Source: a virus
Reading direction: 5' to 3' (one strand)
Virus record (IMG/VR): IMGVR_UViG_3300045044_000110
DNA length: 64,000 bases
This document shows positions 1 to 64,000 of the stretch, in pieces; positions within the stretch are counted from its first letter, which is position 1, and each line of letters starts with the position of its first letter. The notes beneath the pieces were generated by a model that did no database searches, was not told where the DNA came from, and saw only the letters and a program-made list of their open reading frames with translations. Made by a program: the position numbers and the translations under genes.

Positions 1-624
1 ACTTATTCCGTGCCGGTTCCAGTGCTGAAAGATTAAGTTCGAGTCCACAGATATAGGAAGGAACTTATCCCGAAAGAAATAATCCCAGCCTTGGGTGCCA
101 GCACCGATGATCCAGCCGGGATGCTCATCAAAGAAATTGGTACGCCAGACGGCGTTGCCGTTGAGATGGATCTCGGGCCCGGCCTCGCTGATGCTAGTCA
201 CGTGCCAGTGGCCGAAGGCTTCCTTGCCCAGAGCGCTTACCCTGTCCCATTCGGCGCTTAGCCGGTCGATCCAGTCGCGTGCCAGCGGGATACAGTCCGG
301 CTCGAAGAGTAGGAAACCCTCATTCTGGCAGGTTCCTTCACGGCGCAGCAGTGTCATCTCGATAAAGGCGCTCCCCGCGAGCATGTTGGGTCCCGCTGGC
401 CAGCCGGTGTCGTGGTTACGAGCCATCCGGGCACTGACCCGTTGGAACTTGGAGCGGGCTAGCTTCTCGAACTCCCGGCCAACCCAGATCGGGCAGTCTT
501 TGCGGTAGACTAAGAAGAACTCGGTGCCCTCCCGGCGTTTGCGCTCGATGTCACAGATCAGCTGGACCAACTCGAAGGTCTGGTCCAGGTCAAGGGGAGA
601 ACACTGGAGGGTGAGCGAGATCAA
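1..624 (-). CDS. Glycosyltransferase-like protein (GT-A type), truncated by window start; absent from ORF track
   Basis: Manual translation gives an open frame from TTG at 624 to base 1 (MISLTLQCSPLDLDQTFELVQL...HDTGWPAGPNML...FLLFEPDCIPLARDWIDRLSAEW...HLNGNAVW...GWDY). The EPD motif after a hydrophobic strand resembles a GT-A DxD. It starts 4 nt after the stop of the GT/FkbM gene. Confidence 0.6.
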   Translation of the reverse strand, partial: MISLTLQCSPLDLDQTFELVQLICDIERKRREGTEFFLVYRKDCPIWVGREFEKLARSKFQRVSARMARNHDTGWPAGPNMLAGSAFIEMTLLRREGTCQNEGFLLFEPDCIPLARDWIDRLSAEWDRVSALGKEAFGHWHVTSISEAGPEIHLNGNAVWRTNFFDEHPGWIIGAGTQGWDYFFRDKFLPISVDSNLIFQHWNRHGIS

Positions 625-628
625 TGAA

Positions 629-2119
629 TTAAGCAGGCGCACAGAGGATGTCGCACTGGGATTTTTGATCGGGACTTCCATTCCAGCTTGAACCCTCTGG
701 GTAGAAACGGACTACGCGATAACCTAGTTCGGCAACCACGTCCCGGACCTCATCGATTGAATGGCCCTGGCGCTGCAAAGCTTCTGGATTCTGCTCAAAC
801 CAGATTATGGGCCTGCTCTGTTTAATGATCTCCCGCGCCCCGCGCAAGACCTCCGGTTCGCAGCCTTCCACGTCGATCTTAAAGAATGAGACATCGCCTT
901 TGGGTTCAACCACACTATCCAGAGTCACCCGTTCACAGCTGCTCATCGGCCACTGCAGCTTTGGATCGATCAGCCGCGAGCCACCAACGACATCCGGCTC
1001 ATGAAAGAGATGCACCTTGCCGGGAGCCTCGCCCAGAGCCACTGGGTAACAACGCGCCTGGGGACAGTTCCTAGAAAGACAGAGGTACTGGATCGGGTGA
1101 GGTTCAAAAGCGTAGACAGTACCTTGTTCTCCTACGGCATTGAGGTAGAAGATAGTGTGGTCACCGATGGCCGCGCCCGCATCAATCACCGTTGAGCCGG
1201 GCCGGATATAGGGCCTTAGCTGCTGGAGCACAGTCTGATCATGATCCAGGCGCTGGGTTTGTTCGACCCACCGGCTGAGATGGGTATCGCGTCTCAAGAC
1301 CCACCAGCCTTGCGCTGTCTGCATAATTTGATCCTCCGGAGTCGGATTCTCCTTGCCTATCAGGTACAAATTGTCCAGCTCTCTAATCCGCTCTGTGCTC
1401 CACTGGCTCCAGCTATGATACTGACGGTAGCGTTGCCGCCAGGGCGGAGTCGGGCCACGGACATCGCAGAAGGCGTATTGATCGGGCTCATGCAGGGCAG
1501 CATAGAAGCCGATTACGTTGTGCTCACAGAATTTGAAAGGATGAGAGCCAAAGGTTGCTGGTGAATAAGGCGTAGCGCTGTACAGGCTATCCTTTAGGCC
1601 CTGTCCGGTCCTGGATGTAATCAACCGCCGCACATTGGCGAGCGTGCTCGCCCGGTAAAGAAAGGGAAAGCGCTGCATGTGGTCCGCATGCGGTTCAACT
1701 CCTAACCAGTAACGCATGATCGGCCCCCACTTGAGCTGCGGGACGCTGGGATTCGGCGCAGTGTCATAACGATCAAACCAGATAATCGGTTTTCCATCGA
1801 TCATATGGTCGCTAGCCTGCATAGGCTCAATGAGCATCGTGTCACTGTCCCAAATGGCGAAGAGATCAGCGTCAGAGAAGTTATCACATAACAAGGTCAG
1901 ATATGTTTGGAACGCGTTTCCATCCGGCCAGGGCTCGAAGTAGAAATAACGCACACTGGAGGGGAAACCCCAGGTCTTGATCACTGACTGGCAGTTTGCA
2001 TCGGCCAAGACGATAAAATTCGACTCAGGTTCTTTCCAGTTTTTGACTAAGAACTTGAGCGCATAGCTGATCCAGCAGAGGTCGCCCCACCAAGTCTTAA
2101 CGACAACGTCGGTCCTCAT
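629..2119 (-). CDS. Fusion: N-terminal glycosyltransferase-like domain + C-terminal FkbM-family SAM methyltransferase
   Basis: N-terminal LFAIWDSDTML (DxD). C-terminal FkbM hallmarks VIDAGAAIGDHT, VYAFEPHP, FFKIDVEGCEPEVLRGA. Confidence 0.85.
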   Translation of the reverse strand: MRTDVVVKTWWGDLCWISYALKFLVKNWKEPESNFIVLADANCQSVIKTWGFPSSVRYFYFEPWPDGNAFQTYLTLLCDNFSDADLFAIWDSDTMLIEPMQASDHMIDGKPIIWFDRYDTAPNPSVPQLKWGPIMRYWLGVEPHADHMQRFPFLYRASTLANVRRLITSRTGQGLKDSLYSATPYSPATFGSHPFKFCEHNVIGFYAALHEPDQYAFCDVRGPTPPWRQRYRQYHSWSQWSTERIRELDNLYLIGKENPTPEDQIMQTAQGWWVLRRDTHLSRWVEQTQRLDHDQTVLQQLRPYIRPGSTVIDAGAAIGDHTIFYLNAVGEQGTVYAFEPHPIQYLCLSRNCPQARCYPVALGEAPGKVHLFHEPDVVGGSRLIDPKLQWPMSSCERVTLDSVVEPKGDVSFFKIDVEGCEPEVLRGAREIIKQSRPIIWFEQNPEALQRQGHSIDEVRDVVAELGYRVVRFYPEGSSWNGSPDQKSQCDILCAPA

Positions 2120-2124
2120 AAAAG

Positions 2125-3540
2125 TCAGTAGGCATGGGTGGGCCTGGAGTGTTCGGGCATAAAGGCCATGTTGCCGATATGGCCGCAGATCAGCTGAGTA
2201 TCTAGCCAGATCGGGATGCTGCAGGCTCGAGCCCGTTTACAGAAAGCTTCGTCTTCCCCTTCATCGCCCTCGGGCTGGAAGTAGCGCCAGGGCAGGAACT
2301 CGGCCTGGGGAGCCAGCTCTGGGAACCGGCGCTGGAGTTCGAGGAACACATCCCGGTGCACCAGCGAGCAGCCGAACCCGACCCAGTCGACTTCCACAAG
2401 TCCGCGAGCGGTTCCTTTGCGAATATCATTACAGAGGAGCCTGTCCTCGTGGCTTCGGGGCCGGATCTCGGGCTGTATCACCAACTGCCCCATGAACCGG
2501 CGCGAAGTATACACACCACCCACAATGGCCTTGCCGCTACCGAGCAGCTTTTCCAGCACATCGTAGCGGCAGGCCTCATCGGGTATCACCTGGGAGCCAG
2601 TAATCCAGCGGAACCATTCCGGGTTGGCGATGGGCGGGACAATGTCGGAGTCCAACCAGAGGCTCCACAGAGCGCCGCTTTGCAAGAACCGATGAGCCAG
2701 CATGTTGCGGCTGCGGTGGATCACCGTGTCAGACTGGATATCAAATCCCAGCTCATATTTCTTAGCCAGGTACAGGCAGACCCACATGAAAGGCAGCGTG
2801 GGCTGGCCCAGGATAGGCGCACAGACCACGGCATTCATCTTGCCCCGGTTCGGCAGGCTCTGGATGGCTTGGCCGTTGTCGTGGCTAGCGAGGTGGGGTT
2901 CGAGCTGTTCAGCCAGCTCGACCTGGACTCCAGGCTTGCGGTGCAGCAGCTTCGTCAGCGCCTCCAGCGGAATCCGGCTCGGGTTAATCCCCCACTGATG
3001 CAGGGTCTGCTCCGTGCGGTCGAAGAACTTCTGGGCTTCCCCGCTCTTCTCGCCGCCCAGCTCGTGAATGTAATTTAGTACCTCCAGGACTAGATCGATC
3101 TTCTTCTTGGGTGCGCCCTCCGGTTTCAATTCCCCGTTAGTGCCGGGGGCCGTAGCGGGTGGCTGGGGCGGAGCTTGCGGCGTCTGGGCCACAGGCTGGG
3201 TGCCAGCCAGAGGGTTAGTCTTGCTCTCGACAAAGGTACCGATAGTCGTCCGGCCTGCTCCGGTTGGCGGCACCATTGCCACCTGTGGCGGAGGCGGACC
3301 GCCGGGTTGCTGCGGCGGCACAACCTGTATCTGCGGTGCTATCGGCTGGCCCCGGCCTACTACCTGAGAAACAAATTCGCCTTCCTTAACCGGGCTGCCC
3401 TGCGGAATCTGGCCCTGCTGGTTAGGTGGAACTCCGCTACCTGGGTAGTACAAGTCCTGGTCTTTAGCGGGCGGCGGCGCTGCACCACCTTTCCCGCCGT
3501 AGCGGGCTTCGAAGCTGGTTGCGTCAACGGTGATCGGCAT
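2125..3540 (-). CDS. GT2-like glycosyltransferase with long Pro/Gln-rich N-terminal extension
   Basis: HRSRNMLAHRFL, LWLDSDIV (DxD), VDWVGFGCSLVHRDVF and GEDEAFCKRA...IWLDTQLICGHIG are typical of phage GT2-like proteins. Confidence 0.85.
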   Translation of the reverse strand: MPITVDATSFEARYGGKGGAAPPPAKDQDLYYPGSGVPPNQQGQIPQGSPVKEGEFVSQVVGRGQPIAPQIQVVPPQQPGGPPPPQVAMVPPTGAGRTTIGTFVESKTNPLAGTQPVAQTPQAPPQPPATAPGTNGELKPEGAPKKKIDLVLEVLNYIHELGGEKSGEAQKFFDRTEQTLHQWGINPSRIPLEALTKLLHRKPGVQVELAEQLEPHLASHDNGQAIQSLPNRGKMNAVVCAPILGQPTLPFMWVCLYLAKKYELGFDIQSDTVIHRSRNMLAHRFLQSGALWSLWLDSDIVPPIANPEWFRWITGSQVIPDEACRYDVLEKLLGSGKAIVGGVYTSRRFMGQLVIQPEIRPRSHEDRLLCNDIRKGTARGLVEVDWVGFGCSLVHRDVFLELQRRFPELAPQAEFLPWRYFQPEGDEGEDEAFCKRARACSIPIWLDTQLICGHIGNMAFMPEHSRPTHAY

Positions 3541-3541
3541 A

Positions 3542-4909
3542 TTATTGGTTTCCTCGGTCTACTTCACCCCAGAAAGTTTGGAAGCTTTTGCGTACATCCA
3601 GGTCCTTGATGGAGAGCCCGTTATTGAGCGGCGCGTTCTTAGCTGGAGCGGGGGTATGAGGGGTGCCGGTGGAGGCAGCCATCTTGCGCCGGACTCCGGC
3701 GATCTTGTCCAGCTCGGTGCGCAACTGGTCCCGCTCGGCCTTGGTGAGCCGAAGCTCTTCGGCCACCTGGTTGTACTGTTCTTCAAGGTAGAGCCCTCGG
3801 GTAGCAGCGACACTGGCCCGGACCCAGGCCCGAGGTCCGTTTTTCGAGAGGTCCTGCATCCGCTCAAGGAAATGGCCGTTGAGTCGTTGGAACCGCTCAT
3901 TGTGGGTCTCAATCGCGGCGCGTTCCTCCGCCGTCTTGGCCGCTTCCGGGTCTCGCGGCAACACATCCTGGATATGTTTTTCTTGCTCCCCGATCTCGGA
4001 CATGATCTCGGATTTAACCCGCTCCGCAGTGGCGTTAGTCTTCTCGGTCATCCAGTTATCGAACGAGCTTTTGTCGTTGGTGCGCCGGGTGATCTCGGTA
4101 TCACGGTCACGCTGCAGTTTGAGAAGCTCGGACACGCTGCCCATGAGAGCCTGGCGTTCCAGCTCGTTGGGCACCTTAGCGATGACAGAGTTTAGCCACC
4201 ACTGTTTGTTCAGTTGGTCGGGGCTGTAATTCTGCAGGATATGCTGGGCCCATTGCTGGGCTGAGCCGCGATCCGGGAGCACATTGATGGCTTCCTGTAA
4301 GACGGCCTGAAACTGATTAGCTATGGGTCCCTGGTAACGCTGCTGGAACTCTGGGTCAGAGACGAAATCGAACCGCCGCCGGACAGATGCGGCGTGCTCA
4401 TAGTCAGCTTTCTGTTCGGGGGTGAACGCGTTCTGTTTGGCTTGGGCAAGCTCGGCTTGAAGCTGGGCGTGCTGGGCTTCAAGAGCTTTGAGGCGTTGCC
4501 GGTCGGCCTGCCAGAACCCCTTGAGCTGCTTGAAGTCAGCCTGCATCTCAGGCGGTTGTCCGGCTCTCGGCGGTAGAGCCAGCTTCTCCACTTCCTCGTC
4601 CGTGAAGCGTTTATCCTGGGGTGGCGGCTTCTGTTCCACTGCTGGCGCAGTCGGCGCAGCCTGCTTAGGAGGCTGTGGCTTTGTGGCGGGTGGTTCAGGT
4701 TGTTTCTCCGGTTTAGTTTCTTGCCCGGCTCCGCCCTCCGGCGCTGGCGGCGGGGCTTCGGCTGGCGGCTGCCCCGACTTCGCGTCTTCCTCGGCCCAGA
4801 AATCGCCGAACTGTTTATTGAGATCGCCGAGAGTTTTACTGTCGGCACCTGTGTCTACCGTAACAGTTTCCGGCACCGTTGTGACTATAGGCTGGGCATC
4901 GTCTGGCAT
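3542..4909 (-). CDS. Probable capsid scaffolding protein
   Basis: Disordered P/E/Q-rich N-terminus, long coiled coils, position directly downstream of the portal. Assignment is from context. Confidence 0.45.
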   Translation of the reverse strand: MPDDAQPIVTTVPETVTVDTGADSKTLGDLNKQFGDFWAEEDAKSGQPPAEAPPPAPEGGAGQETKPEKQPEPPATKPQPPKQAAPTAPAVEQKPPPQDKRFTDEEVEKLALPPRAGQPPEMQADFKQLKGFWQADRQRLKALEAQHAQLQAELAQAKQNAFTPEQKADYEHAASVRRRFDFVSDPEFQQRYQGPIANQFQAVLQEAINVLPDRGSAQQWAQHILQNYSPDQLNKQWWLNSVIAKVPNELERQALMGSVSELLKLQRDRDTEITRRTNDKSSFDNWMTEKTNATAERVKSEIMSEIGEQEKHIQDVLPRDPEAAKTAEERAAIETHNERFQRLNGHFLERMQDLSKNGPRAWVRASVAATRGLYLEEQYNQVAEELRLTKAERDQLRTELDKIAGVRRKMAASTGTPHTPAPAKNAPLNNGLSIKDLDVRKSFQTFWGEVDRGNQ

Positions 4910-4913
4910 ACGT

Positions 4914-5168
4914 CTAGTCTTTCTCTGGATCTATCCCTGGTTTAGAGGCGCTGGCCCGTGTCGCCGCGCCAGCGCCCCGATGACCTCCCATTACGGTGAA
5001 GAGCAGGAACTCGTACCCGGCACTGTAAGCGCCGGTCAAGGCTGCTCGCTCTGTTGTGCTGACATCGATCTTGGGTTTCATGGCTAAGAGTTCGCCCTGC
5101 CATTTGCGGCCCAGCGGAGTGTTAAGGAACTCGTTCAGGCCTGCCGCATCGCTCGGGGTCCAGGTCAC
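4914..5168 (-). CDS. Hypothetical protein (84 aa)
   Basis: Overlaps the portal stop by 4 nt (ATGA coupling) and fills the gap to the next gene. Confidence 0.65.
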   Translation of the reverse strand: MTWTPSDAAGLNEFLNTPLGRKWQGELLAMKPKIDVSTTERAALTGAYSAGYEFLLFTVMGGHRGAGAATRASASKPGIDPEKD

Positions 5169-7621
5169 ATCCCACCTCCCGCCGCGAACTGGCCGTTGCC
5201 GTTACCGCCCAGGCCGGGGAGGCTGGCGTTACCGCCCATGGGGATTCCCATGGGACCAACCGGCCCGGCAGGCGCTGCTCCTTGGGGCCCGGCTAGTGCT
5301 CCTAGTCCTTGCTGGCCCATGGCCTGCATCTGAGCCGCCTGCATCTCAGCCTGCATGACTTTATTGTTTAGCTCTCCATACATCTTTTCCAAATCCTTCA
5401 TCTGCAAGATCTGTGGCCGGAGCTGGCGTTTGTTTGCCCCTTGCTGGAGCATCGCCTGCAAGTGCGCCTCGGCATGGGTTACTCCAAGCTTACAACCATT
5501 AATTAAATCCTTGGGTACTTGGACCGGCGGCATTTGGCTAGCAATTTTGAGGTGGTCCGCCACCGCCGGGACAATCGTCTGGAAATGTTGCATGTGCGGG
5601 TCCCGCGCTGATACCTGGACGCCGATCCCGCTCCCCAGCATCGTGGCCCACTCCATTTGTTGGGCTCGCTGGGCTTCGATATCGCTCGTCTGCTGCGGCT
5701 GGGGCACAAAGATTTCTTTGGTCACCTTGAAGCCGACCATCCGGTTCCCGGCCATCTCGTCGAGCTTAGACTGATCGTAATTCGGATTGCCCTTCGCCAA
5801 CTGATAAAACTGCAGGAACATCATGTCATCGTCCCTGCCCGTATGCTCGTTAAACTCAGTCGCCGGTTTGTTGGCGAGAATTATGATCTCCTGGATAGAC
5901 AGCCCGTCGTCCATCAGATCCAGGATGGTCTGGACCGCATCGGCATCAGCCTGCCCGAGGTCCGGGGCCGGAGTAAACTGATCATTGGTGTCGGAGTCGA
6001 CTGACATCATGGCCTCATACAGCTCCTTAGCAATCATGGTGAGCCCCTGGTCCGCTGCTTTTAGCCGGGCTTTGCGTTGTCGCATGGCCGCCCGCAGGTT
6101 GGTCCGGGAATAGATCCGGCGCTGGATACCGGATACTCCACGGGTGAACTGAGTCCACCACCTGGCCATCCACCCTTCTTTGACTTCCTCCTCTTTGACC
6201 GCGTCGATGGAAGACTTAGTGGCTGTCTGTGCCACTTGCCCATTGTTAGTTATCGGTTGGGGTTGAGGCAAGAACGCGCCCGCGATCACCTCGGCGGTGT
6301 TGGTCTGCCTCAAGTCCAGCGCCTGCCAGGCCTGGGCGTCTACCCGGAACTGAGGCTGATGCAAAAGCGCAAAGCCTTCCGGGATAATGAGGAAGGGCGA
6401 GCGCACATGGGGCTGGAGCCGTCCGATCACCGCTTCCTCGGCCTGGCCGATCAGCATCCCGCTCATCCACATGGCATCGACGTAAGCCATCCGGGTCTTT
6501 TCCAAACTCAAACAAATGTTGTAGAGCAGCCGCCCAATTCCTTTCGAACCGAACAGTCTGTTATTGCCTGGCTGAAAGGAAAAGAGTGTAATTACATCGT
6601 CCATGCTTTCCGCGCATGCTTCAAAGTATCCAAGCTCATATGGATCTTCTTCCGGCGGCCTGGGCTCATCCCCTTCCGGTTCCGGTCTTGGTGTGGACTT
6701 ACTTTTTTGCGCTGGCCTATTGCTTTTTTTCGCTCCGTTCCGGTCCACCCACCAGTGGTCTACCGTTCCATCATAACATTTTACAAAGACGTGGCAGGTC
6801 TCGATCATCTTGCTGGACCGGTGGAAGGAATAGTAAAGGTTCCCCTCCCGGACCATATCGGAGAGCTGGCGGGGGTTATAAACAAAGGAATCGTAGGGCG
6901 GGGCCGCCTTCGAGATCGCATTACGCAGGTTCTCCACGTTATATCCGGCCTCTAGGGCGGCGTCCGGGTCCTCGATGATATCGACCGCCTCATGGATGTA
7001 GTAATTAGCCTTGACTACAAAGACTGGCACCTTGGTGGCGATCTGGGGGGTCTGTTCATCAAAGAGGACATCCTCCTGGCGGAAGGTGGTGGGGCGCCAT
7101 TCAAGCTCATCCATCTGGATCTGAGCGGTGTAACCGAAGAGCACATTCTCTCCAGCTACCTGTTCAACGTGATCAATCCAGCCGACCCAGGCGCGGATCA
7201 GTTCCGTGGTCCTCGTCCGGAACTTGTCGGTCTTGTTAGTGGCATCGACAAAGGAGTCGGGCAACTCGCTGGCGGTCAGGTACTTCATCGAGTGGACGGC
7301 ATCCACGAGCCTGGGCGTTACCCGGTCCACGAAGGTCGCCAGGGCCAGGGTGGAAAAGTTAGCTCGCCAGCCTTCTCCGGCACCGTCCAGCTTCTTCTGA
7401 TCGAAGGGTGAGCCGCCGTTGTAAGAGTCAGCGATGAGTTTATTGCGATTGGCTCGGGCCTGGTTATCCCGCTGCAAGCGCATAAAGACTTCATGTGCCT
7501 GGTAAGCCGAAGAGATCGGCTTATTGATGACCTCGGTCGAGTCCTCGCTCTTGAACTTGGGAGCGTTGAATCGCCCGAGCTGTTCGCCTCCGAATGAGGC
7601 AGAGATGTTATCGCTAGCCAT
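5165..7621 (-). CDS. Probable portal protein (podovirus/P22-like size)
   Basis: 818 aa, mostly helical, Q/G-rich C-terminal tail, located two genes after TerL in the canonical packaging-head order. Confidence 0.65.
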   Translation of the reverse strand: MASDNISASFGGEQLGRFNAPKFKSEDSTEVINKPISSAYQAHEVFMRLQRDNQARANRNKLIADSYNGGSPFDQKKLDGAGEGWRANFSTLALATFVDRVTPRLVDAVHSMKYLTASELPDSFVDATNKTDKFRTRTTELIRAWVGWIDHVEQVAGENVLFGYTAQIQMDELEWRPTTFRQEDVLFDEQTPQIATKVPVFVVKANYYIHEAVDIIEDPDAALEAGYNVENLRNAISKAAPPYDSFVYNPRQLSDMVREGNLYYSFHRSSKMIETCHVFVKCYDGTVDHWWVDRNGAKKSNRPAQKSKSTPRPEPEGDEPRPPEEDPYELGYFEACAESMDDVITLFSFQPGNNRLFGSKGIGRLLYNICLSLEKTRMAYVDAMWMSGMLIGQAEEAVIGRLQPHVRSPFLIIPEGFALLHQPQFRVDAQAWQALDLRQTNTAEVIAGAFLPQPQPITNNGQVAQTATKSSIDAVKEEEVKEGWMARWWTQFTRGVSGIQRRIYSRTNLRAAMRQRKARLKAADQGLTMIAKELYEAMMSVDSDTNDQFTPAPDLGQADADAVQTILDLMDDGLSIQEIIILANKPATEFNEHTGRDDDMMFLQFYQLAKGNPNYDQSKLDEMAGNRMVGFKVTKEIFVPQPQQTSDIEAQRAQQMEWATMLGSGIGVQVSARDPHMQHFQTIVPAVADHLKIASQMPPVQVPKDLINGCKLGVTHAEAHLQAMLQQGANKRQLRPQILQMKDLEKMYGELNNKVMQAEMQAAQMQAMGQQGLGALAGPQGAAPAGPVGPMGIPMGGNASLPGLGGNGNGQFAAGGGM

Positions 7622-7623
7622 AC

Positions 7624-8250
7624 CTATTCATTGTGCCAGCACACTGGTGGTGGTTGTTGCTCGCTAGCGGCATGGGTATCAGCCAGCCAGACCGCGACCT
7701 CGTTGGTGTGGCCATAGATCCTACAGACCTGGAGGTTGCGATCATAGGGCGTAGCCAGGCTGCCCTTCGCGTTCTGGATCCTGACCTGGATCGAGTCATT
7801 GCACGGGGCGCATGGAGTAGCCCAGCGCACGTTGTGCGGGCATTGAGCGCAGATCTGGGCCCGATGGGCGGCCAAGGCGGCATCGACCTTGTCCAGCCGG
7901 TGGTGGCCGATGTGAGCCAGCCAGTCCCCGGCCTTATCTATCGGGCTGCGGTAAGCGTTGGTTACCCCAATGCCAACTGTGATACTAGGAGAGGTGGGTG
8001 CGTCCGCGCAGTTCTGGCGGAAGTGCGAGCAGAGATAATGTTTGAGGTCGGCCCGGCAGATCTCCATGTTGGCGTTGGCCGTGCCGCCGCAGAGTTCGGG
8101 ATGCCGCCTGCGGAAATCCAGCATTGCGTCCAGAAGCATCTCGAAGGTGAAGCCACTGATGCGCACCTTCTCACCATTGGAGAGCACCTGGGGGTAATGC
8201 CAGCCACTGGGCGGCATCACACTAGTGATGATGCCGTACTGAACAGCCAT
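7624..8250 (-). CDS. Cys-rich putative metal-binding protein
   Basis: RAQICAQCPHN, CAPC, CRIYGH and a terminal CW. Lies between TerL and the portal. Confidence 0.65.
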   Translation of the reverse strand: MAVQYGIITSVMPPSGWHYPQVLSNGEKVRISGFTFEMLLDAMLDFRRRHPELCGGTANANMEICRADLKHYLCSHFRQNCADAPTSPSITVGIGVTNAYRSPIDKAGDWLAHIGHHRLDKVDAALAAHRAQICAQCPHNVRWATPCAPCNDSIQVRIQNAKGSLATPYDRNLQVCRIYGHTNEVAVWLADTHAASEQQPPPVCWHNE

Positions 8251-8269
8251 TCAAAAAAGCATGCTTTTT

Positions 8270-8557
8270 TCAGGCCGGAGTGCCGGGCTTGGCGGGACCG
8301 CCCTTAATGATAGTCTTACTGAACGGCGCGGGGAAAGCCGGTAGCCCGTCGTCACTCTTTTTCTTGAACTCAGGGTAAGACGGATTGCCAGGCATAGGCG
8401 GATCTTGTGGTTGAAAGTCGGCCAAACCTTTCCGGGCTTCGCGGGCCGGTGCCTTGGTCATCTTGACGTGGTCTAGGAATCCTTCCCGTTGACCTTCGTC
8501 GTTGTAGACACAGCCACCCGTAACCATTTCTTTCGAGAACGGAGGAATAGATTTCAC
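8270..8557 (-). CDS. Hypothetical protein (95 aa, Pro/Lys-rich)
   Basis: Fills the gap between TerL and the Cys-rich gene in the operon direction; GTG start. Confidence 0.5.
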   Translation of the reverse strand: MKSIPPFSKEMVTGGCVYNDEGQREGFLDHVKMTKAPAREARKGLADFQPQDPPMPGNPSYPEFKKKSDDGLPAFPAPFSKTIIKGGPAKPGTPA

Positions 8558-8739
8558 AGTGAGAGAGAGAGGAACGCTAGGTCAAAGTAATACTCCTGTC
8601 CTTGACAAAGGCCAAAAGCTAAATCAGTAAAGACTAAATGCGCGGTAGTAGGGACGTATCTGCCTCTTCTTATCACTAACCCTGGTTCTTGGGGGCGTGA
8701 ACGGGTCCCTCCGGTGGGCAACCACTGGCCGCGCACCTT

Positions 8740-10551
8740 TTATGTCCAGTCGTGGATGTACTCGGTTTTCTCTCGGGTCCCGATGTTCGAGCCGGGCCGC
8801 TGCGCCAGCACCGAGCGGGTGCTCCCTAGCATGGTGGCTTTCTCCGGGCCGTTCAGCGCCGCTCCGTGGCACATCATCACTAGAGCGTCGGCGATGTCCG
8901 GGCTCCAGCCTAGCCGCCGCTTGAACTCTTTCTTGGGCTCGAGCCGGATCCGGGGCTTGCCGCTGGGCCCTTTGGTCGAGTCTTGGTAGCGCCGCCCGCT
9001 CAGCTCCTTGAACAACATCGGCGTCTGGATATTCGGATGGAAAGCTAAGAACCCGAACTCGAGAAACTTGCGCACCCGCATGTACATCTCGGTTGTTATC
9101 CCATCATAGATCTCAACCGCGTAATCATGATCGTCACTCAGGATCTTGAGTGCGCTAGCTTCCGCGCCCCACATTACTCCTCTGACCGCCGGGCTCCACT
9201 GCTCGCACAACGCATCGTGCGGGCCGGTTCCTATTCCTGTTCTGTCGCACGTGGTCCACTCGGGATGGATGTGCAAGCCCACCAGGCGCTTCTCAATAGA
9301 AGTGGCTAGCGCGATGGTCTTTTCCTTGGGCATCTCGTAGTACTGATCGGCCTGGATACAGTACCGGGGTTTCTTCCATAGGCTCGGGGCCCCGTGCAGC
9401 GGCTGGAAGCCGATAGCCCGTCCGTACTTGCCGACAAAGACAATGATTCTATCGCCGCCCTCGGCAGCCAAATCGATCCCCGCAATTCCGATGGTGCGCT
9501 GATCGAAAATGAACTGGCCGATGACTGCCTCCAAGAGTGAGTACGGGATGACAGTATTCTGGAGCGCGGCCAGCGGGTACATGGCCCGGCCAAAGGTCAG
9601 GTAGCGGGGCGATTGACCCCCCAATTCCAGAGCGTACTTCTGGTAGCCTTCCCAGGTAAGGAACCCACCGAACACGAGCTTGCGCTCGGTCACGTTCTCG
9701 CTAACCGCGCCGTCTAGGCGTAAGACTTGCCAGCGTTCGGCGCTGACCCATTCATTGTCTCTGTCCATGTCGAGCGTGGTCCACCCGGTGACCGGCTCGG
9801 CCAGCTGGGCGAGCTTCGAGGTAACGTCTCGGGGGTTGGTCGCGCACATGACCTTGACCGTCTCCGGCCCCCAGGCGCTGGCCAATAGGTTAGCGACACC
9901 CTCCCAGCAGCCAGAGGGAATTTCCTCCGCCTCATCCAAGAGCGCCCGCACTCGGGACATCGAGCCGAAGATCGGATGCGCTCGTGTTCGAGGTACAGGA
10001 TGAAAACCCTGCAGCACACCTTTGCCGTCTTCGCCTTGGGGTATAGCGACCAGCGTGATTGCGCTATGCCGGTCCTTGGGATTGAGACCGACAAAACCGT
10101 CCATGCTGATGCCGGGTAACGGCACAAGCGAGGCCTTATAGAGACGTTGGAGCGTCGAGAATGATTGGCTCTTGGCATGGCCGCCAGTCGTACTGATGAC
10201 TTTTATTTCTGTGTACTCAGGATCCCGGAGCCAGTCGAGCAGAAGATAACAGATCATCGTGTAGGTCTTGCCCATCGCCGCCGCCCCTAAACAGATAAAA
10301 TTCTGGGAGTTGCGGATGAACTTTATCAGCTGCTGGACTGCTCGAGGTGCAGGATTAAACAGCGCTTCGCCCCAGAGGAGCATTCCCGCCAGGGCGTAGC
10401 GCTCAGTGTCAAGCAGCCTTCTCAGCAGGGCCCAGAGCCAGGCCTTCGCCTGGGTCGGATCTTTGACGCTCTGATCTAGGCCCGAGACGGCCTCTAATAG
10501 CTCGTCGTCGGTTCCCTCGCCGCAGGCCTTGCGCAAGTCCAGCAGATTCAT
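8740..10551 (-). CDS. terL: Terminase large subunit
   Basis: Walker A GAAAMGKT, Walker B LLDEAEE, coupling motif ATNP, nuclease GIDLAAEGGD, DRTGIG and C-terminal SPDIADAL. Start taken at ATG 10551. Confidence 0.92.
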   Translation of the reverse strand: MNLLDLRKACGEGTDDELLEAVSGLDQSVKDPTQAKAWLWALLRRLLDTERYALAGMLLWGEALFNPAPRAVQQLIKFIRNSQNFICLGAAAMGKTYTMICYLLLDWLRDPEYTEIKVISTTGGHAKSQSFSTLQRLYKASLVPLPGISMDGFVGLNPKDRHSAITLVAIPQGEDGKGVLQGFHPVPRTRAHPIFGSMSRVRALLDEAEEIPSGCWEGVANLLASAWGPETVKVMCATNPRDVTSKLAQLAEPVTGWTTLDMDRDNEWVSAERWQVLRLDGAVSENVTERKLVFGGFLTWEGYQKYALELGGQSPRYLTFGRAMYPLAALQNTVIPYSLLEAVIGQFIFDQRTIGIAGIDLAAEGGDRIIVFVGKYGRAIGFQPLHGAPSLWKKPRYCIQADQYYEMPKEKTIALATSIEKRLVGLHIHPEWTTCDRTGIGTGPHDALCEQWSPAVRGVMWGAEASALKILSDDHDYAVEIYDGITTEMYMRVRKFLEFGFLAFHPNIQTPMLFKELSGRRYQDSTKGPSGKPRIRLEPKKEFKRRLGWSPDIADALVMMCHGAALNGPEKATMLGSTRSVLAQRPGSNIGTREKTEYIHDWT

Positions 10552-10720
10552 GCACCATCTGTACCATGGCGCGAGCCACTTTGATGTCGCTAAAGATTGC
10601 GACCACACATTTGCACCGGTCTCTGACTACATAGCAGATCCGGTTCCGTCCGAACGCTCCGATGCCGGGCTCCTCAAACTCGACTGCCTCCCAGGGCAGC
10701 CTCAGATCGATAGTGTTCAT
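10409..10720 (-). CDS. Hypothetical protein, overlaps TerL 5' end
   Basis: The N-terminal ~57 aa look like a genuine small protein. The C-terminal part overlapping TerL looks like off-frame sequence. Confidence 0.35.
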   Translation of the reverse strand: MNTIDLRLPWEAVEFEEPGIGAFGRNRICYVVRDRCKCVVAIFSDIKVARAMVQMVHESAGLAQGLRRGNRRRAIRGRLGPRSERQRSDPGEGLALGPAEKAA

Positions 10721-10792
10721 AAGAGAAACGCTTTCAGCGCTTTTGTACAGGTGGGCCGGGCAAGATGCAATCAGGGAGAGGCCTGATTTTCC

Positions 10793-11503
10793 TCAAGGCT
10801 CTTTGAGCCAGCGGGCTTTGATGACTTCCATGGCGGCGTTGAAGTCGGTTTCGTTCGTGATTGTTTTACCCTGCCACTTGCCGCTCATCAGCTCCCCCCA
10901 GGCTCTGGCTGTCATCTTTGTGACCTTATGGGTGGCGCACCAGGACTGGACCCGCTCGTGGCTGGCGTAACTCTCCTGCTTCGGGCCGGGTTTGATTCCA
11001 TTCTGGCTCGGGAACCAGCCGTCTGTGTACCAATTGCGCACCACTGCCTTCCAGTCTTTGATAGGATCCCGGCCTATCCGGAATCCATTAGCCAGCCACC
11101 GGTCATAGAGGTATTCGGCATCGGTAGGCGGGAGGCCTTTACGCTGGACCTCGGTTTTCAGCACCTCGATGTTAGGCATTCCTCGGGGTCTACCTGTATA
11201 AGACATATCTACAGCTTTTTCCACTTCGCCAAAAAATTGCTGACCATAGTTTTTGGGTTTTTTTCGGGCGGCCATGAAAGTCTCCTCCCGCATTTTGCGC
11301 GGGGGGCCAGAAACGTCAACTAAACGTTTCATAGGATCGTTTTGTTCCAACAGGGCTTCGTAAGTACCCATGCTGATAAACCCAGCGCCGCAGGCATAAG
11401 AGAGCGAGATCCGCAGCGCTAAGATCAGGGTATGGGCATCTTGTTCGTCAGGGTCAAGCGGATCTATGCGCAACGTTTTCACTATTAATTCTTTAGTAGC
11501 CAC
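10793..11503 (-). CDS. Putative phage replication initiator / DnaD-like C-terminal domain protein
   Basis: DAEYLYDRWLANGFRIGRDPIKDWKAVVRNW resembles the F-x-D-x-x-x-x-NGW...DWKA-x-x-R-x-W motif of phage replication proteins. Confidence 0.55.
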   Translation of the reverse strand: MATKELIVKTLRIDPLDPDEQDAHTLILALRISLSYACGAGFISMGTYEALLEQNDPMKRLVDVSGPPRKMREETFMAARKKPKNYGQQFFGEVEKAVDMSYTGRPRGMPNIEVLKTEVQRKGLPPTDAEYLYDRWLANGFRIGRDPIKDWKAVVRNWYTDGWFPSQNGIKPGPKQESYASHERVQSWCATHKVTKMTARAWGELMSGKWQGKTITNETDFNAAMEVIKARWLKEP

Positions 11504-12031
11504 CTACTTTTCCCCTGGTTGTCTCTTCTTTTGTTGCGCCGAAGTCGGAAGGGCTCACTTTCCGACTGTGAGGCGGGTTTCTTTAGGCGTGGGTACGCCG
11601 GGGGTAGCTTGGAAGGGATTCCAAGATTTTACCCAGGTTCTAAGGGGGAGTGTCAAGCTTATTCGTCCGATAAAGTGAAAAAGTCGGAATTGGTCGTATA
11701 AAACGGAATTGTGCGGGTCCAATAGCCGAAAATGGGCGAATTAGGCATTATAAGACAAAACGCGCTAGGAGGCGATTTAAGAGGCCGGTGGGATCGACAC
11801 ATCCGATGCATCTGCCCGATTGTTATAATGCTTAATTCAGCCCCAGGGGCGCTGGGAGGGGATTTTCACGGTTTATAATGAATAAATCATCTATGCACAA
11901 CGTTGCGCATGATTCTGTCGTATTTAATGCACAACGTTGCGCATGCATACAAATCCAGGACATATGAGGCTTAATTCGGTGATGACATGAAAAAACCGTC
12001 TGATGACGGTCATCAAACCGACGAGTGTCGG
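11504..12031. promoter_or_regulatory. ~530-bp AT-rich non-coding control region (candidate promoter cluster or origin)
   Basis: No credible ORF. Contains two copies of ATGCACAACGTTGCGCAT (11893-11910, 11927-11944), two oppositely oriented TTATAATGC(C/T)TAATTC motifs (11738-11754, 11823-11839) and a perfect extended -10 TGnTATAAT at 11821-11829. Confidence 0.6.
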
Positions 12032-12487
12032 CTAGAACTCGAGCCGGTCGGCATCCTCTACTAATTTAATCGCCTCACCCGCTGAATAGACCACGTACAT
12101 CTCGATTCCTTGAGCTTCGCAGCAAAGTCGGAATTCTTCTTGTTCGGGTGTCAGATCGCAGCCGTAGTCGCGCTTAAATTCGATCCACATATTCCGGCGG
12201 TTTATGCCGACCCAGAAGTCGGGCGTCCCAGGGGTGGCCTTGGAACTGGTATGGGTGGCATGCCAGACGAACGGGATTTTGCGGCCCTGGGAGTTCTGGA
12301 GGAGCAGGTAGTTGGCGAAATCGGCCTGTTCCTTGCGCTCCGGGACGTCCCGCTTGGGTGGCGGGCTAATCCTCAGTTTCGGGTCCGGGGCGCTCGACTG
12401 ATTCGGATCTGGGCGATAATACATTTGGTCCTCGGGATTCATTAGCCGGATCAGATGGGGGGAGAGTTCGAGGCGGGGAATGCCCAT
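12032..12487 (-). CDS. VRR-NUC-like PD-(D/E)xK nuclease
   Basis: GTPDFWVG...WIEFKR...LTPEQEEF signature. Start taken at ATG 12487. Confidence 0.8.
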   Translation of the reverse strand: MGIPRLELSPHLIRLMNPEDQMYYRPDPNQSSAPDPKLRISPPPKRDVPERKEQADFANYLLLQNSQGRKIPFVWHATHTSSKATPGTPDFWVGINRRNMWIEFKRDYGCDLTPEQEEFRLCCEAQGIEMYVVYSAGEAIKLVEDADRLEF

Positions 12488-12833
12488 GGCGGCCTTTCTT
12501 TTTTCCTCCCAGTTTCGGTGCCCCGAGATCAATTTCAAGGAGGCGAGCCGTGGCCAGGCAGATATTGCGAAACGTGCGGTCCAGGTCTTCTGGCGAAGGG
12601 TCATCCGAGGGCCCTGGGAGCTTCAAGGTGAAGCTTTTCTCGCCCGGCGGTCTCATGATATGGGGAACGCCGAAAAGGCTCGTCTCAGCGCCAGCTACGC
12701 CTGAATAGACCTTGAATTTCCACTCTATGGGAAAGAATTCCGCGTCGACATGGCGGCCCAGTTTGGTGGCACACCACTGATGCAGCTGGCCGCTCCAACC
12801 GGCGTAGGTATGGTAAAGCTCTTCAGGTGTCAC
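12366..12833 (-). CDS. Hypothetical protein
   Basis: GTG start coupled to the stop of the upstream gene; plausible protein composition. Confidence 0.5.
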   Translation of the reverse strand: MTPEELYHTYAGWSGQLHQWCATKLGRHVDAEFFPIEWKFKVYSGVAGAETSLFGVPHIMRPPGEKSFTLKLPGPSDDPSPEDLDRTFRNICLATARLLEIDLGAPKLGGKKKGRHGHSPPRTLPPSDPANESRGPNVLSPRSESVERPGPETED

Positions 12834-13239
12834 CGTTTCGCTTTTTCTTTTTCCGGCGCGGGTACATGTCAGGGAATCGCCGCCGGAGACTTTCGGCCCG
12901 GACGTGATCCGCCAGGCCTTTAGGATCAATCCGTCCAGCACGGATTTCTTGGATAATAAATTCGCGTAACTCAACCGAGACAATGGTGGCCGGGGGCCGG
13001 GCCAGGATTTGATCCACGTAGATTTTGGCCTCAAAGATATCGCCTGGCGGAATGCTATCGCGGGCATCCTTGGAGGTCTCGGGATCATCCTCTCTCGCCT
13101 CTGCCTTGTTTTTCAAGACACCGTCCCAGCAGGGGTTACGCTTGAATTCTACACAGCGCCTGCGCCGTTTCCCCGTTGCAATCAAATACGTGGTAACCGG
13201 CTCCCAATCGTCAAGATTTTGATGGTTGTTTCCCGGCAT
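12823..13239 (-). CDS. Hypothetical protein
   Basis: ATG 13239 overlapping the upstream gene's end; basic C-terminus. Confidence 0.5.
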   Translation of the reverse strand: MPGNNHQNLDDWEPVTTYLIATGKRRRRCVEFKRNPCWDGVLKNKAEAREDDPETSKDARDSIPPGDIFEAKIYVDQILARPPATIVSVELREFIIQEIRAGRIDPKGLADHVRAESLRRRFPDMYPRRKKKKRNGDT

Positions 13240-13429
13240 CGATATAGCGCTCGATCTCACCTTCCACTTCCGCCAGCTCGCGCCGCACCTTGACGATGCG
13301 AGCATTGACCTCGACTTGGAAATCGATGTCTCTGGCGTAGACGTTGATCATGAGAAGGCCCTGGTGCTCGTTCATCAGCTCGGTTTTGCGCTGGATAGCC
13401 TTTTTGATGTGTTCAGGTAGCTCGCTCAT
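13211..13429 (-). CDS. Hypothetical coiled-coil protein (72 aa)
   Basis: Part of a tightly overlapping minus-strand operon. Confidence 0.6.
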   Translation of the reverse strand: MSELPEHIKKAIQRKTELMNEHQGLLMINVYARDIDFQVEVNARIVKVRRELAEVEGEIERYIDAGKQPSKS

Positions 13430-13940
13430 CGCGGAAGTCCTCCATCATCTTGTCTTTGATGGCTCGCACCTCCATGGCCTTATCGATGGCGTCTAACATC
13501 CAGGATTCGAATCCCAGGCCCTCCGGCTGACTGGTTAAACTGACGCAGCGGCCCTGGGAATCGCGGTTGATCACCCAGCCCCGGCCAATGCGTTCTTTGC
13601 CGTTAGAGGCCAGACAGACAATGGCTTCCCGGCGTTTGGGGTCATGCTCAGGCCGGTCGGCGCGTTTGGGCTCGTCCTTGTTGTAGTGGCTGGTCCAGCA
13701 TTCGCTCAGCATGGAATAGGCGATCACCGGCTCCGGGTCTTTGATCACTTTCATCCCGATGGCCAGGATGGTCTTGCGTTTGTCCTGGTCGTCTTTCCAG
13801 GGACAGCCAATGACATCGAACTGGTTATCCTTCTTCAAGAGAAGGAAACAGGCGAGCAACTCCTTGGTGGTTGGGATGATTTGTTGGCTGGCGTGTTTAT
13901 ACGCCAGATCGACGAGGTCGGTGAGAAGGTGATCGGTCAT
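13413..13940 (-). CDS. Hypothetical protein (175 aa)
   Basis: ATGA-coupled to its neighbour; globular composition. Confidence 0.7.
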   Translation of the reverse strand: MTDHLLTDLVDLAYKHASQQIIPTTKELLACFLLLKKDNQFDVIGCPWKDDQDKRKTILAIGMKVIKDPEPVIAYSMLSECWTSHYNKDEPKRADRPEHDPKRREAIVCLASNGKERIGRGWVINRDSQGRCVSLTSQPEGLGFESWMLDAIDKAMEVRAIKDKMMEDFRDERAT

Positions 13941-14200
13941 GAGAGGGGATGGTTAGGGTAGGCGAGATCGGCGAGGTGCACAGCGAGTCGTAGCTCGGCT
14001 TCGGAGAACCCCAAAGATGTCAAGTACGCGCCGCTCTCTTCGCCTGACCAATGGTCGCTGAACTGAGTGATTAGAGCCGTAGCTAAAAGATCGGTGTCGT
14101 GAAGATGAGGCAGGAGTTTTTTGAATCTGCGCCGGTCGCCGTGTTTAGCGGCCAGCTCTAAGATATGAGCGCGAAGGGCCTGATCTTGATTTTTGGTCAT
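13937..14200 (-). CDS. Hypothetical protein (87 aa)
   Basis: ATGA-coupled to the helicase stop. Confidence 0.6.
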   Translation of the reverse strand: MTKNQDQALRAHILELAAKHGDRRRFKKLLPHLHDTDLLATALITQFSDHWSGEESGAYLTSLGFSEAELRLAVHLADLAYPNHPLS

Positions 14201-15762
14201 GCTACCTCCTTGTACTTCGCCGCCTGCGGTATCGTGAGCGCCCAGAGGTCTGCTGCTTGAGCAGCTGCAGCGTTAGAGAGAGCCCGAATTTCAGGCATCC
14301 GGCGATAACGCCGCCGGTTAACCGCAGCAATGACCGCCCGAGCGTGCCCTTCGGTTTGGACCGTTTCCGGGTCGATGCCGCGCTGTTCCAGTAGGAGACG
14401 CGAGAACTTGCCGACCGGGCGGCGTTCCCATTCAAAGACCGGCTGATAGTTGAGGAGCGTGCGGTCGTGCGTGCCAGCCGCAAAGAGTTCTGCTTGGACT
14501 CTGCCTTCGCGAAACCGAGCGGTCGCTTCCAAGCGCCGCCTTATAGCCTCCTCTCGTTGACGTTGGATCTCGCGCTGCATCGAGCGTAGAGAGTAAGAGG
14601 CAGTCGCGGCCTTTTTCATGGCCTCGGCCTCTTCCTGGGTCTCGGCAATGAGGCTGGCCGGAGTGACCAGATCATGATCTTCGGTTAACCAGAGCGGGTC
14701 CAGGATGTAGGCCCGTGGTTTCGACGAGCGGGCAATCGCAGACAGTCTCGCTTCGGCGGTCTGCACACCATCGATCACTCCCGGCTCGGTTCTGGTACTC
14801 CGGCCAACAATCTGTTGATAAAGGACTTTGCTCCGGGTAGGCCGCAGGTTCAGGGTGGTATCGCAGCAAGGGATGTCTACGCCTGTGTGGAGAAGAGCCG
14901 AATTGGATAGGAGCTGGATCTTGCCCGCCTTGAATAGGGTTAACTTCTCGTCGCGCTCTGGGTCCTCGCCATCGATATGGACGGCGTTGAGGCCCTCGGC
15001 CCGGCAGGCCTCGACAAATTTCTGGCTAGAGGCCACTAGGGGCAGAAAGGCCAGGATCTTTTTGTCGGAGTGCTTAGTCTTGATCTCCTTAGCAATCTCC
15101 CGGAAATATGGGGCAATGGCATCCGCCGCCTCCTGGACATCGTAGTCCAGGCCGTCCACCGTGCGTTTCACTCTGACCTGGGCGAGCGAGATAGCGGTGG
15201 AAAGCCGGTCAACATGGTCGGGATCGACCAGCCAGCCGCCGTCGACCAGCTCAAAAATGCCCTTCCGGTAGGCCTCGGTGTCGTACAGCTCGGTAAGAGA
15301 TTTGTTGTCGGCGCGGAACGGAGTAGCCGTGATCCCGCAGCGCTTGGCGGCATTGAAATGACTAAAGATCCGCTTCCAAGACTCGGCCAGTGAGTAATGG
15401 CATTCGTCCGCGAAAATGAATTGGAAGTGATCCTTGGGAAAACGCTCCAGGCGCTTCTTGCGGGAAAGGGTCTGAACCGAGCCCACCACCACCCGAGCAT
15501 CGAGGGGCGCGTAAGACTCGGCTTTCTCGAGAGCCGGAGCGTAGCCCAGCTGGTCGGCGAAGGCCGCCATCGGCTGGGTGCAAAGCTCGTTACGATTTGC
15601 CAGAAACAGCACCCGGCCCTGGACTTTGGCCGCAGTACCGGCAGCAATGAGGGTCTTGCCGCCGCCAGTAGCCAGGGCGACAATAGTGTTCTCGCCTTTA
15701 CGCCAGGCCTCCAAGACTGCCTTAGAGGCCTCCTCTTGATACGGTCGGAATTTGGCTTGCAT
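14197..15762 (-). CDS. Superfamily 2 (DEAD/DEAH-box) helicase
   Basis: Q motif FRPYQEEA, Walker A ATGGGKT, DECHY, ITATP, LLHTGVDIP, YQQIVGRSTR. Confidence 0.93.
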   Translation of the reverse strand: MQAKFRPYQEEASKAVLEAWRKGENTIVALATGGGKTLIAAGTAAKVQGRVLFLANRNELCTQPMAAFADQLGYAPALEKAESYAPLDARVVVGSVQTLSRKKRLERFPKDHFQFIFADECHYSLAESWKRIFSHFNAAKRCGITATPFRADNKSLTELYDTEAYRKGIFELVDGGWLVDPDHVDRLSTAISLAQVRVKRTVDGLDYDVQEAADAIAPYFREIAKEIKTKHSDKKILAFLPLVASSQKFVEACRAEGLNAVHIDGEDPERDEKLTLFKAGKIQLLSNSALLHTGVDIPCCDTTLNLRPTRSKVLYQQIVGRSTRTEPGVIDGVQTAEARLSAIARSSKPRAYILDPLWLTEDHDLVTPASLIAETQEEAEAMKKAATASYSLRSMQREIQRQREEAIRRRLEATARFREGRVQAELFAAGTHDRTLLNYQPVFEWERRPVGKFSRLLLEQRGIDPETVQTEGHARAVIAAVNRRRYRRMPEIRALSNAAAAQAADLWALTIPQAAKYKEVA

Positions 15763-15968
15763 TACCGTTATTGTCCTATGACGAGAGGGGTTTTACAAGC
15801 ACAAAATCAATCTTTCTTCTTCTTTTTCTCCCAGCGTTTCTTGGCTGCCGCGCTCGCTGTCCGGCGCTTTTTCGCCTTCCCCTTGGCGGCTTTGCCCATG
15901 AGGCTGGCTCCCTCCTTTTTTACCCACTCATCAGAGAGGATCTTTTCACAGTATGGGCACTTGGCCAT

Positions 15969-16262
15969 TTAAACCCCATTCAGGTTAACATCCACCCCCG
16001 GCTGGGGCTTAAGTGATTCCTCTAGCGCCTTGAGATCGATCCGGTAGCCGCGCCGGTCGGCAGCCCCGTTGCCAACTTCTAACCCATTACTCTTCCAGAA
16101 CCGCAAGACGGCGTAGCCGGGCACCCGGACAATGACCTGGCTAGTGCGCCAGCCGATAATCTCGCCTTCCAGCCGCTCTTCTTGGGCCGGGACCGGCACC
16201 TGGTCGTACCGGATCACCTCCAGCTTGAGGGAGTGGCCGATTTCGAGCTTTTGATGTTTCAT
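15969..16262 (-). CDS. Hypothetical protein (97 aa)
   Basis: ATG lies just downstream of the perfect 16-bp palindrome at 16285-16300. Confidence 0.65.
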   Translation of the reverse strand: MKHQKLEIGHSLKLEVIRYDQVPVPAQEERLEGEIIGWRTSQVIVRVPGYAVLRFWKSNGLEVGNGAADRRGYRIDLKALEESLKPQPGVDVNLNGV

Positions 16263-16284
16263 TGATTACATGTCATGATGACTA

Positions 16285-16300
16285 TGCGCAACGTTGCGCA
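16285..16300. promoter_or_regulatory. Perfect palindrome TGCGCAACGTTGCGCA (putative operator)
   Basis: Intergenic, AT-rich context. Related copies at 11466, 11893, 11927, 19685, 25808 and 31154. Confidence 0.65.
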
Positions 16301-16346
16301 GTCGGCATTCTGCCGATTTTTTTGCTGATTTTGAACCACTTACGCA

Positions 16347-17243
16347 TCAAATTAGCCGATTTACGGTGATTTTGACCTCCTGCATTTCGACCTCAAAATG
16401 GCCATTATTTGCCATCGCCATCGTGATTAATCTGCCGACCGGAGTCCGGTCAGTAATGGTCTGATTCACAAAGCCAAGGGCTTTGGCCAGACTCCAGCGC
16501 AGGTCCAGGATGTAATGCGTCAACACTTCGGGATCTTCCTGGGCAGCCCACTGGCGCAGTTCCCGTTCGCTCATTTCCAGGCGTAAATACTCGATGGCGT
16601 CGGCAACGACATCGCCACACAGTCGGCGGATCCGTACCAGGTCACGCTCGCCCTGCTCGCTCAATTGGATCCTGGCCGGGGGCTCTAGCGGCCCCGCAGA
16701 TGCGTCATGCGCGTCGCCAGATAGATCGGGCCCAACCTGCAAGTCGGAGCCGTCCAGGGCCCGGCTGGGGCTCTGTTTGGCTACTGTAGCGGCTTTGGGC
16801 CTAATGATTTTGGCTTCATAGTCCTCGACTACATCGTGGACCAGATCAGCGGTGATCGCGCACTCGTGCTTTTCGGCTATATCCCTGACCAGTTTCCATA
16901 CCTCGGCCTGATGTTCTGGCTCCAGCCGAGCGAGTTCGGAAACCTGAGTTTCGTTACCTGGCAGCTCCAGTCCTTGATCTCTTAAGAGCTTTACCGAATC
17001 AGCAACCGCTATAAAACGGCCAACGGTTCTGGGATCCCAGCCATGATACTCAGCGCAGTATTTGTGAAAGTCCCCGCAGCGCTCCAGGAAGAGTTCGAGT
17101 TTCTTAATCTTAGCAAGTTCCTGCCCGAGGCCAACGGTGGCGTCCAGGCCTCGGCGCAGGTGAGTGTGAATCTTTCGCTCGCACTCCTCCAGTAAGACCA
17201 GGCGGCTGGAGCTACCCGCCACAATTTCTACAGCTTGTTTCAT
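16347..17243 (-). CDS. DUF3102-like phage protein (putative DNA-binding)
   Basis: GQELAKIK...DFHKYCAEYHGWDPRTVGRFI and LPGNETQVSELARL resemble DUF3102-type N-termini. Shine-Dalgarno AAGGAGG upstream. Confidence 0.55.
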   Translation of the reverse strand: MKQAVEIVAGSSSRLVLLEECERKIHTHLRRGLDATVGLGQELAKIKKLELFLERCGDFHKYCAEYHGWDPRTVGRFIAVADSVKLLRDQGLELPGNETQVSELARLEPEHQAEVWKLVRDIAEKHECAITADLVHDVVEDYEAKIIRPKAATVAKQSPSRALDGSDLQVGPDLSGDAHDASAGPLEPPARIQLSEQGERDLVRIRRLCGDVVADAIEYLRLEMSERELRQWAAQEDPEVLTHYILDLRWSLAKALGFVNQTITDRTPVGRLITMAMANNGHFEVEMQEVKITVNRLI

Positions 17244-17253
17244 TTTGCCCTCC

Positions 17254-18417
17254 TTACCATGGCCGCTGCGTTTTGTGGAACGCGATGGCTGCCTCGATGG
17301 CGGCTACGTCTTCTTTCTGGGCATCACTGGCCTCAGTGTCCCAGCGCTGCCGGACTACAGGAATCCATTGTTCCTCTAAGATCTTGAGTTCAGCGATACC
17401 CAGATCCCCGACTTTGTGGCCCATGAATTTGGCGTGCCGGACTCCCCGGATGACATGGTCTTTCCAGGCGGGCTCCTGAATGCCATCATTTTTCGGTGGG
17501 CTCATGTCGAAGCCTTCCGGTCCGCCACTCGGGCCGTAAACCACTTCCCGGCGTTTCTGTTCGATGGCCTCACCCAGTCCCGCAGCAGACGGCGGCGACG
17601 ATGACAGCGGTTGCGTAGGGCTGGCCGGTGGCGTAAGCGGCGGAGGAGTAGGAGTAACAGGGGGCGCTGCGGGCTTTGGGGGCGGTTCAACCACCTCCGC
17701 TTTGGCCTTGGCCCGGCGCTCATCCAACTCGGCCTGGGCCTTGTCGCTGGCTTCCTGGATATTGTCGCGGACCGCCTGCTGTTGCTGGTCCAGATCGGCC
17801 TCGGAATCGGTGAGATGAGAGTCCAACTCCTCCCGGATGTAAATATTACTGAGTTGGTCCGGAAACGCGCCGCGCAGGGCTTGAGCTTTCGCACATTTCG
17901 CGAGCATGTAGTCGGGCATCTTATCCCAGAACTCTGTCACTACCCATTTGCGCTCCTCCTTATCCCAGAAGGTCCCCACGTAAGAGCCCCAGCGAGCAAT
18001 ACCCACTTCAGGGTGAGATCGGTGTTTGTGAAAGACGATGCATTTAGCGGCTTCCGGCGGCTCTGGGTTTAGCCATTCGTCTTTCCAGATGCCGTCCTGG
18101 GCCGACCAGTGGATTTTGCAGCCATCATAGTTGCCGGTGCGGTCGGCGATCCCGCACAGGCCCATGATACCCGTGACAGTGACTAAGGTCGGCACCTTGG
18201 TGGTGTTGCCGTTGGCGTCCCGGACATTCTGATAGCGTTTGGTTGGATAGATTTGTTTCGTAAAAGGATCGAGCTTGGTCCGCTGGCAGGTGCGGATAAA
18301 AGTCTCCTTTTCATCGTCGGGGAATTTGGCGAGCATCGTGCGTTTGAGCAGCTCGACCTCTTCTTCGGAGAGGAACGGTCTTGGGGGCGGATTGTTTGGA
18401 TAAATTTGGGAACTCAT
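17254..18417 (-). CDS. bet: Bet/RecT-family single-strand annealing recombinase with Pro-rich C-terminal tail
   Basis: FIRTCQRTKLDPFTKQIY, GLCGIADRTGNYDG and WDKMPDYMLAKCAKAQALRGAFP are Red-beta/RecT hallmarks. Confidence 0.88.
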   Translation of the reverse strand: MSSQIYPNNPPPRPFLSEEEVELLKRTMLAKFPDDEKETFIRTCQRTKLDPFTKQIYPTKRYQNVRDANGNTTKVPTLVTVTGIMGLCGIADRTGNYDGCKIHWSAQDGIWKDEWLNPEPPEAAKCIVFHKHRSHPEVGIARWGSYVGTFWDKEERKWVVTEFWDKMPDYMLAKCAKAQALRGAFPDQLSNIYIREELDSHLTDSEADLDQQQQAVRDNIQEASDKAQAELDERRAKAKAEVVEPPPKPAAPPVTPTPPPLTPPASPTQPLSSSPPSAAGLGEAIEQKRREVVYGPSGGPEGFDMSPPKNDGIQEPAWKDHVIRGVRHAKFMGHKVGDLGIAELKILEEQWIPVVRQRWDTEASDAQKEDVAAIEAAIAFHKTQRPW

Positions 18418-19232
18418 GATCGGGCTTTGACGTTGACGTTGAGGTTGCGGCTGACCCGGATGCCGGGTAGCTTCGGCTCGCAATTTGGGTCTATCTGAAG
18501 CTGGGCCTGGCAGGCATCCTGGCAGGCCCGGTGATCTATGTCCCAGCGCAGGAGACGCAGGCAGCCGGACTGAATCACTTGGGCGATATTTTCCAGGACA
18601 AAAACATAGTTGTGATCGACCCGGCCACCCGGGACCAGGCCGCGCTTGCTAGACTCGAACATGTTGCTGGCTTCCAGAGCCATTTCTTTAGCCAGCTGTT
18701 CGTTAGCAGCGACAAGCAATTGGGTCTGGGCATCGAGCTTAGCTTTTTGCCGGGCGGCCTCATCAAGAGCAGCCCGAGCTTCCTCCTCGGCTCTGGCCTG
18801 GGCGGCTCTGGCCTCGGCGATCTTGCGGTCGTGTTCCTGCTGGATGCGGCGGGTTTCTTCCCGGTGCTTGCGCTCTTCTTCTTTCCGGGCCTCCTCTAGG
18901 CGTTTGACATGGACGTTGAGCAGCTCCTGCACCCGGCGGTGCTCGTTTATCACTGGGTCCCAGATCTCAGCGGCGGCTTCACCGATAGCGGTGAGCACGG
19001 CATCAAAAGGCTTTTTCACGGCCTTTTTCCCGGCGTCGATCTCGTTAAGCAAGCCTTTGAGCTGGCCCAGGGCGTGCCGGGCTATCGTGAAGGTCGCCTC
19101 ATCGTCGACGACCGTGATATCGGCGGTCGCGGCAAGCAGCTCGCGGGCGCGTTTACGGTCTGCCGGATTGATCCGGATCTGGACCGTGGAAGTGGCAAGA
19201 GGCTCGTCTCCGTAATACGGGGTTAACTCCAT
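18414..19232 (-). CDS. Recombination-associated coiled-coil protein (Gam/Gp157-like)
   Basis: LLNEIDAGKKAVKKPF helix, charged coiled coil, C-terminal LPGIRV; coupled to the recombinase. Confidence 0.5.
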   Translation of the reverse strand: MELTPYYGDEPLATSTVQIRINPADRKRARELLAATADITVVDDEATFTIARHALGQLKGLLNEIDAGKKAVKKPFDAVLTAIGEAAAEIWDPVINEHRRVQELLNVHVKRLEEARKEEERKHREETRRIQQEHDRKIAEARAAQARAEEEARAALDEAARQKAKLDAQTQLLVAANEQLAKEMALEASNMFESSKRGLVPGGRVDHNYVFVLENIAQVIQSGCLRLLRWDIDHRACQDACQAQLQIDPNCEPKLPGIRVSRNLNVNVKARS

Positions 19233-19250
19233 TTGGCTCCTTTGTCAGTG

Positions 19251-19607
19251 TTACTCGGCGGGAACACTCGCGCTACGTAACTCCGCAAAGAGGGCCTGAT
19301 ATTCGGCAACGGCATCTTCCATCTCTTCAGCGGCAGCGATTAAGCCGTCGCGCATCAGAGGGAAATATTCGTCGAGGTTCGCTCGGGTCTGGTTGGCCGC
19401 TTTTAATAGCAGGGCGCACATCAGCTGCGAATCGCGGACACGAAAATGCCGCCGGTCCAGTATCTTGTTGACTGCCGCCTCCGCGCCCGGACTGCAACGC
19501 CGGAGCTGATCGGCTATCGGGATAATGGCCGCTTTAAGCCGGGCGACTTCGCCCGAGCTATGCCGATAATAAATGGTTGCTTCAATGGGGGTATTTTGCA
19601 CGATCAT
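19251..19607 (-). CDS. Hypothetical protein (118 aa)
   Basis: First gene after the 19.6-19.77 kb intergenic control region. Confidence 0.65.
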   Translation of the reverse strand: MIVQNTPIEATIYYRHSSGEVARLKAAIIPIADQLRRCSPGAEAAVNKILDRRHFRVRDSQLMCALLLKAANQTRANLDEYFPLMRDGLIAAAEEMEDAVAEYQALFAELRSASVPAE

Positions 19608-19640
19608 CCCACCCGGATCAATGCTTGTTATTCTACCAAC

Positions 19641-19696
19641 GCACTACCTTGGTAGTGCTAAAGCACTACCGCTAAAAGTGGGGGATGCGCAACGTT
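19641..19696. promoter_or_regulatory. GCACTACC x3 (alternating orientation) plus ATGCGCAACGTT site
   Basis: GCACTACC-TT-GGTAGTGC-TAAA-GCACTACC at 19641-19670; partial operator palindrome at 19685-19696. Confidence 0.55.
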
Positions 19697-19770
19697 TTCT
19701 TTGCAAGAAAAAGCAGTTTCTATGACAGATAAACCGCGCTCATTGTAGCAACCCATTCTCCCGCGCCCAC

Positions 19771-20277
19771 TTACCATGGGCGAACTTTTTTCCACGTGAT
19801 CCCTGCTAGAATGTTTCTAATGCAAGAAGAGCCGATCATAAAGCGTTCAGCAATCTCAGAGCTAGTAAGGCCGCCTAATGACAAATGACGGATCCTTAGC
19901 ACGTCAGATTCAGTGAGCTTCCTTCGCGGATTCCATCGGCCCTTATCTACGCAGTCTCGGGTATTATCACGATGGCTTCCGGTCCATAGATGAGCCGGGT
20001 TGCAACATAGGCGGACGTCGCATCGATGAAGCACAAGCAACTGCTCGGGTATAGCCCCATGGTGCAGATAATAGCTTACTCTATGAGCTTGCAGTTGGCG
20101 GCCATTGAAATGGAGTTTTCCGTAACCATTTGAGGCAATGGTGCCTTTCCAGAGCCAGCATTCGGATGGTTTTGCTTGTTGGAGTTTATCCCAAAACAGT
20201 TTAGATAATATAGCCTTGCTCTCGGGCCCATTTTCCATGTCTGTGCAACGCTTCATGGCATGAGTGGCATACAGCAA
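19771..20277 (-). CDS. HNH homing-type endonuclease with C-terminal HTH (start uncertain)
   Basis: CWLWKG...GYG...AHRVSY...VLHRCDVRLCCNPAHLWTGSHRDN. Visibly AT-richer than the flanks. Confidence 0.9.
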   Translation of the reverse strand: MLYATHAMKRCTDMENGPESKAILSKLFWDKLQQAKPSECWLWKGTIASNGYGKLHFNGRQLQAHRVSYYLHHGAIPEQLLVLHRCDVRLCCNPAHLWTGSHRDNTRDCVDKGRWNPRRKLTESDVLRIRHLSLGGLTSSEIAERFMIGSSCIRNILAGITWKKVRPW

Positions 20278-20515
20278 GCCAATAGTTCAGGTCAAGCAAA
20301 GCTTTCTGAATCCGTCCCGCTCGGTGATGAACCTGGGTAGAGCGGCATTTTTTACAAATTTCGCAGATGGGATGCGCCAGGAGCCAATCGTCGTGGATTC
20401 GGGCATATTCCCGGAGCTGCGCTGCCCGGCGGCTAGACTTTGGTCGCAGCCGCTTATGACGTTTCAGACCAGAACGATGTTGGGTGTGGGCAGCTCGGCG
20501 TCTAAGGGCTCCCAT
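20201..20515 (-). CDS. Small HNH/zinc-finger nuclease-like protein
   Basis: CEICKKC...VHHRAGR...LAVCHSCHEALH. Confidence 0.8.
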   Translation of the reverse strand: MGALRRRAAHTQHRSGLKRHKRLRPKSSRRAAQLREYARIHDDWLLAHPICEICKKCRSTQVHHRAGRIQKALLDLNYWLAVCHSCHEALHRHGKWAREQGYII

Positions 20516-20841
20516 AAATGCAACACGTAAGGATGGTCGTTAACATAGACCTCTTTTGGCGGATGAAATTGGACCACCCAGGCGTCGTCGGCAAAGAATA
20601 AATCTTTCAACCGGCACATGACTTCCCAGGGGGGCAGTTCGCGCCGCTGGGCATTCGTAACGCTCAGATGCCGCCAGCCCGTGTCCAGGGCCGAACCGTC
20701 GCCGATGATTACCTGCCAGAGCTGGCCATTCAAGGGCACCATGAAAGCGCCGTTCCATCCGGCGCTATCAGTAGAGCCCATCTTGCCGGTGCGTACCCGC
20801 CAGCGGTTAGCACTGACCAGTTTCTCTAGCAACGTCTTCAT
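20464..20841 (-). CDS. Conserved phage protein (DUF7694-like)
   Basis: GWRHLSV...PPWEVMCRLKDLFF...VVQFHPP...YVNDHPYVLHLW signature. Confidence 0.7.
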   Translation of the reverse strand: MKTLLEKLVSANRWRVRTGKMGSTDSAGWNGAFMVPLNGQLWQVIIGDGSALDTGWRHLSVTNAQRRELPPWEVMCRLKDLFFADDAWVVQFHPPKEVYVNDHPYVLHLWEPLDAELPTPNIVLV

Positions 20842-21383
20842 GGCCGCCTCGCGGCCTCCTCGGTCAATTCTTTCTCGATCTGGGCAACTCCCACAGCGAT
20901 GTTTTTTGCGCGTGCTTCCCGAAGGGCTTTCATCCTTTTAAGTTCGGCTTTGCGTGCGGCTCGTTCTTTGGGCGTCATTTTTGCCTGCAGCCCTTCTTCG
21001 CGTTCCCGAGCTTTTACTTCACGCACATGGTCGCGCTGTTTGCGTTTCAGGTCGCGCATGTATCTTTCTTGATTGTCCCAGATCGTGGCACGCCGCTTAT
21101 CACCGGGTTTCATCCACAGGCCGTTCTCATGTCTGTTGCGCTCGATGGCCTCGATGTTTTGCCGGAAAAGATAAGTCTCCCTATCCGGGAGTGGATACCG
21201 GTCCAGATGATCCTGCAGGAATTGGCCGAAGTGTTTCGACGCGCCGCCGCAGCCCTCTTTCAATTTCGCGATGGTGTCCTTGCGAAGCACGCACGTAATT
21301 TGGCCGTAAATGTTTGGGTCTTTCCGGGGCCTGCCGCTGTTGGGGCGGGACCCTCCTCTTTTGGATTTTGTCTTCTTTTCCAT
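20838..21383 (-). CDS. Basic putative DNA-binding protein
   Basis: N-terminal RGGSRPNSGRPRK (AT-hook-like), followed by a short strand-helix segment and a basic coiled coil. Confidence 0.6.
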   Translation of the reverse strand: MEKKTKSKRGGSRPNSGRPRKDPNIYGQITCVLRKDTIAKLKEGCGGASKHFGQFLQDHLDRYPLPDRETYLFRQNIEAIERNRHENGLWMKPGDKRRATIWDNQERYMRDLKRKQRDHVREVKAREREEGLQAKMTPKERAARKAELKRMKALREARAKNIAVGVAQIEKELTEEAARRP

Positions 21384-21492
21384 ATTCTGACGTAGAAGTT
21401 ATTCAGGAATACCGGGTCAGTGATATCGCCTGTCTTCTTCTTTGAAAACCAATAGCTTATCATAAGTTAAGTGTGGAGTTCCACGGTTGGAG

Positions 21493-21954
21493 TTAGTTGG
21501 TACTGAAGGGGCGCGGGAGCTGCGGACCGTTCGAGAACCGGATTTCGTAGAACCAGCCGCCGCCGTGGCTTTTGCCTTTACCGGGTTTAATCATGCGGTC
21601 CAGCTCGATGAGGAGCCGGTCGAGGTAGTCAGTCATCATATCACCCATGCCAGCTTCCGTCTCTTCGAGCTGGGCCTCCGAGACCTCGAGGACCCGCATG
21701 ATGCGGGTGTAATAGAGGTCGTTGTGGTAGAGAATACCGACCACATAGAGATTGGTTGAACCATCCGGCTGGTCGGCAAAATAGCCCTCCCACATCAGCT
21801 CGTCGTTCTCGAGGGTCGCCCGGATATGCTTGTAGAAGTTTTGGACAAACTGAATCAAGCCCTCCTCCTGGATGACACGCTTCATCTCCTCGTGCTCATG
21901 ATACATCTCCAGGCGCAGGCCTGGAGGCAACCGGTTGGGTATCTCGATTTTCAT
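21493..21954 (-). CDS. Hypothetical protein (153 aa)
   Basis: Tightly packed minus-strand run. Confidence 0.65.
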   Translation of the reverse strand: MKIEIPNRLPPGLRLEMYHEHEEMKRVIQEEGLIQFVQNFYKHIRATLENDELMWEGYFADQPDGSTNLYVVGILYHNDLYYTRIMRVLEVSEAQLEETEAGMGDMMTDYLDRLLIELDRMIKPGKGKSHGGGWFYEIRFSNGPQLPRPFSTN

Positions 21955-21960
21955 TTAGTC

Positions 21961-22419
21961 TTACAACTGCAGAAGCGGCTCAAGTTCGGCGAGCGTGCGC
22001 TTTCGAGCTGCTTCGAAATATTCGATAATGACCCACTCTGGAATCACCGGCATCAAGTTAATACGTAGCTCCGGCTGCAAGGCCATTGCTTGCCTCATCG
22101 CCTTATCCATTTGCCGATTAACGGCGATGACGTCTCGGACCTCGATGAGGATTAGCTCATTGACTAATTCCTGCAGAGTCTCGGCAGCGAACCATCGCAA
22201 ATGGCTGAAGCCATCAAGGCGCATCCGATAGATATGGCCGTCGTTCCAGATATCAATTTTGTATTGAAGCGGGTGGTCGAACGCTCTGACCTCAAGTCCG
22301 AAATGCTCATTTAAGTCACGGCATTCAAACTCGGCCTGGATGTGACTAGGGCTGCCCCAGGCGAATGGCGCAGGTAGATTTGGTTCTTTGCCGGAGCCCG
22401 GCGGTATTGGTTCGCTCAT
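21961..22419 (-). CDS. Hypothetical protein (152 aa)
   Basis: Tightly packed minus-strand run. Confidence 0.65.
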   Translation of the reverse strand: MSEPIPPGSGKEPNLPAPFAWGSPSHIQAEFECRDLNEHFGLEVRAFDHPLQYKIDIWNDGHIYRMRLDGFSHLRWFAAETLQELVNELILIEVRDVIAVNRQMDKAMRQAMALQPELRINLMPVIPEWVIIEYFEAARKRTLAELEPLLQL

Positions 22420-22422
22420 AGG

Positions 22423-22731
22423 TTAGTCCAGAAACAGTTGGGGCAAGCTATGCAGCTCCTGCGCGATCTCAGCTTGTTTGTGAGACCACTGTCTGTGCGC
22501 TTCAAGGAAACGCTGGTGCTGATGGTAATAGGCCGCCACCTGGATGATCAGATAGTGGCCGTTATCCTTGCGGCGGCACAACAGCGCGTTCCACTCCTCG
22601 ATCAGGTGGAGCGGCTCGATATCTCCGGGTTTCCAGTCAGGCCGGTCCCGAAACGCCTCCCGGATCTGGGAGGCGTGCTTCTTCTTGATTACGGTCACCC
22701 GTAACAGGTTGGTTTCTAGTGTGGTGGTCAT
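22423..22731 (-). CDS. Hypothetical protein (102 aa)
   Basis: Tightly packed minus-strand run. Confidence 0.65.
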   Translation of the reverse strand: MTTTLETNLLRVTVIKKKHASQIREAFRDRPDWKPGDIEPLHLIEEWNALLCRRKDNGHYLIIQVAAYYHQHQRFLEAHRQWSHKQAEIAQELHSLPQLFLD

Positions 22732-22734
22732 AGT

Positions 22735-22965
22735 TTATGGAAGCTCGGATTCATCAACCGGCTCATAGGCATCCGGGGCGGGCACGATTGGTTCTAGGCC
22801 GTTGGCGATACGCTTGGGATTCGCGGCCTCGATGCAATGGCGACACACTGGCTCTTTTGTGCCGGTGCGAGTGAGGTGCGCCGGTACGCTTGGAACGCGC
22901 ACCGGGTTGTAGGTAAATATCCGCCCGCAGCAGTAGCAGGCCGAAGTGCAAAAGCAGTATCCCAT
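22735..22965 (-). CDS. Small zinc-finger protein
   Basis: MGYCFCTSACYCCGR...VCRHC; start at ATG 22965. Confidence 0.65.
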   Translation of the reverse strand: MGYCFCTSACYCCGRIFTYNPVRVPSVPAHLTRTGTKEPVCRHCIEAANPKRIANGLEPIVPAPDAYEPVDESELP

Positions 22966-22978
22966 ATGCTTCAGTGTT

Positions 22979-23170
22979 TCATTTTTCTCGCTTAACCACG
23001 ACGGCACCGTGGCAGAGTTGGGCTTTGCCGCCCTTGGCGTTGGCGGCTTTGTTTTCCAGCAGCCGGAGCAAGTACGTGTGATCGACGTAAAGGCGGACTC
23101 GACAAACCTTGCCGTTTTGATCCAGGGGTTGTGACCAAGCAATTGGCTGAGGTTGCGGTTTTCGTTTCAT
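22979..23170 (-). CDS. Hypothetical protein (63 aa)
   Basis: ATG 23170, fills the gap between neighbours. Confidence 0.5.
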   Translation of the reverse strand: MKRKPQPQPIAWSQPLDQNGKVCRVRLYVDHTYLLRLLENKAANAKGGKAQLCHGAVVVKREK

Positions 23171-23177
23171 GTTGTTG

Positions 23178-23426
23178 CTACTTATCTTCCTCAAAATTGA
23201 AGTAGAATCTCGGGCTGTGCTGAAACTCCAAGCTTCCGACTTTGCTGGTCTTGCGCTCACGCACCATGACATAGGGTGCGGCAAAGCCGATGACTTCGAA
23301 CTCAGCCCGCAGCTGGGTCGAGTCCCAGACCTGCCCATGTCGCTGTTCCAATTCAGTCCGGTTGTCGGCCTCGGCGTTGAGTTCTGCGAATCGGGCCCGC
23401 CTCATTCCTTCTGTTGGATCGTCCAT
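23178..23426 (-). CDS. Conserved hypothetical protein (82 aa)
   Basis: HGQVWDS...FEVIGFAAPYV...GSLEFQHSPRFYF looks like a recurrent small-protein family. Confidence 0.7.
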   Translation of the reverse strand: MDDPTEGMRRARFAELNAEADNRTELEQRHGQVWDSTQLRAEFEVIGFAAPYVMVRERKTSKVGSLEFQHSPRFYFNFEEDK

Positions 23427-23430
23427 ATGG

Positions 23431-23673
23431 TTACTTCTTTCTTTTTCGTTGTTGCTTTAGTTTTTGCCGCTCCAACCTGCGGGCGGCGACCCGGCGTTTA
23501 ATGAGTTCAAAGTAGAGATGCGAGATCTCAATAGAGACGGAGCTACTCACCCGCTGCCCCAGGAGCCGGAGCCGGATGACATCACCGGGCACCAGCTCCA
23601 CGACGATTTCTTTTTTGTAATGTTGGAACGGAGCGTGCGTCTTGCGCCGCAGCTGTTTGTCCAGGTAATTCAT
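23431..23673 (-). CDS. Hypothetical basic protein
   Basis: ATGA-coupled to the upstream gene. Confidence 0.55.
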   Translation of the reverse strand: MNYLDKQLRRKTHAPFQHYKKEIVVELVPGDVIRLRLLGQRVSSSVSIEISHLYFELIKRRVAARRLERQKLKQQRKRKK

Positions 23674-23903
23674 AGCGCGATCCACTTGCCCCCGACTAGG
23701 CGAGCACCGCCTACGATGGCGCTAAAACCAGTGCGGCTATCGAACCATTGTTCCTTGCCGTCGTGGTAGCGCACACCGATGGGCGAGCTGTAGGTTTTGC
23801 CCCGGTGAATCACCTCGGCGTGGAGCTGACGTCTGCCGATCTGGACCAAACAAAAATCGCCTACCCGGAGTTGCTGTGCCTTGAATTTGCCGTTAGTAGT
23901 CAC
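23670..23903 (-). CDS. Hypothetical SH3/KOW-like protein (77 aa)
   Basis: LRVGDFCLVQ...AEVI beta-barrel-like pattern. Confidence 0.5.
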   Translation of the reverse strand: MTTNGKFKAQQLRVGDFCLVQIGRRQLHAEVIHRGKTYSSPIGVRYHDGKEQWFDSRTGFSAIVGGARLVGGKWIAL

Positions 23904-23924
23904 TTGGAATTAGTGTGGTTACTT

Positions 23925-23959
23925 CTGGCGGCGCGTTTATCGTGTGGACGCGCCGCCAG
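23925..23959. other. Intergenic hairpin, perfect 12-bp stem
   Basis: CTGGCGGCGCGT (23925-23936) / ACGCGCCGCCAG (23948-23959). Confidence 0.7.
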
Positions 23960-23970
23960 TCTTTTGCAGA

Positions 23971-24297
23971 TTAGGCGTCCTGGATGCGGTCACTGAAGAA
24001 AAGCTCCAGTGCTTCGGTTTGTTCCCGGCGTTGGAGCCATTCGAAGGCCTCGTCGTCGGTCAAGACGTACCAATCTCTGCCGCCGCAGGTTGAGTTATGG
24101 CCGCAGCTTTGCGCGTAACGCGACAACGCTCCGCCTTCGCCGATCAGGAACCAGCCGCCGGTGGGCGTGCGATACAAAGTTTCATCGACATAGTGGAAAT
24201 CGCTATGGCCGTAGCCATTACTCCAGGAACCGACTGCGGTGGCCGTCTCAGTGTTATAACGCTTACCTTTGATGATTCGGATAGTTGATTTGGTCAT
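23971..24297 (-). CDS. Conserved phage hypothetical protein (108 aa)
   Basis: GKRYNTETA...DFHYVDETLYRTPTGGWFLIGEGGALSRYA family signature. Confidence 0.75.
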   Translation of the reverse strand: MTKSTIRIIKGKRYNTETATAVGSWSNGYGHSDFHYVDETLYRTPTGGWFLIGEGGALSRYAQSCGHNSTCGGRDWYVLTDDEAFEWLQRREQTEALELFFSDRIQDA

Positions 24298-24362
24298 ATT
24301 GGCTTGCTCTGTGAGGGTTGATTCAGAGAATCCCGCCCGCTGTCACCGGGCGGATCCCTGTG
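24295..24362 (-). repeat. Repeated gene leader, copy 1 (hairpin + ACAGAGCAAGCCAAT-ATG)
   Basis: Near-identical to 24989-25061; fills the whole intergenic gap. Confidence 0.85.
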
Positions 24363-24364
24363 AG

Positions 24365-24562
24365 TTACTTGATTTCTAAGCAGCGGATGGCGTACTCGAT
24401 CCCGGCGATGTAGCCTTTGGTGTAAAGGCCTGCGCGGGAATCTTTGCGGGCGTGGGCTAGGTGCTCCTTAAGGATCTTCTCATTGATGCCGCGCACGATC
24501 TCGCGGCCCTCGAACTGGCCGCACTTGGTAGCGTATTCTAAAGCGATGTCTTGAGCGCTCAT
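24365..24562 (-). CDS. Hypothetical protein (65 aa)
   Basis: ATGA-coupled. Confidence 0.6.
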   Translation of the reverse strand: MSAQDIALEYATKCGQFEGREIVRGINEKILKEHLAHARKDSRAGLYTKGYIAGIEYAIRCLEIK

Positions 24563-24807
24563 TTGATCTCCCGGTAAGACGTGTAGCCGCAGTTGCGGCA
24601 GTTAGAGTGCAAAAGCTTCCCCAGGCGGCCAGTCCAGCGCGCCACGTTGCAGCCGCATATCGGGCACTCAAATGGCTCGTCTTCCTCTTGCTCGCCCTGG
24701 AAGCTTTCGGGGTCATCGGCCATCGGTGGCAGATCGCTTTCGCGGTTGTAGTAGCCAGTGAGCTGGCTCTCTAGATAGTCGGAATATTCAGGCATATTAG
24801 TAGTCAA
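24559..24807 (-). CDS. Small zinc-ribbon protein
   Basis: CPICGC...CRNCG; the ATG at 24795 is the likelier start. Confidence 0.65.
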   Translation of the reverse strand: MTTNMPEYSDYLESQLTGYYNRESDLPPMADDPESFQGEQEEDEPFECPICGCNVARWTGRLGKLLHSNCRNCGYTSYREIK

Positions 24808-24991
24808 TGCGGGGGCGTGAGTTGCGGTTGTCCTCGGTTTCGATGCAGTCCTCGATCATGTCGCAGGCGTCCTGTAGCGAAACGACGTAACCATGGCCAT
24901 CGGTTCTCTCGAAAGGATGGCTATGCTTAAGGGTGAAGGCCAGGGCCTCATGGATGACTTCCAGCATTTGTCGGGATAGGTTGATTTGCAT
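24797..24991 (-). CDS. Hypothetical protein (64 aa)
   Basis: Starts at the ATG of repeated leader copy 2. Confidence 0.65.
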   Translation of the reverse strand: MQINLSRQMLEVIHEALAFTLKHSHPFERTDGHGYVVSLQDACDMIEDCIETEDNRNSRPRIDY

Positions 24992-25061
24992 ATTGGCTTG
25001 CTCTGTGGGTGTTCACAGAATCCCGCCCGCGCATCCCCAGACACGCGGGCGGATCCCTGTG
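24989..25061 (-). repeat. Repeated gene leader, copy 2
   Basis: CATATTGGCTTGCTCTGTG...AGAATCCCGCCCGC...GGGCGGATCCCTGTG shared with 24295-24362. Confidence 0.85.
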
Positions 25062-25064
25062 GAC

Positions 25065-25646
25065 CTACTCGTTTTGGTTACCGAACACGTAGTCCTCACG
25101 GCGGCGGTCATCAGCAGCCTCGCGTTCTCGGTACGCCCGCTCTGCCGCCTCTTGTGCCAGAGTCATCTCGCTAACCTCGATCCCCAGGATCGCCCTGCAC
25201 TCTGGCCCATAGCCTGAGTCAATCGATTCCGGCTCAGTCAGCGTGCGTCCGCAGCGCCCGCACCGGCATTCATGGCGCACGATCAGATCTTTCTCGCCCC
25301 GGTGATTAAAGAAATAGTTGAAGGCCAAGATGCAGGCTGAATCGCCCCGGACGCGAGTGGCGCGAGTGGTGGCGAACCACAGGCCGCTCGGGCCTTGGTT
25401 ACGAATCATGCCCAGATAGGTGAACTCGCCCTGATCGGCGGAGCCGCTAGTGAGGAGCTTGACGAACCATACCGGCTCGGGGGCAAAGCCACGCCGCTCT
25501 TGCTTCTCAGCGTCCGGCGCGACAATCTTGTACGTGAAATGGTTGCCGGTGCGGGCCGACTGGAGAGTAATGATCGCGTTGCCAGCCAGCGCGAAAGCCC
25601 TGGCGTCTTCGGTGGTTTGGAACCGGTGGTCGGAAGTGGTCTGCAT
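25065..25646 (-). CDS. DUF6011-like metal-binding protein
   Basis: C-terminal CRCGRCGRTLTEPESIDSGYGPEC; N-terminal SARTGNHFTYKI...FTYLG. Confidence 0.8.
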   Translation of the reverse strand: MQTTSDHRFQTTEDARAFALAGNAIITLQSARTGNHFTYKIVAPDAEKQERRGFAPEPVWFVKLLTSGSADQGEFTYLGMIRNQGPSGLWFATTRATRVRGDSACILAFNYFFNHRGEKDLIVRHECRCGRCGRTLTEPESIDSGYGPECRAILGIEVSEMTLAQEAAERAYREREAADDRRREDYVFGNQNE

Positions 25647-25826
25647 GCTTTCTTATAATGCCTAATTCACCGGTATGCAACTGATTTCTTGCTTGGACAA
25701 TCAAATATTTAAGTAATGCGTTATAATGCGTAAATGCCTGTATATAATGCCTAATTCACGCCGTAAGTGCCTCAAAATCAACAAAAAAGTCGGCAGAATG
25801 CCGACTCCGCAACGTTGCGCATAAGT
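25647..25826. promoter_or_regulatory. Divergent control region
   Basis: AT-rich. TTATAATGC motifs at 25652-25670, 25721-25735 and 25743-25759; operator-like CGCAACGTTGCGCAT at 25808-25822. Minus strand TTGCAT-17 nt-TATAAG ends 5 nt before the ATG at 25646. Confidence 0.65.
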
Positions 25827-26408
25827 ATGGGTGACCCAGATTTAGATAAGTTTGTGGCTGAGTTTAAAGTGAGCAGAAAGAAGCGAACCGGCAAAGGCCG
25901 GTGGCCGGATGGAGCCGTCTCTAAAAGGGTCAAGGAACGCACCAGCTTGCCCCCAGATGCGCCCGCCCCGCATATAGAGGCCATCATAGCCGACCAGGGT
26001 CTCGAGCCCACGGCAGAGGCGCTCAAAGCCTGGGACGCCAGGATAAATGGTGCGCCCATCATTGACGTCGCCCATCAAATGGGCGTGAGCATCGAGCTAG
26101 CCAAGAAATTGATTAACGAGGTCCACGCGGCTATCCGGGAAGATCTCAAAGCCAATCTGGAATTGAACCGCAATATCGATCTGCACCGGATCGATCAGCT
26201 GATCCTGGCTTATCTGCCAGCCGCCAAAGCCGGTGATGACAAGGCAGCGGTTGTTGTGCTCAAAGCTTTGCAACACCGGGCCAAACTAACCGGAGCTGAG
26301 CCCACGCCTGAGCCGGTGAAGAGTGCCAACGTCGAGAGCGTCCAAGCTTGGATTGTGAATGTATTGCCCTCGATTAATCGGCTAGTCGACGAGCTGCCCC
26401 GAGAATGA
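25827..26408 (+). CDS. Putative terminase small subunit (HTH)
   Basis: HTH (GAPIIDVAHQMGVSIELAKKLINE) followed by LHRIDQL...AKAGDDKAAVVVLKALQHRAKLTG, a pattern seen in TerS-like phage proteins. Confidence 0.5.
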   Translation: MGDPDLDKFVAEFKVSRKKRTGKGRWPDGAVSKRVKERTSLPPDAPAPHIEAIIADQGLEPTAEALKAWDARINGAPIIDVAHQMGVSIELAKKLINEVHAAIREDLKANLELNRNIDLHRIDQLILAYLPAAKAGDDKAAVVVLKALQHRAKLTGAEPTPEPVKSANVESVQAWIVNVLPSINRLVDELPRE

Positions 26409-26473
26409 CATGTAAGCTCAGCCTCGGAATTGTCGCTTGCAATTTAGTTTATCGGCCTAGAGTAGCCGAACAT

Positions 26474-26947
26474 ATGGCAGCAATACCTATAATCATTCAA
26501 GGAACACTCACTTACGCTGGCCTGGAGATCGGCGGGGGCCCAGTCGTAGGCGGAGGTACACCACCATCTCCACCTCTAGGCATTTGGGGCGGCGCTCCGA
26601 TTCCGGTCCCAACACCACCTATTTTTTATCCTCCGACTCCGCCGCCCGGTATTTGGGGTGGCGCTCCGATTCCGGTTCCAACACCGCCGATTTATTATCC
26701 GCCGGTGGGCGGCGGTGAGCCCAGCCATCCTATCGTGATCCCGCTTCCGCCGGACACACCCGGCGCACCGACTCATCCCATCGTGATCCCTCCTAGCCCA
26801 GGCGGCATACCGTCGCACCCGATTGTGATTGTGCCACCGCCTCCAGCTGAAGGCACCAAACCGCCGCCACCGGAAGGCGGTTGGGGCTACAGCCAAGAAC
26901 ATGGTTGGGGTTACTTTCCCGGCCCCAGCCAACCAGGGCCAAAGTAA
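26474..26947 (+). CDS. Pro/Gly-rich repeat protein with P(S/T)HPIVI repeats
   Basis: GIWGGAPIPVPTPPIxYPP x2, P(S/T)HPIVI x3, C-terminal GGWGYSQEHGWGYFP. Confidence 0.75.
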   Translation: MAAIPIIIQGTLTYAGLEIGGGPVVGGGTPPSPPLGIWGGAPIPVPTPPIFYPPTPPPGIWGGAPIPVPTPPIYYPPVGGGEPSHPIVIPLPPDTPGAPTHPIVIPPSPGGIPSHPIVIVPPPPAEGTKPPPPEGGWGYSQEHGWGYFPGPSQPGPK

Positions 26948-26999
26948 AATCTTGGAGTAGAGCAGTCGTAGGGAAACTACAACAACAGACAACGGCGTG

Positions 27000-27031
27000 C
27001 CGGAGGCAGGCATCTCTCTCCCTGCCTCCGG
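27000..27031. other. Intergenic hairpin, perfect 11-bp stem
   Basis: CCGGAGGCAGG (27000-27010) / CCTGCCTCCGG (27021-27031); no U-tract. Confidence 0.55.
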
Positions 27032-27046
27032 TATCCGGCAGAGCCG

Positions 27047-27478
27047 ATGAACGAGTTTAATCAGGACCACGCCATTCTGGATGAGAACGGCGAGCCGCAA
27101 GTGATCCGGGTCTACGATGAGAACGGCAAACTGAACCAAGCTAGACTGATCCAGTGGGCCACCTGGTTTGAGCGCAGCCCGCAGCGTCGGATCGCCTATG
27201 ATGAACTCGAAGGCGACTACTCTGTATCGACCGTGTTCCTGGGCCTGAACCACAACTACAAACCAGGCGCACCGCCACTGTGGTTTGAAACCATCGCCTT
27301 CGCGCCGCCCCACCAAGAATACCTGAAAACCACCCACAAGTTCATCGGGGTGCGCGACCAACTGTGGGGCAAACGCACCAGCACCAAAGCCCAGGCTTTA
27401 GCGGCTCACGCCGAAGGCTTAGCGTGGCTAACGAATTATCTAGAAGAACAAGATGACAGAGAACCAAAAGCAAGATGA
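27047..27478 (+). CDS. Conserved phage hypothetical protein (143 aa)
   Basis: VSTVFLGLNH...PLWFETIAF signature. Confidence 0.7.
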   Translation: MNEFNQDHAILDENGEPQVIRVYDENGKLNQARLIQWATWFERSPQRRIAYDELEGDYSVSTVFLGLNHNYKPGAPPLWFETIAFAPPHQEYLKTTHKFIGVRDQLWGKRTSTKAQALAAHAEGLAWLTNYLEEQDDREPKAR

Positions 27479-27717
27479 ATGAGCCGCGATTTAATCCTTC
27501 TTTGGTCGGTCAATCTTTTGTTTCTGTCGCAGCTCGGCAAAGCTGGTCACCGTCAGCTGCTGTCGCCGGACCGATTCCATGGTGTCCTGCCACGCGCCCG
27601 CTTCGTCCGCATCCTCACAAAGCTTGTTCTCTTCCAGCTTGTTTAGCTGCTCTTCGGTAAGCCAGTAGCATTTCATAAAGAATTATTTAGAACAAACATG
27701 ACAGAGAACCAAAAGCA
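27433..27717. repeat. Direct repeats (27433-27472, 27680-27717) flanking an inverted small ORF
   Basis: Identical 20-bp core ATGACAGAGAACCAAAAGCA at 27453-27472 and 27698-27717, with GAATTAT(C/T)TAGAA shared upstream. Confidence 0.8.
27491..27676 (-). CDS. Hypothetical protein (61 aa) inserted against the local gene direction
   Basis: Sits exactly between the direct repeats; plausible composition. Confidence 0.55.
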   Translation of the reverse strand: MKCYWLTEEQLNKLEENKLCEDADEAGAWQDTMESVRRQQLTVTSFAELRQKQKIDRPKKD

Positions 27718-27877
27718 GGAAGCTCTAATGGATAATATGTTAGAGGCGGTGCGCACCATACGGCAGATCCTGGAATTGCAGGATCAGCGCATCGCCAACA
27801 TTGAAGACTATCTGCACTTAACCAAACTCAAGAATGAGCAGCCCAGCCGAGATCAAACTCTACCCGCTGAAAAGTAG
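27698..27877 (+). CDS. Hypothetical coiled-coil protein (59 aa; below ORF-track cutoff)
   Basis: Manual translation MTENQKQEALMDNMLEAVRTIRQILELQDQRIANIEDYL... Confidence 0.55.
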   Translation: MTENQKQEALMDNMLEAVRTIRQILELQDQRIANIEDYLHLTKLKNEQPSRDQTLPAEK

Positions 27878-28064
27878 CTATCTGGACCGGATCGGCTGGG
27901 ACGAACCGACTCAGACGCTGCATGTGATCTTCAAGGACGGCACCCACTGGAGTTATCGCAACGTGTCCCACGCCAAGTTCAGTGCGCTACTTAAAGCCGA
28001 CTCGCCCGGTAATCATTTCCACAACAACATCCGTGGCCACCATCACGCCACCAAAGTCTCATGA
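27834..28064 (+). CDS. KTSC domain protein
   Basis: SSYLDRIGWDEPTQTLHVIFKDG...YRNV...LLKADSPGNHFHNNIRG. Confidence 0.85.
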   Translation: MSSPAEIKLYPLKSSYLDRIGWDEPTQTLHVIFKDGTHWSYRNVSHAKFSALLKADSPGNHFHNNIRGHHHATKVS

Positions 28065-28291
28065 TCGCACCTGGCAAATATGACGATTACGCGGAACATA
28101 TCGCCCAAGAGCAAGATGCAGCGGGCGTCGTCCTGTTAGTGATAGAGGGCAACCGTGGCAATGGCCTGTCTTTGCGGCTCACCCAAGAGCTGGCGGCTCA
28201 CTTGCCCGAGATCATGGATCAGTTCATCAAGCTGGCTAAAGACAGCATTAAACGCGATGCCGCTGCAGCTCGGCTCGGTCCAAGCCAGTGA
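28061..28291 (+). CDS. Hypothetical protein (76 aa)
   Basis: ATGA-coupled; APGKYDD...GVVLLVIEGNRGNG. Confidence 0.65.
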   Translation: MIAPGKYDDYAEHIAQEQDAAGVVLLVIEGNRGNGLSLRLTQELAAHLPEIMDQFIKLAKDSIKRDAAAARLGPSQ

Positions 28292-28554
28292 GTATGATGG
28301 AAGAGATCGCAGCTATCGTCGCCGCTTATGGCAATAGAACCATGAATGAAATCCGTTACCTGATCTGGAGCGAAGAACATCAGGCGTGGTGGCGCGCCAA
28401 CGCCACGGGTTACACCCGCTCCATCTACCAGGCGGGGCGCTTCACCCAAGCCCAAGCCCACGATATTGTTAAAAGCGCTAACGCCTTCCTTGATCCGTCA
28501 ATGGATCCGCCCTTAAATGAGATTGCTATCCCTGACCCACTAAACACGCCATGA
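28288..28554 (+). CDS. Conserved phage hypothetical protein
   Basis: YLIWSEEHQAWWRAN..GYT..I..AGRF signature. Confidence 0.7.
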   Translation: MSMMEEIAAIVAAYGNRTMNEIRYLIWSEEHQAWWRANATGYTRSIYQAGRFTQAQAHDIVKSANAFLDPSMDPPLNEIAIPDPLNTP

Positions 28555-28853
28555 AACGCCGTGACTTCTTCACCACGATCCTGCTGGCTATCGGCAGCCT
28601 CTTTTGCCAGCGCCGCAGCCAGGCCTTCGTCGGCCCCGTCAAACCACCGCCGCTGCACACCAGCGGCTACCTGCAAGCCAATCCCAACCTAGGCTCGCCC
28701 GCTTTCGCTAACCGCTTCTTAGAACGCTACGAAGGCCGCGCTATCCCGAGCAACGTCGTCTTGGGACAGGTCGTAGGCCGCATCAACCAAACGCCCTACC
28801 ATCCGCAAGAACATCTGAAGACCAAAGTTCTCAGGAGCGTCACCAAAGAGTGA
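28551..28853 (+). CDS. Hypothetical protein with twin-arginine-like N-terminus
   Basis: MKRRDFFTTILLAIGSLF; ATGA-coupled. Confidence 0.6.
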   Translation: MKRRDFFTTILLAIGSLFCQRRSQAFVGPVKPPPLHTSGYLQANPNLGSPAFANRFLERYEGRAIPSNVVLGQVVGRINQTPYHPQEHLKTKVLRSVTKE

Positions 28854-29020
28854 TGAAATACTCTATCCAGGTCGTGGTCATGAATGACGAGGAATTCATC
28901 GTCAGTAACCAGATCCTCGAGATCGACGCCCCGGATGAAACTAGCGCCCAAGTCCAAGCTATCGACGAGGTCAGCCAGTTCTGGCCCGACAAAATCACCT
29001 TGGCCAAAACCTTACCATGA
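28853..29020 (+). CDS. Hypothetical protein (55 aa; below ORF-track cutoff)
   Basis: MKYSIQVVVMNDEEFIVSNQILEIDA...; start and stop overlap both neighbours. Confidence 0.55.
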   Translation: MKYSIQVVVMNDEEFIVSNQILEIDAPDETSAQVQAIDEVSQFWPDKITLAKTLP

Positions 29021-29301
29021 GACAACCATCCTACGGCGAAATCGCCTTCAACACCTACAAAGCTCTGCGCAACGACTCAGTCTCAGCTGTGTGGGATAAC
29101 CAATCCCAAGCTGCCCAGGATACCTGGGAAAATATCGCCGCAGTAGTGCTGGCCGAATACCACAAACGTCAGGCCGCCCTCGGCAGACAATCCCAGCAAC
29201 AAGAGCAAACTCAGCCCGGCGGCACCCAATCCCAAGGCCCACGCTTAGTCGAGGCCAGCGTCAACATCGAAGCCAGCGGCGGCGCTCAAACATCAAGCTG
29301 A
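29017..29301 (+). CDS. Hypothetical protein (94 aa)
   Basis: Coupled plus-strand run; YGEIAFNTY...W motif. Confidence 0.6.
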   Translation: MRQPSYGEIAFNTYKALRNDSVSAVWDNQSQAAQDTWENIAAVVLAEYHKRQAALGRQSQQQEQTQPGGTQSQGPRLVEASVNIEASGGAQTSS

Positions 29302-29657
29302 TGCAACCCGGCAAAGGCAAATCCTTCGAGGCTGGCGAACAGATCGCCAGCGCCCAAGTCCGAGAACAACTCATCCACACGTTCGGCAACCTAACACTTG
29401 GCCACATCGCCCTGCTCCGATACCTCAAAGCCGACTTCACCCAAGTGCGCAACTTCGCCGTCATCAATGCCTCTAGCATCCACGGCTCCAGCACCGAGAA
29501 CTTCAATTCCCCCTCTATCATCATGGACCTCTCAAGCGGCAAATGGCGCGGCTTCACCCTCGACTATCCCCAAGCCGTCGCTAAACTCCAAAATGATCCG
29601 CATCGCGACTTCCAGCTCCTCGATTGCCTCGAGCAAACCAACTCCTCCGCTATATGA
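29301..29657 (+). CDS. Hypothetical protein (118 aa)
   Basis: Coupled plus-strand run. Confidence 0.6.
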   Translation: MQPGKGKSFEAGEQIASAQVREQLIHTFGNLTLGHIALLRYLKADFTQVRNFAVINASSIHGSSTENFNSPSIIMDLSSGKWRGFTLDYPQAVAKLQNDPHRDFQLLDCLEQTNSSAI

Positions 29658-29962
29658 GCCACCCAGCCGAGCCCCCAGTGACCGTCTTCGACATGACTGA
29701 CCCAGAGGACAGACGCAAAAGCTTCGAGGCCGAGTGCAAAGAGTATCGCCGCCAGATCCTGATCCTAGGCGATCTGGTCAAAGACCTGCGCTCTCACTCA
29801 GCTCTCATGCTCGAACCTAACTGGGAAGCACCAGACCTAGAGCGCAATAACGAAATGCGCGACAACTTGATACTCGCCTACCGCCACCTCGAAGACGCCC
29901 GCATGCGCCTCGGCAAAGCCATCCAGGCCAGCGACGGCGGAGCCAGCCTCTACAAAGACTGA
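29654..29962 (+). CDS. Hypothetical protein
   Basis: ATGA-coupled; NLILAYRHLEDARMRLGKAIQA. Confidence 0.65.
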   Translation: MSHPAEPPVTVFDMTDPEDRRKSFEAECKEYRRQILILGDLVKDLRSHSALMLEPNWEAPDLERNNEMRDNLILAYRHLEDARMRLGKAIQASDGGASLYKD

Positions 29963-30086
29963 TGACTTTCACCAGAATCCTTTTACCACTCACCGACATC
30001 GGGTTGGCTGCCCTCAGCCAGAGCTACGACATCATCCCCCTCGACGACGAACTCATCGCTATCCCAATCGGTCAAAAGGACCAACC

Positions 30087-30260
30087 ATGATCGCCAAGTG
30101 CAAACACTGCGGTAGATCGTTCAGAGTTAAGCTCGCCGATCTCAAACGTGGACGAGGCCAGTTCTGCACTCGCCAATGCTATGACCATGCGCGTGCCGCC
30201 TTCATGCGTTCTTACCGGTGCGAGCCGGTCACGCCAATCTCTCAAGGCTCCCCAGCCTGA
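30087..30260 (+). CDS. Small zinc-finger protein (57 aa; below ORF-track cutoff)
   Basis: MIAKCKHCGRSFRV...RGRGQFCTRQC (CxxC...FCxxxC). Confidence 0.65.
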   Translation: MIAKCKHCGRSFRVKLADLKRGRGQFCTRQCYDHARAAFMRSYRCEPVTPISQGSPA

Positions 30261-30502
30261 TCGCTTGTCCGGGCCCGGCTTGCGCGCAACGCGGCGAGGC
30301 GCGCCTGCGCTCTGCGGACGTCGAGCATCCAGTAGGGCTCGCCTCGGTCGCGGGCGCGGCAGACAGCGAGCAGGCCATCGAAGAGCGCCTGGGCGGCTTT
30401 CAGGTGCTGAAGGGTGAGCAACCAGTGGTCTAATTCGGCGCTGATTTGCCGTTCTTGTACAAGTAGTTCAGCCTCAGGGACTTGCTTCATAACATCATAC
30501 AA
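30242..30502 (-). CDS. Hypothetical protein (86 aa)
   Basis: Helical, plausible composition; converges with the zinc-finger gene. Confidence 0.55.
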   Translation of the reverse strand: MYDVMKQVPEAELLVQERQISAELDHWLLTLQHLKAAQALFDGLLAVCRARDRGEPYWMLDVRRAQARLAALRASRARTSDQAGEP

Positions 30503-30524
30503 TAAGCGTCATATAAAATAGGCT

Positions 30525-30690
30525 GTGCCAAGCTGGCGCGGAGGGCCAGGCGTTACGCGGGCTCGAGGCGGCCTCGAGGAGGGTCACCCTCCTCGCATTA
30601 CGCGAGCATTGCTGGGGGGCATAGCCCCGCAGCGTGAAGCGCCAGAGGCATTGCCCACCCTCGGAAGTGCTGCCCCCAAGATTTATAAAA
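30525..30690. other. Non-coding cluster of overlapping inverted repeats at a G/C-skew inflection
   Basis: CGAGGAGGGT-C-ACCCTCCTCG (30575-30595), CTCGAGG-CGG-CCTCGAG (30562-30578), CTCGC-ATTAC-GCGAG (30592-30606), GCTGGGGGG...CCCCGCAGC (30611-30633). Confidence 0.6.
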
Positions 30691-30697
30691 ACGGTGG

Positions 30698-30889
30698 TCA
30701 CTTAGTGGCGACCGACTGCTCCGTAGGGATACGAGGCATAAGGACCCAAGTAGGAGCATCTGGGCCCTCGAGAGAGAAGGACCAGATAGAGCCATCGTCG
30801 GCGAGGGCGAAGAGAGCACCGGCGAGGTTAAGGGTACCGGAGATGGCGGAGATTTGGATGACTTTGCGCATAGGGAAAAGGGTGGTCAA
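30698..30889 (-). CDS. Conserved small phage protein
   Basis: VIQIS...LFALADDGSIW...W..MPRIP signature. Confidence 0.65.
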   Translation of the reverse strand: MTTLFPMRKVIQISAISGTLNLAGALFALADDGSIWSFSLEGPDAPTWVLMPRIPTEQSVATK

Positions 30890-30945
30890 CTAAAGGGTGG
30901 TAGTTCTTGTGTTGTGCTAAGGAAGCTGGTTTACTTATGCTAGGT

Positions 30946-31137
30946 ATGTCAACGAAAAAGAAGATGGGGAGGCCGAGGGTATTGAGTGATGAGGAGAGGG
31001 CGAAGAAGCATGCGGAGTATCAGGCTCGGTGGCGGAAGAGGAATCCGTGGAGGTGGGAGAAGATATACAAGAGGGCGTATGCTAAGAAAAGAGCTAAGAA
31101 GGGTAAGGGAGGGGTAGAGGTGGAGCTGGTGATATGA
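30946..31137 (+). CDS. Small highly basic protein, GRP...WRxxNPxxW family, paralog 1
   Basis: MGRPRVLSDEERAKKHAEYQARWRKRNPWRWEKI...VELVI. Confidence 0.65.
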   Translation: MSTKKKMGRPRVLSDEERAKKHAEYQARWRKRNPWRWEKIYKRAYAKKRAKKGKGGVEVELVI

Positions 31138-31189
31138 CAGCAAAGGACTTGTAATGCGCAACGTATTATAGGATAGTAATCTCTAACAG

Positions 31190-32014
31190 ATGAGTACTGA
31201 AGCTGAGATAGAACCCAACGAGCCGGAGCCGGATAGGGGCACGCGGCGGCTGATCAACGATATAGCGGATTTGCGGGATTTAGAGGCGGGGATATCGCAG
31301 TGTCGGACGGTGGAAGAGGTAGAGGAAATCCGTCGGCACACGATGGGGATACAGACTTACTATCGGGAGCACCCGGATGGGGGGCAGAGTCTAGTGTTAT
31401 GGGCGAAGCGGGTAGCGTGCTTGTGCCAGCTGCAGATCACCAAGATTCAGGTAGTGACGGGCAAGATCACGGGGAAGTTGCCTTTGAGTGCAGTGAACGG
31501 GGAGAAAACCCACGGTGGGATTTCTCTGGAACGAGGACGGCTCTTAAATAGTTTGCCACCGGAAGAGCTTACTCGGCGTTTGGATAAGCAAGAGGCCCAA
31601 GGTAAGATTGAGCCCTCGAAGCTGGCTGAAGAGGTACGGGCGGAGCGCAAGGCGGCTCAAGCGCCGAAGTTAACGCCCCCCAAGACACCGGCGGCGGAGT
31701 TAGCGCGCAAGCGAGAGCGCTATGCCGAAAAGAAGGCTGAACAAGCCGCAGTGCTTGCGCAACGCAAAAGCTCTACTCCATTTTTCGAGCGCTATCGCCG
31801 GTACTGGACGCAGGAGAAAGAGCTGTTGGTAGTAAAGTTTAATTTTCGGGCCGAAGACCTAGCGAAATTGGTCGTCAATTGGAATCGGGATGTCGAAAAG
31901 CTTCGCATGGAAGCGGAGGCCGCTGAAGCAGAATGCCAAGAGGCGACTGCGCGGCTTAAAAGTAGAACCAAAAAAGAGGCTAGCGCCGGATTGGAGCCAG
32001 CGCCAGCCGCCTAG
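31190..32014 (+). CDS. Hypothetical protein (274 aa)
   Basis: Helical. Weak resemblance (by eye) to the N-terminal 'VEEVEEIR' segment of phage DNA-binding/methylase-associated proteins. ATGCGCAACGT site at 31154 upstream. Confidence 0.65.
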   Translation: MSTEAEIEPNEPEPDRGTRRLINDIADLRDLEAGISQCRTVEEVEEIRRHTMGIQTYYREHPDGGQSLVLWAKRVACLCQLQITKIQVVTGKITGKLPLSAVNGEKTHGGISLERGRLLNSLPPEELTRRLDKQEAQGKIEPSKLAEEVRAERKAAQAPKLTPPKTPAAELARKRERYAEKKAEQAAVLAQRKSSTPFFERYRRYWTQEKELLVVKFNFRAEDLAKLVVNWNRDVEKLRMEAEAAEAECQEATARLKSRTKKEASAGLEPAPAA

Positions 32015-32017
32015 TTT

Positions 32018-32830
32018 ATGCCTAAAGAACCGACCCAACCCTCGGCAGGGATCGAGCAAATTGGGCCCGAAGAGGCCAGACATCTGCTGGCCAATAACAA
32101 GTACAATCGCAAGATCAGTCCCCGCAGGGTGACTCGTTACGCGATGATGATGACGCGGTCAAAGTTTATCTTTACCGGTGAATCGATCATTCTCAACGAC
32201 GAAGAGATCCTGGACGGCGGCCATCGTTTACGAGCCGTCATTCAGGCGGAGGTGACACTGCCTTTTGTGATTGTGAGGGGAGTAGAAGTAGAAGCCTTCA
32301 AGTACATCGATTCTGGAGCGGGCCGCAATTTAGCGGACAGCTTCTTTATCCTGGGCTTGCCCAACCACAAGCTCTATGCCACAGCCATTAATTACCTGGC
32401 TGGGTTCAGTTTGTTTAACCGCTGGACCATCCAAGGCATAGAGATCCCGGACCGGTGGCGCATCTATCAAGAGTATCCGGAGCTAGAAGACATCGTTCCT
32501 CGATACCGGCAGCACCTGGAGATCCAGGGAGTCAGTAAGGGGCTTCTAGCGGCGGCTCATATGCTCTTTCATCGTAAGGATGAAGAGCAGGCCACCGAGT
32601 TCATGGACCTCTGTACCAGTGGCGAAGCCGTCAGTGCTGGCCACCCGGCGGCGGCTTTCCGCGCCTGGGTAGAGGCCCAGTGGAGTAGGATCCAGATTCA
32701 GCACAAGCACGCGACGCCTGACTTCAACGCCAAGTCGGGCAATCTGTTACTGAAAGCCTGGAATCTTTACCGGCAGGGAGAGAGTGTTGATCGGCTCAGG
32801 CCGCCGACCACCGCTCCTGAAATCCTGTAG
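32018..32830 (+). CDS. ParB/Srx-like N-terminal domain protein
   Basis: IGPEEARHLLANN..NRKIS...YAMMM...F.FTGESI...LDGGHRLRAVI...VRGV...IDSGAGR. Confidence 0.8.
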   Translation: MPKEPTQPSAGIEQIGPEEARHLLANNKYNRKISPRRVTRYAMMMTRSKFIFTGESIILNDEEILDGGHRLRAVIQAEVTLPFVIVRGVEVEAFKYIDSGAGRNLADSFFILGLPNHKLYATAINYLAGFSLFNRWTIQGIEIPDRWRIYQEYPELEDIVPRYRQHLEIQGVSKGLLAAAHMLFHRKDEEQATEFMDLCTSGEAVSAGHPAAAFRAWVEAQWSRIQIQHKHATPDFNAKSGNLLLKAWNLYRQGESVDRLRPPTTAPEIL

Positions 32831-32915
32831 CTTTAAGCCTAGGGCGGCCCTGGAGGAGGATTATCCCCTTGGCCGCCCGAATTATATGCACTGGCTAGCG
32901 AGGTAGATGAGGGCT

Positions 32916-33068
32916 TCATAGGATGGCTTTCCAGGTAAAGAAGATCAGGGCGTTAGTGACAGCCATGACCAGGTCGCGGTAGAGGGCGGCCAGCGGGTAG
33001 CCGAAGAGGAGGTCGCCGATAGCGAGTGTGAGGCTAAAGATGCTTAAGGCGGCGGTCGCACAGAGCAT
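32916..33068 (-). CDS. Small membrane protein (50 aa; below ORF-track cutoff)
   Basis: MLCATAALSIFSLTLAIGDLLFGYPLAALYRDLVMAVTNALIFFTWKAIL: two hydrophobic stretches. Confidence 0.4.
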   Translation of the reverse strand: MLCATAALSIFSLTLAIGDLLFGYPLAALYRDLVMAVTNALIFFTWKAIL

Positions 33069-33076
33069 GAACTTTC

Positions 33077-33364
33077 TCATGGGTGCCAGGGAGGGAAAGC
33101 CGAGAAGATGGGGTGGTCATGGTCGCCGTGGAGCTGGGCGACGACCCAGTGTTCGCCGTTCTTTAGCATAGCCATGAGGTTGTGGTAGGAGGGGTAATCC
33201 CGGTAGGGGTGGGAGATCTCGAAGTGGTCGAAGATGGGGTCAGTGGCCCAGCGCGTGATGAAGGGGATGGCGCAGAGTTCCTGGACAGTGTCGACATCGC
33301 CTTCCCAGTCTTCGAAGCCTTCGAAGAAAGCGGGCCGGTATTGGCGGACGTGGACCTTGCTCAT
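33077..33364 (-). CDS. Hypothetical protein
   Basis: ATGA-coupled minus-strand run. Confidence 0.6.
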   Translation of the reverse strand: MSKVHVRQYRPAFFEGFEDWEGDVDTVQELCAIPFITRWATDPIFDHFEISHPYRDYPSYHNLMAMLKNGEHWVVAQLHGDHDHPIFSAFPPWHP

Positions 33365-33702
33365 GGCCGCCACCAACGGTAGGTCATGGTTACCCGCGCA
33401 TTAGATTTGGGCCCTTCCATGTGTTTCCACCCGCAGCTGGGGACGACCCAGCCCAGCTCGAGCAGGCAGCGCCAGTGAGCGCCCCAGGCGTTGTGGTGAT
33501 GGGGGTTACCGATAACCGGCGTTATGAAGAGGCGAAAGTCTTCTGCGCTGAAAGGTTCACGCAAGGCTGGTTGTTCGAGGGCTTTGGCGTAATAGCGTCT
33601 AGACCAGCCTTCCGGGGTATTCTTGATGACTCGCTTTAAAGCCGCGTCGCGGCGTTGCTCGGCGAAGGAGCCGAAATCCATTTGTCCCTCATCAGTGCTC
33701 AT
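33361..33702 (-). CDS. Hypothetical protein (113 aa), possible winged helix
   Basis: PHHHNAWGAHWRCLLELGWV...SNAR...YRW. Confidence 0.65.
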   Translation of the reverse strand: MSTDEGQMDFGSFAEQRRDAALKRVIKNTPEGWSRRYYAKALEQPALREPFSAEDFRLFITPVIGNPHHHNAWGAHWRCLLELGWVVPSCGWKHMEGPKSNARVTMTYRWWRP

Positions 33703-34073
33703 ACTTGCTGGGCGATGCGGATAGCATCGAAGTGGATGTCTTTGGCGATGAGCCAGCTTTCGGGCGGCGGGACGATAGTGGCACCGTCCCAGCCGGTAAA
33801 GCCGAAGAGCTGGGCAATGGTGTAGAGGGCGAATTCATTCGGGTAGCTGCCCTTGGTGTTAACCGAGACTGAAAGATCCCGGTAAAGGGCGTCTGGCATC
33901 CGGGTGTAACTGAAGACGATCCGGTAGCCGAAGCGGGTTTTATAGACGTGGCGAGCATCGTCGCCTGGGACGAGGGTTTCTCCTGGGATATAGACATGCT
34001 CCTTGGCGTAGGCCACGATCTGGGCGATGCGCTCCTTTACCTTATCGTCGATGATTAGGGGCCGGACTTTCAT
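33699..34073 (-). CDS. Hypothetical protein (124 aa)
   Basis: ATGA-coupled; YRDLSVSV...P motif. Confidence 0.65.
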   Translation of the reverse strand: MKVRPLIIDDKVKERIAQIVAYAKEHVYIPGETLVPGDDARHVYKTRFGYRIVFSYTRMPDALYRDLSVSVNTKGSYPNEFALYTIAQLFGFTGWDGATIVPPPESWLIAKDIHFDAIRIAQQV

Positions 34074-34363
34074 GCTTTGTCTGTTCCATCGGGGTAGTCT
34101 TTACTGAAGCGTTGTAAGCAGCCATCGAAGCAGTCGTAGAAGAATTCCAGGCTCCTGGGATCTTCTGTGCCGACGATGATCACGGCGACGTGGACAGCCA
34201 AAGCGTTCAAGGCCTGCAAGATTTTATCCCGGCTGGGCTCTCCTTCGTGCAAATGGTCGCGCAGCACTTCGCCCAGCTCTAGATACAGCTCTTTAAACCG
34301 TTCCTGGTACTCGGCGTCAGCGTTGCCGGTGATGTCGTCGAATTTGAAATCGATCATATCCAA
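34070..34363 (-). CDS. Hypothetical protein (97 aa)
   Basis: Shine-Dalgarno AAGGAGG upstream. Confidence 0.65.
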   Translation of the reverse strand: MDMIDFKFDDITGNADAEYQERFKELYLELGEVLRDHLHEGEPSRDKILQALNALAVHVAVIIVGTEDPRSLEFFYDCFDGCLQRFSKDYPDGTDKA

Positions 34364-34581
34364 ACCTCCTTAATTTTAGGGTCATCTTCGGGGTAGCGCC
34401 CGATGGGGATACAGTAGTCAGGTAAGGCGGCTCTGACCTCTTCCAGGACGGCGGTGACCACCAAGGGCTTGGGATCGGGAACGAGTCCCACCCAGCGGCG
34501 CAAGACGTACATGCCGGGGTGATCGAGAGGGTCTTCGTAGATGACATAAATATTCAGGGCTTTAGTGTTGGTTTCTTTCAT
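34354..34581 (-). CDS. Conserved small phage protein
   Basis: YVIYEDPLDHPGMYVLRRW...R..LP...R.PEDDPKIKEVWI signature. Confidence 0.7.
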   Translation of the reverse strand: MKETNTKALNIYVIYEDPLDHPGMYVLRRWVGLVPDPKPLVVTAVLEEVRAALPDYCIPIGRYPEDDPKIKEVWI

Positions 34582-34682
34582 CTTGACTATTTTTACTATA
34601 TGGGCAAAGCTTTTAATCGATCTGCTAAAGCCGAAAGGCAATGGAGACAAAGTGTTAGGTTAAGTGAAAGTTTCATTCATCA

Positions 34683-34729
34683 GGCCGGGAGGCGAGTTGG
34701 CTCTTGCTTCCCGGCCCTTTTAGTTTTTT
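34683..34729 (+). terminator. Rho-independent terminator-like hairpin + T tract
   Basis: GGCCGGGAGGCGAG...CTTGCTTCCCGGCC followed by CTTTTAGTTTTTT. Confidence 0.55.
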
Positions 34730-34985
34730 AAGGCCAGATGGTTTGGCCGGTGCGGATGTTCCGGACCCAGACTTTGGAGCCGGATTGGGCAACTTGGCGG
34801 GCGATCTTGATCGCTTCCTCCTTGGTTGAGGTCTCACTAGTTCCCTCGGGGCCGAAGACCCGGTACTTGAAATCTCGTGACCGGGCTGAAACCCGTGGGC
34901 CGATGACTTTGACGCACCAGTCGCAGAAGATCTGCTCTGGCGGAGAGAGCACCAGCTCGGTGCCGCAGTTTGTGCAGTTTGGCAT
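34728..34985 (-). CDS. Small zinc-finger protein
   Basis: MPNCTNCG...FCDWC. Confidence 0.6.
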   Translation of the reverse strand: MPNCTNCGTELVLSPPEQIFCDWCVKVIGPRVSARSRDFKYRVFGPEGTSETSTKEEAIKIARQVAQSGSKVWVRNIRTGQTIWP

Positions 34986-34986
34986 A

Positions 34987-35349
34987 CTAAGGTTCTTCGA
35001 TGACCTTGCGGGCGGCGGCAATGGCGGCATCGGTGAGATGTCCCTCGCTGGTGATTCGGCCCAGGGTCAGCCCGGCATGAAAGGCTTTCTCTGGGGTGAT
35101 CTCCTGGTCGTACTTGCCGAAGATCGGGTGCTCGGTCCCAAACAGGGCCAGGATGCGTCGGGCTTGGTCACGGGAGGCGAGATAGCCGGTGTGATAGCCG
35201 ATATTGCAGAGCTGGATGGCTTTAGCCTCGCCGTAGTTGAGGGTCGGCTCTTCCCTCAGGGCCCGTTGGGTTAAGGATTCGAGGACGCTAGCTGCTTCCT
35301 CGGCGCTCTGGACGTTCATGGCGTCCCGATAGTTTTGGATTTGCTCCAT
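34987..35349 (-). CDS. Hypothetical protein
   Basis: NIGYHTGY...HPIFG motif; ATG 35349. Confidence 0.65.
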   Translation of the reverse strand: MEQIQNYRDAMNVQSAEEAASVLESLTQRALREEPTLNYGEAKAIQLCNIGYHTGYLASRDQARRILALFGTEHPIFGKYDQEITPEKAFHAGLTLGRITSEGHLTDAAIAAARKVIEEP

Positions 35350-35432
35350 CCGGTACAGTGTAATAGGATAGAAACTGGATAGCAACTCCCAGATGATTGA
35401 ATTGATGACGATAAAGCATTATCCTAGTCTCT

Positions 35433-35615
35433 GTGGAAAAGCGAGGCCGAGGTCGTCCTCGGAAATACCGGACCAGAGAGGCATTGCTCAAGGCCAGACG
35501 GCGTTGGGCCAAGGCCTGGCGGGACCAGAACCCCGAGCGCTGGAGAGAGATTCAGCGCCGTTCGGACGCCAAACGGCGGCGGCGCAGACCCCGGCTGGAA
35601 TTGGTAATCGTTTAA
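35433..35615 (+). CDS. Small highly basic protein, GRP...WRxxNPxxW family, paralog 2
   Basis: RGRPRKYRTREAL...WAKAWRDQNPERWREI...LELVIV. Confidence 0.6.
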   Translation: MEKRGRGRPRKYRTREALLKARRRWAKAWRDQNPERWREIQRRSDAKRRRRRPRLELVIV

Positions 35616-35618
35616 GCT

Positions 35619-35828
35619 ATGGCCAGGCCCCTGAAATACCACAGCCAAGAGGAGCGGGAGGCAGCCCGCAGAGAGAGCCGCCGCAGGTGGCGGGAAGCGA
35701 ACCCGGAGAAATGGCAGGCGATCCTGGCCCGGAGCTATCTGCGGCGCAAACGGAGGAAGAACCGTGAGCTTCTGCCAGATCTGTCACGGCCCGTGGCCGG
35801 ACGGGCACGAGGCCTGGTGCCCGATTAA
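35619..35828 (+). CDS. Small highly basic protein, GRP...WRxxNPxxW family, paralog 3
   Basis: MARPLKYHSQEEREAARRESRRRWREANPEKWQAI. Confidence 0.6.
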   Translation: MARPLKYHSQEEREAARRESRRRWREANPEKWQAILARSYLRRKRRKNRELLPDLSRPVAGRARGLVPD

Positions 35829-36039
35829 GACCGGTGAGCCGATTGCAGGGAGCATCTCGCCCCAGAGCTTGCATTCACGCTCAAGGCCCCAGGACCTTGT
35901 TGCCGCCACCGAAGAACTCTGCCAGGCCTTACGCGACCTGCGCCGGGATAACCCAGAGCTTTTCTTTGGTCAGCCCCTGGAGAGGCTCTACGACAGGCTG
36001 GAATCGGCGCTGGCGTCTTACTACCGGGAGAAACGATGA
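35764..36039 (+). CDS. Hypothetical protein with N-terminal Cys/His cluster
   Basis: FCQICHG...HEAWCP; GTG start. Confidence 0.5.
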   Translation: MSFCQICHGPWPDGHEAWCPIKTGEPIAGSISPQSLHSRSRPQDLVAATEELCQALRDLRRDNPELFFGQPLERLYDRLESALASYYREKR

Positions 36040-36266
36040 GAGAGAAATACAGTGACAATTGCCCTGGGTGTAAACCGGCCTTCCTGGATTTAGAGACTGG
36101 CCGTCCACTGCCTGATGATCATCCGACCATGCTGAAGATCATGGCGATCTGGGAGACAACTTCCAGAGCCCAGCGCGAAGCCTTTCACCGGGTAATGTGC
36201 TTGAACTCGCGAGACCCGGTTGACCTGGTTGTCGTCAAGGGCCTGGTCGACCGATTTACGGCTTGA
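36036..36266 (+). CDS. Hypothetical protein (76 aa)
   Basis: CPGC; AFHRVMCLNSRDP; ATGA-coupled. Confidence 0.65.
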   Translation: MREKYSDNCPGCKPAFLDLETGRPLPDDHPTMLKIMAIWETTSRAQREAFHRVMCLNSRDPVDLVVVKGLVDRFTA

Positions 36267-36299
36267 AGCATCTCTGCCGATATACTAAAATAAGGGCTG

Positions 36300-37424
36300 A
36301 TGAATGAGAAGTCTTTGGGCCCCGGCCACGGAAGGAGCGTCGACGAGACCCGTCAACGCGTAAGCGCGTTTGATTTTAAGAAGCTGGGCCTGCGGATCGC
36401 CCAGGCTTGTCCTCTAATCTGGACGGCGATCAGCGGTAAACGCTACATCGTTCCGAATCACCGGCAGGGCGATTACTACAACCAGGAGGCGCTGGATCAC
36501 CTGATGGCGTTCTTCCTAGCCACCTATTGCGCGGGCGATTACGGCCCGAAGCCGGACCATGTCATGCGGCTGATGTATCTCTCGAGTATCCTGGCCTTGA
36601 AGGAGCAGCGCCCGATCTATTACCTGGAGCGAGAGCTGGGAGAGGCCCTGATGCGGACCCAGCTGCCTGGCGACTTGGTGACAGACGACATCCATTGGCG
36701 GCGGGGCCATATGCGGATCATGATGCCCAGGGGCCTGATCTCAGTTGAGCGCGAGGGCCACCCTCGCCGGGATGTCATGTACTTGGACATCGGCAAGGCC
36801 AAGGCTCAGGAAGTGCAGCGTTTGCAGGAGCCCTATTTCCAGGAGCTAAGGTTTTTTGCGTTGATGCACGGCAGGCTGCGCAGCCAGGACATCCCCACTA
36901 CCGTCTTTGACAAGGACGGGCTCATGGTCTGCACCCAGCTCTCCGGGGCTGGTGAGGATCAGGACCTGGGCCTCAACTACGGGGTGGTGCGCCCGTTCGA
37001 GGGCAGAAAGATCAAGGACATCAAGGTCGGCGAGCACTTCGACACATGCAGTGTGTGCGATGAGACCGATGACGCGCTCATGGACCGCATGGAACATCTG
37101 GCGGTCAACATCCTCCTTTTCATGGGATCGGTGCCTCTGGAATACGAACCGACCGAGGCACCGATCCGCAAGATCCGGCAGGTCAACGACCGGATCATCC
37201 CGGCTCTGTGGAGCGCGAAGTTCGTAGGCCGCTCCCAGTACCGGCCCAGCCAGAAACCCCATTACCACCAGGCCCAGTTCACAGGCCGGAAGATGCCCAA
37301 ACATTGGCGGGCTGGTCATTGGAAGCGCCAGCACTTTGGCCCCAAATGGGGCGAATCGAAGCTGATCTGGATCGAGCCGTACGAGACGTACGGCCCGGAA
37401 GAATTAGCCGAGGCTAAGGCTTAA
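36300..37424 (+). CDS. Conserved phage protein with C-terminal H-W-R-x-G-H-W motif
   Basis: 374 aa; PKHWRAGHWKRQHFGPKWGESKLIWIEPY. Confidence 0.75.
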   Translation: MNEKSLGPGHGRSVDETRQRVSAFDFKKLGLRIAQACPLIWTAISGKRYIVPNHRQGDYYNQEALDHLMAFFLATYCAGDYGPKPDHVMRLMYLSSILALKEQRPIYYLERELGEALMRTQLPGDLVTDDIHWRRGHMRIMMPRGLISVEREGHPRRDVMYLDIGKAKAQEVQRLQEPYFQELRFFALMHGRLRSQDIPTTVFDKDGLMVCTQLSGAGEDQDLGLNYGVVRPFEGRKIKDIKVGEHFDTCSVCDETDDALMDRMEHLAVNILLFMGSVPLEYEPTEAPIRKIRQVNDRIIPALWSAKFVGRSQYRPSQKPHYHQAQFTGRKMPKHWRAGHWKRQHFGPKWGESKLIWIEPYETYGPEELAEAKA

Positions 37425-37438
37425 GACGGGGTGCTGTC

Positions 37439-38746
37439 TCATTGCCGAGGCTGGATGGTAATCGTTGTGGGCCCCTCGGTATTGATAATTATCGGGGTGG
37501 GTGTCGGTTGCGGCGGTGGAGTTGGTGTCGGGGTGGGAGCGGGAGTCGGAGTCGGGGTCGGTTTGGGTTTGGTTGGCCCTGGCTCGTAGGCATTGGGGTC
37601 GCCATCATTTAGCGGATGTGGGTAGACGTAGGGCACATAGCTGTACGTTGTATTGCTATTATCGCTCGTCTTCTGCCAGCGCTTCATCGATGAAGGCTGA
37701 GTGGCCGACACGAAAAAGTCTCTCCCAGAAACCAGATTAGCGCTGGCGCTCTGAACCGGTAAAAGGGAATCGTTGCCCCACAAATAGATCGGGCTGGGAT
37801 TCTGGTCGATCCCGCGTGCAGTCCAGACGCTGACCGGGCCACCGGCTTCGTCGATTATCTCGATCTTGCCGCGATTGGCGGTTTGGGGAGTGCCAACGTG
37901 ATTGTTAAACACGACTCCGCTTCCACCGCGCAGATGCATGTAATGGGACTGGCTGCCGACCGTAGCCGAATCGGGGAGATAATAAGTATTTTCGTAGAAC
38001 TCATACCAGCGGGCACCGATTTGAGGGGGCCCATGGCAGTCCAGCTGGCAATAGTTGAGCTTACAATGCCGCACGACCGTGCGGGCGCCGTAGTAGCATT
38101 GGATGGCGGAGGTACCCCAGAAATAAGGGTCTACGAATGGGTTCTTGGAAAAGGTACAGTTCTCGATGTAGACCGCATTGGCGCTGCCGGGGTTTACATC
38201 ATCGAGCCAGCCTGCGTTGTTCCCAGCCCCATTACCCATCTGATGAATCATTTCGCTGGCTCCGCCACCCGAGAAAGTGCAGTGGTCGATCAGGCCGGGT
38301 CCGTTCCCGTTGGTCTCCACCATGATCCCTTGAGCGGTACCAACGTCGAAGGCACAGTCATCGATTCTGAATGGAGCGCTATTGTTATCGCCGCTAGTGG
38401 CCAGGCCCCATTGGCCTGAGAAGGTGATTCCCTGCACTCTGCTTTGAGCCCCATCGCAAGCGATTGTGAGTGATACTCGGCGCGCATTTAGACCCGTCGT
38501 ATTAACGATGACCGTTGAGCCAACGCCTGCTCCTGAAATGGTGACTCCGGTTTTAGCTGTAACCGTGGTGGTCCAGGTAAAGGTGCCGGGTGGTATCACA
38601 ATGATGTCACCATCCTTGGCCTGGTTTAGTGCGTTCTGGACATCAGCTTGGGTGCCGTCGGTCTGGTAGGTATTGCTGGCCCTGCCGGTGAAGGCATGGG
38701 CCGTACTAGCGAGTGCTAGAAGGGTGATCAGTAAGATGGGCTTCAT
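37439..38746 (-). CDS. Secreted right-handed beta-helix (pectate-lyase-like fold) protein with signal peptide and PT-rich tail
   Basis: MKPILLITLLALASTAHA signal; DVQNALNQAKDGDIIVIPPG; repeated IDDCAF/IDHCTF/IENCTF/VRHC/FYEN turns; YVPYVYPHPL; PTPTPTP. Confidence 0.8.
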   Translation of the reverse strand: MKPILLITLLALASTAHAFTGRASNTYQTDGTQADVQNALNQAKDGDIIVIPPGTFTWTTTVTAKTGVTISGAGVGSTVIVNTTGLNARRVSLTIACDGAQSRVQGITFSGQWGLATSGDNNSAPFRIDDCAFDVGTAQGIMVETNGNGPGLIDHCTFSGGGASEMIHQMGNGAGNNAGWLDDVNPGSANAVYIENCTFSKNPFVDPYFWGTSAIQCYYGARTVVRHCKLNYCQLDCHGPPQIGARWYEFYENTYYLPDSATVGSQSHYMHLRGGSGVVFNNHVGTPQTANRGKIEIIDEAGGPVSVWTARGIDQNPSPIYLWGNDSLLPVQSASANLVSGRDFFVSATQPSSMKRWQKTSDNSNTTYSYVPYVYPHPLNDGDPNAYEPGPTKPKPTPTPTPAPTPTPTPPPQPTPTPIIINTEGPTTITIQPRQ

Positions 38747-38790
38747 ATCTTTCGCTCTCGACCCGGCCCCCGAATATTGCAATATCGGAT

Positions 38791-38973
38791 TTATTCAAAC
38801 TTTTCTCTCAGCTCCCGCATACTCTCGCTAAGTAAGAGCGCGACAAACTTGTCAGCTTCCTCCAGAGCCTGGCGGTGTGTCAGGCCTGAAATCGGCAACA
38901 GGGTGATAGCCACCCGCAGCCTGACCTTGTAAACGCTTTCGCCGTAAGCTTCGTGGAAGTCTTTGTTGGTCAT
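38791..38973 (-). CDS. Hypothetical protein (60 aa)
   Basis: ATGA-coupled at 38973. Confidence 0.5.
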   Translation of the reverse strand: MTNKDFHEAYGESVYKVRLRVAITLLPISGLTHRQALEEADKFVALLLSESMRELREKFE

Positions 38974-39362
38974 GTCGGGCCCAGATTCTGGCCGCCAGCG
39001 CCGCCGCTTGAGATGGTGCCATAGACCTGGGCGGCCCAGGCGATGCCGAACATATGGCCGTAGAGGAACGGACCCTTGGAGCTGGGGCCGGAGACCAGGA
39101 CCCGGCCAGCTTGGGTCGGAGTCGGGCTCGTGAAATTGGGCCGAGGCGGCAACGGAGGGGGCATAGCAGGCCTGCCAAGGGGCTGATAGGTCTTCTGATA
39201 CCGGTCGGCGCACAGGATCGCTCCTGGGGCTTTGTAGGGGTTCGGGATCGACCAGGGTTGCGGCGTCTGACAGGTTGCCCGTGGCCATCCGCTGAACCAG
39301 GAATCGCCGGAGTAAGGCGACTGGTAGAGTGTGGATTGAATGAAGGTGTCGTTATAAGGCAT
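38970..39362 (-). CDS. Pro-rich hypothetical protein (130 aa)
   Basis: Preceded by and overlapping two copies of the TTATAA..GC..ATTCA motif. Confidence 0.5.
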   Translation of the reverse strand: MPYNDTFIQSTLYQSPYSGDSWFSGWPRATCQTPQPWSIPNPYKAPGAILCADRYQKTYQPLGRPAMPPPLPPRPNFTSPTPTQAGRVLVSGPSSKGPFLYGHMFGIAWAAQVYGTISSGGAGGQNLGPT

Positions 39363-39387
39363 AATTCAGATTCTTATAATGCGTTAT

Positions 39388-41232
39388 TCACAGGGGGAAG
39401 GTCTGGTTGGCTAAGAAAATATCGATCTGGCTGACCGGCGGCGGGACCCAAGCCCCTGGAGTGGGCGCAGGATAGACGCCGACAAGATTGGGTGGAATCG
39501 CTCCGGGTATCTGCCGCCACGCGGGAAGAATTGGGCTAACAGGAATAGGCGGCGTAATGGGATGGATGAGCGTCGGCAGCGCCCAGATTGACGCCTTGGC
39601 GGCCAGACTCGCGCTGGAGGAGGGCTGAAAGAGAGTCCCTGTGGCCGAGATGGAGATGCCAGCCGAGATCGTCACCACCGGGCCTGTCGGCAGACCTACC
39701 GTTGCGGAGGCTGAGACCGCAGCCTGAGAATGAATAGTGACTGTGCTTTTTCGGGCGACGCTGGGCTGGGCCGAGACTTGGGCCTGGGCGACGGTTGCAT
39801 TAATCGCCGTACATAAGGCTCTTGCTTGGGCCGAAAGAACAGTTTTGGCCGCAATAGAAAGAGCCGCCCCAGGCTGACCCTGGTTAACAGCGATGTCGGA
39901 TTCATTGACCGAGAAATGAGAGGTCCCGATTGCCGGGTAGTACAGGATGGCAAGAGTGCCGTTCGCGGAAAGACTGGCACTGGAGGCGATGGCAACGCTG
40001 GCATGGCGATTAACAGTCGCCGTAGCTGAGATTAACCCTTTCGCCGTGAGCGCATCGGTCGCGCTGTGTACGCTCTTTGCTATGGCCGTGAGCGCTGAAC
40101 CGGCAGCACTCGCACAGATAGCGTGGTGGATGATAACACTAGCTGCGCTGATGGCGGAGCTGGCGGTGATGATGACCTGGGGGGCTCCGACAATCTTTGC
40201 GGTGGGTGAGATAACGCTTCGAGGAGCAAGGGCAACGTTTCCCTGATGGGTAACCTTTGCCGTAAGAGAGAGGCTTGCCCCCGCTGTAAGAGCGTCGGTC
40301 GCCTTGGCTGTGTTGGTGGCATTTGCTGTAACCGCAGCGCTGGCAGTAATCGCATTGATTGCCTTCCAGATGGCTCTGGCAGTGGCTGAAAGAGCGACAC
40401 TAGCCGTGATCCGGTCGACTGAGCTAGTCGTACCCGAGACGTTGACTGCGATACTCGAGGCATTGACTGGGAAAAAAGCGGTGCCAACGCATGGGATAGC
40501 GGCAACGGCGTTAGCAGATAGCGCTGCGGCAGCGGTGATTCCAGCGTTGGCCTTGTGGGTGGCTTTTGCAGTATCCGAAAGCGCTGCCGCTGCTGTAATT
40601 GTGACAGTGGCGCTTTGCGCTGTCCCAGCCCCCGGAATAAACGCGATGATCGTGCTAACGCTAGTCGCGGCAGTGCAGGTGTAAGTAGCCGTGTAAGATC
40701 CAGCCGCCTGATTGGCGATGTATTCGTACCCGCGGTTGTTTGTCGAACCTGTCGCAAAGGTCCAGCCAGCTGTACCCGCCATCGAAGCTCCAGCGGCGTT
40801 ATAGGAAAAGAGGAAGTCCGCTGATCCGGTCGTAGTGATTGGGCCGCAGCTTTGTGAACCACTGGAGAGGGCATCAGATTGCAGGAATGCATCGATATTG
40901 CAATTACCGGTCAGCTCTATGATGAGGACCGCTAATTGGGTTTGCGATGCACTAACGGTCGCGGTTACGACCGGCGCTGCGCCGCCCAGGGTATTCTTGA
41001 GAAAGTAGACGCCCTGGGTCCTGCCCCTGGCTTGGTGGATCCCCTGCTGGGTCCAGTTCCCAGCCGCCGTGTTTAAGCTATCCGCTACAGTGACAGTGCC
41101 GGTGATGGCACTGTAATTGACTATCGCGACTAGGGTGTTACCGGCAGTAACGTTGCTGCCGTAAGTGGCAGTCTGGCTTGTCCCAGTGACAGCGGCACTT
41201 TCGACGATAGCCTGAGCAAGCGAGATAGCCAC
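39388..41232 (-). CDS. Putative tail/fibre protein with Ala/Thr/Ser-rich repeats
   Basis: N-terminal NVTAGNTLVAIV...DSLN...W domain typical of minor tail proteins; many A-x-A-x-I-x-A-x-A-x-L-S-A repeats; duplicated GTxxFxVNxSxIAVN. Confidence 0.7.
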   Translation of the reverse strand: MAISLAQAIVESAAVTGTSQTATYGSNVTAGNTLVAIVNYSAITGTVTVADSLNTAAGNWTQQGIHQARGRTQGVYFLKNTLGGAAPVVTATVSASQTQLAVLIIELTGNCNIDAFLQSDALSSGSQSCGPITTTGSADFLFSYNAAGASMAGTAGWTFATGSTNNRGYEYIANQAAGSYTATYTCTAATSVSTIIAFIPGAGTAQSATVTITAAAALSDTAKATHKANAGITAAAALSANAVAAIPCVGTAFFPVNASSIAVNVSGTTSSVDRITASVALSATARAIWKAINAITASAAVTANATNTAKATDALTAGASLSLTAKVTHQGNVALAPRSVISPTAKIVGAPQVIITASSAISAASVIIHHAICASAAGSALTAIAKSVHSATDALTAKGLISATATVNRHASVAIASSASLSANGTLAILYYPAIGTSHFSVNESDIAVNQGQPGAALSIAAKTVLSAQARALCTAINATVAQAQVSAQPSVARKSTVTIHSQAAVSASATVGLPTGPVVTISAGISISATGTLFQPSSSASLAAKASIWALPTLIHPITPPIPVSPILPAWRQIPGAIPPNLVGVYPAPTPGAWVPPPVSQIDIFLANQTFPL

Positions 41233-41244
41233 ATGACGGAGAGC

Positions 41245-42156
41245 TTATGCGATTTTTCTGACGTAATCCCAGCAGGCCATGCCGGAACTGTTGGCGTTAC
41301 CGGTGCCAGCATTGTCTAACTGCATCCGAAGCGAGGTAGGAAAGTTGTTGGTTAGCGATGGGCCACTGGCAAAAACCTCGCTGTAAACCGTGAGCCAGTT
41401 CCAACCATCGGGCGACAACTGAACCACGAGGTTCGCCCCGCTAAGCCCGATTCGAATGCGATAATCCAGTCCCGTCAATAAACCGCTCGCCAATGCTTTT
41501 ACCTGAGTGCCAAATGCATTCCCATTGTAGACAAGCGGCTGAGAGTATTGGAGCGGCGTAGTGCCTCCACTGGTCTGAGCGTAAAACTTAAGCCCGATTG
41601 AATTGGTGGTGCCGAAAAGCAAACCGCAGGTCGCCGCCATATAGGCGCTAGTCGCCGCAGTTGGAAAAAATGGTGTCAGCAGCAGCCGCACCTTCCACTG
41701 AAACATGAAACCTGCGGCGGTGACGATGGTCTCGGTACAGGTCAGCGTAAATGCGCCGCTCGTCCCATACTGTGACGCCATTTGCAGATAGCTCGGCGCT
41801 TGGTTTGCGCAGGTAACTTGGCCAGTTACGGTTCCCGCCACGGTCCACTTAGTGGTAGTGTTCAGTGTGCCGGTGAATTCGTCGTCATATGAAGTGGGTG
41901 AAGCGGGAACAATCAGATCCCCATAGTCGCCAGCGGATATGATGCACCCAGCTGGCGGACTAGTCGTTGGGCCAACAAGCGTCTCAATCTGAACGACCTC
42001 ATCCGAGATGTTTTTCATCCACGTGGGATGATCAGGATTAGCCGTACCCACAGGTGCGCCGGTGTAGGAACCAAAGGCTTGAGTCGCCTGGGGCGGATAG
42101 ATGCCAGACCCAGAGGTCGTATCACTAACTATTGCGCCAGGGTAAGCAGCGGCCAT
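41245..42156 (-). CDS. Putative tail/receptor-binding protein (ConA/LamG-like beta-sandwich C-terminus)
   Basis: DDEF...W..., LVVQLSPDGWNWLTVYSE, ends WDYVRKIA; paralogous to the C-terminus of 43978-45849. Confidence 0.7.
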   Translation of the reverse strand: MAAAYPGAIVSDTTSGSGIYPPQATQAFGSYTGAPVGTANPDHPTWMKNISDEVVQIETLVGPTTSPPAGCIISAGDYGDLIVPASPTSYDDEFTGTLNTTTKWTVAGTVTGQVTCANQAPSYLQMASQYGTSGAFTLTCTETIVTAAGFMFQWKVRLLLTPFFPTAATSAYMAATCGLLFGTTNSIGLKFYAQTSGGTTPLQYSQPLVYNGNAFGTQVKALASGLLTGLDYRIRIGLSGANLVVQLSPDGWNWLTVYSEVFASGPSLTNNFPTSLRMQLDNAGTGNANSSGMACWDYVRKIA

Positions 42157-42159
42157 AGC

Positions 42160-42408
42160 TTACAAGTGCAGCGAAGCTTCGGCGATAACGAACTTCATGC
42201 CGTAGCGGAAGTAGTCCAAGGCGGTTAGTTCTACGAGTTTCTTGCCTTCCTGTTCCACGCAACGCGCAGCAAAAGTCTGGCAGCGTAAGCGCCAGTCAGG
42301 GAACGCAGCTTCGATATCCTTATCGGGCGGGATCGGTGGCTCCCGGTGCATTAACTTCTGCCAATGCGCCGTGTCGACAACGATATGGCATTCAGCTTCG
42401 TGGTGCAT
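42160..42408 (-). CDS. Hypothetical protein
   Basis: ATG 42408 fits the gap between tail genes. Confidence 0.5.
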   Translation of the reverse strand: MHHEAECHIVVDTAHWQKLMHREPPIPPDKDIEAAFPDWRLRCQTFAARCVEQEGKKLVELTALDYFRYGMKFVIAEASLHL

Positions 42409-42415
42409 AAAGCGG

Positions 42416-42835
42416 TTAGTTAAGGGTGACACTGAAGTTCCCGATCCCGAATGAAAGGGTATCGCCGTTGGTGAGCGTCTTGGGCGCGGCGAGATCGCCC
42501 CAGAAGAGCATATTACCAGCAGTAACCGCATCGTGTAGAATGACTGAGATTGCCTGGGTCCACGTACCGCCCGCGCTAAAAGCGGTGAGCGGGATACTCA
42601 CGTTATTGGAGATCGTGCTGGTAGCGGTAGCCGGGAAAGTGGTGGTGCTCGCCGCCAGGGTCGCCCGCCCATAGCCAGTACCGGTTACCTCTGTTCCGCC
42701 GGTTCCGGCAGGATAGGCTGGGTCTACGTTCCACAGACCCATGTACATGGTTGCGGGAAACGTGTAGGCCGTGCCGCCAAACCAGAGGTTCAGCAGGCTT
42801 TTGGCCAAAAACGTCATGGTTCCAGTTGTTGCCAT
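42416..42835 (-). CDS. Phage tail-fibre-associated protein (139 aa family)
   Basis: LLNLWFGGTAYT..., YMGLW..DP...GTEVTGTGYGR..., GTW...DA.TAGNMLFWGDL..PKT...GD...F..G signature. Confidence 0.8.
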   Translation of the reverse strand: MATTGTMTFLAKSLLNLWFGGTAYTFPATMYMGLWNVDPAYPAGTGGTEVTGTGYGRATLAASTTTFPATATSTISNNVSIPLTAFSAGGTWTQAISVILHDAVTAGNMLFWGDLAAPKTLTNGDTLSFGIGNFSVTLN

Positions 42836-42845
42836 AGGATTGAAG

Positions 42846-43382
42846 TTATCTGCTCGGGGCGTAGACCGGCGGCACTGGTTTCAGTGTGCCTCCGGCAGCG
42901 ACCATGTAGGTATTGTTATCGTTATCCAGGATGTAAAGGTTCCCATCGGAGCCCTTGAAAAGGCGGACCTGCACAGTGCTGCCTGGCTGGGTGACTGTAA
43001 CCGGGGTTCCGGCATTGATGGTGCCGACCAGACCGGTGGGCATTGTGCCACGGCCAGAGCCCATGTACGAGCCGAAGGAGGCGCTGAGCGCCGGATCGGC
43101 TGCAAGTGGCCCTGTTTCCCACGGCGGCCCAGGATTAACGGTCCAGTGGAGTCCCGGCAGGTCGACAACCATGATCACGGGCTTAGGGAACTTGGTATTG
43201 ATCTGACCGGTCTGGTTCTGTCCGGCGTAGGAGTACGGGTAGAGCTTGGCGTAAAGACCTTCCATGGATGAATAGGTCTTGGGCGGCAATGGCGCTATGG
43301 CGGTCTTGAACGTGACCGGCACAAAGGGCGGATTCTTACCCAGATTAACTGGGTCCATCGGGGGCAATGGTTTGGTAGCCAT
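42846..43382 (-). CDS. Pro-rich putative virion protein (178 aa)
   Basis: In the tail operon; PPWETGPLAADP motif. Confidence 0.6.
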   Translation of the reverse strand: MATKPLPPMDPVNLGKNPPFVPVTFKTAIAPLPPKTYSSMEGLYAKLYPYSYAGQNQTGQINTKFPKPVIMVVDLPGLHWTVNPGPPWETGPLAADPALSASFGSYMGSGRGTMPTGLVGTINAGTPVTVTQPGSTVQVRLFKGSDGNLYILDNDNNTYMVAAGGTLKPVPPVYAPSR

Positions 43383-43579
43383 TAGTTTCCTAAGCCTCCG
43401 ATTGCCCTGGTGACCGTTGGTGTGACTACGCTGCCCATTCCATCGATATAAGAACCGGCTGGGAAGTAGGCAGTGGGGAACGGACTACCGGCGATGGGGC
43501 CGACTTCCCAAGGTTTGGTGCTAGCTGGTAGCTGCTGGTAGGCCGGAGGCACGTAATTCTGAGCGACGGGAGTGTTCAT
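43382..43579 (-). CDS. Small Pro-rich protein (65 aa)
   Basis: LPASTKPWEVGPIAGSP; coupled. Confidence 0.6.
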   Translation of the reverse strand: MNTPVAQNYVPPAYQQLPASTKPWEVGPIAGSPFPTAYFPAGSYIDGMGSVVTPTVTRAIGGLGN

Positions 43580-43582
43580 AGC

Positions 43583-43972
43583 TTAGTAAGGTGGAGTGCC
43601 TTGCGGTCCAGGGCCCATGATCGGCGTGGGTTTAATCGCCGAGGTGGCTGGATCAGCTTTGATCGGGCCGACTTCCCAAGGTTTAGTCAGTGCCGGGAGC
43701 CCAAAGCCAGGCCCCTGGTTCTGACCGTTAGCGCCAGTCGGCATTTTCTGGGGGTATCGGATCCCCGTGGTGTGGTAGGGCGGCGGCGGGGGGGTCGCGT
43801 TGATGGTGCCGGTCTGAGTTGAGCCATACGGAATTGGATTACTGATCGGCCCTAGTTCCGGAGTCGTTACCGGAGCACCGCCGGAAGGCGGCGGCCAGGT
43901 TGGGAAAGGCGCGGGAACGAAAGTCTGAGCCTCGATTTGCGCGTCTTGTTGAGTTGGATCGATGCCGTTCAT
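43583..43972 (-). CDS. Pro-rich protein (129 aa)
   Basis: LPALTKPWEVGPIKADP. Confidence 0.6.
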   Translation of the reverse strand: MNGIDPTQQDAQIEAQTFVPAPFPTWPPPSGGAPVTTPELGPISNPIPYGSTQTGTINATPPPPPYHTTGIRYPQKMPTGANGQNQGPGFGLPALTKPWEVGPIKADPATSAIKPTPIMGPGPQGTPPY

Positions 43973-43977
43973 ATGAG

Positions 43978-45849
43978 TTATGCGATTTTGCGGAGGTAAT
44001 CGAATGCGACGTAACCGGAGCTGATCAGGTCGTTCTGGCCGCCGTTATCGAAGCCCAGCGCTAGATTGGTGGGGAAAGCCCCGTTAAAGGAGGTGGCGGC
44101 CCCGGTGTACGGTTCAGAATAGATCGTGACCCAGTTGATCCCATCATTAGAGAGATTGACTACCAGGTTAGAGCCCACATTGCCGATCTGGAGCCGCAGA
44201 TCCTGGCCGGTAAAGAGCGCGTAAGTTGTCGCGAGATGGGTGCCGAAGCTGGCTCCTTTCAAAATGGCAATCTGTGGGAAAAAGAGCGGGACAGCGGAGG
44301 CATTGGCAAAGCCATTGTCTATGATGTAGACAGCGAATCCGTGAGCGCCGGGGAGGCTGATTTGGATCCAAGTCTCCATCCAGGAGTTCGCGTTGGCTGC
44401 ACTAACCACATTGGCGGCGAAGGCGAACCGGAGCTTAAACTGGAAGAGCCAGTTAGCAGCGGTAGTGATGCTCTTGGAGATCGACAGGATAGTTGAGCCG
44501 CTGGTGCCCGCAGCGATGGCCAGCTGCGCAAAGGTCGAGAGCTGAGTAATGGTGGCTCCGGTCTTAGTCCCGCTCTGGGTCCATCCAGTTAGCCCAGCAG
44601 TTATAAACTCGTCATTTTGGGGGTCGGGCGTAACCGGCGGCAGCATGTCCCCGCCCAAGAATGCGAGAAGATCATGGCAAGAGTTATCGCCGCCAACATA
44701 GTCACTGACCTTGCCGCTGAGCTGGGCCAGTAACCCGGCGGCGGTGCTGGTGGCCAGAGGTTGAGATGCCAGCGCACGGGAACTACCGGTCCCATCTATA
44801 TAATCGCTGGTGTTTCCGCTGAGTCTCTTAAGGCCGCCGATAGTAGTGGTGCTGGCCAAGGGCACATATAGGAACCCGTCAGAGCCGTGAGTGGCGCAGT
44901 TATTTGGGTCGGTGCTTAGCTGGCCGGATCCAGGCGGTCCCGCCGGTCCTTGCGGTCCCACAGGCCCAGCAGGCCCAGCAGGCCCGGTCGCACCTTGAGG
45001 GCCGACACCGGATACCGTGTTGCCAATAGGGACTACGGTTCCCGGAGCCTGATTGCCGGGATAGTTCTGATTGGCGAGGACCAGGGTATTATTAGTGAGA
45101 TTGACGGAGTTGACCGCGAAATAACCGCCTCCGGCGAGATACACAATTATGCCTTGGGCAAAGGCATCGGCGTGGGCTACGAAGGCGGTGCCGGTGCTTA
45201 CTGGCACAGTAAAGGCTTGGGCTAAGGTGGTAAACGCGCTGGCTCCGCCGACTCCTTGCGGACCTGGTGGCCCGGCAGGCCCGGTTGTTCCTTGAGGCCC
45301 GACTGGTCCGCGCAAGGTTGCGGGCGAGATCTGGGTACCATAGCTGATCTGAGTACCGGAAGGCTGATTAGCCGGGTCCCCGGAATTGACGAGCATCACA
45401 TGGGTCGCATCCGGCTGGTTGCCGACGCAAGTGAAAGTGCCTGCTCCTGGGATATAGGTTAATAGGCCTGCCGTCATCCAGGACGAATCGGTGACCGCCA
45501 CTTGGACCGGCGCGGCATTGATGGCTGGCACCGTAAAGAGCTGGGACAGAAAACTGAAGCTCGCTTTCCCCGGAGGTCCTTGGGGGCCAACCGCCCCCAT
45601 TTGACCGGCGGGTCCGATCTGGCCTTGCGGACCTGGCAGGCCGACTCCGACAGGGCCTTGAGGTCCAGCGGCTCCTCGCAGCTGATCAACCCAAGCCCAT
45701 TGAGGTTGCGCACCGGGAGGGGTTGTTGGCTGGACTGCAGTCCAATACCCACCGTCGACCTTCGTATAAGCTTGGTCCCCGACTGAGGCGTGTATGCCGT
45801 CAATGGGTGGCAAAAGCGAGCTATTCCCGAAACCGCCTAAAAAGCTCAA
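43978..45849 (-). CDS. Collagen-like tail fibre / receptor-binding protein
   Basis: Three Gly-X-Y blocks separated by two related ~60-aa modules; duplicated PLAxxTxxG...LSG..SDY segment; C-terminal beta-sandwich ending FDYLRKIA. TTG start. Confidence 0.85.
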   Translation of the reverse strand: MSFLGGFGNSSLLPPIDGIHASVGDQAYTKVDGGYWTAVQPTTPPGAQPQWAWVDQLRGAAGPQGPVGVGLPGPQGQIGPAGQMGAVGPQGPPGKASFSFLSQLFTVPAINAAPVQVAVTDSSWMTAGLLTYIPGAGTFTCVGNQPDATHVMLVNSGDPANQPSGTQISYGTQISPATLRGPVGPQGTTGPAGPPGPQGVGGASAFTTLAQAFTVPVSTGTAFVAHADAFAQGIIVYLAGGGYFAVNSVNLTNNTLVLANQNYPGNQAPGTVVPIGNTVSGVGPQGATGPAGPAGPVGPQGPAGPPGSGQLSTDPNNCATHGSDGFLYVPLASTTTIGGLKRLSGNTSDYIDGTGSSRALASQPLATSTAAGLLAQLSGKVSDYVGGDNSCHDLLAFLGGDMLPPVTPDPQNDEFITAGLTGWTQSGTKTGATITQLSTFAQLAIAAGTSGSTILSISKSITTAANWLFQFKLRFAFAANVVSAANANSWMETWIQISLPGAHGFAVYIIDNGFANASAVPLFFPQIAILKGASFGTHLATTYALFTGQDLRLQIGNVGSNLVVNLSNDGINWVTIYSEPYTGAATSFNGAFPTNLALGFDNGGQNDLISSGYVAFDYLRKIA

Positions 45850-45960
45850 AGTAGTTTGAGTGGCTTAAAAGGAAAGAACGCTCGGCTCGCAGCATACCGA
45901 ACTGGACAAAAAACGCAAAGGAGTTAATGAATACCGCTAGAGCGCCTCCAATATCCGAAA

Positions 45961-46290
45961 ATGCCTACTCTGCAGAATCTGCTCATCACTTTGGGCGGGA
46001 CCAAATTGAAGGCGGGCTATCTGACTCCGGCGGGCACTGGCACGGCGTTAGAGACGGTCATCGCGATGAAAAATCAGTTCGATCCTTTTACGCTGCGCTC
46101 AAATCCGTTGCCGGGCCTGAACAACCCGCCGCTTGGCCCCAGCGGCCAGCCGCAGCCTAACTTCTTACTCTCGCCTGCCTGGATCGCTTCTTTGCGTGCG
46201 GGAGTCGACGCGATTTATCTCGCGGGCGTAAATGGGCAACTGGATGGCTCACCGGGGCAACCGGCGTTCAGCATCCTCCAACCGGTATGA
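45961..46290 (+). CDS. Hypothetical protein (109 aa)
   Basis: First gene of the plus-strand cassette. Confidence 0.6.
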   Translation: MPTLQNLLITLGGTKLKAGYLTPAGTGTALETVIAMKNQFDPFTLRSNPLPGLNNPPLGPSGQPQPNFLLSPAWIASLRAGVDAIYLAGVNGQLDGSPGQPAFSILQPV

Positions 46291-46293
46291 GTC

Positions 46294-46506
46294 ATGCCCA
46301 ATAAACCTATCGGTACTGTTCGCGGGTATAAGACGACCAAGCCCCAGCAAAAGCTCTTCGGTATTGCACGTGGGGTTCAGGAAGGGACGACTTCAGCGAA
46401 GTATTCTCCACAGGCGACTAAGATCGCCAAAACCATAGGTCCCAAAGACCTCCACAAGATCGCCTCCAAACCGAAAGGCGGTTTTCGAAAGAAAGGTAAG
46501 AAATAA
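46294..46506 (+). CDS. Small basic protein, DUF3008-like
   Basis: TKPQQKLFGIARGV...KIAKTIGPKDLHKIASKPKG resembles the SKAQQ...A.KRG...MS.K.L..FAST pattern. Confidence 0.6.
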   Translation: MPNKPIGTVRGYKTTKPQQKLFGIARGVQEGTTSAKYSPQATKIAKTIGPKDLHKIASKPKGGFRKKGKK

Positions 46507-46748
46507 TGGCAACCAAGAAACCAGCATACAAGAAGGGCGGCCCAGTCAAGCGCCAGATAGGTGGCCCGATCCCGCCGATGGCCATGCCGCCACCGGCTCC
46601 GGCACGCCGGGCTCCGGCAAAGAAAGTCGCCTCTAAGAAAGCAGCGTCCAAATCCAAATCCAAATCCAGGGCCAGAGGCAAACTGCCGACTATGGGCGGC
46701 GGCCTGACCGGCCTCGGCGGTACCGGAGCGCAAGGGATGATGCCCTAA
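46506..46748 (+). CDS. Small histone-H1-like basic protein with GGxV motifs
   Basis: YKKGGPVKRQIGGPI; PARRAPAKKVASKKAASKSKSKS. Confidence 0.65.
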   Translation: MATKKPAYKKGGPVKRQIGGPIPPMAMPPPAPARRAPAKKVASKKAASKSKSKSRARGKLPTMGGGLTGLGGTGAQGMMP

Positions 46749-46751
46749 GTT

Positions 46752-46925
46752 ATGGCTAAGAAATGGATCCAAAAGGCAATCCGTAAGCCGGGAGCCTTGC
46801 ATAGGCAGATGGGTGTTCCCCAGGGTAAAAAGATCCCGGCAGGCAAGCTTGCCAAGGCGGCCAAGGCTGGCGGCAAGCTCGGGCAGCGAGCAAGGCTCGC
46901 ACAGACCCTGAAGAAGCTGCATTGA
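46752..46925 (+). CDS. Small basic phage protein (57 aa; below ORF-track cutoff)
   Basis: MAKKWIQKAIRKPGALHRQMGVPQGKKIPAGKLAKAAKAGGKLGQRARLAQTLKKLH, a recurring family in phage structural regions. Confidence 0.8.
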   Translation: MAKKWIQKAIRKPGALHRQMGVPQGKKIPAGKLAKAAKAGGKLGQRARLAQTLKKLH

Positions 46926-47124
46926 TCCTGCGGGTAAAAGACTTCTGGCGTTGGTGGAATCAGAAGCGGGAGGGGCATTATCTCCACGGTAACCACCGTG
47001 AGCCGACCGCGCATGTGCCTTACACCGGTCGCAGCTACCGGATAGTTACGGTCGGTGATCACCGGCTGGTAGTGCCTCGGAAGCGATATTGACTTTACCG
47101 GCATTTCATAGGATAATAACTGGT

Positions 47125-47574
47125 ATGCAAGAACCAGAAGAAGAAGCACCGGGTACAGGCCTGTCCGACCAGCAACAGGAAGCTCTGGTCCAGCTGGGCC
47201 ATATGATGGGGCCTGTAACTGACGAGTTCGATAACGAGGTTCAGCGGCTCCATGATATCCGGCATAAGGCCGAGCACGAAGCGACTGATTACGAGCACGA
47301 GTTTAGCGATGCGAAGATGCATGCCGCCCAGACCGGTGGGGGTGGCACCGGACTCGGTCCGGAAGAAGAAGCTCAGCTCTTAGCTAAGCAGCAGCAGACT
47401 CTACAACAGCGAGCTGCCGCGCAAGGCCAGCAGCAGGCGCAAGCCGCGCAGGCGCAGCAGACTTCACCGCAGCCGCCACCGGCTCCGATAGGGCCACAAG
47501 GCGTGAGCCAGCCCTACCCGGCCCAGGCCGGGCGACAACCGCCGCCCGCACCGGCGCAGGAGGAGGAGCAATGA
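47125..47574 (+). CDS. Acidic/Gln-rich hypothetical protein
   Basis: ATG 47125; ATGA-coupled to the next gene. Confidence 0.6.
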   Translation: MQEPEEEAPGTGLSDQQQEALVQLGHMMGPVTDEFDNEVQRLHDIRHKAEHEATDYEHEFSDAKMHAAQTGGGGTGLGPEEEAQLLAKQQQTLQQRAAAQGQQQAQAAQAQQTSPQPPPAPIGPQGVSQPYPAQAGRQPPPAPAQEEEQ

Positions 47575-47996
47575 ATCTCTTAGCAGGCTTGGCTATTCTC
47601 TGGGTGGTCCTCGTAGTGGTAGTGTTTATCGGTTACCTCTTGATTTATATTGTGGGTGGGATCGTGGCTGGGATCTGTTCTCTATTTGAATCAAAGCCCA
47701 ACCCTCCCCAAGCGAGACAGGTTTTTTGCGCCACTCCTCTGATGAGCCAGTCACGAGCGCCATATGTGCCGGGCGGAACAGACAACTGGGCTCAGTACGC
47801 GATGCATAACCCCCAGGTGAAATTGCAGATGGTCGAAAAGCTTGAGATCGCGGACAGTCAGTTTAGCGCTGAGAAGCACATGAAAATGACTGGGCCGGTG
47901 CAGAATTACGGCCCTGGCTATGACCAATGGGGCCAAAAATTTGTGGTCTCTATCATGCCGTCTTCGGTCACCAGAAAAACAAAGAATCCTACATGA
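47571..47996 (+). CDS. Membrane-anchored hypothetical protein
   Basis: N-terminal ~35-aa hydrophobic stretch. Confidence 0.6.
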   Translation: MNLLAGLAILWVVLVVVVFIGYLLIYIVGGIVAGICSLFESKPNPPQARQVFCATPLMSQSRAPYVPGGTDNWAQYAMHNPQVKLQMVEKLEIADSQFSAEKHMKMTGPVQNYGPGYDQWGQKFVVSIMPSSVTRKTKNPT

Positions 47997-48030
47997 TTTT
48001 GCGGTAAGCCGAAAGGCTGGCTTGCATACA

Positions 48031-48069
48031 GCCGCCGGGAGCGTCGGAACTCTCGGCGGCACTTTTTTT
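48031..48069 (+). terminator. Rho-independent terminator ending the plus-strand cassette
   Basis: GCCGCCGGGAG / CTCTCGGCGGC 11-bp stem followed by ACTTTTTTT. Confidence 0.8.
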
Positions 48070-49489
48070 AAGCGGGTTGGGTTGGGGGCTGCATAGGGCA
48101 GATATCCCTTGGACCCTGCTCCCAGCCAGGAGGAGGCGAGGCAACGTTGATCACGCTAGTCTGGGTCTGGCCGCAGTAGGGAGCCACAACAGTTTTTCCC
48201 ACCCAGGGTTTCCCCGGCGGCGGCGGCGGCACATAACTGGGGTCATTCTGGATCCCGAGGACATCCTGCTGATACAGCTCGTAGTGATAGAGGTTGTAGG
48301 TGCCTATGACATCGAAGGTCTCTTGGTTTACCACCAGCGGATCGGCAGGCGTCCCATCATTCATCCGGTAGGTGGGATCCGTGAAAATGTACCAGGTAGC
48401 CTGGCCTCCTCTGATCGTACCCGGAGGAACCCGCTGATAGATCGTGAAATTGCTGCCGGTGCCTGGCGGATAGGTTGGAGTAGTAGCCTTGAACTGGTTT
48501 TTCCCCATCTCGTACTGGGCAGGCAAAGCCGCGTACATGTCGGCGCAGACCTGGGCACAGACATAGTCGGCATCACTGGTGACTGGCAACACGCCGCCGC
48601 TGGTCGGATCGAGCCCGCCATTACGGCCACAAGCCAGATAGACCAGAGCGTGAGGAAAGGCGTGCGCTACTGTTTGAATCACCGTCTCACATGCTGTGAT
48701 CAGCTGAGCGCTGGTATAGTTGTAGATCGGTCCGACCAAGTTATTGAGGTCTTGGACCTGCATCAGTTTGTTTTGGCCGATAACGCCGCTGGAAGCGTTC
48801 CCAGCGATCCCGAGATTTTGCAGGGTGACAGTGCTGGGATTGGAATTGGGGCCGGTGATAGCGGTGACCTTGAACCAGCCAAAGGTGTTGATGTAGACGA
48901 TCCAGCCGACATAGACCGTGGAATTGGCGACCGGGATTACCGTCATGGAGGCCCCATAAGCCGGGCAATGGATAGGTGCCTGGGGGTTTAGCAATTGCCA
49001 GTTGGAGATGTCGGTGGGCATCGACCAGTCACCCGAGGTGATACAGGCTAACGGCGCAGCCACCACCTTAATATTCGGGTTTGAACCGTACCGGGCACCG
49101 AAAGCCTGGAGCAGAGCGATATAATACGGCTGTGCGATAGGGTCCCACCAGATCCAGATGTTGTTTCCGCCGGAATCGACATAGATCTGGGTGCCGGTGG
49201 AATAGAGCCAGCTGGGGGCATTGTTGCCCTGGGGGATAATGCGCAGATCGATCAGCTTGCCGTGAGCGCTCGCCTCTGCGATGGCGGAATCAAAGAAAGA
49301 CCAGTTAAAAGAAGGATCATTGGGATTAGCCGTGGGGCCGCCTGCAGGTTGGGTGGGCTGGATTGCAGCCCAGTTTGATCGATAAGCAACCCCATTAGCC
49401 AATGAGCCGGATAATACTGCTGGATCTGAAAGCGCTTTGGAATTCGGCAGGCTGAAGATCAGCACTCCCGGCGGATAATTCAGAGCCAT
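48068..49489 (-). CDS. Glycoside-hydrolase-like (clan GH-A, GH42/GH5-type) TIM-barrel protein with inserted fibre-type module
   Basis: GVAYRSNWAAIQP...FNWSFFDSAIAEASAHGKLIDLRI...APSWL...WWDP...LLQAFGARYGSNP; C-terminal HYELYQQD; no signal peptide. Confidence 0.7.
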   Translation of the reverse strand: MALNYPPGVLIFSLPNSKALSDPAVLSGSLANGVAYRSNWAAIQPTQPAGGPTANPNDPSFNWSFFDSAIAEASAHGKLIDLRIIPQGNNAPSWLYSTGTQIYVDSGGNNIWIWWDPIAQPYYIALLQAFGARYGSNPNIKVVAAPLACITSGDWSMPTDISNWQLLNPQAPIHCPAYGASMTVIPVANSTVYVGWIVYINTFGWFKVTAITGPNSNPSTVTLQNLGIAGNASSGVIGQNKLMQVQDLNNLVGPIYNYTSAQLITACETVIQTVAHAFPHALVYLACGRNGGLDPTSGGVLPVTSDADYVCAQVCADMYAALPAQYEMGKNQFKATTPTYPPGTGSNFTIYQRVPPGTIRGGQATWYIFTDPTYRMNDGTPADPLVVNQETFDVIGTYNLYHYELYQQDVLGIQNDPSYVPPPPPGKPWVGKTVVAPYCGQTQTSVINVASPPPGWEQGPRDICPMQPPTQPA

Positions 49490-49493
49490 CTTT

Positions 49494-52400
49494 TTATCCT
49501 GGTGCCGCCGGGGCCATCATGGGTTCAGAGGGATGCCGTTTAGCGGAGGGGGCTGGTACGTTCTCGGGGCGTTTATAAGCTTTGAGCATTGGCCGATAAT
49601 CGCGGTCTTCGGCATCCTGGGCTCGTTCCCAATTTCGGCCCTGCCAGTGTTTCTGCTCAGCAAACCAGAGGATGGCTTGCAGCGAGGAGGGTTTGATTCC
49701 TATCTGTTCAGCTGCTTTACGGAAGGCCAGCTGGGAAAGTCCGAAGTCGACATTGTTAACGCCAGGCTCGGCAGATGGTTGGATTAGCCAAGGCTGGCCT
49801 CCAGTGCGGCCTTCATAGCCCAGCCGCCGCATGGTGCGAGCGGCCCACATATCGATGGTGGCCTGGAGCGACCGGCCATTCAGGTTCCCGGCAAAGTTCG
49901 GCGTCTTAGGTCCACCTGCCTCTTCTTCCCAGGTGTGAGCAAGCACTTTCAGGACGGCGATAGAGTTGTGACCGAAGAGTTTACCTTCGGCATTTTTTGG
50001 GGTGATACCGTGATGGGCGATGTACTGTTCCATTGCCTTCTCATCGGTATCAGGAGCTTCCTCCTTCAGGGCTTCATGGATCTTGTTGTCCATGATGTGC
50101 TTGATCAGATTACCTTTGCCGCTCTGCTTAATGTCGTAGGCCTGGCGGTACAGATCGATGGCCCTGTCGTAGTTGCCGAGCATGTATTGGTGATAAGCAT
50201 TGATGGCCATATTGTAGTTGATCTTGACCTTGTTGCCCGCGCTGGTCGCGGCCAGCAGGTTGGCCAGCAGGTTCGAATGAGCGCCGAATTGATTCTCCAA
50301 AAGCCCCTTGGCCTCATCGTACCATTCCTTACCCGCCATGACTTCCGGCAGATGTTCAATGGATTTGTAATATTTGACCAGCTCGTCGGCGTAGGTGTTA
50401 ACAGCGCTGATGTCGTTTAGATGGGACACCCGCAGCCGGTCTGTAGGGGTGAGGTAGGGAATCAATCGTTTCTCTGGGTCCAGGCTTTCGAGATCGTCCA
50501 CGGTTTCCTTGGGCGCTTTAGCCATGGAGGTCATTAAGCCGGTCCTCGTATTCATTGCGTAGCCTAAAGCCTTGCCCTGTTGCTGGAGCAGCGGAGCGTT
50601 GGCGATATCGTAGTTGACCTTCTTGTAGAGCGGGCCGCCTTTCTCGTCCTTCCTGAATTTACCCTTGTCGTCGTAAGCAGGCTCGAGCGGAATCGCTTCC
50701 GGGATCTGAGTGTCCAGGCGCTCACCTACTCGTTGGTAGAGACGTTCTTGTTTGGGATCGTCCGGCCTGGGGCCGAGCCTGGCTTCGACCTCTGGCGAAA
50801 GTGCTCGGTCCAGTTTCCTGATGCCTTTAAGCTTGGCAGCTCCCGGCATGAAGGCCGGTCCGACCGACTCCCAGCCTGGTTTAGCCCACTCTGGCAGCTC
50901 TTTCTCTGGTGGCGCTTTCCACTTTGCCCATTCTGGCACTGCGCCTGCCCGTTCTGCTTCTTCTGGAACCGGGAAGTATTTCTCTGTCCCTTGCATCTCT
51001 CGTTCCAGCGCATTTCGTGGTTCAGTTTGCCACCGAGCTTCCTCGGTCGCTCGTTGTCCGGCCACTCGTGCTTCCAATTCTCCGGGAGAACGCTGGTAAA
51101 GTGCCATAGCCATGGCCTTGAGCCGTTTGTCGATCCAGTCCCGGCGTGAAAGCGCCTGAGTATCCAGGTGGTCGATGTACTGCTGGTTAAGCTCTTTGGC
51201 TGGCACCGGTTTACCCGCCGCTAATTTCGCTTTGTAATCGAACTCTTCACGGGTGTCGTTAGGGTAACGTTCGGCGGCTATTTTGCGTAGCTCATCTTGC
51301 ACTGCCGGATTGCCCTTGAGATCTTGATACGTGGCAGCGGTACTGGTCCCACTAGGATGGCCTTCGATATACTGCGCGGCGTGCTGGATTTCGTGTGCAA
51401 GAGTATCCCGGTCCTGGGCATTCTTTAGTGTGATTGTGTCCCCTCTTTCCTTGCCCTCCTCATCAGTATAAGGGTGCAGATAGAATCCATCGGCTCTGAT
51501 GTCGGGATTGAGCCGGATCTTGGTTTTGCGCAGCTGCGGGTAATTCTTGAATAGCTCCGGGTGGGTGATCGCTTCACTAAGCTTCATCGGCTCGCCCCAG
51601 CTCTCAAAGTGGCGGTGCTCCAACAGATTCGGATGAAGCGAGCCTTCTGGCGCAGGCTTAAACTTCATGTCCTGGTCAGAGATCTCGAAGCGTCTACCGC
51701 CTTGCGGACTCTCGAAAGTGCGACCTTCCTCTTGTGCTTGCTGAAAACCTTTGGCCTTCTTGCCCGCCATGGGCATGAAGGCCGGTGCTTCTAGAGTTCG
51801 CCCAGGTGCCTCGCCTGCTCCAAGGCCAGATGGGCCTCTTTGTCGTTGAGCTTCCTCTTCTGCACGCGCTCCACCCACTCGATAAGTTCCCGCTCTTTGG
51901 GCGTAAGCTCTGCTCTCTTCTTTAGCTCGGTCCCAGTCTGAGTCCTGGTAGTAGTTGCTCGCTCGTTCATTGGGTAGTTCCGGTGCTTGGCGGGTAGCTC
52001 TGGCTATAGCGCCTTCACGCCCACCTTCAGGATAACCATTCCAGCCCATAAAGACAACATCCGGTTCATCGTCCTTTTCGAAATCCCAAGTGGACTTCGC
52101 ATAGGCCCGGTTGAATTTCATGCGGCCCGTCTCATTGAATCCGAATTGCCGGTAATAGGCTGGTAAGAAGTGATCGTAAGCATCCAGGGTCCGGCCCCCA
52201 TTGGCGATGGCATGAGTTACAGCGTGGGCACCAGCTCCTTGCGGGCCGCCATTGTTAAAGACATTTTGGATATCGCCATGCGGATCGATGGCGACTCCGG
52301 TCGTGCCCTCTTGGTTGGTGTAGAGCTGATGGTGTCGGATATCCTCTGGGTTCAGTTCCGATAGGTATTGAGGCCGCTTTGATTTGTTGCGCTGAGTAAT

Positions 52401-55400
52401 GAATTCCTCGGGGCTAACAGATTTGAACTGTGGTCTGCCGCCTGGCATGAAGCTGACACTCATCGGCACATCAGGCCGACCGTGCGGGCTGGTGCGTTCC
52501 ATGACCTCGGCGAGGCCTTTGAACTCTTCCCCTGGCCGGATCCCTTCCGGCATATGCTCTGGGCTCGGGTGAAGCTCATGGATCAGCCCGGCTCTGAAGG
52601 AGCGGATCGTGGGCTCTAAAATCTCGTTGCTCCACAGCTTCCCTTTGAGTCCTTCCCTGTGACGCTCGTCAATGGCCCGGCGAATGGGGTTAGTTTCGCC
52701 TTCAGGTGTGAGTAGGGTGCCACCTTCCCGAGCCAGCTCCCGCAGCGCCTGCCCCTTCTTGGCTCTGGCGGCGGTGTTATTGATGACGGCATTTAGGAAA
52801 TCGGCCTCATGGCGTTTGAGCCGGTAAGCTACATGGTTTGGATCCACCTGGACCGGGTACTCCTTAGTCGATGCCTGGATGGCGTCTCCGGTGCCTTTAT
52901 ACCCGTGGTTGAGATTGTCGACATAGCCCTCCAGATCGTTGCGGAACTTGGTATTGATCGTGGGATAGGGCGTAGCTTTGCCCATGGCGGCCAGCTCCCT
53001 GTTGATCAGGTAGTGGTTGTTAGCCGCTGCATTCATGCTGACGCCCTGGATATAGCCCTGATGCTGCTCCCCTTGTTTAGAGGCTAGCTTTGCGCCTACT
53101 GCAGTCGGGATAAAGGTATGCCCGGCTAACTGAGCCGTGGTCTTCCCAAGCATCCTGGCTTCGGGGCTTGAAGCCTCGTACTCGATCTGCCGGGTCTTGG
53201 TGGTGGGCGGCTGCTCACCTTCGCGTGGAGCGCTTGCATAGGTGATATGCATCGGCTGCCGGTTAGCAATGGCCTGCTCGCCTGCTCTGAGCATTTGTTG
53301 CTGTTTAGGCGACATGTTGCCCAGCACATGTTCATGGAGTGCATCACCCGGCTGGAAGTATTCACCTTTGAACAGGCCGTCAGCTCCTTTGTGGACTCGG
53401 GCGTCATCAGGCGATAGCGATGCCGCATGCTCTTTCATGGCCTGATCGAGCCCGGCAACGGTGCCCTTGGCCAGATGCGGTGCGACCCTGGCATTAGCCG
53501 CTCCAGGATTATTAATCGTGGTGGGCTGCTCTTCTTCCTCGGTCTCGGTCGGGACGCCGCCGATTCGTTTCGGGCCCCGGCCCCGGCCAGCGGGCATGAA
53601 AGCTGGACCGGGCGCTTCCGGCGGACCCTGGAAATAGCCCATCTGCATGGCCGTCTGCGGACTGGGCATCATGAAAGGAGAAAAGCCTGTCTCTACTACT
53701 CCGGGAGACGTCGGTGCCGGTCCGGGAGCTGCCGGTGCCCGCTGCTGTGCTTCTGCCTCAAAACGTTGCAGTTCTTCTTCAGATACGCCGCCCCCAGGAG
53801 CTGCCTGTGGCTCTTCCTGGGCTTCGTACTGCGGAGCGCCGGGCCCACCATATTCAGCTCCTGGACCGAGGCCGCCGGGAGCACCGGGAGCACCACTAGG
53901 AGCGCCCTCTCTCCTACGTGCTAATGGGCCGCCGCCGCCTTCCTCAATTTCGTGGCCGGTGGGCGCATAAACGACCTGGCCGGTCTTTTTATCGACGATC
54001 TCAAAATTGACTGCGCCCTTAAAATTCGGAGCGAAGCCCAGGTCTTGCCTGGTTTTCCACTGCATGTCGATCAGCGCACCAGTTGATCGGCCAGGACCCA
54101 AGTCTTTGAGCGGAGCCTCGGCTGAAGCCCCGGTCCCCGGGTTATGGATTCGGATGATGTAGTTGCTATTGAAGAACTTTCCGTAGTCCTTTTGGCCGTG
54201 GTACCCAACATGCCGGAGAACGCTCGGCGGCAGGGCTGCTCCTGGATTATTTTCGCCGGAAATATCGTCATCCCAAGCCCCTCGATTCCAGCCCGGCTCG
54301 CTGTAGCCACCCCGTTCGGGGTTATCTATCTCGCCGTATTCGCTCCCCACCACCCCCACAAGTTTGTGACCGGTTTGTGGACTCTGGTGTTCCTGGGGCT
54401 GGCTCTGGACCTGGGTTTGTTGCTGGCGTTGGTCGCGGGCCGGATGAACAACTGGAACAGAAGGTTGAGTCTTGACAGTAGAACCTGTTTCGCCGCCCGG
54501 CATCAGTGCTGCCTTAGGTCCTGGCTTTGGAGGTTCGCCTTCGCTGATGGACTGCGCTGCACCTGGCGAATAACCTTGGCCTTTGAGCTGCTCCTGCGCT
54601 GCATGCGCTTCGGGCGAATCAGGCGCATGCTTCATCTCTGGTGCTGGTGGTGCACCGCCGCCGGAAGGTACTACTTTGCCCGTGATTACCCCGGCTCCCG
54701 GAACAACCCGTTGTTTCCCAGACGGAACCGGTGCCGGAGTCGGCTTTGGCGGCTCCCAGATTGGTGCGCCTTTGAGATCAGTTTCTGCTTTTAGCCAGTC
54801 AGTAAGCTCATCGCCGGGTTCGCCTGTAGTCTGTCGGCGCTGGTAATTTTCATAAGCACGTGCGCGAATATCCTCGTCACTAACTCCACCTGGTCGGTTC
54901 CGGGTAGCAGCCTCCCTGAGGCGTTGCTCCTGGAACCCTTTCTCCATTTCTGGCGGCAATTGAATTGCACCTTCCGGTGCCATCTTGGTGGCAGCAAACT
55001 CGCCTCGGGCCCAACGGCGCAGGTAGGGATCGCCCACATAGCCAAAGAGCATATGTTTTGGGACCGTAATTGGCCCATTGACATCACCGGTAGTGGTCGG
55101 CAGTCCGAGGCCTTCTAATGATTTACCAAGGTAAAGCTGGAATTGCCGCAGAAGACTTGGATCTTGAGTCCATTTGTGAGCGTCTTGCCCTTTGAATAAC
55201 TGACCCAGGGTATCAGCCGCAAACTCTTCCTGTGCTAACTCTTTGGTCAATCCGCTCCGCTTATATAAGTCTGCTTTGCCTTGGTTAAACTGCGGATTGC
55301 CTGGGGTGATTTCGGCTGTCGTTGGCAGATCGCCAAAGCCCATCTTGCCTAAAGTGTTATCGGCCTGATGGGCATAGCTATCTACGAAGTTATCTAGCTC

Positions 55401-58178
55401 ACCGGCCCGAGTGTGCATCACGAGGTAGTTAAGCCTGGCCTGGTCGTTTGGATGTAAGACTCGATAGGGAATATGGCCGGTTAACTCGTGGGCGGCGGCC
55501 TTATCAAAATCCTCGGCGCTGACGTAAGTCCTGAACTTGCCGATTGTTGGATCCCATTCGCTTACGAACCCGGCTGGGCTAACCTCGTGGCCCAGACTCC
55601 TGGCTATATCCTGTACTGTCGCTCGCGGCAAGAGATAGGACTGACTGTAGGGCTCAGCAAAGCCTTGCCACCATCTCCAGGCATTTTGATGACTGGGGTT
55701 CAACCCGTTAAATGCCGTCACCATCGGGTTATCGAATTGGTCCCCGTAAGTCTTTAATTGCCACGGAGGAGGCTTATCGGGGTTTTCGCCTTTACCAACC
55801 CAGGTAAAATCAAAGGCCGTACCTCGGAGTCCATTCCATATGTTCGGGAGGGCATGAATGGTAGCATTTGCTAGCCCGGTCTTGTTAACCGTGTCGAGGA
55901 AATCGTTGGCGTCTTTGCTCGTAATAGCGGCATAAGGAATGCCTGCGCTCATTCCGCGCACATAGCTTTCGAGAGAACGGCCTCCGACTTGGACAGCGAG
56001 CTGATTAAAAGGATTACCGCCTACTGCCGCCCGGAAAGGAATCACAGGTGCCTGAAGCGGTTTTGGCCCCAAGACTTGATCCAGCCAAGGCCAGCGAATT
56101 TCTGTTCCTGGGATGGTGCGCGCCTCTGTGCCTACGCCGGTAGCGATGGCGCGTCCTTCCAATAGGGGTATAAAAGCGCTCGGGTTGGCAGCCCTCGAGA
56201 CATTGCCCCATAGCTTGAATGTTTTGCCGATTCCTTTTAGGCCCGCGCCACCCAAAACGCCAAGGGCAGATGTGGCTCCGGCATCCTCGGCAAGAGCAAG
56301 CCAAGCATCTCGGGCCGTCGCTGGGTTAGTCAGTTTTGATTTATCGACTCTGGGGTCAAGAGCAAAAGCAAGACCGGTCCCAACTCCAGCGCCTCCGAAC
56401 CCGCTTAATACTCTCTTCTTCAGTGTAGGGAAGGTCTTCGATAATATTGCGCTGCCAACATCATCGGTCACATCACCAAGCCGCCATAAGACGCCGCCAG
56501 TTCGCGAGATAATGGGCAATAAAAGCCGGTCAGCTAACAATGCGCCTGGCGCATCCAGGCCGCCTGCCATGACAATGGCGTCGCCCAAGGTTTTAAACAC
56601 CTCGCCAGTTCCCACCATGGCTCCCGGTTTAGGCATCATCCCAGCCGCTGTTAACTCCTTGCGCTGAGCTTCCGGGATATTAACTGTGTATTTGTCGACC
56701 TGCTGGTTGTAGTTCGTGCGGGCTTGATTCAACCTAGCGTCCTGCTGAGCGCGAGTTATCAGGTAGGAATTCTGCCCAGCTCCAGTTGCAACGTCTTCCG
56801 CTTGGGGCATCCCCTTGAGCGCTGCCGCAACTACTGGCACTTTACTGACAAGCCAGTTCCAAAGGTTCTCCGCGCCTGCGCCGACTTCTATCTGGGCTTG
56901 GGCCGCACGCTTCTGCATATACACCGGCACGGCCTTATTCATTATATCCAGGATTTGTTTCTGGACACCGGCCTGAGTTTCTTCCTCAGGTTGTCCGGCA
57001 AACGCAGGCGCTAACGGAAGGTTTGCTCCTTTAGTCGCTAGCTCCTGAGCATGGACTAACTGAGACCTCGCCGTATTATAGGCATCATCAGACATGGCCC
57101 CGGACTGATGCTGTCGGTCAAGCCAGCCCATTGCATCGAGGATCGGAGTTTTCTGCAATCCACCGGCATAGGCCATGGCCTGGAGCTGCTGTTGTCCGGG
57201 CGTCTCCGGTGGACGCAGCATTTCGGCTGCCTGGGCTTTTTCTTGTTCCGCTCGGGCCTGCGCTTGTGCCGTTTCTAGGTCTTGGAGCAGGCCGCCGGGG
57301 ACCGTACCGGGCGGCAATTCTTTAGCAGTTTCTGCGGTCCACGGAATGTTGCCTCCGGTGTATTGGCCAGCTTCTGCGAGTGCTTCCCATTCTGCTTGAT
57401 TCTGCGGGGTTACCCCGGTCGGCAACTTGACGCGGTCAGCCGGGAGTACGTCGCCCGCCTTATGGACATCCTGAAGATCTTGCTTTTTTTTCTGGTCCTC
57501 GGCTAGGGCGTCATCTTCAGCTTTGCGCATTGCCGCCTGCGTCTCAGAATCCGCATTATCATACTGATTCTGAAGATGGTCTTTGGCTGCTTGCGCCGTG
57601 TCGAAGGTAATTTGCCCGCTGCCATAGGCCTTAGTCAGGCCTGCTGGCGTTTTGTAAGTATTAAGCGCGTCATTGACTAGGTCATCTGGATTAACGGTGT
57701 GTTCATCCGGGATGACGTCGCTCTTATAAACATTCTCCGGCAGAACGTCCTGACCGGGCTTAGCTATGGTCGGTGGCGGACGAGGTGTAGGCTTCGCTAT
57801 AGTCGGCGGCGGCGGCGTGACTGCTGGTGCAGCCGGAGCCTGACTTGCTGTATCGCTCTGGGGAGTGGGAGTGACGGGTCCTCCCTCCTGGAACCCGAAC
57901 ATGGGGGCGCTGGCTCGTAATCCTTCCCAGAGATTCCTTTGCTCAGGAGAAACCGGAGCTTGATAGGGAACGTCCCAGGTTGGGTTGATGAATCGTGGTT
58001 CTTGAGCACGTCGCCAGGTTCCTCGCGTGTGATCGTAGTACCATCCATATGGAGGATTGGTATATTCCGGTATTGGAACAGGGGCAGGCGGCGGCGGCGG
58101 TCGCGGAGTAGGAGCAGGTTGTGGCTTAGCCTCGTGATCGTCTGTGACCGGGCCACCTGTTTGGAAAGGCCGATCCAT
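49494..58178 (-). CDS. Giant polyvalent internal-virion/ejection protein (2894 aa)
   Basis: HELTGH...EEFAAD; DUF2934-like IRARAYENY...DWLKAE; RlpA/DPBB-like DLGPG...LIDM; GNAT-like LDAYD..LP.YY..FGF...PDVVFM; LPD23-like RRFEISD + HEIQH...GELEAR; C-terminal HhH-glycosylase-like GPKT..F..NL...TIDMW...LQAILW. Confidence 0.8.
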   Translation of the reverse strand: MDRPFQTGGPVTDDHEAKPQPAPTPRPPPPPAPVPIPEYTNPPYGWYYDHTRGTWRRAQEPRFINPTWDVPYQAPVSPEQRNLWEGLRASAPMFGFQEGGPVTPTPQSDTASQAPAAPAVTPPPPTIAKPTPRPPPTIAKPGQDVLPENVYKSDVIPDEHTVNPDDLVNDALNTYKTPAGLTKAYGSGQITFDTAQAAKDHLQNQYDNADSETQAAMRKAEDDALAEDQKKKQDLQDVHKAGDVLPADRVKLPTGVTPQNQAEWEALAEAGQYTGGNIPWTAETAKELPPGTVPGGLLQDLETAQAQARAEQEKAQAAEMLRPPETPGQQQLQAMAYAGGLQKTPILDAMGWLDRQHQSGAMSDDAYNTARSQLVHAQELATKGANLPLAPAFAGQPEEETQAGVQKQILDIMNKAVPVYMQKRAAQAQIEVGAGAENLWNWLVSKVPVVAAALKGMPQAEDVATGAGQNSYLITRAQQDARLNQARTNYNQQVDKYTVNIPEAQRKELTAAGMMPKPGAMVGTGEVFKTLGDAIVMAGGLDAPGALLADRLLLPIISRTGGVLWRLGDVTDDVGSAILSKTFPTLKKRVLSGFGGAGVGTGLAFALDPRVDKSKLTNPATARDAWLALAEDAGATSALGVLGGAGLKGIGKTFKLWGNVSRAANPSAFIPLLEGRAIATGVGTEARTIPGTEIRWPWLDQVLGPKPLQAPVIPFRAAVGGNPFNQLAVQVGGRSLESYVRGMSAGIPYAAITSKDANDFLDTVNKTGLANATIHALPNIWNGLRGTAFDFTWVGKGENPDKPPPWQLKTYGDQFDNPMVTAFNGLNPSHQNAWRWWQGFAEPYSQSYLLPRATVQDIARSLGHEVSPAGFVSEWDPTIGKFRTYVSAEDFDKAAAHELTGHIPYRVLHPNDQARLNYLVMHTRAGELDNFVDSYAHQADNTLGKMGFGDLPTTAEITPGNPQFNQGKADLYKRSGLTKELAQEEFAADTLGQLFKGQDAHKWTQDPSLLRQFQLYLGKSLEGLGLPTTTGDVNGPITVPKHMLFGYVGDPYLRRWARGEFAATKMAPEGAIQLPPEMEKGFQEQRLREAATRNRPGGVSDEDIRARAYENYQRRQTTGEPGDELTDWLKAETDLKGAPIWEPPKPTPAPVPSGKQRVVPGAGVITGKVVPSGGGAPPAPEMKHAPDSPEAHAAQEQLKGQGYSPGAAQSISEGEPPKPGPKAALMPGGETGSTVKTQPSVPVVHPARDQRQQQTQVQSQPQEHQSPQTGHKLVGVVGSEYGEIDNPERGGYSEPGWNRGAWDDDISGENNPGAALPPSVLRHVGYHGQKDYGKFFNSNYIIRIHNPGTGASAEAPLKDLGPGRSTGALIDMQWKTRQDLGFAPNFKGAVNFEIVDKKTGQVVYAPTGHEIEEGGGGPLARRREGAPSGAPGAPGGLGPGAEYGGPGAPQYEAQEEPQAAPGGGVSEEELQRFEAEAQQRAPAAPGPAPTSPGVVETGFSPFMMPSPQTAMQMGYFQGPPEAPGPAFMPAGRGRGPKRIGGVPTETEEEEQPTTINNPGAANARVAPHLAKGTVAGLDQAMKEHAASLSPDDARVHKGADGLFKGEYFQPGDALHEHVLGNMSPKQQQMLRAGEQAIANRQPMHITYASAPREGEQPPTTKTRQIEYEASSPEARMLGKTTAQLAGHTFIPTAVGAKLASKQGEQHQGYIQGVSMNAAANNHYLINRELAAMGKATPYPTINTKFRNDLEGYVDNLNHGYKGTGDAIQASTKEYPVQVDPNHVAYRLKRHEADFLNAVINNTAARAKKGQALRELAREGGTLLTPEGETNPIRRAIDERHREGLKGKLWSNEILEPTIRSFRAGLIHELHPSPEHMPEGIRPGEEFKGLAEVMERTSPHGRPDVPMSVSFMPGGRPQFKSVSPEEFITQRNKSKRPQYLSELNPEDIRHHQLYTNQEGTTGVAIDPHGDIQNVFNNGGPQGAGAHAVTHAIANGGRTLDAYDHFLPAYYRQFGFNETGRMKFNRAYAKSTWDFEKDDEPDVVFMGWNGYPEGGREGAIARATRQAPELPNERASNYYQDSDWDRAKEESRAYAQRAGTYRVGGARAEEEAQRQRGPSGLGAGEAPGRTLEAPAFMPMAGKKAKGFQQAQEEGRTFESPQGGRRFEISDQDMKFKPAPEGSLHPNLLEHRHFESWGEPMKLSEAITHPELFKNYPQLRKTKIRLNPDIRADGFYLHPYTDEEGKERGDTITLKNAQDRDTLAHEIQHAAQYIEGHPSGTSTAATYQDLKGNPAVQDELRKIAAERYPNDTREEFDYKAKLAAGKPVPAKELNQQYIDHLDTQALSRRDWIDKRLKAMAMALYQRSPGELEARVAGQRATEEARWQTEPRNALEREMQGTEKYFPVPEEAERAGAVPEWAKWKAPPEKELPEWAKPGWESVGPAFMPGAAKLKGIRKLDRALSPEVEARLGPRPDDPKQERLYQRVGERLDTQIPEAIPLEPAYDDKGKFRKDEKGGPLYKKVNYDIANAPLLQQQGKALGYAMNTRTGLMTSMAKAPKETVDDLESLDPEKRLIPYLTPTDRLRVSHLNDISAVNTYADELVKYYKSIEHLPEVMAGKEWYDEAKGLLENQFGAHSNLLANLLAATSAGNKVKINYNMAINAYHQYMLGNYDRAIDLYRQAYDIKQSGKGNLIKHIMDNKIHEALKEEAPDTDEKAMEQYIAHHGITPKNAEGKLFGHNSIAVLKVLAHTWEEEAGGPKTPNFAGNLNGRSLQATIDMWAARTMRRLGYEGRTGGQPWLIQPSAEPGVNNVDFGLSQLAFRKAAEQIGIKPSSLQAILWFAEQKHWQGRNWERAQDAEDRDYRPMLKAYKRPENVPAPSAKRHPSEPMMAPAAPG

Positions 58179-58182
58179 AAGC

Positions 58183-60612
58183 TCATTTCAGCACACGTAT
58201 TTGACCCGTCCCATCGATGACTTTTTTGCCGCTTTGGCCTTCGATGGCCTTCATCATCTGGTCATGGGTCATTCCGCGCACATCGATGTCAAAGTCTTTA
58301 GCTGGGGTGGCACTGAGGCGCGGCGTCGCAGTCGGACTTACGTTCGGGGTGACTGTCGCATAGGGTGTCCGCTTAGCTCCGTCGATGGCTTCGATACTTA
58401 AGCCGGTATCAGGAACACGCCCGGTATTGCGGATGGAAGTCGCGATATCCTTCCATTCGGGCTTGAGCCGCTCATTGTTCATCAGCGCCGCACCGATATA
58501 GCGATTTAGCAGCGCGGCCATATTGTGGTTGTAGTCGCTTAGGCTATTCGGCAACCGGGAATCCATATGTACTCCGTCGAGCATGGAGCGCTCGTCACCA
58601 GTCAAGCCGGACATTCGTCCTTCATCATGCATGATGTTCCAAGCATCCAGTAACCGCGTTTGGGCGGCGTTCGGTTTATCGCCGCCAGCAATTACGTTTG
58701 CCATGGCCCGGCCAGCCTGCTCGCCGAAAGGCAAACCGGAAAACTGATAGGCGTTAGCCCGCACTTCATTCTTCCATAGATTAACCCAACTCCAATTAGC
58801 CGGGTTGGTGCCGAGGCCTGGATCTTGAACCGCATCCATGGCGCGTTGCGATTGCAATACCTGGTTCTTGATGGCTTCCAGCTTCTCAAGAGTGGATTGC
58901 GCGACCGGTCCATGGGTGTCGAGCCAGAGTCTATTCTGCAACGCGTCCACCATCTGGTTACGAGTCATATTGGTCGGGTCCTGATGGAGGTACGTGTTCA
59001 CGTTCTGTCTGAGAACGCCGTCCGGCTTGAGTAGTTCATGGCTTGTTCCTCGACCATCGCTATACGTAACGTCCCAGGACCAAGGGGTCTCGTTATTGAT
59101 CAAGAATGGCACATGGCTATTACCTGGCCGCATATCCCGGAACCAGGTGATAGATCCTCCTGCTCCATCTTGCTTTTGTGCTGCCACCTTGAGGTCGCCT
59201 GGTCCATTGGGCTGCTTGTCCCAGCCTTGAGCCTCGCGACTAGCTGATTGCTGGTTAATCTCATCGACTGTGCCTACGAGATTTACATCTGGCGGCGGCG
59301 GACTGTCGATACTTCTAGTGGAACGCTGGGAGTCGGGCAGGCCACTAGGGTTAGCTCCAACCTTATTCGAGGTGGCAATCCCCGGCTCATTACTGGCCAT
59401 GAGGTTCGCCGGGTTAGAGATCTGCTGAGCGACCATAGCCCGGATCTGAGCATTGGGGTCATTTGACGCGACTGCCGGAACCGGAGGAGCGGGAGCGCTT
59501 GCCGGGAATGGTATCTGATTGCCGAACGGTGACCAGACTGGGCCCTGAGTGTTCGGCTGGTTCTGCTGGTCAGCCGCGCTCATAGCCAGGCTCATGTTGT
59601 TACTCGTGATGAGGTGCGGTGCGGTTCTGGCGATTTGGGAGAGCGGGATTGTCGTCGAGCCACCGCCCTTGAGGTAGGCGGTGTAAGTAGGCTGGCCGCC
59701 TGGTCCGTTTCCAGGATTAAAAGCTACCCGGTCGACTCCGCTATCCCAATTTTCTTTAAGGTGTTCCTTAACCTTGTTTGCTGGGATGGGAGGCATGAGC
59801 CCGCTCTGTGGGCTGGCTTGCCACATGGCTAGCGCTTGTTGTTCTTCGGGTGAAACCGGTGGCACCTGGACTGGCTGCTGTTGCGGAGTTACCGGAGCTT
59901 GCGGCGCTTGAACCTGGCCACCCTCTTGGAAGCGTTGAACTACGGGGCCGCCTGCCGCAGCGTACTGGTATTGGTTAGCGCCCAATAAATCCTCCACACG
60001 TGCTATCCTTGAGTTTAGATCGTCGATGCTGATAGGCGCAGCGGGAGGACCGTAGCTCGAAGATTGTGGTATCGGCTTTGCTTGTGGGGGCGGTCCTGTT
60101 TCATCCCGTTGGGCAGCGGTAGAACTGGAAATCGCGGTCGTTTGATAATCTGAGTCTGAGCCTGGGCCTCCGACTGCCTGAACTGTCTTTTTGCCCTCAT
60201 CGGTCTGTTGATCGCCAGGCGCTGGTGGTGGTTTTTCTTGGTCTGTTACGCTCTTTGTTTTAGGCTGATCCTCTGGAGGCATCCCGACGGGATAGGTATA
60301 GCCAGGGACTTCCGCATAGCCGCCATGCCCGGCAGAGCCGTACCACTTGTAGAGTTGATGCTCCTTGGAGTACTGCAGAAAATCTTGTTCTAGACGGGCT
60401 CGCGCAGCTTCAGCGCGCTGTTGCTCTCTAACCGCCGGATTTAGCATCCCGGAGGTGATATCTTTCCCTGCCTCGCGAGCGGCTAGCCCAATGGTATTCA
60501 TGTAGTTGACCGCCTCTTTTGGTGACCACCCCTCCCATGGAACAGTACTCGGGTGTAACTGATAGTAGGCCATCAGGTTGCCAAATTGGGTCTCGGATCC
60601 AGGTCCAGCCAT
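58183..60612 (-). CDS. Putative internal-virion/ejection protein (809 aa)
   Basis: P/Q/A-rich, GGxV motifs, sits between two other large virion-type genes. Confidence 0.6.
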   Translation of the reverse strand: MAGPGSETQFGNLMAYYQLHPSTVPWEGWSPKEAVNYMNTIGLAAREAGKDITSGMLNPAVREQQRAEAARARLEQDFLQYSKEHQLYKWYGSAGHGGYAEVPGYTYPVGMPPEDQPKTKSVTDQEKPPPAPGDQQTDEGKKTVQAVGGPGSDSDYQTTAISSSTAAQRDETGPPPQAKPIPQSSSYGPPAAPISIDDLNSRIARVEDLLGANQYQYAAAGGPVVQRFQEGGQVQAPQAPVTPQQQPVQVPPVSPEEQQALAMWQASPQSGLMPPIPANKVKEHLKENWDSGVDRVAFNPGNGPGGQPTYTAYLKGGGSTTIPLSQIARTAPHLITSNNMSLAMSAADQQNQPNTQGPVWSPFGNQIPFPASAPAPPVPAVASNDPNAQIRAMVAQQISNPANLMASNEPGIATSNKVGANPSGLPDSQRSTRSIDSPPPPDVNLVGTVDEINQQSASREAQGWDKQPNGPGDLKVAAQKQDGAGGSITWFRDMRPGNSHVPFLINNETPWSWDVTYSDGRGTSHELLKPDGVLRQNVNTYLHQDPTNMTRNQMVDALQNRLWLDTHGPVAQSTLEKLEAIKNQVLQSQRAMDAVQDPGLGTNPANWSWVNLWKNEVRANAYQFSGLPFGEQAGRAMANVIAGGDKPNAAQTRLLDAWNIMHDEGRMSGLTGDERSMLDGVHMDSRLPNSLSDYNHNMAALLNRYIGAALMNNERLKPEWKDIATSIRNTGRVPDTGLSIEAIDGAKRTPYATVTPNVSPTATPRLSATPAKDFDIDVRGMTHDQMMKAIEGQSGKKVIDGTGQIRVLK

Positions 60613-60628
60613 AAGTCAGATTCCTTTT

Positions 60629-62473
60629 CTAAACGATTTGGTAGCGCCCTAAGGGTTGTTCATATTGGGCATAATCCCTTTGCTCCTGGCTTTCATAACC
60701 ATATGGGTTAGCCCAGTTCCCGGTAGCCTGCTGATGCCAAGATAGCTGGGCATCTCTGTTGAAAGCCTGGGCGATGGCTTGGCCAATTGCTCCGATTCCG
60801 CCCGCGATCCCCATGGCTGCCTGATTGCCCCCAGCTTGTGCCGCTGGGTATTGGGTAGCCTGGCTCCCCGTAGCCAGGATCGGGCCGCTCATGCCGGTTC
60901 CCGGCGAAGGCCCGACCACGTATTGGCCTGGGTAAACGGTTGATCCAGCTGGCCAGTAGCCGCCAGCACCGGGAGCCGTACCCGTTTGGGAGGCTTGATA
61001 AGGCGAGGTGGGCGCTGCCGGTGCCTGGGGTCCGACCTGCAAGCGGTTGGGGTTACCGTAGTAGACGCCGCCGGGCCCTACCTGCTGCTGCTGGCCTATC
61101 TGTCTGGGGACGCCGAAATTGTTGGCCAGGTAAGGATTCCCCTGGCTGGTGTTGGGCACCCAGCCGCTCTGCGGGGCAGCACCGGTTTGAGCGGCGGCGT
61201 TTGCAGCGGCAGGCGTTCGGGGTGTCTCCGCAGTAGGAGCCGTTCGAGTGACGTTGGTCTTAGGGTATTGCTGGACCAGCCTATTGTAATCCTGCTGAGC
61301 CTTCATCACGAGCGGATTGCCAGCCATAGCCGGACTGCCTGCTGTCGCCATTTGGGTCAGGATCGTTCTTTCTCCTTCGGGTAATTGGTTCAAAGCCCAG
61401 GCAGCGGCTGGATCGGATGGATCGACTGTGCCACCATCTGCCATATGCGCTGGGTAAAGCCCATCGCCAAGCTTGCTGGCTTTTTTCTTTTTATCCGTCC
61501 GGTTGAGTTGATCTAGCTTGTCGCGTCCGATCTTTTGGGCTGCATCCTTGTTAATCACATATTCGCCGGGAGTCAGCATGGCCGGGACCGTGTCGGTATC
61601 ATTCTCATTAACCTTCCCGCCGGATTGCATTTGTTTGAACCCAGCTTGCTGCAGGGCGATAGCTCCGGTGCTCGTACCCGGCGTCGTAGGATTGTTCACA
61701 TAATTAACTTCCGGCAGTACCCCCAGGCCTCGCGGTCCCGTTGGGGTAGGAGGAGGCACCGGCGCAGCTGGCGGTATCCCGGCAATAGGAGCGCCCGGAG
61801 TAATATTGGGCGGGATCTGGACACTGGGCGCAGCCGGAGGCCTGGCGATAGGCCGCCCAGACATGAACGGTCCTTGGGGCCTGGCCCCGAATGGGGTAAT
61901 AGGCTGGATTGCACCCTGACTAGGCGGCGGCACGGTTGCCTGGCCACCCATGAGTCCAGGCACATTCTGCCACGGCCCAGCTGGCACGGGTGGCACCCCG
62001 GTCGAAATCATCGGCATCTGCGGCCCTGAAAAAACGCCACCCTGGGGATTGATGGGCTGCTGGGCGGGATTAGGGTTAACGATCATCGGCTGGTTCAAAG
62101 CCGCCGCGCCCAGCTGGGACAAGCCGTAGAGGGGGTTACCGACAATCGCGTTGTTGAAGGGGTTCGGGACATTGGAGCCGCCGCCGCCACCCTGGGCGAG
62201 GCCGATGAGATTGAGCGCCTGGGATAATTGGGCTTGGGCTGCGTTTGGTCCCAAGCTTGTGTTCCCGCCACCGGGGCTGCTTTGCGTAACCTGCCCGCTG
62301 CCTCCCGTCTGTGGCACATAGGCGTTAAATGGGACGCCGGGGTTCACCTGCTGGATAAAACTTCCTACCTGGTCCAGCGGGATACCCTGTTGCTGGAGTG
62401 CGTTGGATGTCGAGGAACCGAAGATGCGGGAGACATCATCCCAGCTGTTAAGGGTAGGCCAATTATCAGCCAT
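60629..62473 (-). CDS. Putative internal-virion/ejection protein (614 aa)
   Basis: P/Q/G-rich; DTVPAMLTPGEYVINKDAAQKIG..L..LN motif known from phage virion proteins; ATG 62473 overlaps the TfuA stop by 8 nt. Confidence 0.65.
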   Translation of the reverse strand: MADNWPTLNSWDDVSRIFGSSTSNALQQQGIPLDQVGSFIQQVNPGVPFNAYVPQTGGSGQVTQSSPGGGNTSLGPNAAQAQLSQALNLIGLAQGGGGGSNVPNPFNNAIVGNPLYGLSQLGAAALNQPMIVNPNPAQQPINPQGGVFSGPQMPMISTGVPPVPAGPWQNVPGLMGGQATVPPPSQGAIQPITPFGARPQGPFMSGRPIARPPAAPSVQIPPNITPGAPIAGIPPAAPVPPPTPTGPRGLGVLPEVNYVNNPTTPGTSTGAIALQQAGFKQMQSGGKVNENDTDTVPAMLTPGEYVINKDAAQKIGRDKLDQLNRTDKKKKASKLGDGLYPAHMADGGTVDPSDPAAAWALNQLPEGERTILTQMATAGSPAMAGNPLVMKAQQDYNRLVQQYPKTNVTRTAPTAETPRTPAAANAAAQTGAAPQSGWVPNTSQGNPYLANNFGVPRQIGQQQQVGPGGVYYGNPNRLQVGPQAPAAPTSPYQASQTGTAPGAGGYWPAGSTVYPGQYVVGPSPGTGMSGPILATGSQATQYPAAQAGGNQAAMGIAGGIGAIGQAIAQAFNRDAQLSWHQQATGNWANPYGYESQEQRDYAQYEQPLGRYQIV

Positions 62474-63761
62474 TGTGCTCCTTTCCGGCTGCTGTGCGTT
62501 GGAGGGCCACACTCAGCTCGTTCAGATTCGAAAAGCCAGTTTCAAGCAGGTATTCTTCCGGGGTAATTTTCAGTTCCAGCCCTTCATTCTCCATGTGGCT
62601 GACCAGTCGCTGGAAAGCCGGGGTCTCAATATCGATGGAGATCCAGTCATCGTCTGTCAGCCGGGCTTCGTGTTGGGCCGCCTGGATTGCCCAGAAATCG
62701 AATCCTTGCTGGGTGCGCAGGTAATCCAGGATGGCCTGGGTGTTGCGCTTAAAACATTTGGTGACGGTTAGGTGGTGCTGCAGCTTGCGGATCCGGGCAT
62801 TCCGGATCATGAGCCGATTGTACTCAGGCCGGTGCCAGCCGTTGTTTTCTAAGAAGCATTCGAAGTCAGCCGGAGTTTCGATCTCGGCCCGGCGCTGGAA
62901 CCGGGCGTTCTCGGCTTCAATCTCCTCTAAGCTGACCTGGACCTTGAGCGCGTTACACAGCATGAGGGCCAGCTCCTGATTAGCCGAGTCCCAGCAGATC
63001 CGTTCCCACTCCGGGTTATGCAGCATGACATAGGCATCGAGGTGCTGCTGCGGTATTGGTATCCCATTGATGTCGATCCGGCGGTCACGCTCGTAGAGGG
63101 CCTGGAAGGTGAGCGACAGATGTTCTGGCAGCGGCTTGCACACCGGGTTGGGCTTATGCTCCCGGAATTCGCGTAAGGCTAGCTCGGCATCAATCTGTTT
63201 CTGGGGGATACAGGGGAAGCCCGTCTGGAGCGCCTCACTCTGCCAGGTGTTCTCGCATAGGTCGCGGGTCCGCCAGGTATAAGGAATCTGGCGCATGGCC
63301 TCCAGGAACCAGTCAGCGTTGCCGCCCAGTTCTTGGACTCCGGCTCGGATATCCACCAGGGGAACGGTGTTGAGGTGGAAGAGTCCGTTATGCTCTGCGT
63401 AGCTGACCGCGACCTCGCTGTCGTCCTCGGTGACGCCATCCCGGTACCATTCATAGATCTGGCCGATCCCGACCATGCCCAGGTAATCCAGCTCAGCCGC
63501 ACGCAGGGCCCCCATCGAGGCCGCGCCGTAGACTCCGGCTACACCGGGATACTGCAGGGCATAGACCAGCTCCTTGTGCCACACCGACAAATTCTCTCTG
63601 AATACCCCATCCAGGAGGATGATGTGAGTGGGTGAATACCGAGCCAGGTCACTCACAATGTCTGCCTGCCGGGCCGGTGGCCGGTAAATGGCATCGGGCA
63701 GGATCGCCTTGGCGTTTCCAAGAGGGAGGCTGGGCCCGAGATAGACTAAGACTTTTTCCAT
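62466..63761 (-). CDS. tfuA: TfuA-family protein (partner of thioamide-forming YcaO) with C-terminal helical extension
   Basis: VYLGPSL...RPPARQAD...ILLDGVF....SVWHKEL..AL...VYGAASMGALRAAEL..LGMVGIGQIYEWYRDG..EDDSEVAV...VPLVDIR is the full TfuA signature. Confidence 0.95.
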   Translation of the reverse strand: MEKVLVYLGPSLPLGNAKAILPDAIYRPPARQADIVSDLARYSPTHIILLDGVFRENLSVWHKELVYALQYPGVAGVYGAASMGALRAAELDYLGMVGIGQIYEWYRDGVTEDDSEVAVSYAEHNGLFHLNTVPLVDIRAGVQELGGNADWFLEAMRQIPYTWRTRDLCENTWQSEALQTGFPCIPQKQIDAELALREFREHKPNPVCKPLPEHLSLTFQALYERDRRIDINGIPIPQQHLDAYVMLHNPEWERICWDSANQELALMLCNALKVQVSLEEIEAENARFQRRAEIETPADFECFLENNGWHRPEYNRLMIRNARIRKLQHHLTVTKCFKRNTQAILDYLRTQQGFDFWAIQAAQHEARLTDDDWISIDIETPAFQRLVSHMENEGLELKITPEEYLLETGFSNLNELSVALQRTAAGKEHNG

Positions 63762-64000
63762 TCTTCGCCCTCCTCGTTGTCCTCCTCGGGTTCGGTGACC
63801 TTCTCCTTCCCCTGTCTAGCCAGCTCAGCCATCTTGCGCCGGGCATAAGAGAGGCAGCGCAGGCCTGGCTGCCAGAAATCGAACTTGAACGGCTCACATT
63901 GCGGGCTCATCACCCGGACCACATGTACGCTTTCCAGGTAAGAACCGATCTCTTTAACGTAGACCTCCGATACTCCTCGCGCTTTGATCTGGCGCAAGAG
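63746..64000 (-). CDS. ycaO: C-terminal end of a YcaO-family protein (truncated by window end)
   Basis: LLRQIKARGVSEVYVKEI...VHVVRVMSPQCE...PGLRC matches the YcaO C-terminal L..L...G...V...(D)L....VVRV..P.LE...G.R pattern; overlaps the TfuA start by 16 nt, the usual ycaO-tfuA order. Confidence 0.7.
   Translation of the reverse strand, partial: LLRQIKARGVSEVYVKEIGSYLESVHVVRVMSPQCEPFKFDFWQPGLRCLSYARRKMAELARQGKEKVTEPEEDNEEGEEWKKS

Follow-up and report, generated by a model that had tools for sequence, protein, structure and literature searches.

Why would a phage carry, among the genes for its virion, a pair of genes related to the enzymes that install backbone thioamides? To our knowledge, McrA and uL16 are the only native proteins with such a group, which is otherwise found in a few peptide antibiotics. 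The question is raised by one end of a 64,000-nt stretch of IMG/VR virus record IMGVR_UViG_3300045044_000110 (the window, to which all coordinates refer unless stated). A preliminary description, made from the letters of the window alone, had noticed a TfuA gene there, preceded by the end of a probable ycaO and running into large virion-type genes, and had suggested that the pair may act on a protein of the virion or of the host.

The tfuA gene is whole (62466-63761, minus strand) and encodes a protein of 431 aa with the motifs WHKE, SMGALRAAEL and EDDSEVAV. The TfuA fold lies in the N-terminal half, at approximately residues 1-215 (63117..63761, minus strand), and is recognised by Pfam PF07812 (E 1.4e-30; 106 bits, cut-off 30) and by the solved TfuA structure 6XP8, both by sequence (E 4e-25) and through the AF2 model (Foldseek E 1.1e-10, TM 0.71 by target). 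The preliminary description of a full TfuA was right as to extent, motifs and family, but 'full' understates the protein. It is a long form with an additional conserved helical C-terminal domain of ~215 aa (approximately residues 216-431; 62466..63116, minus strand), and when 15 phage homologues are compared many of its alignment columns are invariant. This domain has no match in Pfam or the PDB, and a SurA-like chaperone was rejected as its identity on that ground. It is not a phage invention either, as the same domain occurs, at 22-34% identity, in the cellular long TfuAs encoded beside YcaO, a whole cellular subfamily.

The partner gene enters the window only with its 3' end (the last 84 codons and the stop; 63746..64000, minus strand), and this fragment by itself gave no match in a family search. 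The full gene is found on the Logan metagenome contig L001 (8742-10016), which is identical to the window base for base across the 601 bases compared. It encodes 424 aa and is annotated on record with PF02624, so the upstream reading frame is the C-terminus of a YcaO, as had been proposed. The protein scores 164.6 bits against TIGR00702 over residues 24-376 (cut-off 75.65), its top-scoring family is TIGR03266, the McrA-glycine thioamidation type, and the closest solved structure in a PDB sequence search is the archaeal thioglycine-type MJ1094 (6PE3, E 1.2e-30). Across 25 phage and cellular homologues E78, E81, E86, N165, G166, E183, E186-R187-D188, R274, E278, Q281, R283 and R291-D292-D293 are invariant, and the acidic and arginine motifs of the ATP/Mg site (ExxE helix, SNG, ExxERD, R...E...Q.R) are present and align to MJ1094. 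We take these conserved positions to be the published ATP-site residues of the E. coli enzyme. The doubt voiced earlier, that the reading frame might not be a YcaO or might lack catalytic residues, is thereby removed. Together, these data support an intact, full-length YcaO of the kind that forms thioamides, for which ATP-dependent amide activation is predicted.

The surroundings of the pair are those of a phage. The overlaps read in the preliminary description are correct: ycaO and tfuA share 16 nt (63746-63761), and the tfuA stop overlaps the start of a 614-aa gene by 8 nt (11289 versus 11296 on L001). The product of this gene, p614 (60629..62473, minus strand), is a virion-type protein with two MxxGGxV motifs and weak tape-measure-like PHROG matches at residues 284-349. 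It is followed by p809 (58183..60612, minus strand), an 809-aa virion-type protein given its role from position and size and with no family or PDB match, and by p2894 (49494..58178, minus strand), a giant virion-type protein of 2894 aa with a DUF7178 C-terminus and no PDB match. The claimed run into three large genes thus stands, whereas their role as ejection-type proteins, with no PDB and no strong PHROG match, is one that we infer from size, order and composition. The genes from p609, itself with no match in a PDB sequence search, through p809 abut or overlap and leave no intergenic space, and from p137 through p809 the coding strand has no terminator-like site. Among soil metatranscriptome contigs there are matches to p614, p809 and p2894 and none to tfuA or ycaO, a pattern that carries no information on expression. 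The motif [FYM]xxGGxV is conserved in the homologues of p614, p809 and p2894; it was rejected as a YcaO-specific recognition site, since phage HMO-2011, which lacks YcaO, has two copies of it in gp25. Likewise unsupported is the idea that p137 could be an RRE or a sulfur carrier: the protein has no C-terminal GG, and the matches to its AF2 model (pLDDT 84.5) are no more than weak GNAT-like or thioredoxin-like ones (E >0.01).

Given that the window ends inside ycaO, a chimeric assembly or a prophage boundary, with the pair belonging to a host chromosome, has to be weighed. This explanation is refuted, and we give it practically no weight. Six independent contigs from different samples show exactly this arrangement, the pair being flanked on either side by phage structural genes, synteny is kept in seven IMG/VR contigs, and the closest cellular YcaO among the genomes of 185,579 species is just 35% identical, with no close copy. 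Past position 64000, upstream of ycaO, follow more large structural-type phage genes and not a host RiPP cluster, which settles a check that the preliminary description had proposed, and the window itself encodes TerL, RecT, an SF2 helicase, a collagen tail fibre and a GP4-type fibre protein. The evidence supports a phage location for the pair, within a late operon whose genes run in one direction and overlap.

Hundreds of relatives from soil metagenomes keep the pair, many of them on contigs of 72-80 kb (at least 15 of 74-80 kb). The survey suggested earlier finds ycaO-tfuA beside structural genes, in the same gene order, in IMG/VR relatives, and in none of the isolated GenBank phages, where neither a DNA match nor a TfuA or YcaO of such a type turned up. 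We also found no paper describing a phage ycaO-tfuA pair, in line with the earlier statement that no phage example was known. All phage-context YcaOs fall in one clade (SH-aLRT 99). Cellular relatives are 27-35% identical to them and are partnered by the same long TfuA. This pattern would fit a single acquisition of the pair by a large clade of soil podophages (~75-78 kb genomes) followed by vertical inheritance, and the pair would be co-transcribed with the late virion-protein genes.

Of the characterised systems, the archaeal McrA YcaO-TfuA pair (TIGR03266/NF033432; 6PE3, 6XP8) provides the top family and the nearest structures for both phage proteins, but both score under its equivalog cut-offs: YcaO reaches 175.1 bits against the 365 of TIGR03266, and TfuA 131.9 bits against the 235.2 of NF033432 (TfuA-related McrA-glycine thioamidation), covering only profile positions 1-135 of 211. 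The chemistry is therefore assumed from family resemblance. The low scores could also be read as a sign that YcaO carries out a different ATP-dependent reaction on amides (to azolines or amidines) or merely binds or chaperones, or that the pair is a decaying passenger, as could the temperate-phage lineage L198/L199, in which ycaO follows an unrelated beta-helix protein and no tfuA lies within 21 kb. We consider this improbable. TfuA is known only from thioamidation and is co-inherited in nearly all lineages, whereas against TIGR03604, the azoline-forming TOMM cyclodehydratase family, the phage YcaO scores 95.8 bits (cut-off 219.25). No E1-like/Ocin-ThiF or dehydrogenase partner occurs in the ycaO neighbourhood or among the window's 59 small proteins, and the YcaO C-terminus is acidic (EPEEDNEEGEEWKKS), not proline-rich and without a PxP motif. 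Decay is at odds with the conservation of the pair well above that of neighbouring genes: among IMG/VR relatives with the same gene order, identities are 62-73% for YcaO and 59-77% for TfuA, and only 22-37% over full-length alignments for p614, p809 and p2894.

What, then, would a thioamidation pair modify in this phage? Like the archaeal McrA system, it is a two-gene cassette that presumably acts on a full-length protein and not on a leader-core peptide, and its sulfur is presumed to come, as there, from a ThiS-type thiocarboxylate. Unlike that system, it belongs to a phage of soil bacteria without mcrA, lies in a virion operon and has the extra domain on TfuA. Characterised bacterial TfuA-dependent YcaOs all modify RiPP precursors, and in thioamidated RiPP clusters (thioviridamide/thioamitides, thiovarsolins) YcaO and TfuA, common to those clusters and the phage, are the thioamide-installing pair (PMC8120280, PMC6511847). 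Short ORFs being easy to overlook, the precursor could be an unannotated one in phage or host, but we regard such RiPP maturation as having little probability. RiPP clusters have a short precursor with tailoring and export genes and the phage locus has none. The p609-p809 genes leave no room between them, and the window's 59 small proteins include no Nif11, NHLP or other precursor family, which bears out the earlier remark that no short precursor lies near. No RiPP exporter, protease or other tailoring gene accompanies the pair, and its cellular relatives are without a conserved small neighbour. The search for adjacent ThiS/ThiF genes that had been advised was also negative, as was that for MoaD and NifS families, among the window's proteins, with ~4 kb of the genome outside view.

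The cellular relatives point in a different direction. Orphan bacterial cassettes of YcaO and long TfuA occur in Azospirillum, Dongiaceae, Actinomycetota, Chlamydiota and filamentous cyanobacteria, and they have the two-gene layout, the homologous TfuA C-terminal domain and the lack of an adjacent precursor in common with the phage pair; no conserved third gene was found beside them. They differ in being chromosomal and in forming a separate clade. As stand-alone cassettes they probably modify a housekeeping protein, comparable to the thioamidation of ribosomal protein uL16 by E. coli YcaO (PMC7550191, PMC13063428), and the phage copy could retain such a target, for example a component of translation, envelope or defence, acting late in infection or, if packaged with the ejection proteins, in the next cell. 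The location among ejection-type genes fits packaging, and the variable context in L198/L199 fits a host target. E. coli YcaO offers a further likeness in that its target is a folded cellular protein and the substrate gene is not adjacent, but it is TfuA-independent and of another YcaO branch, and the phage YcaO scores 31.5 bits against the uL16/S12-associated family NF040716 (cut-off 700). We judge a host target unlikely: the phage YcaOs have long been separate, in a clade of their own whose identity to cellular YcaOs does not exceed 35%, a late operon is an atypical place for host take-over genes, and neither a capsid-targeting signal nor a host target was identified.

A candidate among the phage's own proteins is p530, which is membrane-anchored and rich in G, Q and A; its gene immediately precedes ycaO and ends inside it. 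Of ten divergent lineages in which the upstream sequence could be read, nine have a p530-family gene in this position. It overlaps ycaO by 4-23 nt in all of them except L113, which has a 213-nt gap, and 14/14 IMG/VR homologues of p530 adjoin ycaO. The body of the protein is missing from 76 YcaO-less phages that have only its C-terminal domain, and profile searches of IMG/VR found no divergent p530 bodies. Puniceispirillum phage HMO-2011 has a comparable module (gp25-gp22), in which gp25 shares the TM-plus-CWVAREVYG C-terminal domain of p530, bears MxxGGxV and precedes large hypothetical internal proteins; the module differs in having no YcaO/TfuA and a gp25 body that is not homologous to that of p530. 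Against p530, its best-conserved motif, R-x-[FY]-G-[LI]-x-G, does not occur in L196, a lineage with both YcaO and TfuA, and in L198/L199 ycaO stands, as said, behind the unrelated beta-helix protein. Modelling of YcaO in complex with p530 residues 330-450, ATP and Mg scored 0.00 (partner pLDDT ~32), which speaks neither way on binding. The adjacency of p530 and ycaO may reflect just shared ancestry and a conserved order of the structural module. We regard p530 as the best candidate substrate, with support from adjacency that is confounded by shared ancestry.

The explanation that we prefer, with somewhat less than even confidence, is a functional YcaO/long-TfuA thioamidation pair, gained once by soil podophages, inherited vertically and transcribed late, whose substrate would most likely be an internal or ejection-type virion protein of the phage itself, with p530 the leading candidate. 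By analogy with the family, YcaO would use ATP to O-phosphorylate one backbone amide of this protein, TfuA would release sulfide from a ThiS/MoaD-type thiocarboxylate, and the sulfide would displace the oxygen to give the thioamide. The carrier would be that of the host, because the phage encodes none. The more specific proposal, thioamidation of one of the phage's internal or ejection proteins, most likely p530 and perhaps at R-x-[FY]-G-[LI]-x-G, we put forward as a possibility on the doubtful side.

If that proposal is true, this would be the first virion protein with a thioamide and another full-length protein substrate of a YcaO besides McrA and uL16, and the modification might protect an envelope-crossing protein from proteases or tune its refolding. 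The installing enzymes are under strong constraint in the virion operon of a large and abundant clade of soil phages, which implies an undescribed use of thioamides in virus biology, be it a component of the virion that is modified with sulfur or some new alteration of the host. The locus also offers a compact, precursor-free system for studying how TfuA-dependent YcaOs recognise protein substrates, and it could reveal the role of the TfuA C-terminal domain that is common to thousands of orphan bacterial cassettes.

Five minus-strand genes close the window: the 3' end of ycaO (an open fragment of 84 codons, 63746-64000), tfuA (431-aa ORF, 62466-63761) and three ORF calls of 614/627 aa (p614, 60629-62512), 809 aa (p809, 58183-60612) and 2894 aa (p2894, 49494-58178). 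The overlaps of 16 nt (ycaO/tfuA) and 8 nt (tfuA/p614) are exactly as the preliminary description had claimed. An exact-sequence look-up of TfuA recovered six metagenome contigs. The metagenome contig L001, which overlaps the window end, is identical to it across 601 compared bases and runs 10 kb further, giving the transcription order p621, p609, p953, p571, p137, p530, YcaO, TfuA, p614, p809, p2894, in which the genes overlap or abut. Searched as far as p809, the coding strand yielded no promoter-like sites from p571 onward, nor any terminator-like ones from p137 onward. The YcaO and long-TfuA pair is located inside a late virion-protein operon. Short contigs from three soil metatranscriptome runs (different studies) match stretches of p614, p809 and p2894 at 100% identity (window 56586-62423), which places the phage, or its DNA, in soil RNA libraries; none of these contigs contains tfuA or ycaO, their coverage is thin and DNA carry-over is possible.

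The surroundings of the pair are those of a phage. The window encodes a large terminase, RecT, an SF2 helicase, a collagen-repeat tail fibre, a beta-helix protein and a podophage GP4-type fibre protein, and beyond position 64000, where a host RiPP cluster had been considered, L001 carries phage genes. Exact window proteins are carried on a 77.9 kb contig, at least 15 relatives lie on 74-80 kb contigs, consistent with complete genomes, and the DNA originates from soil metagenomes. A prophage boundary or chimeric assembly is therefore refuted. No close YcaO copy occurs in the genomes of 185,579 species, the best being 35% identical. Domain matches also identify glycosyltransferase and FkbM methyltransferase genes. 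On the minus strand of window 1-3540, glycosyltransferase-like genes are accompanied by a fusion protein whose C-terminal domain is an FkbM methyltransferase. The group lies ~5 kb downstream of the terminase, beyond two large unidentified genes, and gives the late region that also encodes YcaO-TfuA a second toolkit for modifying proteins or glycans.

The 84-aa fragment alone matches no family; L001 extends it to a 424-aa protein (P0003) annotated PF02624, so that the probable YcaO proposed upstream of tfuA is a complete one. It passes TIGR00702 (164.6 bits, cut-off 75.65), and its best family is TIGR03266, the McrA-glycine thioamidation YcaO, where its 175 bits fall short of the 365 set for an equivalog; scores for the azoline-type, uL16-type and OsmC-fused families are all far under their cut-offs. 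Among solved structures the protein comes closest to M. jannaschii MJ1094 (6PE3), matched over nearly its full length at E 1.2e-30. The conserved active-site positions, which the preliminary description had left to be confirmed, do not vary among 25 aligned homologues from phages and cells: the ExxE helix (E78, E81), E86, N165-G166 of the SNG motif, ExxERD (E183, E186, R187, D188), R274, E278, Q281, R283 and R291-D292-D293. The C-terminus is acidic, not Pro-rich. A conserved 'EEGE(E/S)WK' in this tail (L001:9960-10016; window 63746-63800) is confined to the 75-kb clade, that is, this phage and close relatives with genomes of ~75-78 kb, and is absent from more distant phage YcaOs and from cellular ones. 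Family resemblance suggests that the chemistry of the pair is thioamidation; another chemistry, or no function, appears very improbable.

The 431-aa ORF contains WHKE, SMGALRAAEL and EDDSEVAV, and its assignment as TfuA is borne out by Pfam (E 1.4e-30, 106 bits, cut-off 30), NCBIfam NF033432 and the solved M. acetivorans TfuA 6XP8 (E 4e-25 by sequence). An AF2 model (pLDDT 67.6) superposes on 6XP8 over ~215 residues (Foldseek E 1.1e-10, TM 0.71 by target). The other ~215 residues, C-terminal, are helical in the model, include many columns invariant among homologues and have no match in Pfam or the PDB. The YcaO and long-TfuA pair is real, intact and strongly constrained. Of 70 cellular TfuAs encoded beside the nearest cellular YcaOs in a genome scan, 56 measure 440-620 aa by our own ORF calls, and in alignments they share 22-34% identity with the phage C-terminal domain; among the organisms that carry them are Azospirillum, Dongiaceae, Actinomycetota, Chlamydiota, cyanobacteria, Gemmatimonadota and Acidobacteriota. 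The alignments indicate that long TfuA is a trait of a subfamily, cellular members included. No conserved third gene accompanies the cellular YcaO/long-TfuA cassettes, and one cyanobacterial YcaO-TfuA locus read in detail has no precursor; the phage pair therefore descends from an orphan cassette that is widespread in bacteria.

Word-indexed searches returned 251 YcaO relatives and 2,609 TfuA matches, cellular TfuAs among them, and the top 120 matches of each are 58-80% identical over full length. An exhaustive search of representatives collapses the clade to one or two, followed by ~15 at 35-42% identity, and all nine of the latter with fetched context are phage-like. In a maximum-likelihood tree of 113 YcaOs, all phage-context sequences form one clade (SH-aLRT 99) and 89 mostly cellular rows group separately (99), a topology consistent with one ancient acquisition after which the gene diversified among phages. 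The nearest neighbour outside the phage clade is a YcaO on L049, a tiny contig (3.7 kb) from a single-cell genome of Prochlorococcus, with a 433-aa TfuA encoded upstream; this contig may be viral DNA within the single-cell assembly. GenBank phages (50,697 records) lack TfuA as well as any YcaO of this type, a full-text literature search found no description of YcaO/TfuA thioamidation in phages or viral genomes, and the most relevant genome-mining and biochemistry papers on YcaO-TfuA do not mention phages, in line with the earlier statement that no phage example was known. The pair belongs to a large monophyletic phage family for which we found no published description.

Across seven syntenic IMG/VR contigs, YcaO (62-73%), TfuA (59-77%), p530 (61-79%) and p609 (71-79%) are well conserved; full-length alignments of p614, p809 and p2894 reach only 22-37% identity. 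p530 (L001:7172-8764, just past the window end) overlaps ycaO by 23 nt and consists of a poly-Gly N-terminus, a G/Q/A/N-rich body whose columns are highly conserved (mean identity 72%), a hydrophobic segment and a C-terminal 'CWVAR(E/S)VYG..W..FR.W' domain. The proteins that resemble it in the Atlas are viral; a cluster ranked lower among them (score 0.86) bears the ejection-protein family P22_gp7. A homologue directly precedes ycaO in 9/10 divergent YcaO-carrying lineages with readable upstream sequence (75-kb clade, L028, L029, L030/31, L113, L114, L115, L196, L197), usually overlapping it by 4-23 nt, the exception being L113 (gap of 213 nt); in L028 inserted genes part tfuA from ycaO and the p530-ycaO overlap stays. 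ycaO adjoins 14/14 IMG/VR p530 homologues. Within the body, R-x-[FY]-G-[LI]-x-G is the best-conserved element, present in full or degenerate form in 8/9 homologues and missing in L196. The CWVAR domain alone occurs on at least 599 IMG/VR contigs; among the best 80 such loci, YcaO and TfuA are found in four, all of this clade, and the remaining 76 proteins show no homology to p530 in their bodies.

As a module (TM helix + CWVAR(E/S)VYG..W..FR.W..P..LR..Y), this domain has no Pfam match, and is joined to non-homologous Q/A/N-rich bodies of 300-1000 aa (IMG/VR loci L116-L195); Puniceispirillum phage HMO-2011 has it as well, in its gp25. Widespread and without a name, it forms the C-terminus of internal proteins in podophages. 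A conserved 125-137-aa protein of the p137 type (p137, L001:6762-7175) precedes p530 wherever that position is readable in YcaO-carrying lineages and travels with the block. Its AF2 model is confident (pLDDT 84.5) but gives only weak GNAT-like or thioredoxin-like fold matches; p137 is similar to T7 gp13 in size and position.

That a phage virion protein is the substrate is plausible, at somewhat short of even confidence. The p530-ycaO pattern fits p530 as substrate or partner and is equally expected from vertical inheritance of a syntenic module; we therefore rate p530 only as the leading candidate, a rather doubtful one, within the virion-protein reading. The [FYM]xxGGxV motif is real and recurs, as [FYM]-x-x-G-G-x-[VI], in p614, p809, the p2894 N-terminus and their divergent homologues of 22-37% identity (window 61424-61630, 59911-59964, 57873-58166; L032:7102-9222), often followed by acidic residues. 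It was dropped as a YcaO site: gp25 of HMO-2011, a phage without YcaO and TfuA, carries 'MAKGGMIRKMQTGGSV', so internal proteins of this kind have the motif in general. It may serve ejection proteins as a signal for packaging, cleavage or docking. Modification of a host protein is unlikely and stays alive because the virion context of ycaO is not fixed: in L197 the genes for a beta-helix protein and a 98-aa protein lie between ycaO and that for a short TfuA, and in the temperate-phage lineage L198/L199 ycaO follows the gene of an unrelated beta-helix protein and tfuA is absent from 21 kb of sequence. The L198 phage (L198:1-21164) encodes an integrase, ERF, PD-(D/E)XK, a DNA methylase and a YcaO of the phage clade; its beta-helix protein directly before ycaO is Pro/Thr-rich with a signal-like N-terminus.

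An adjacent precursor or ThiS/ThiF genes had been suggested as things to look for, and Pfam searches of the large proteins and 59 small proteins, covering all but ~4 kb of the genome, found neither these nor MoaD, NifS, Nif11 or NHLP; a hidden peptide as substrate is very unlikely. Outside sulfide-rich habitats, thioamide-forming YcaOs use a thiocarboxylated ThiS homologue and a TfuA hydrolase (PMC13063428). Given this sulfur route and a genome in which no carrier family was found, the phage would have to draw on a sulfur carrier supplied by its host.
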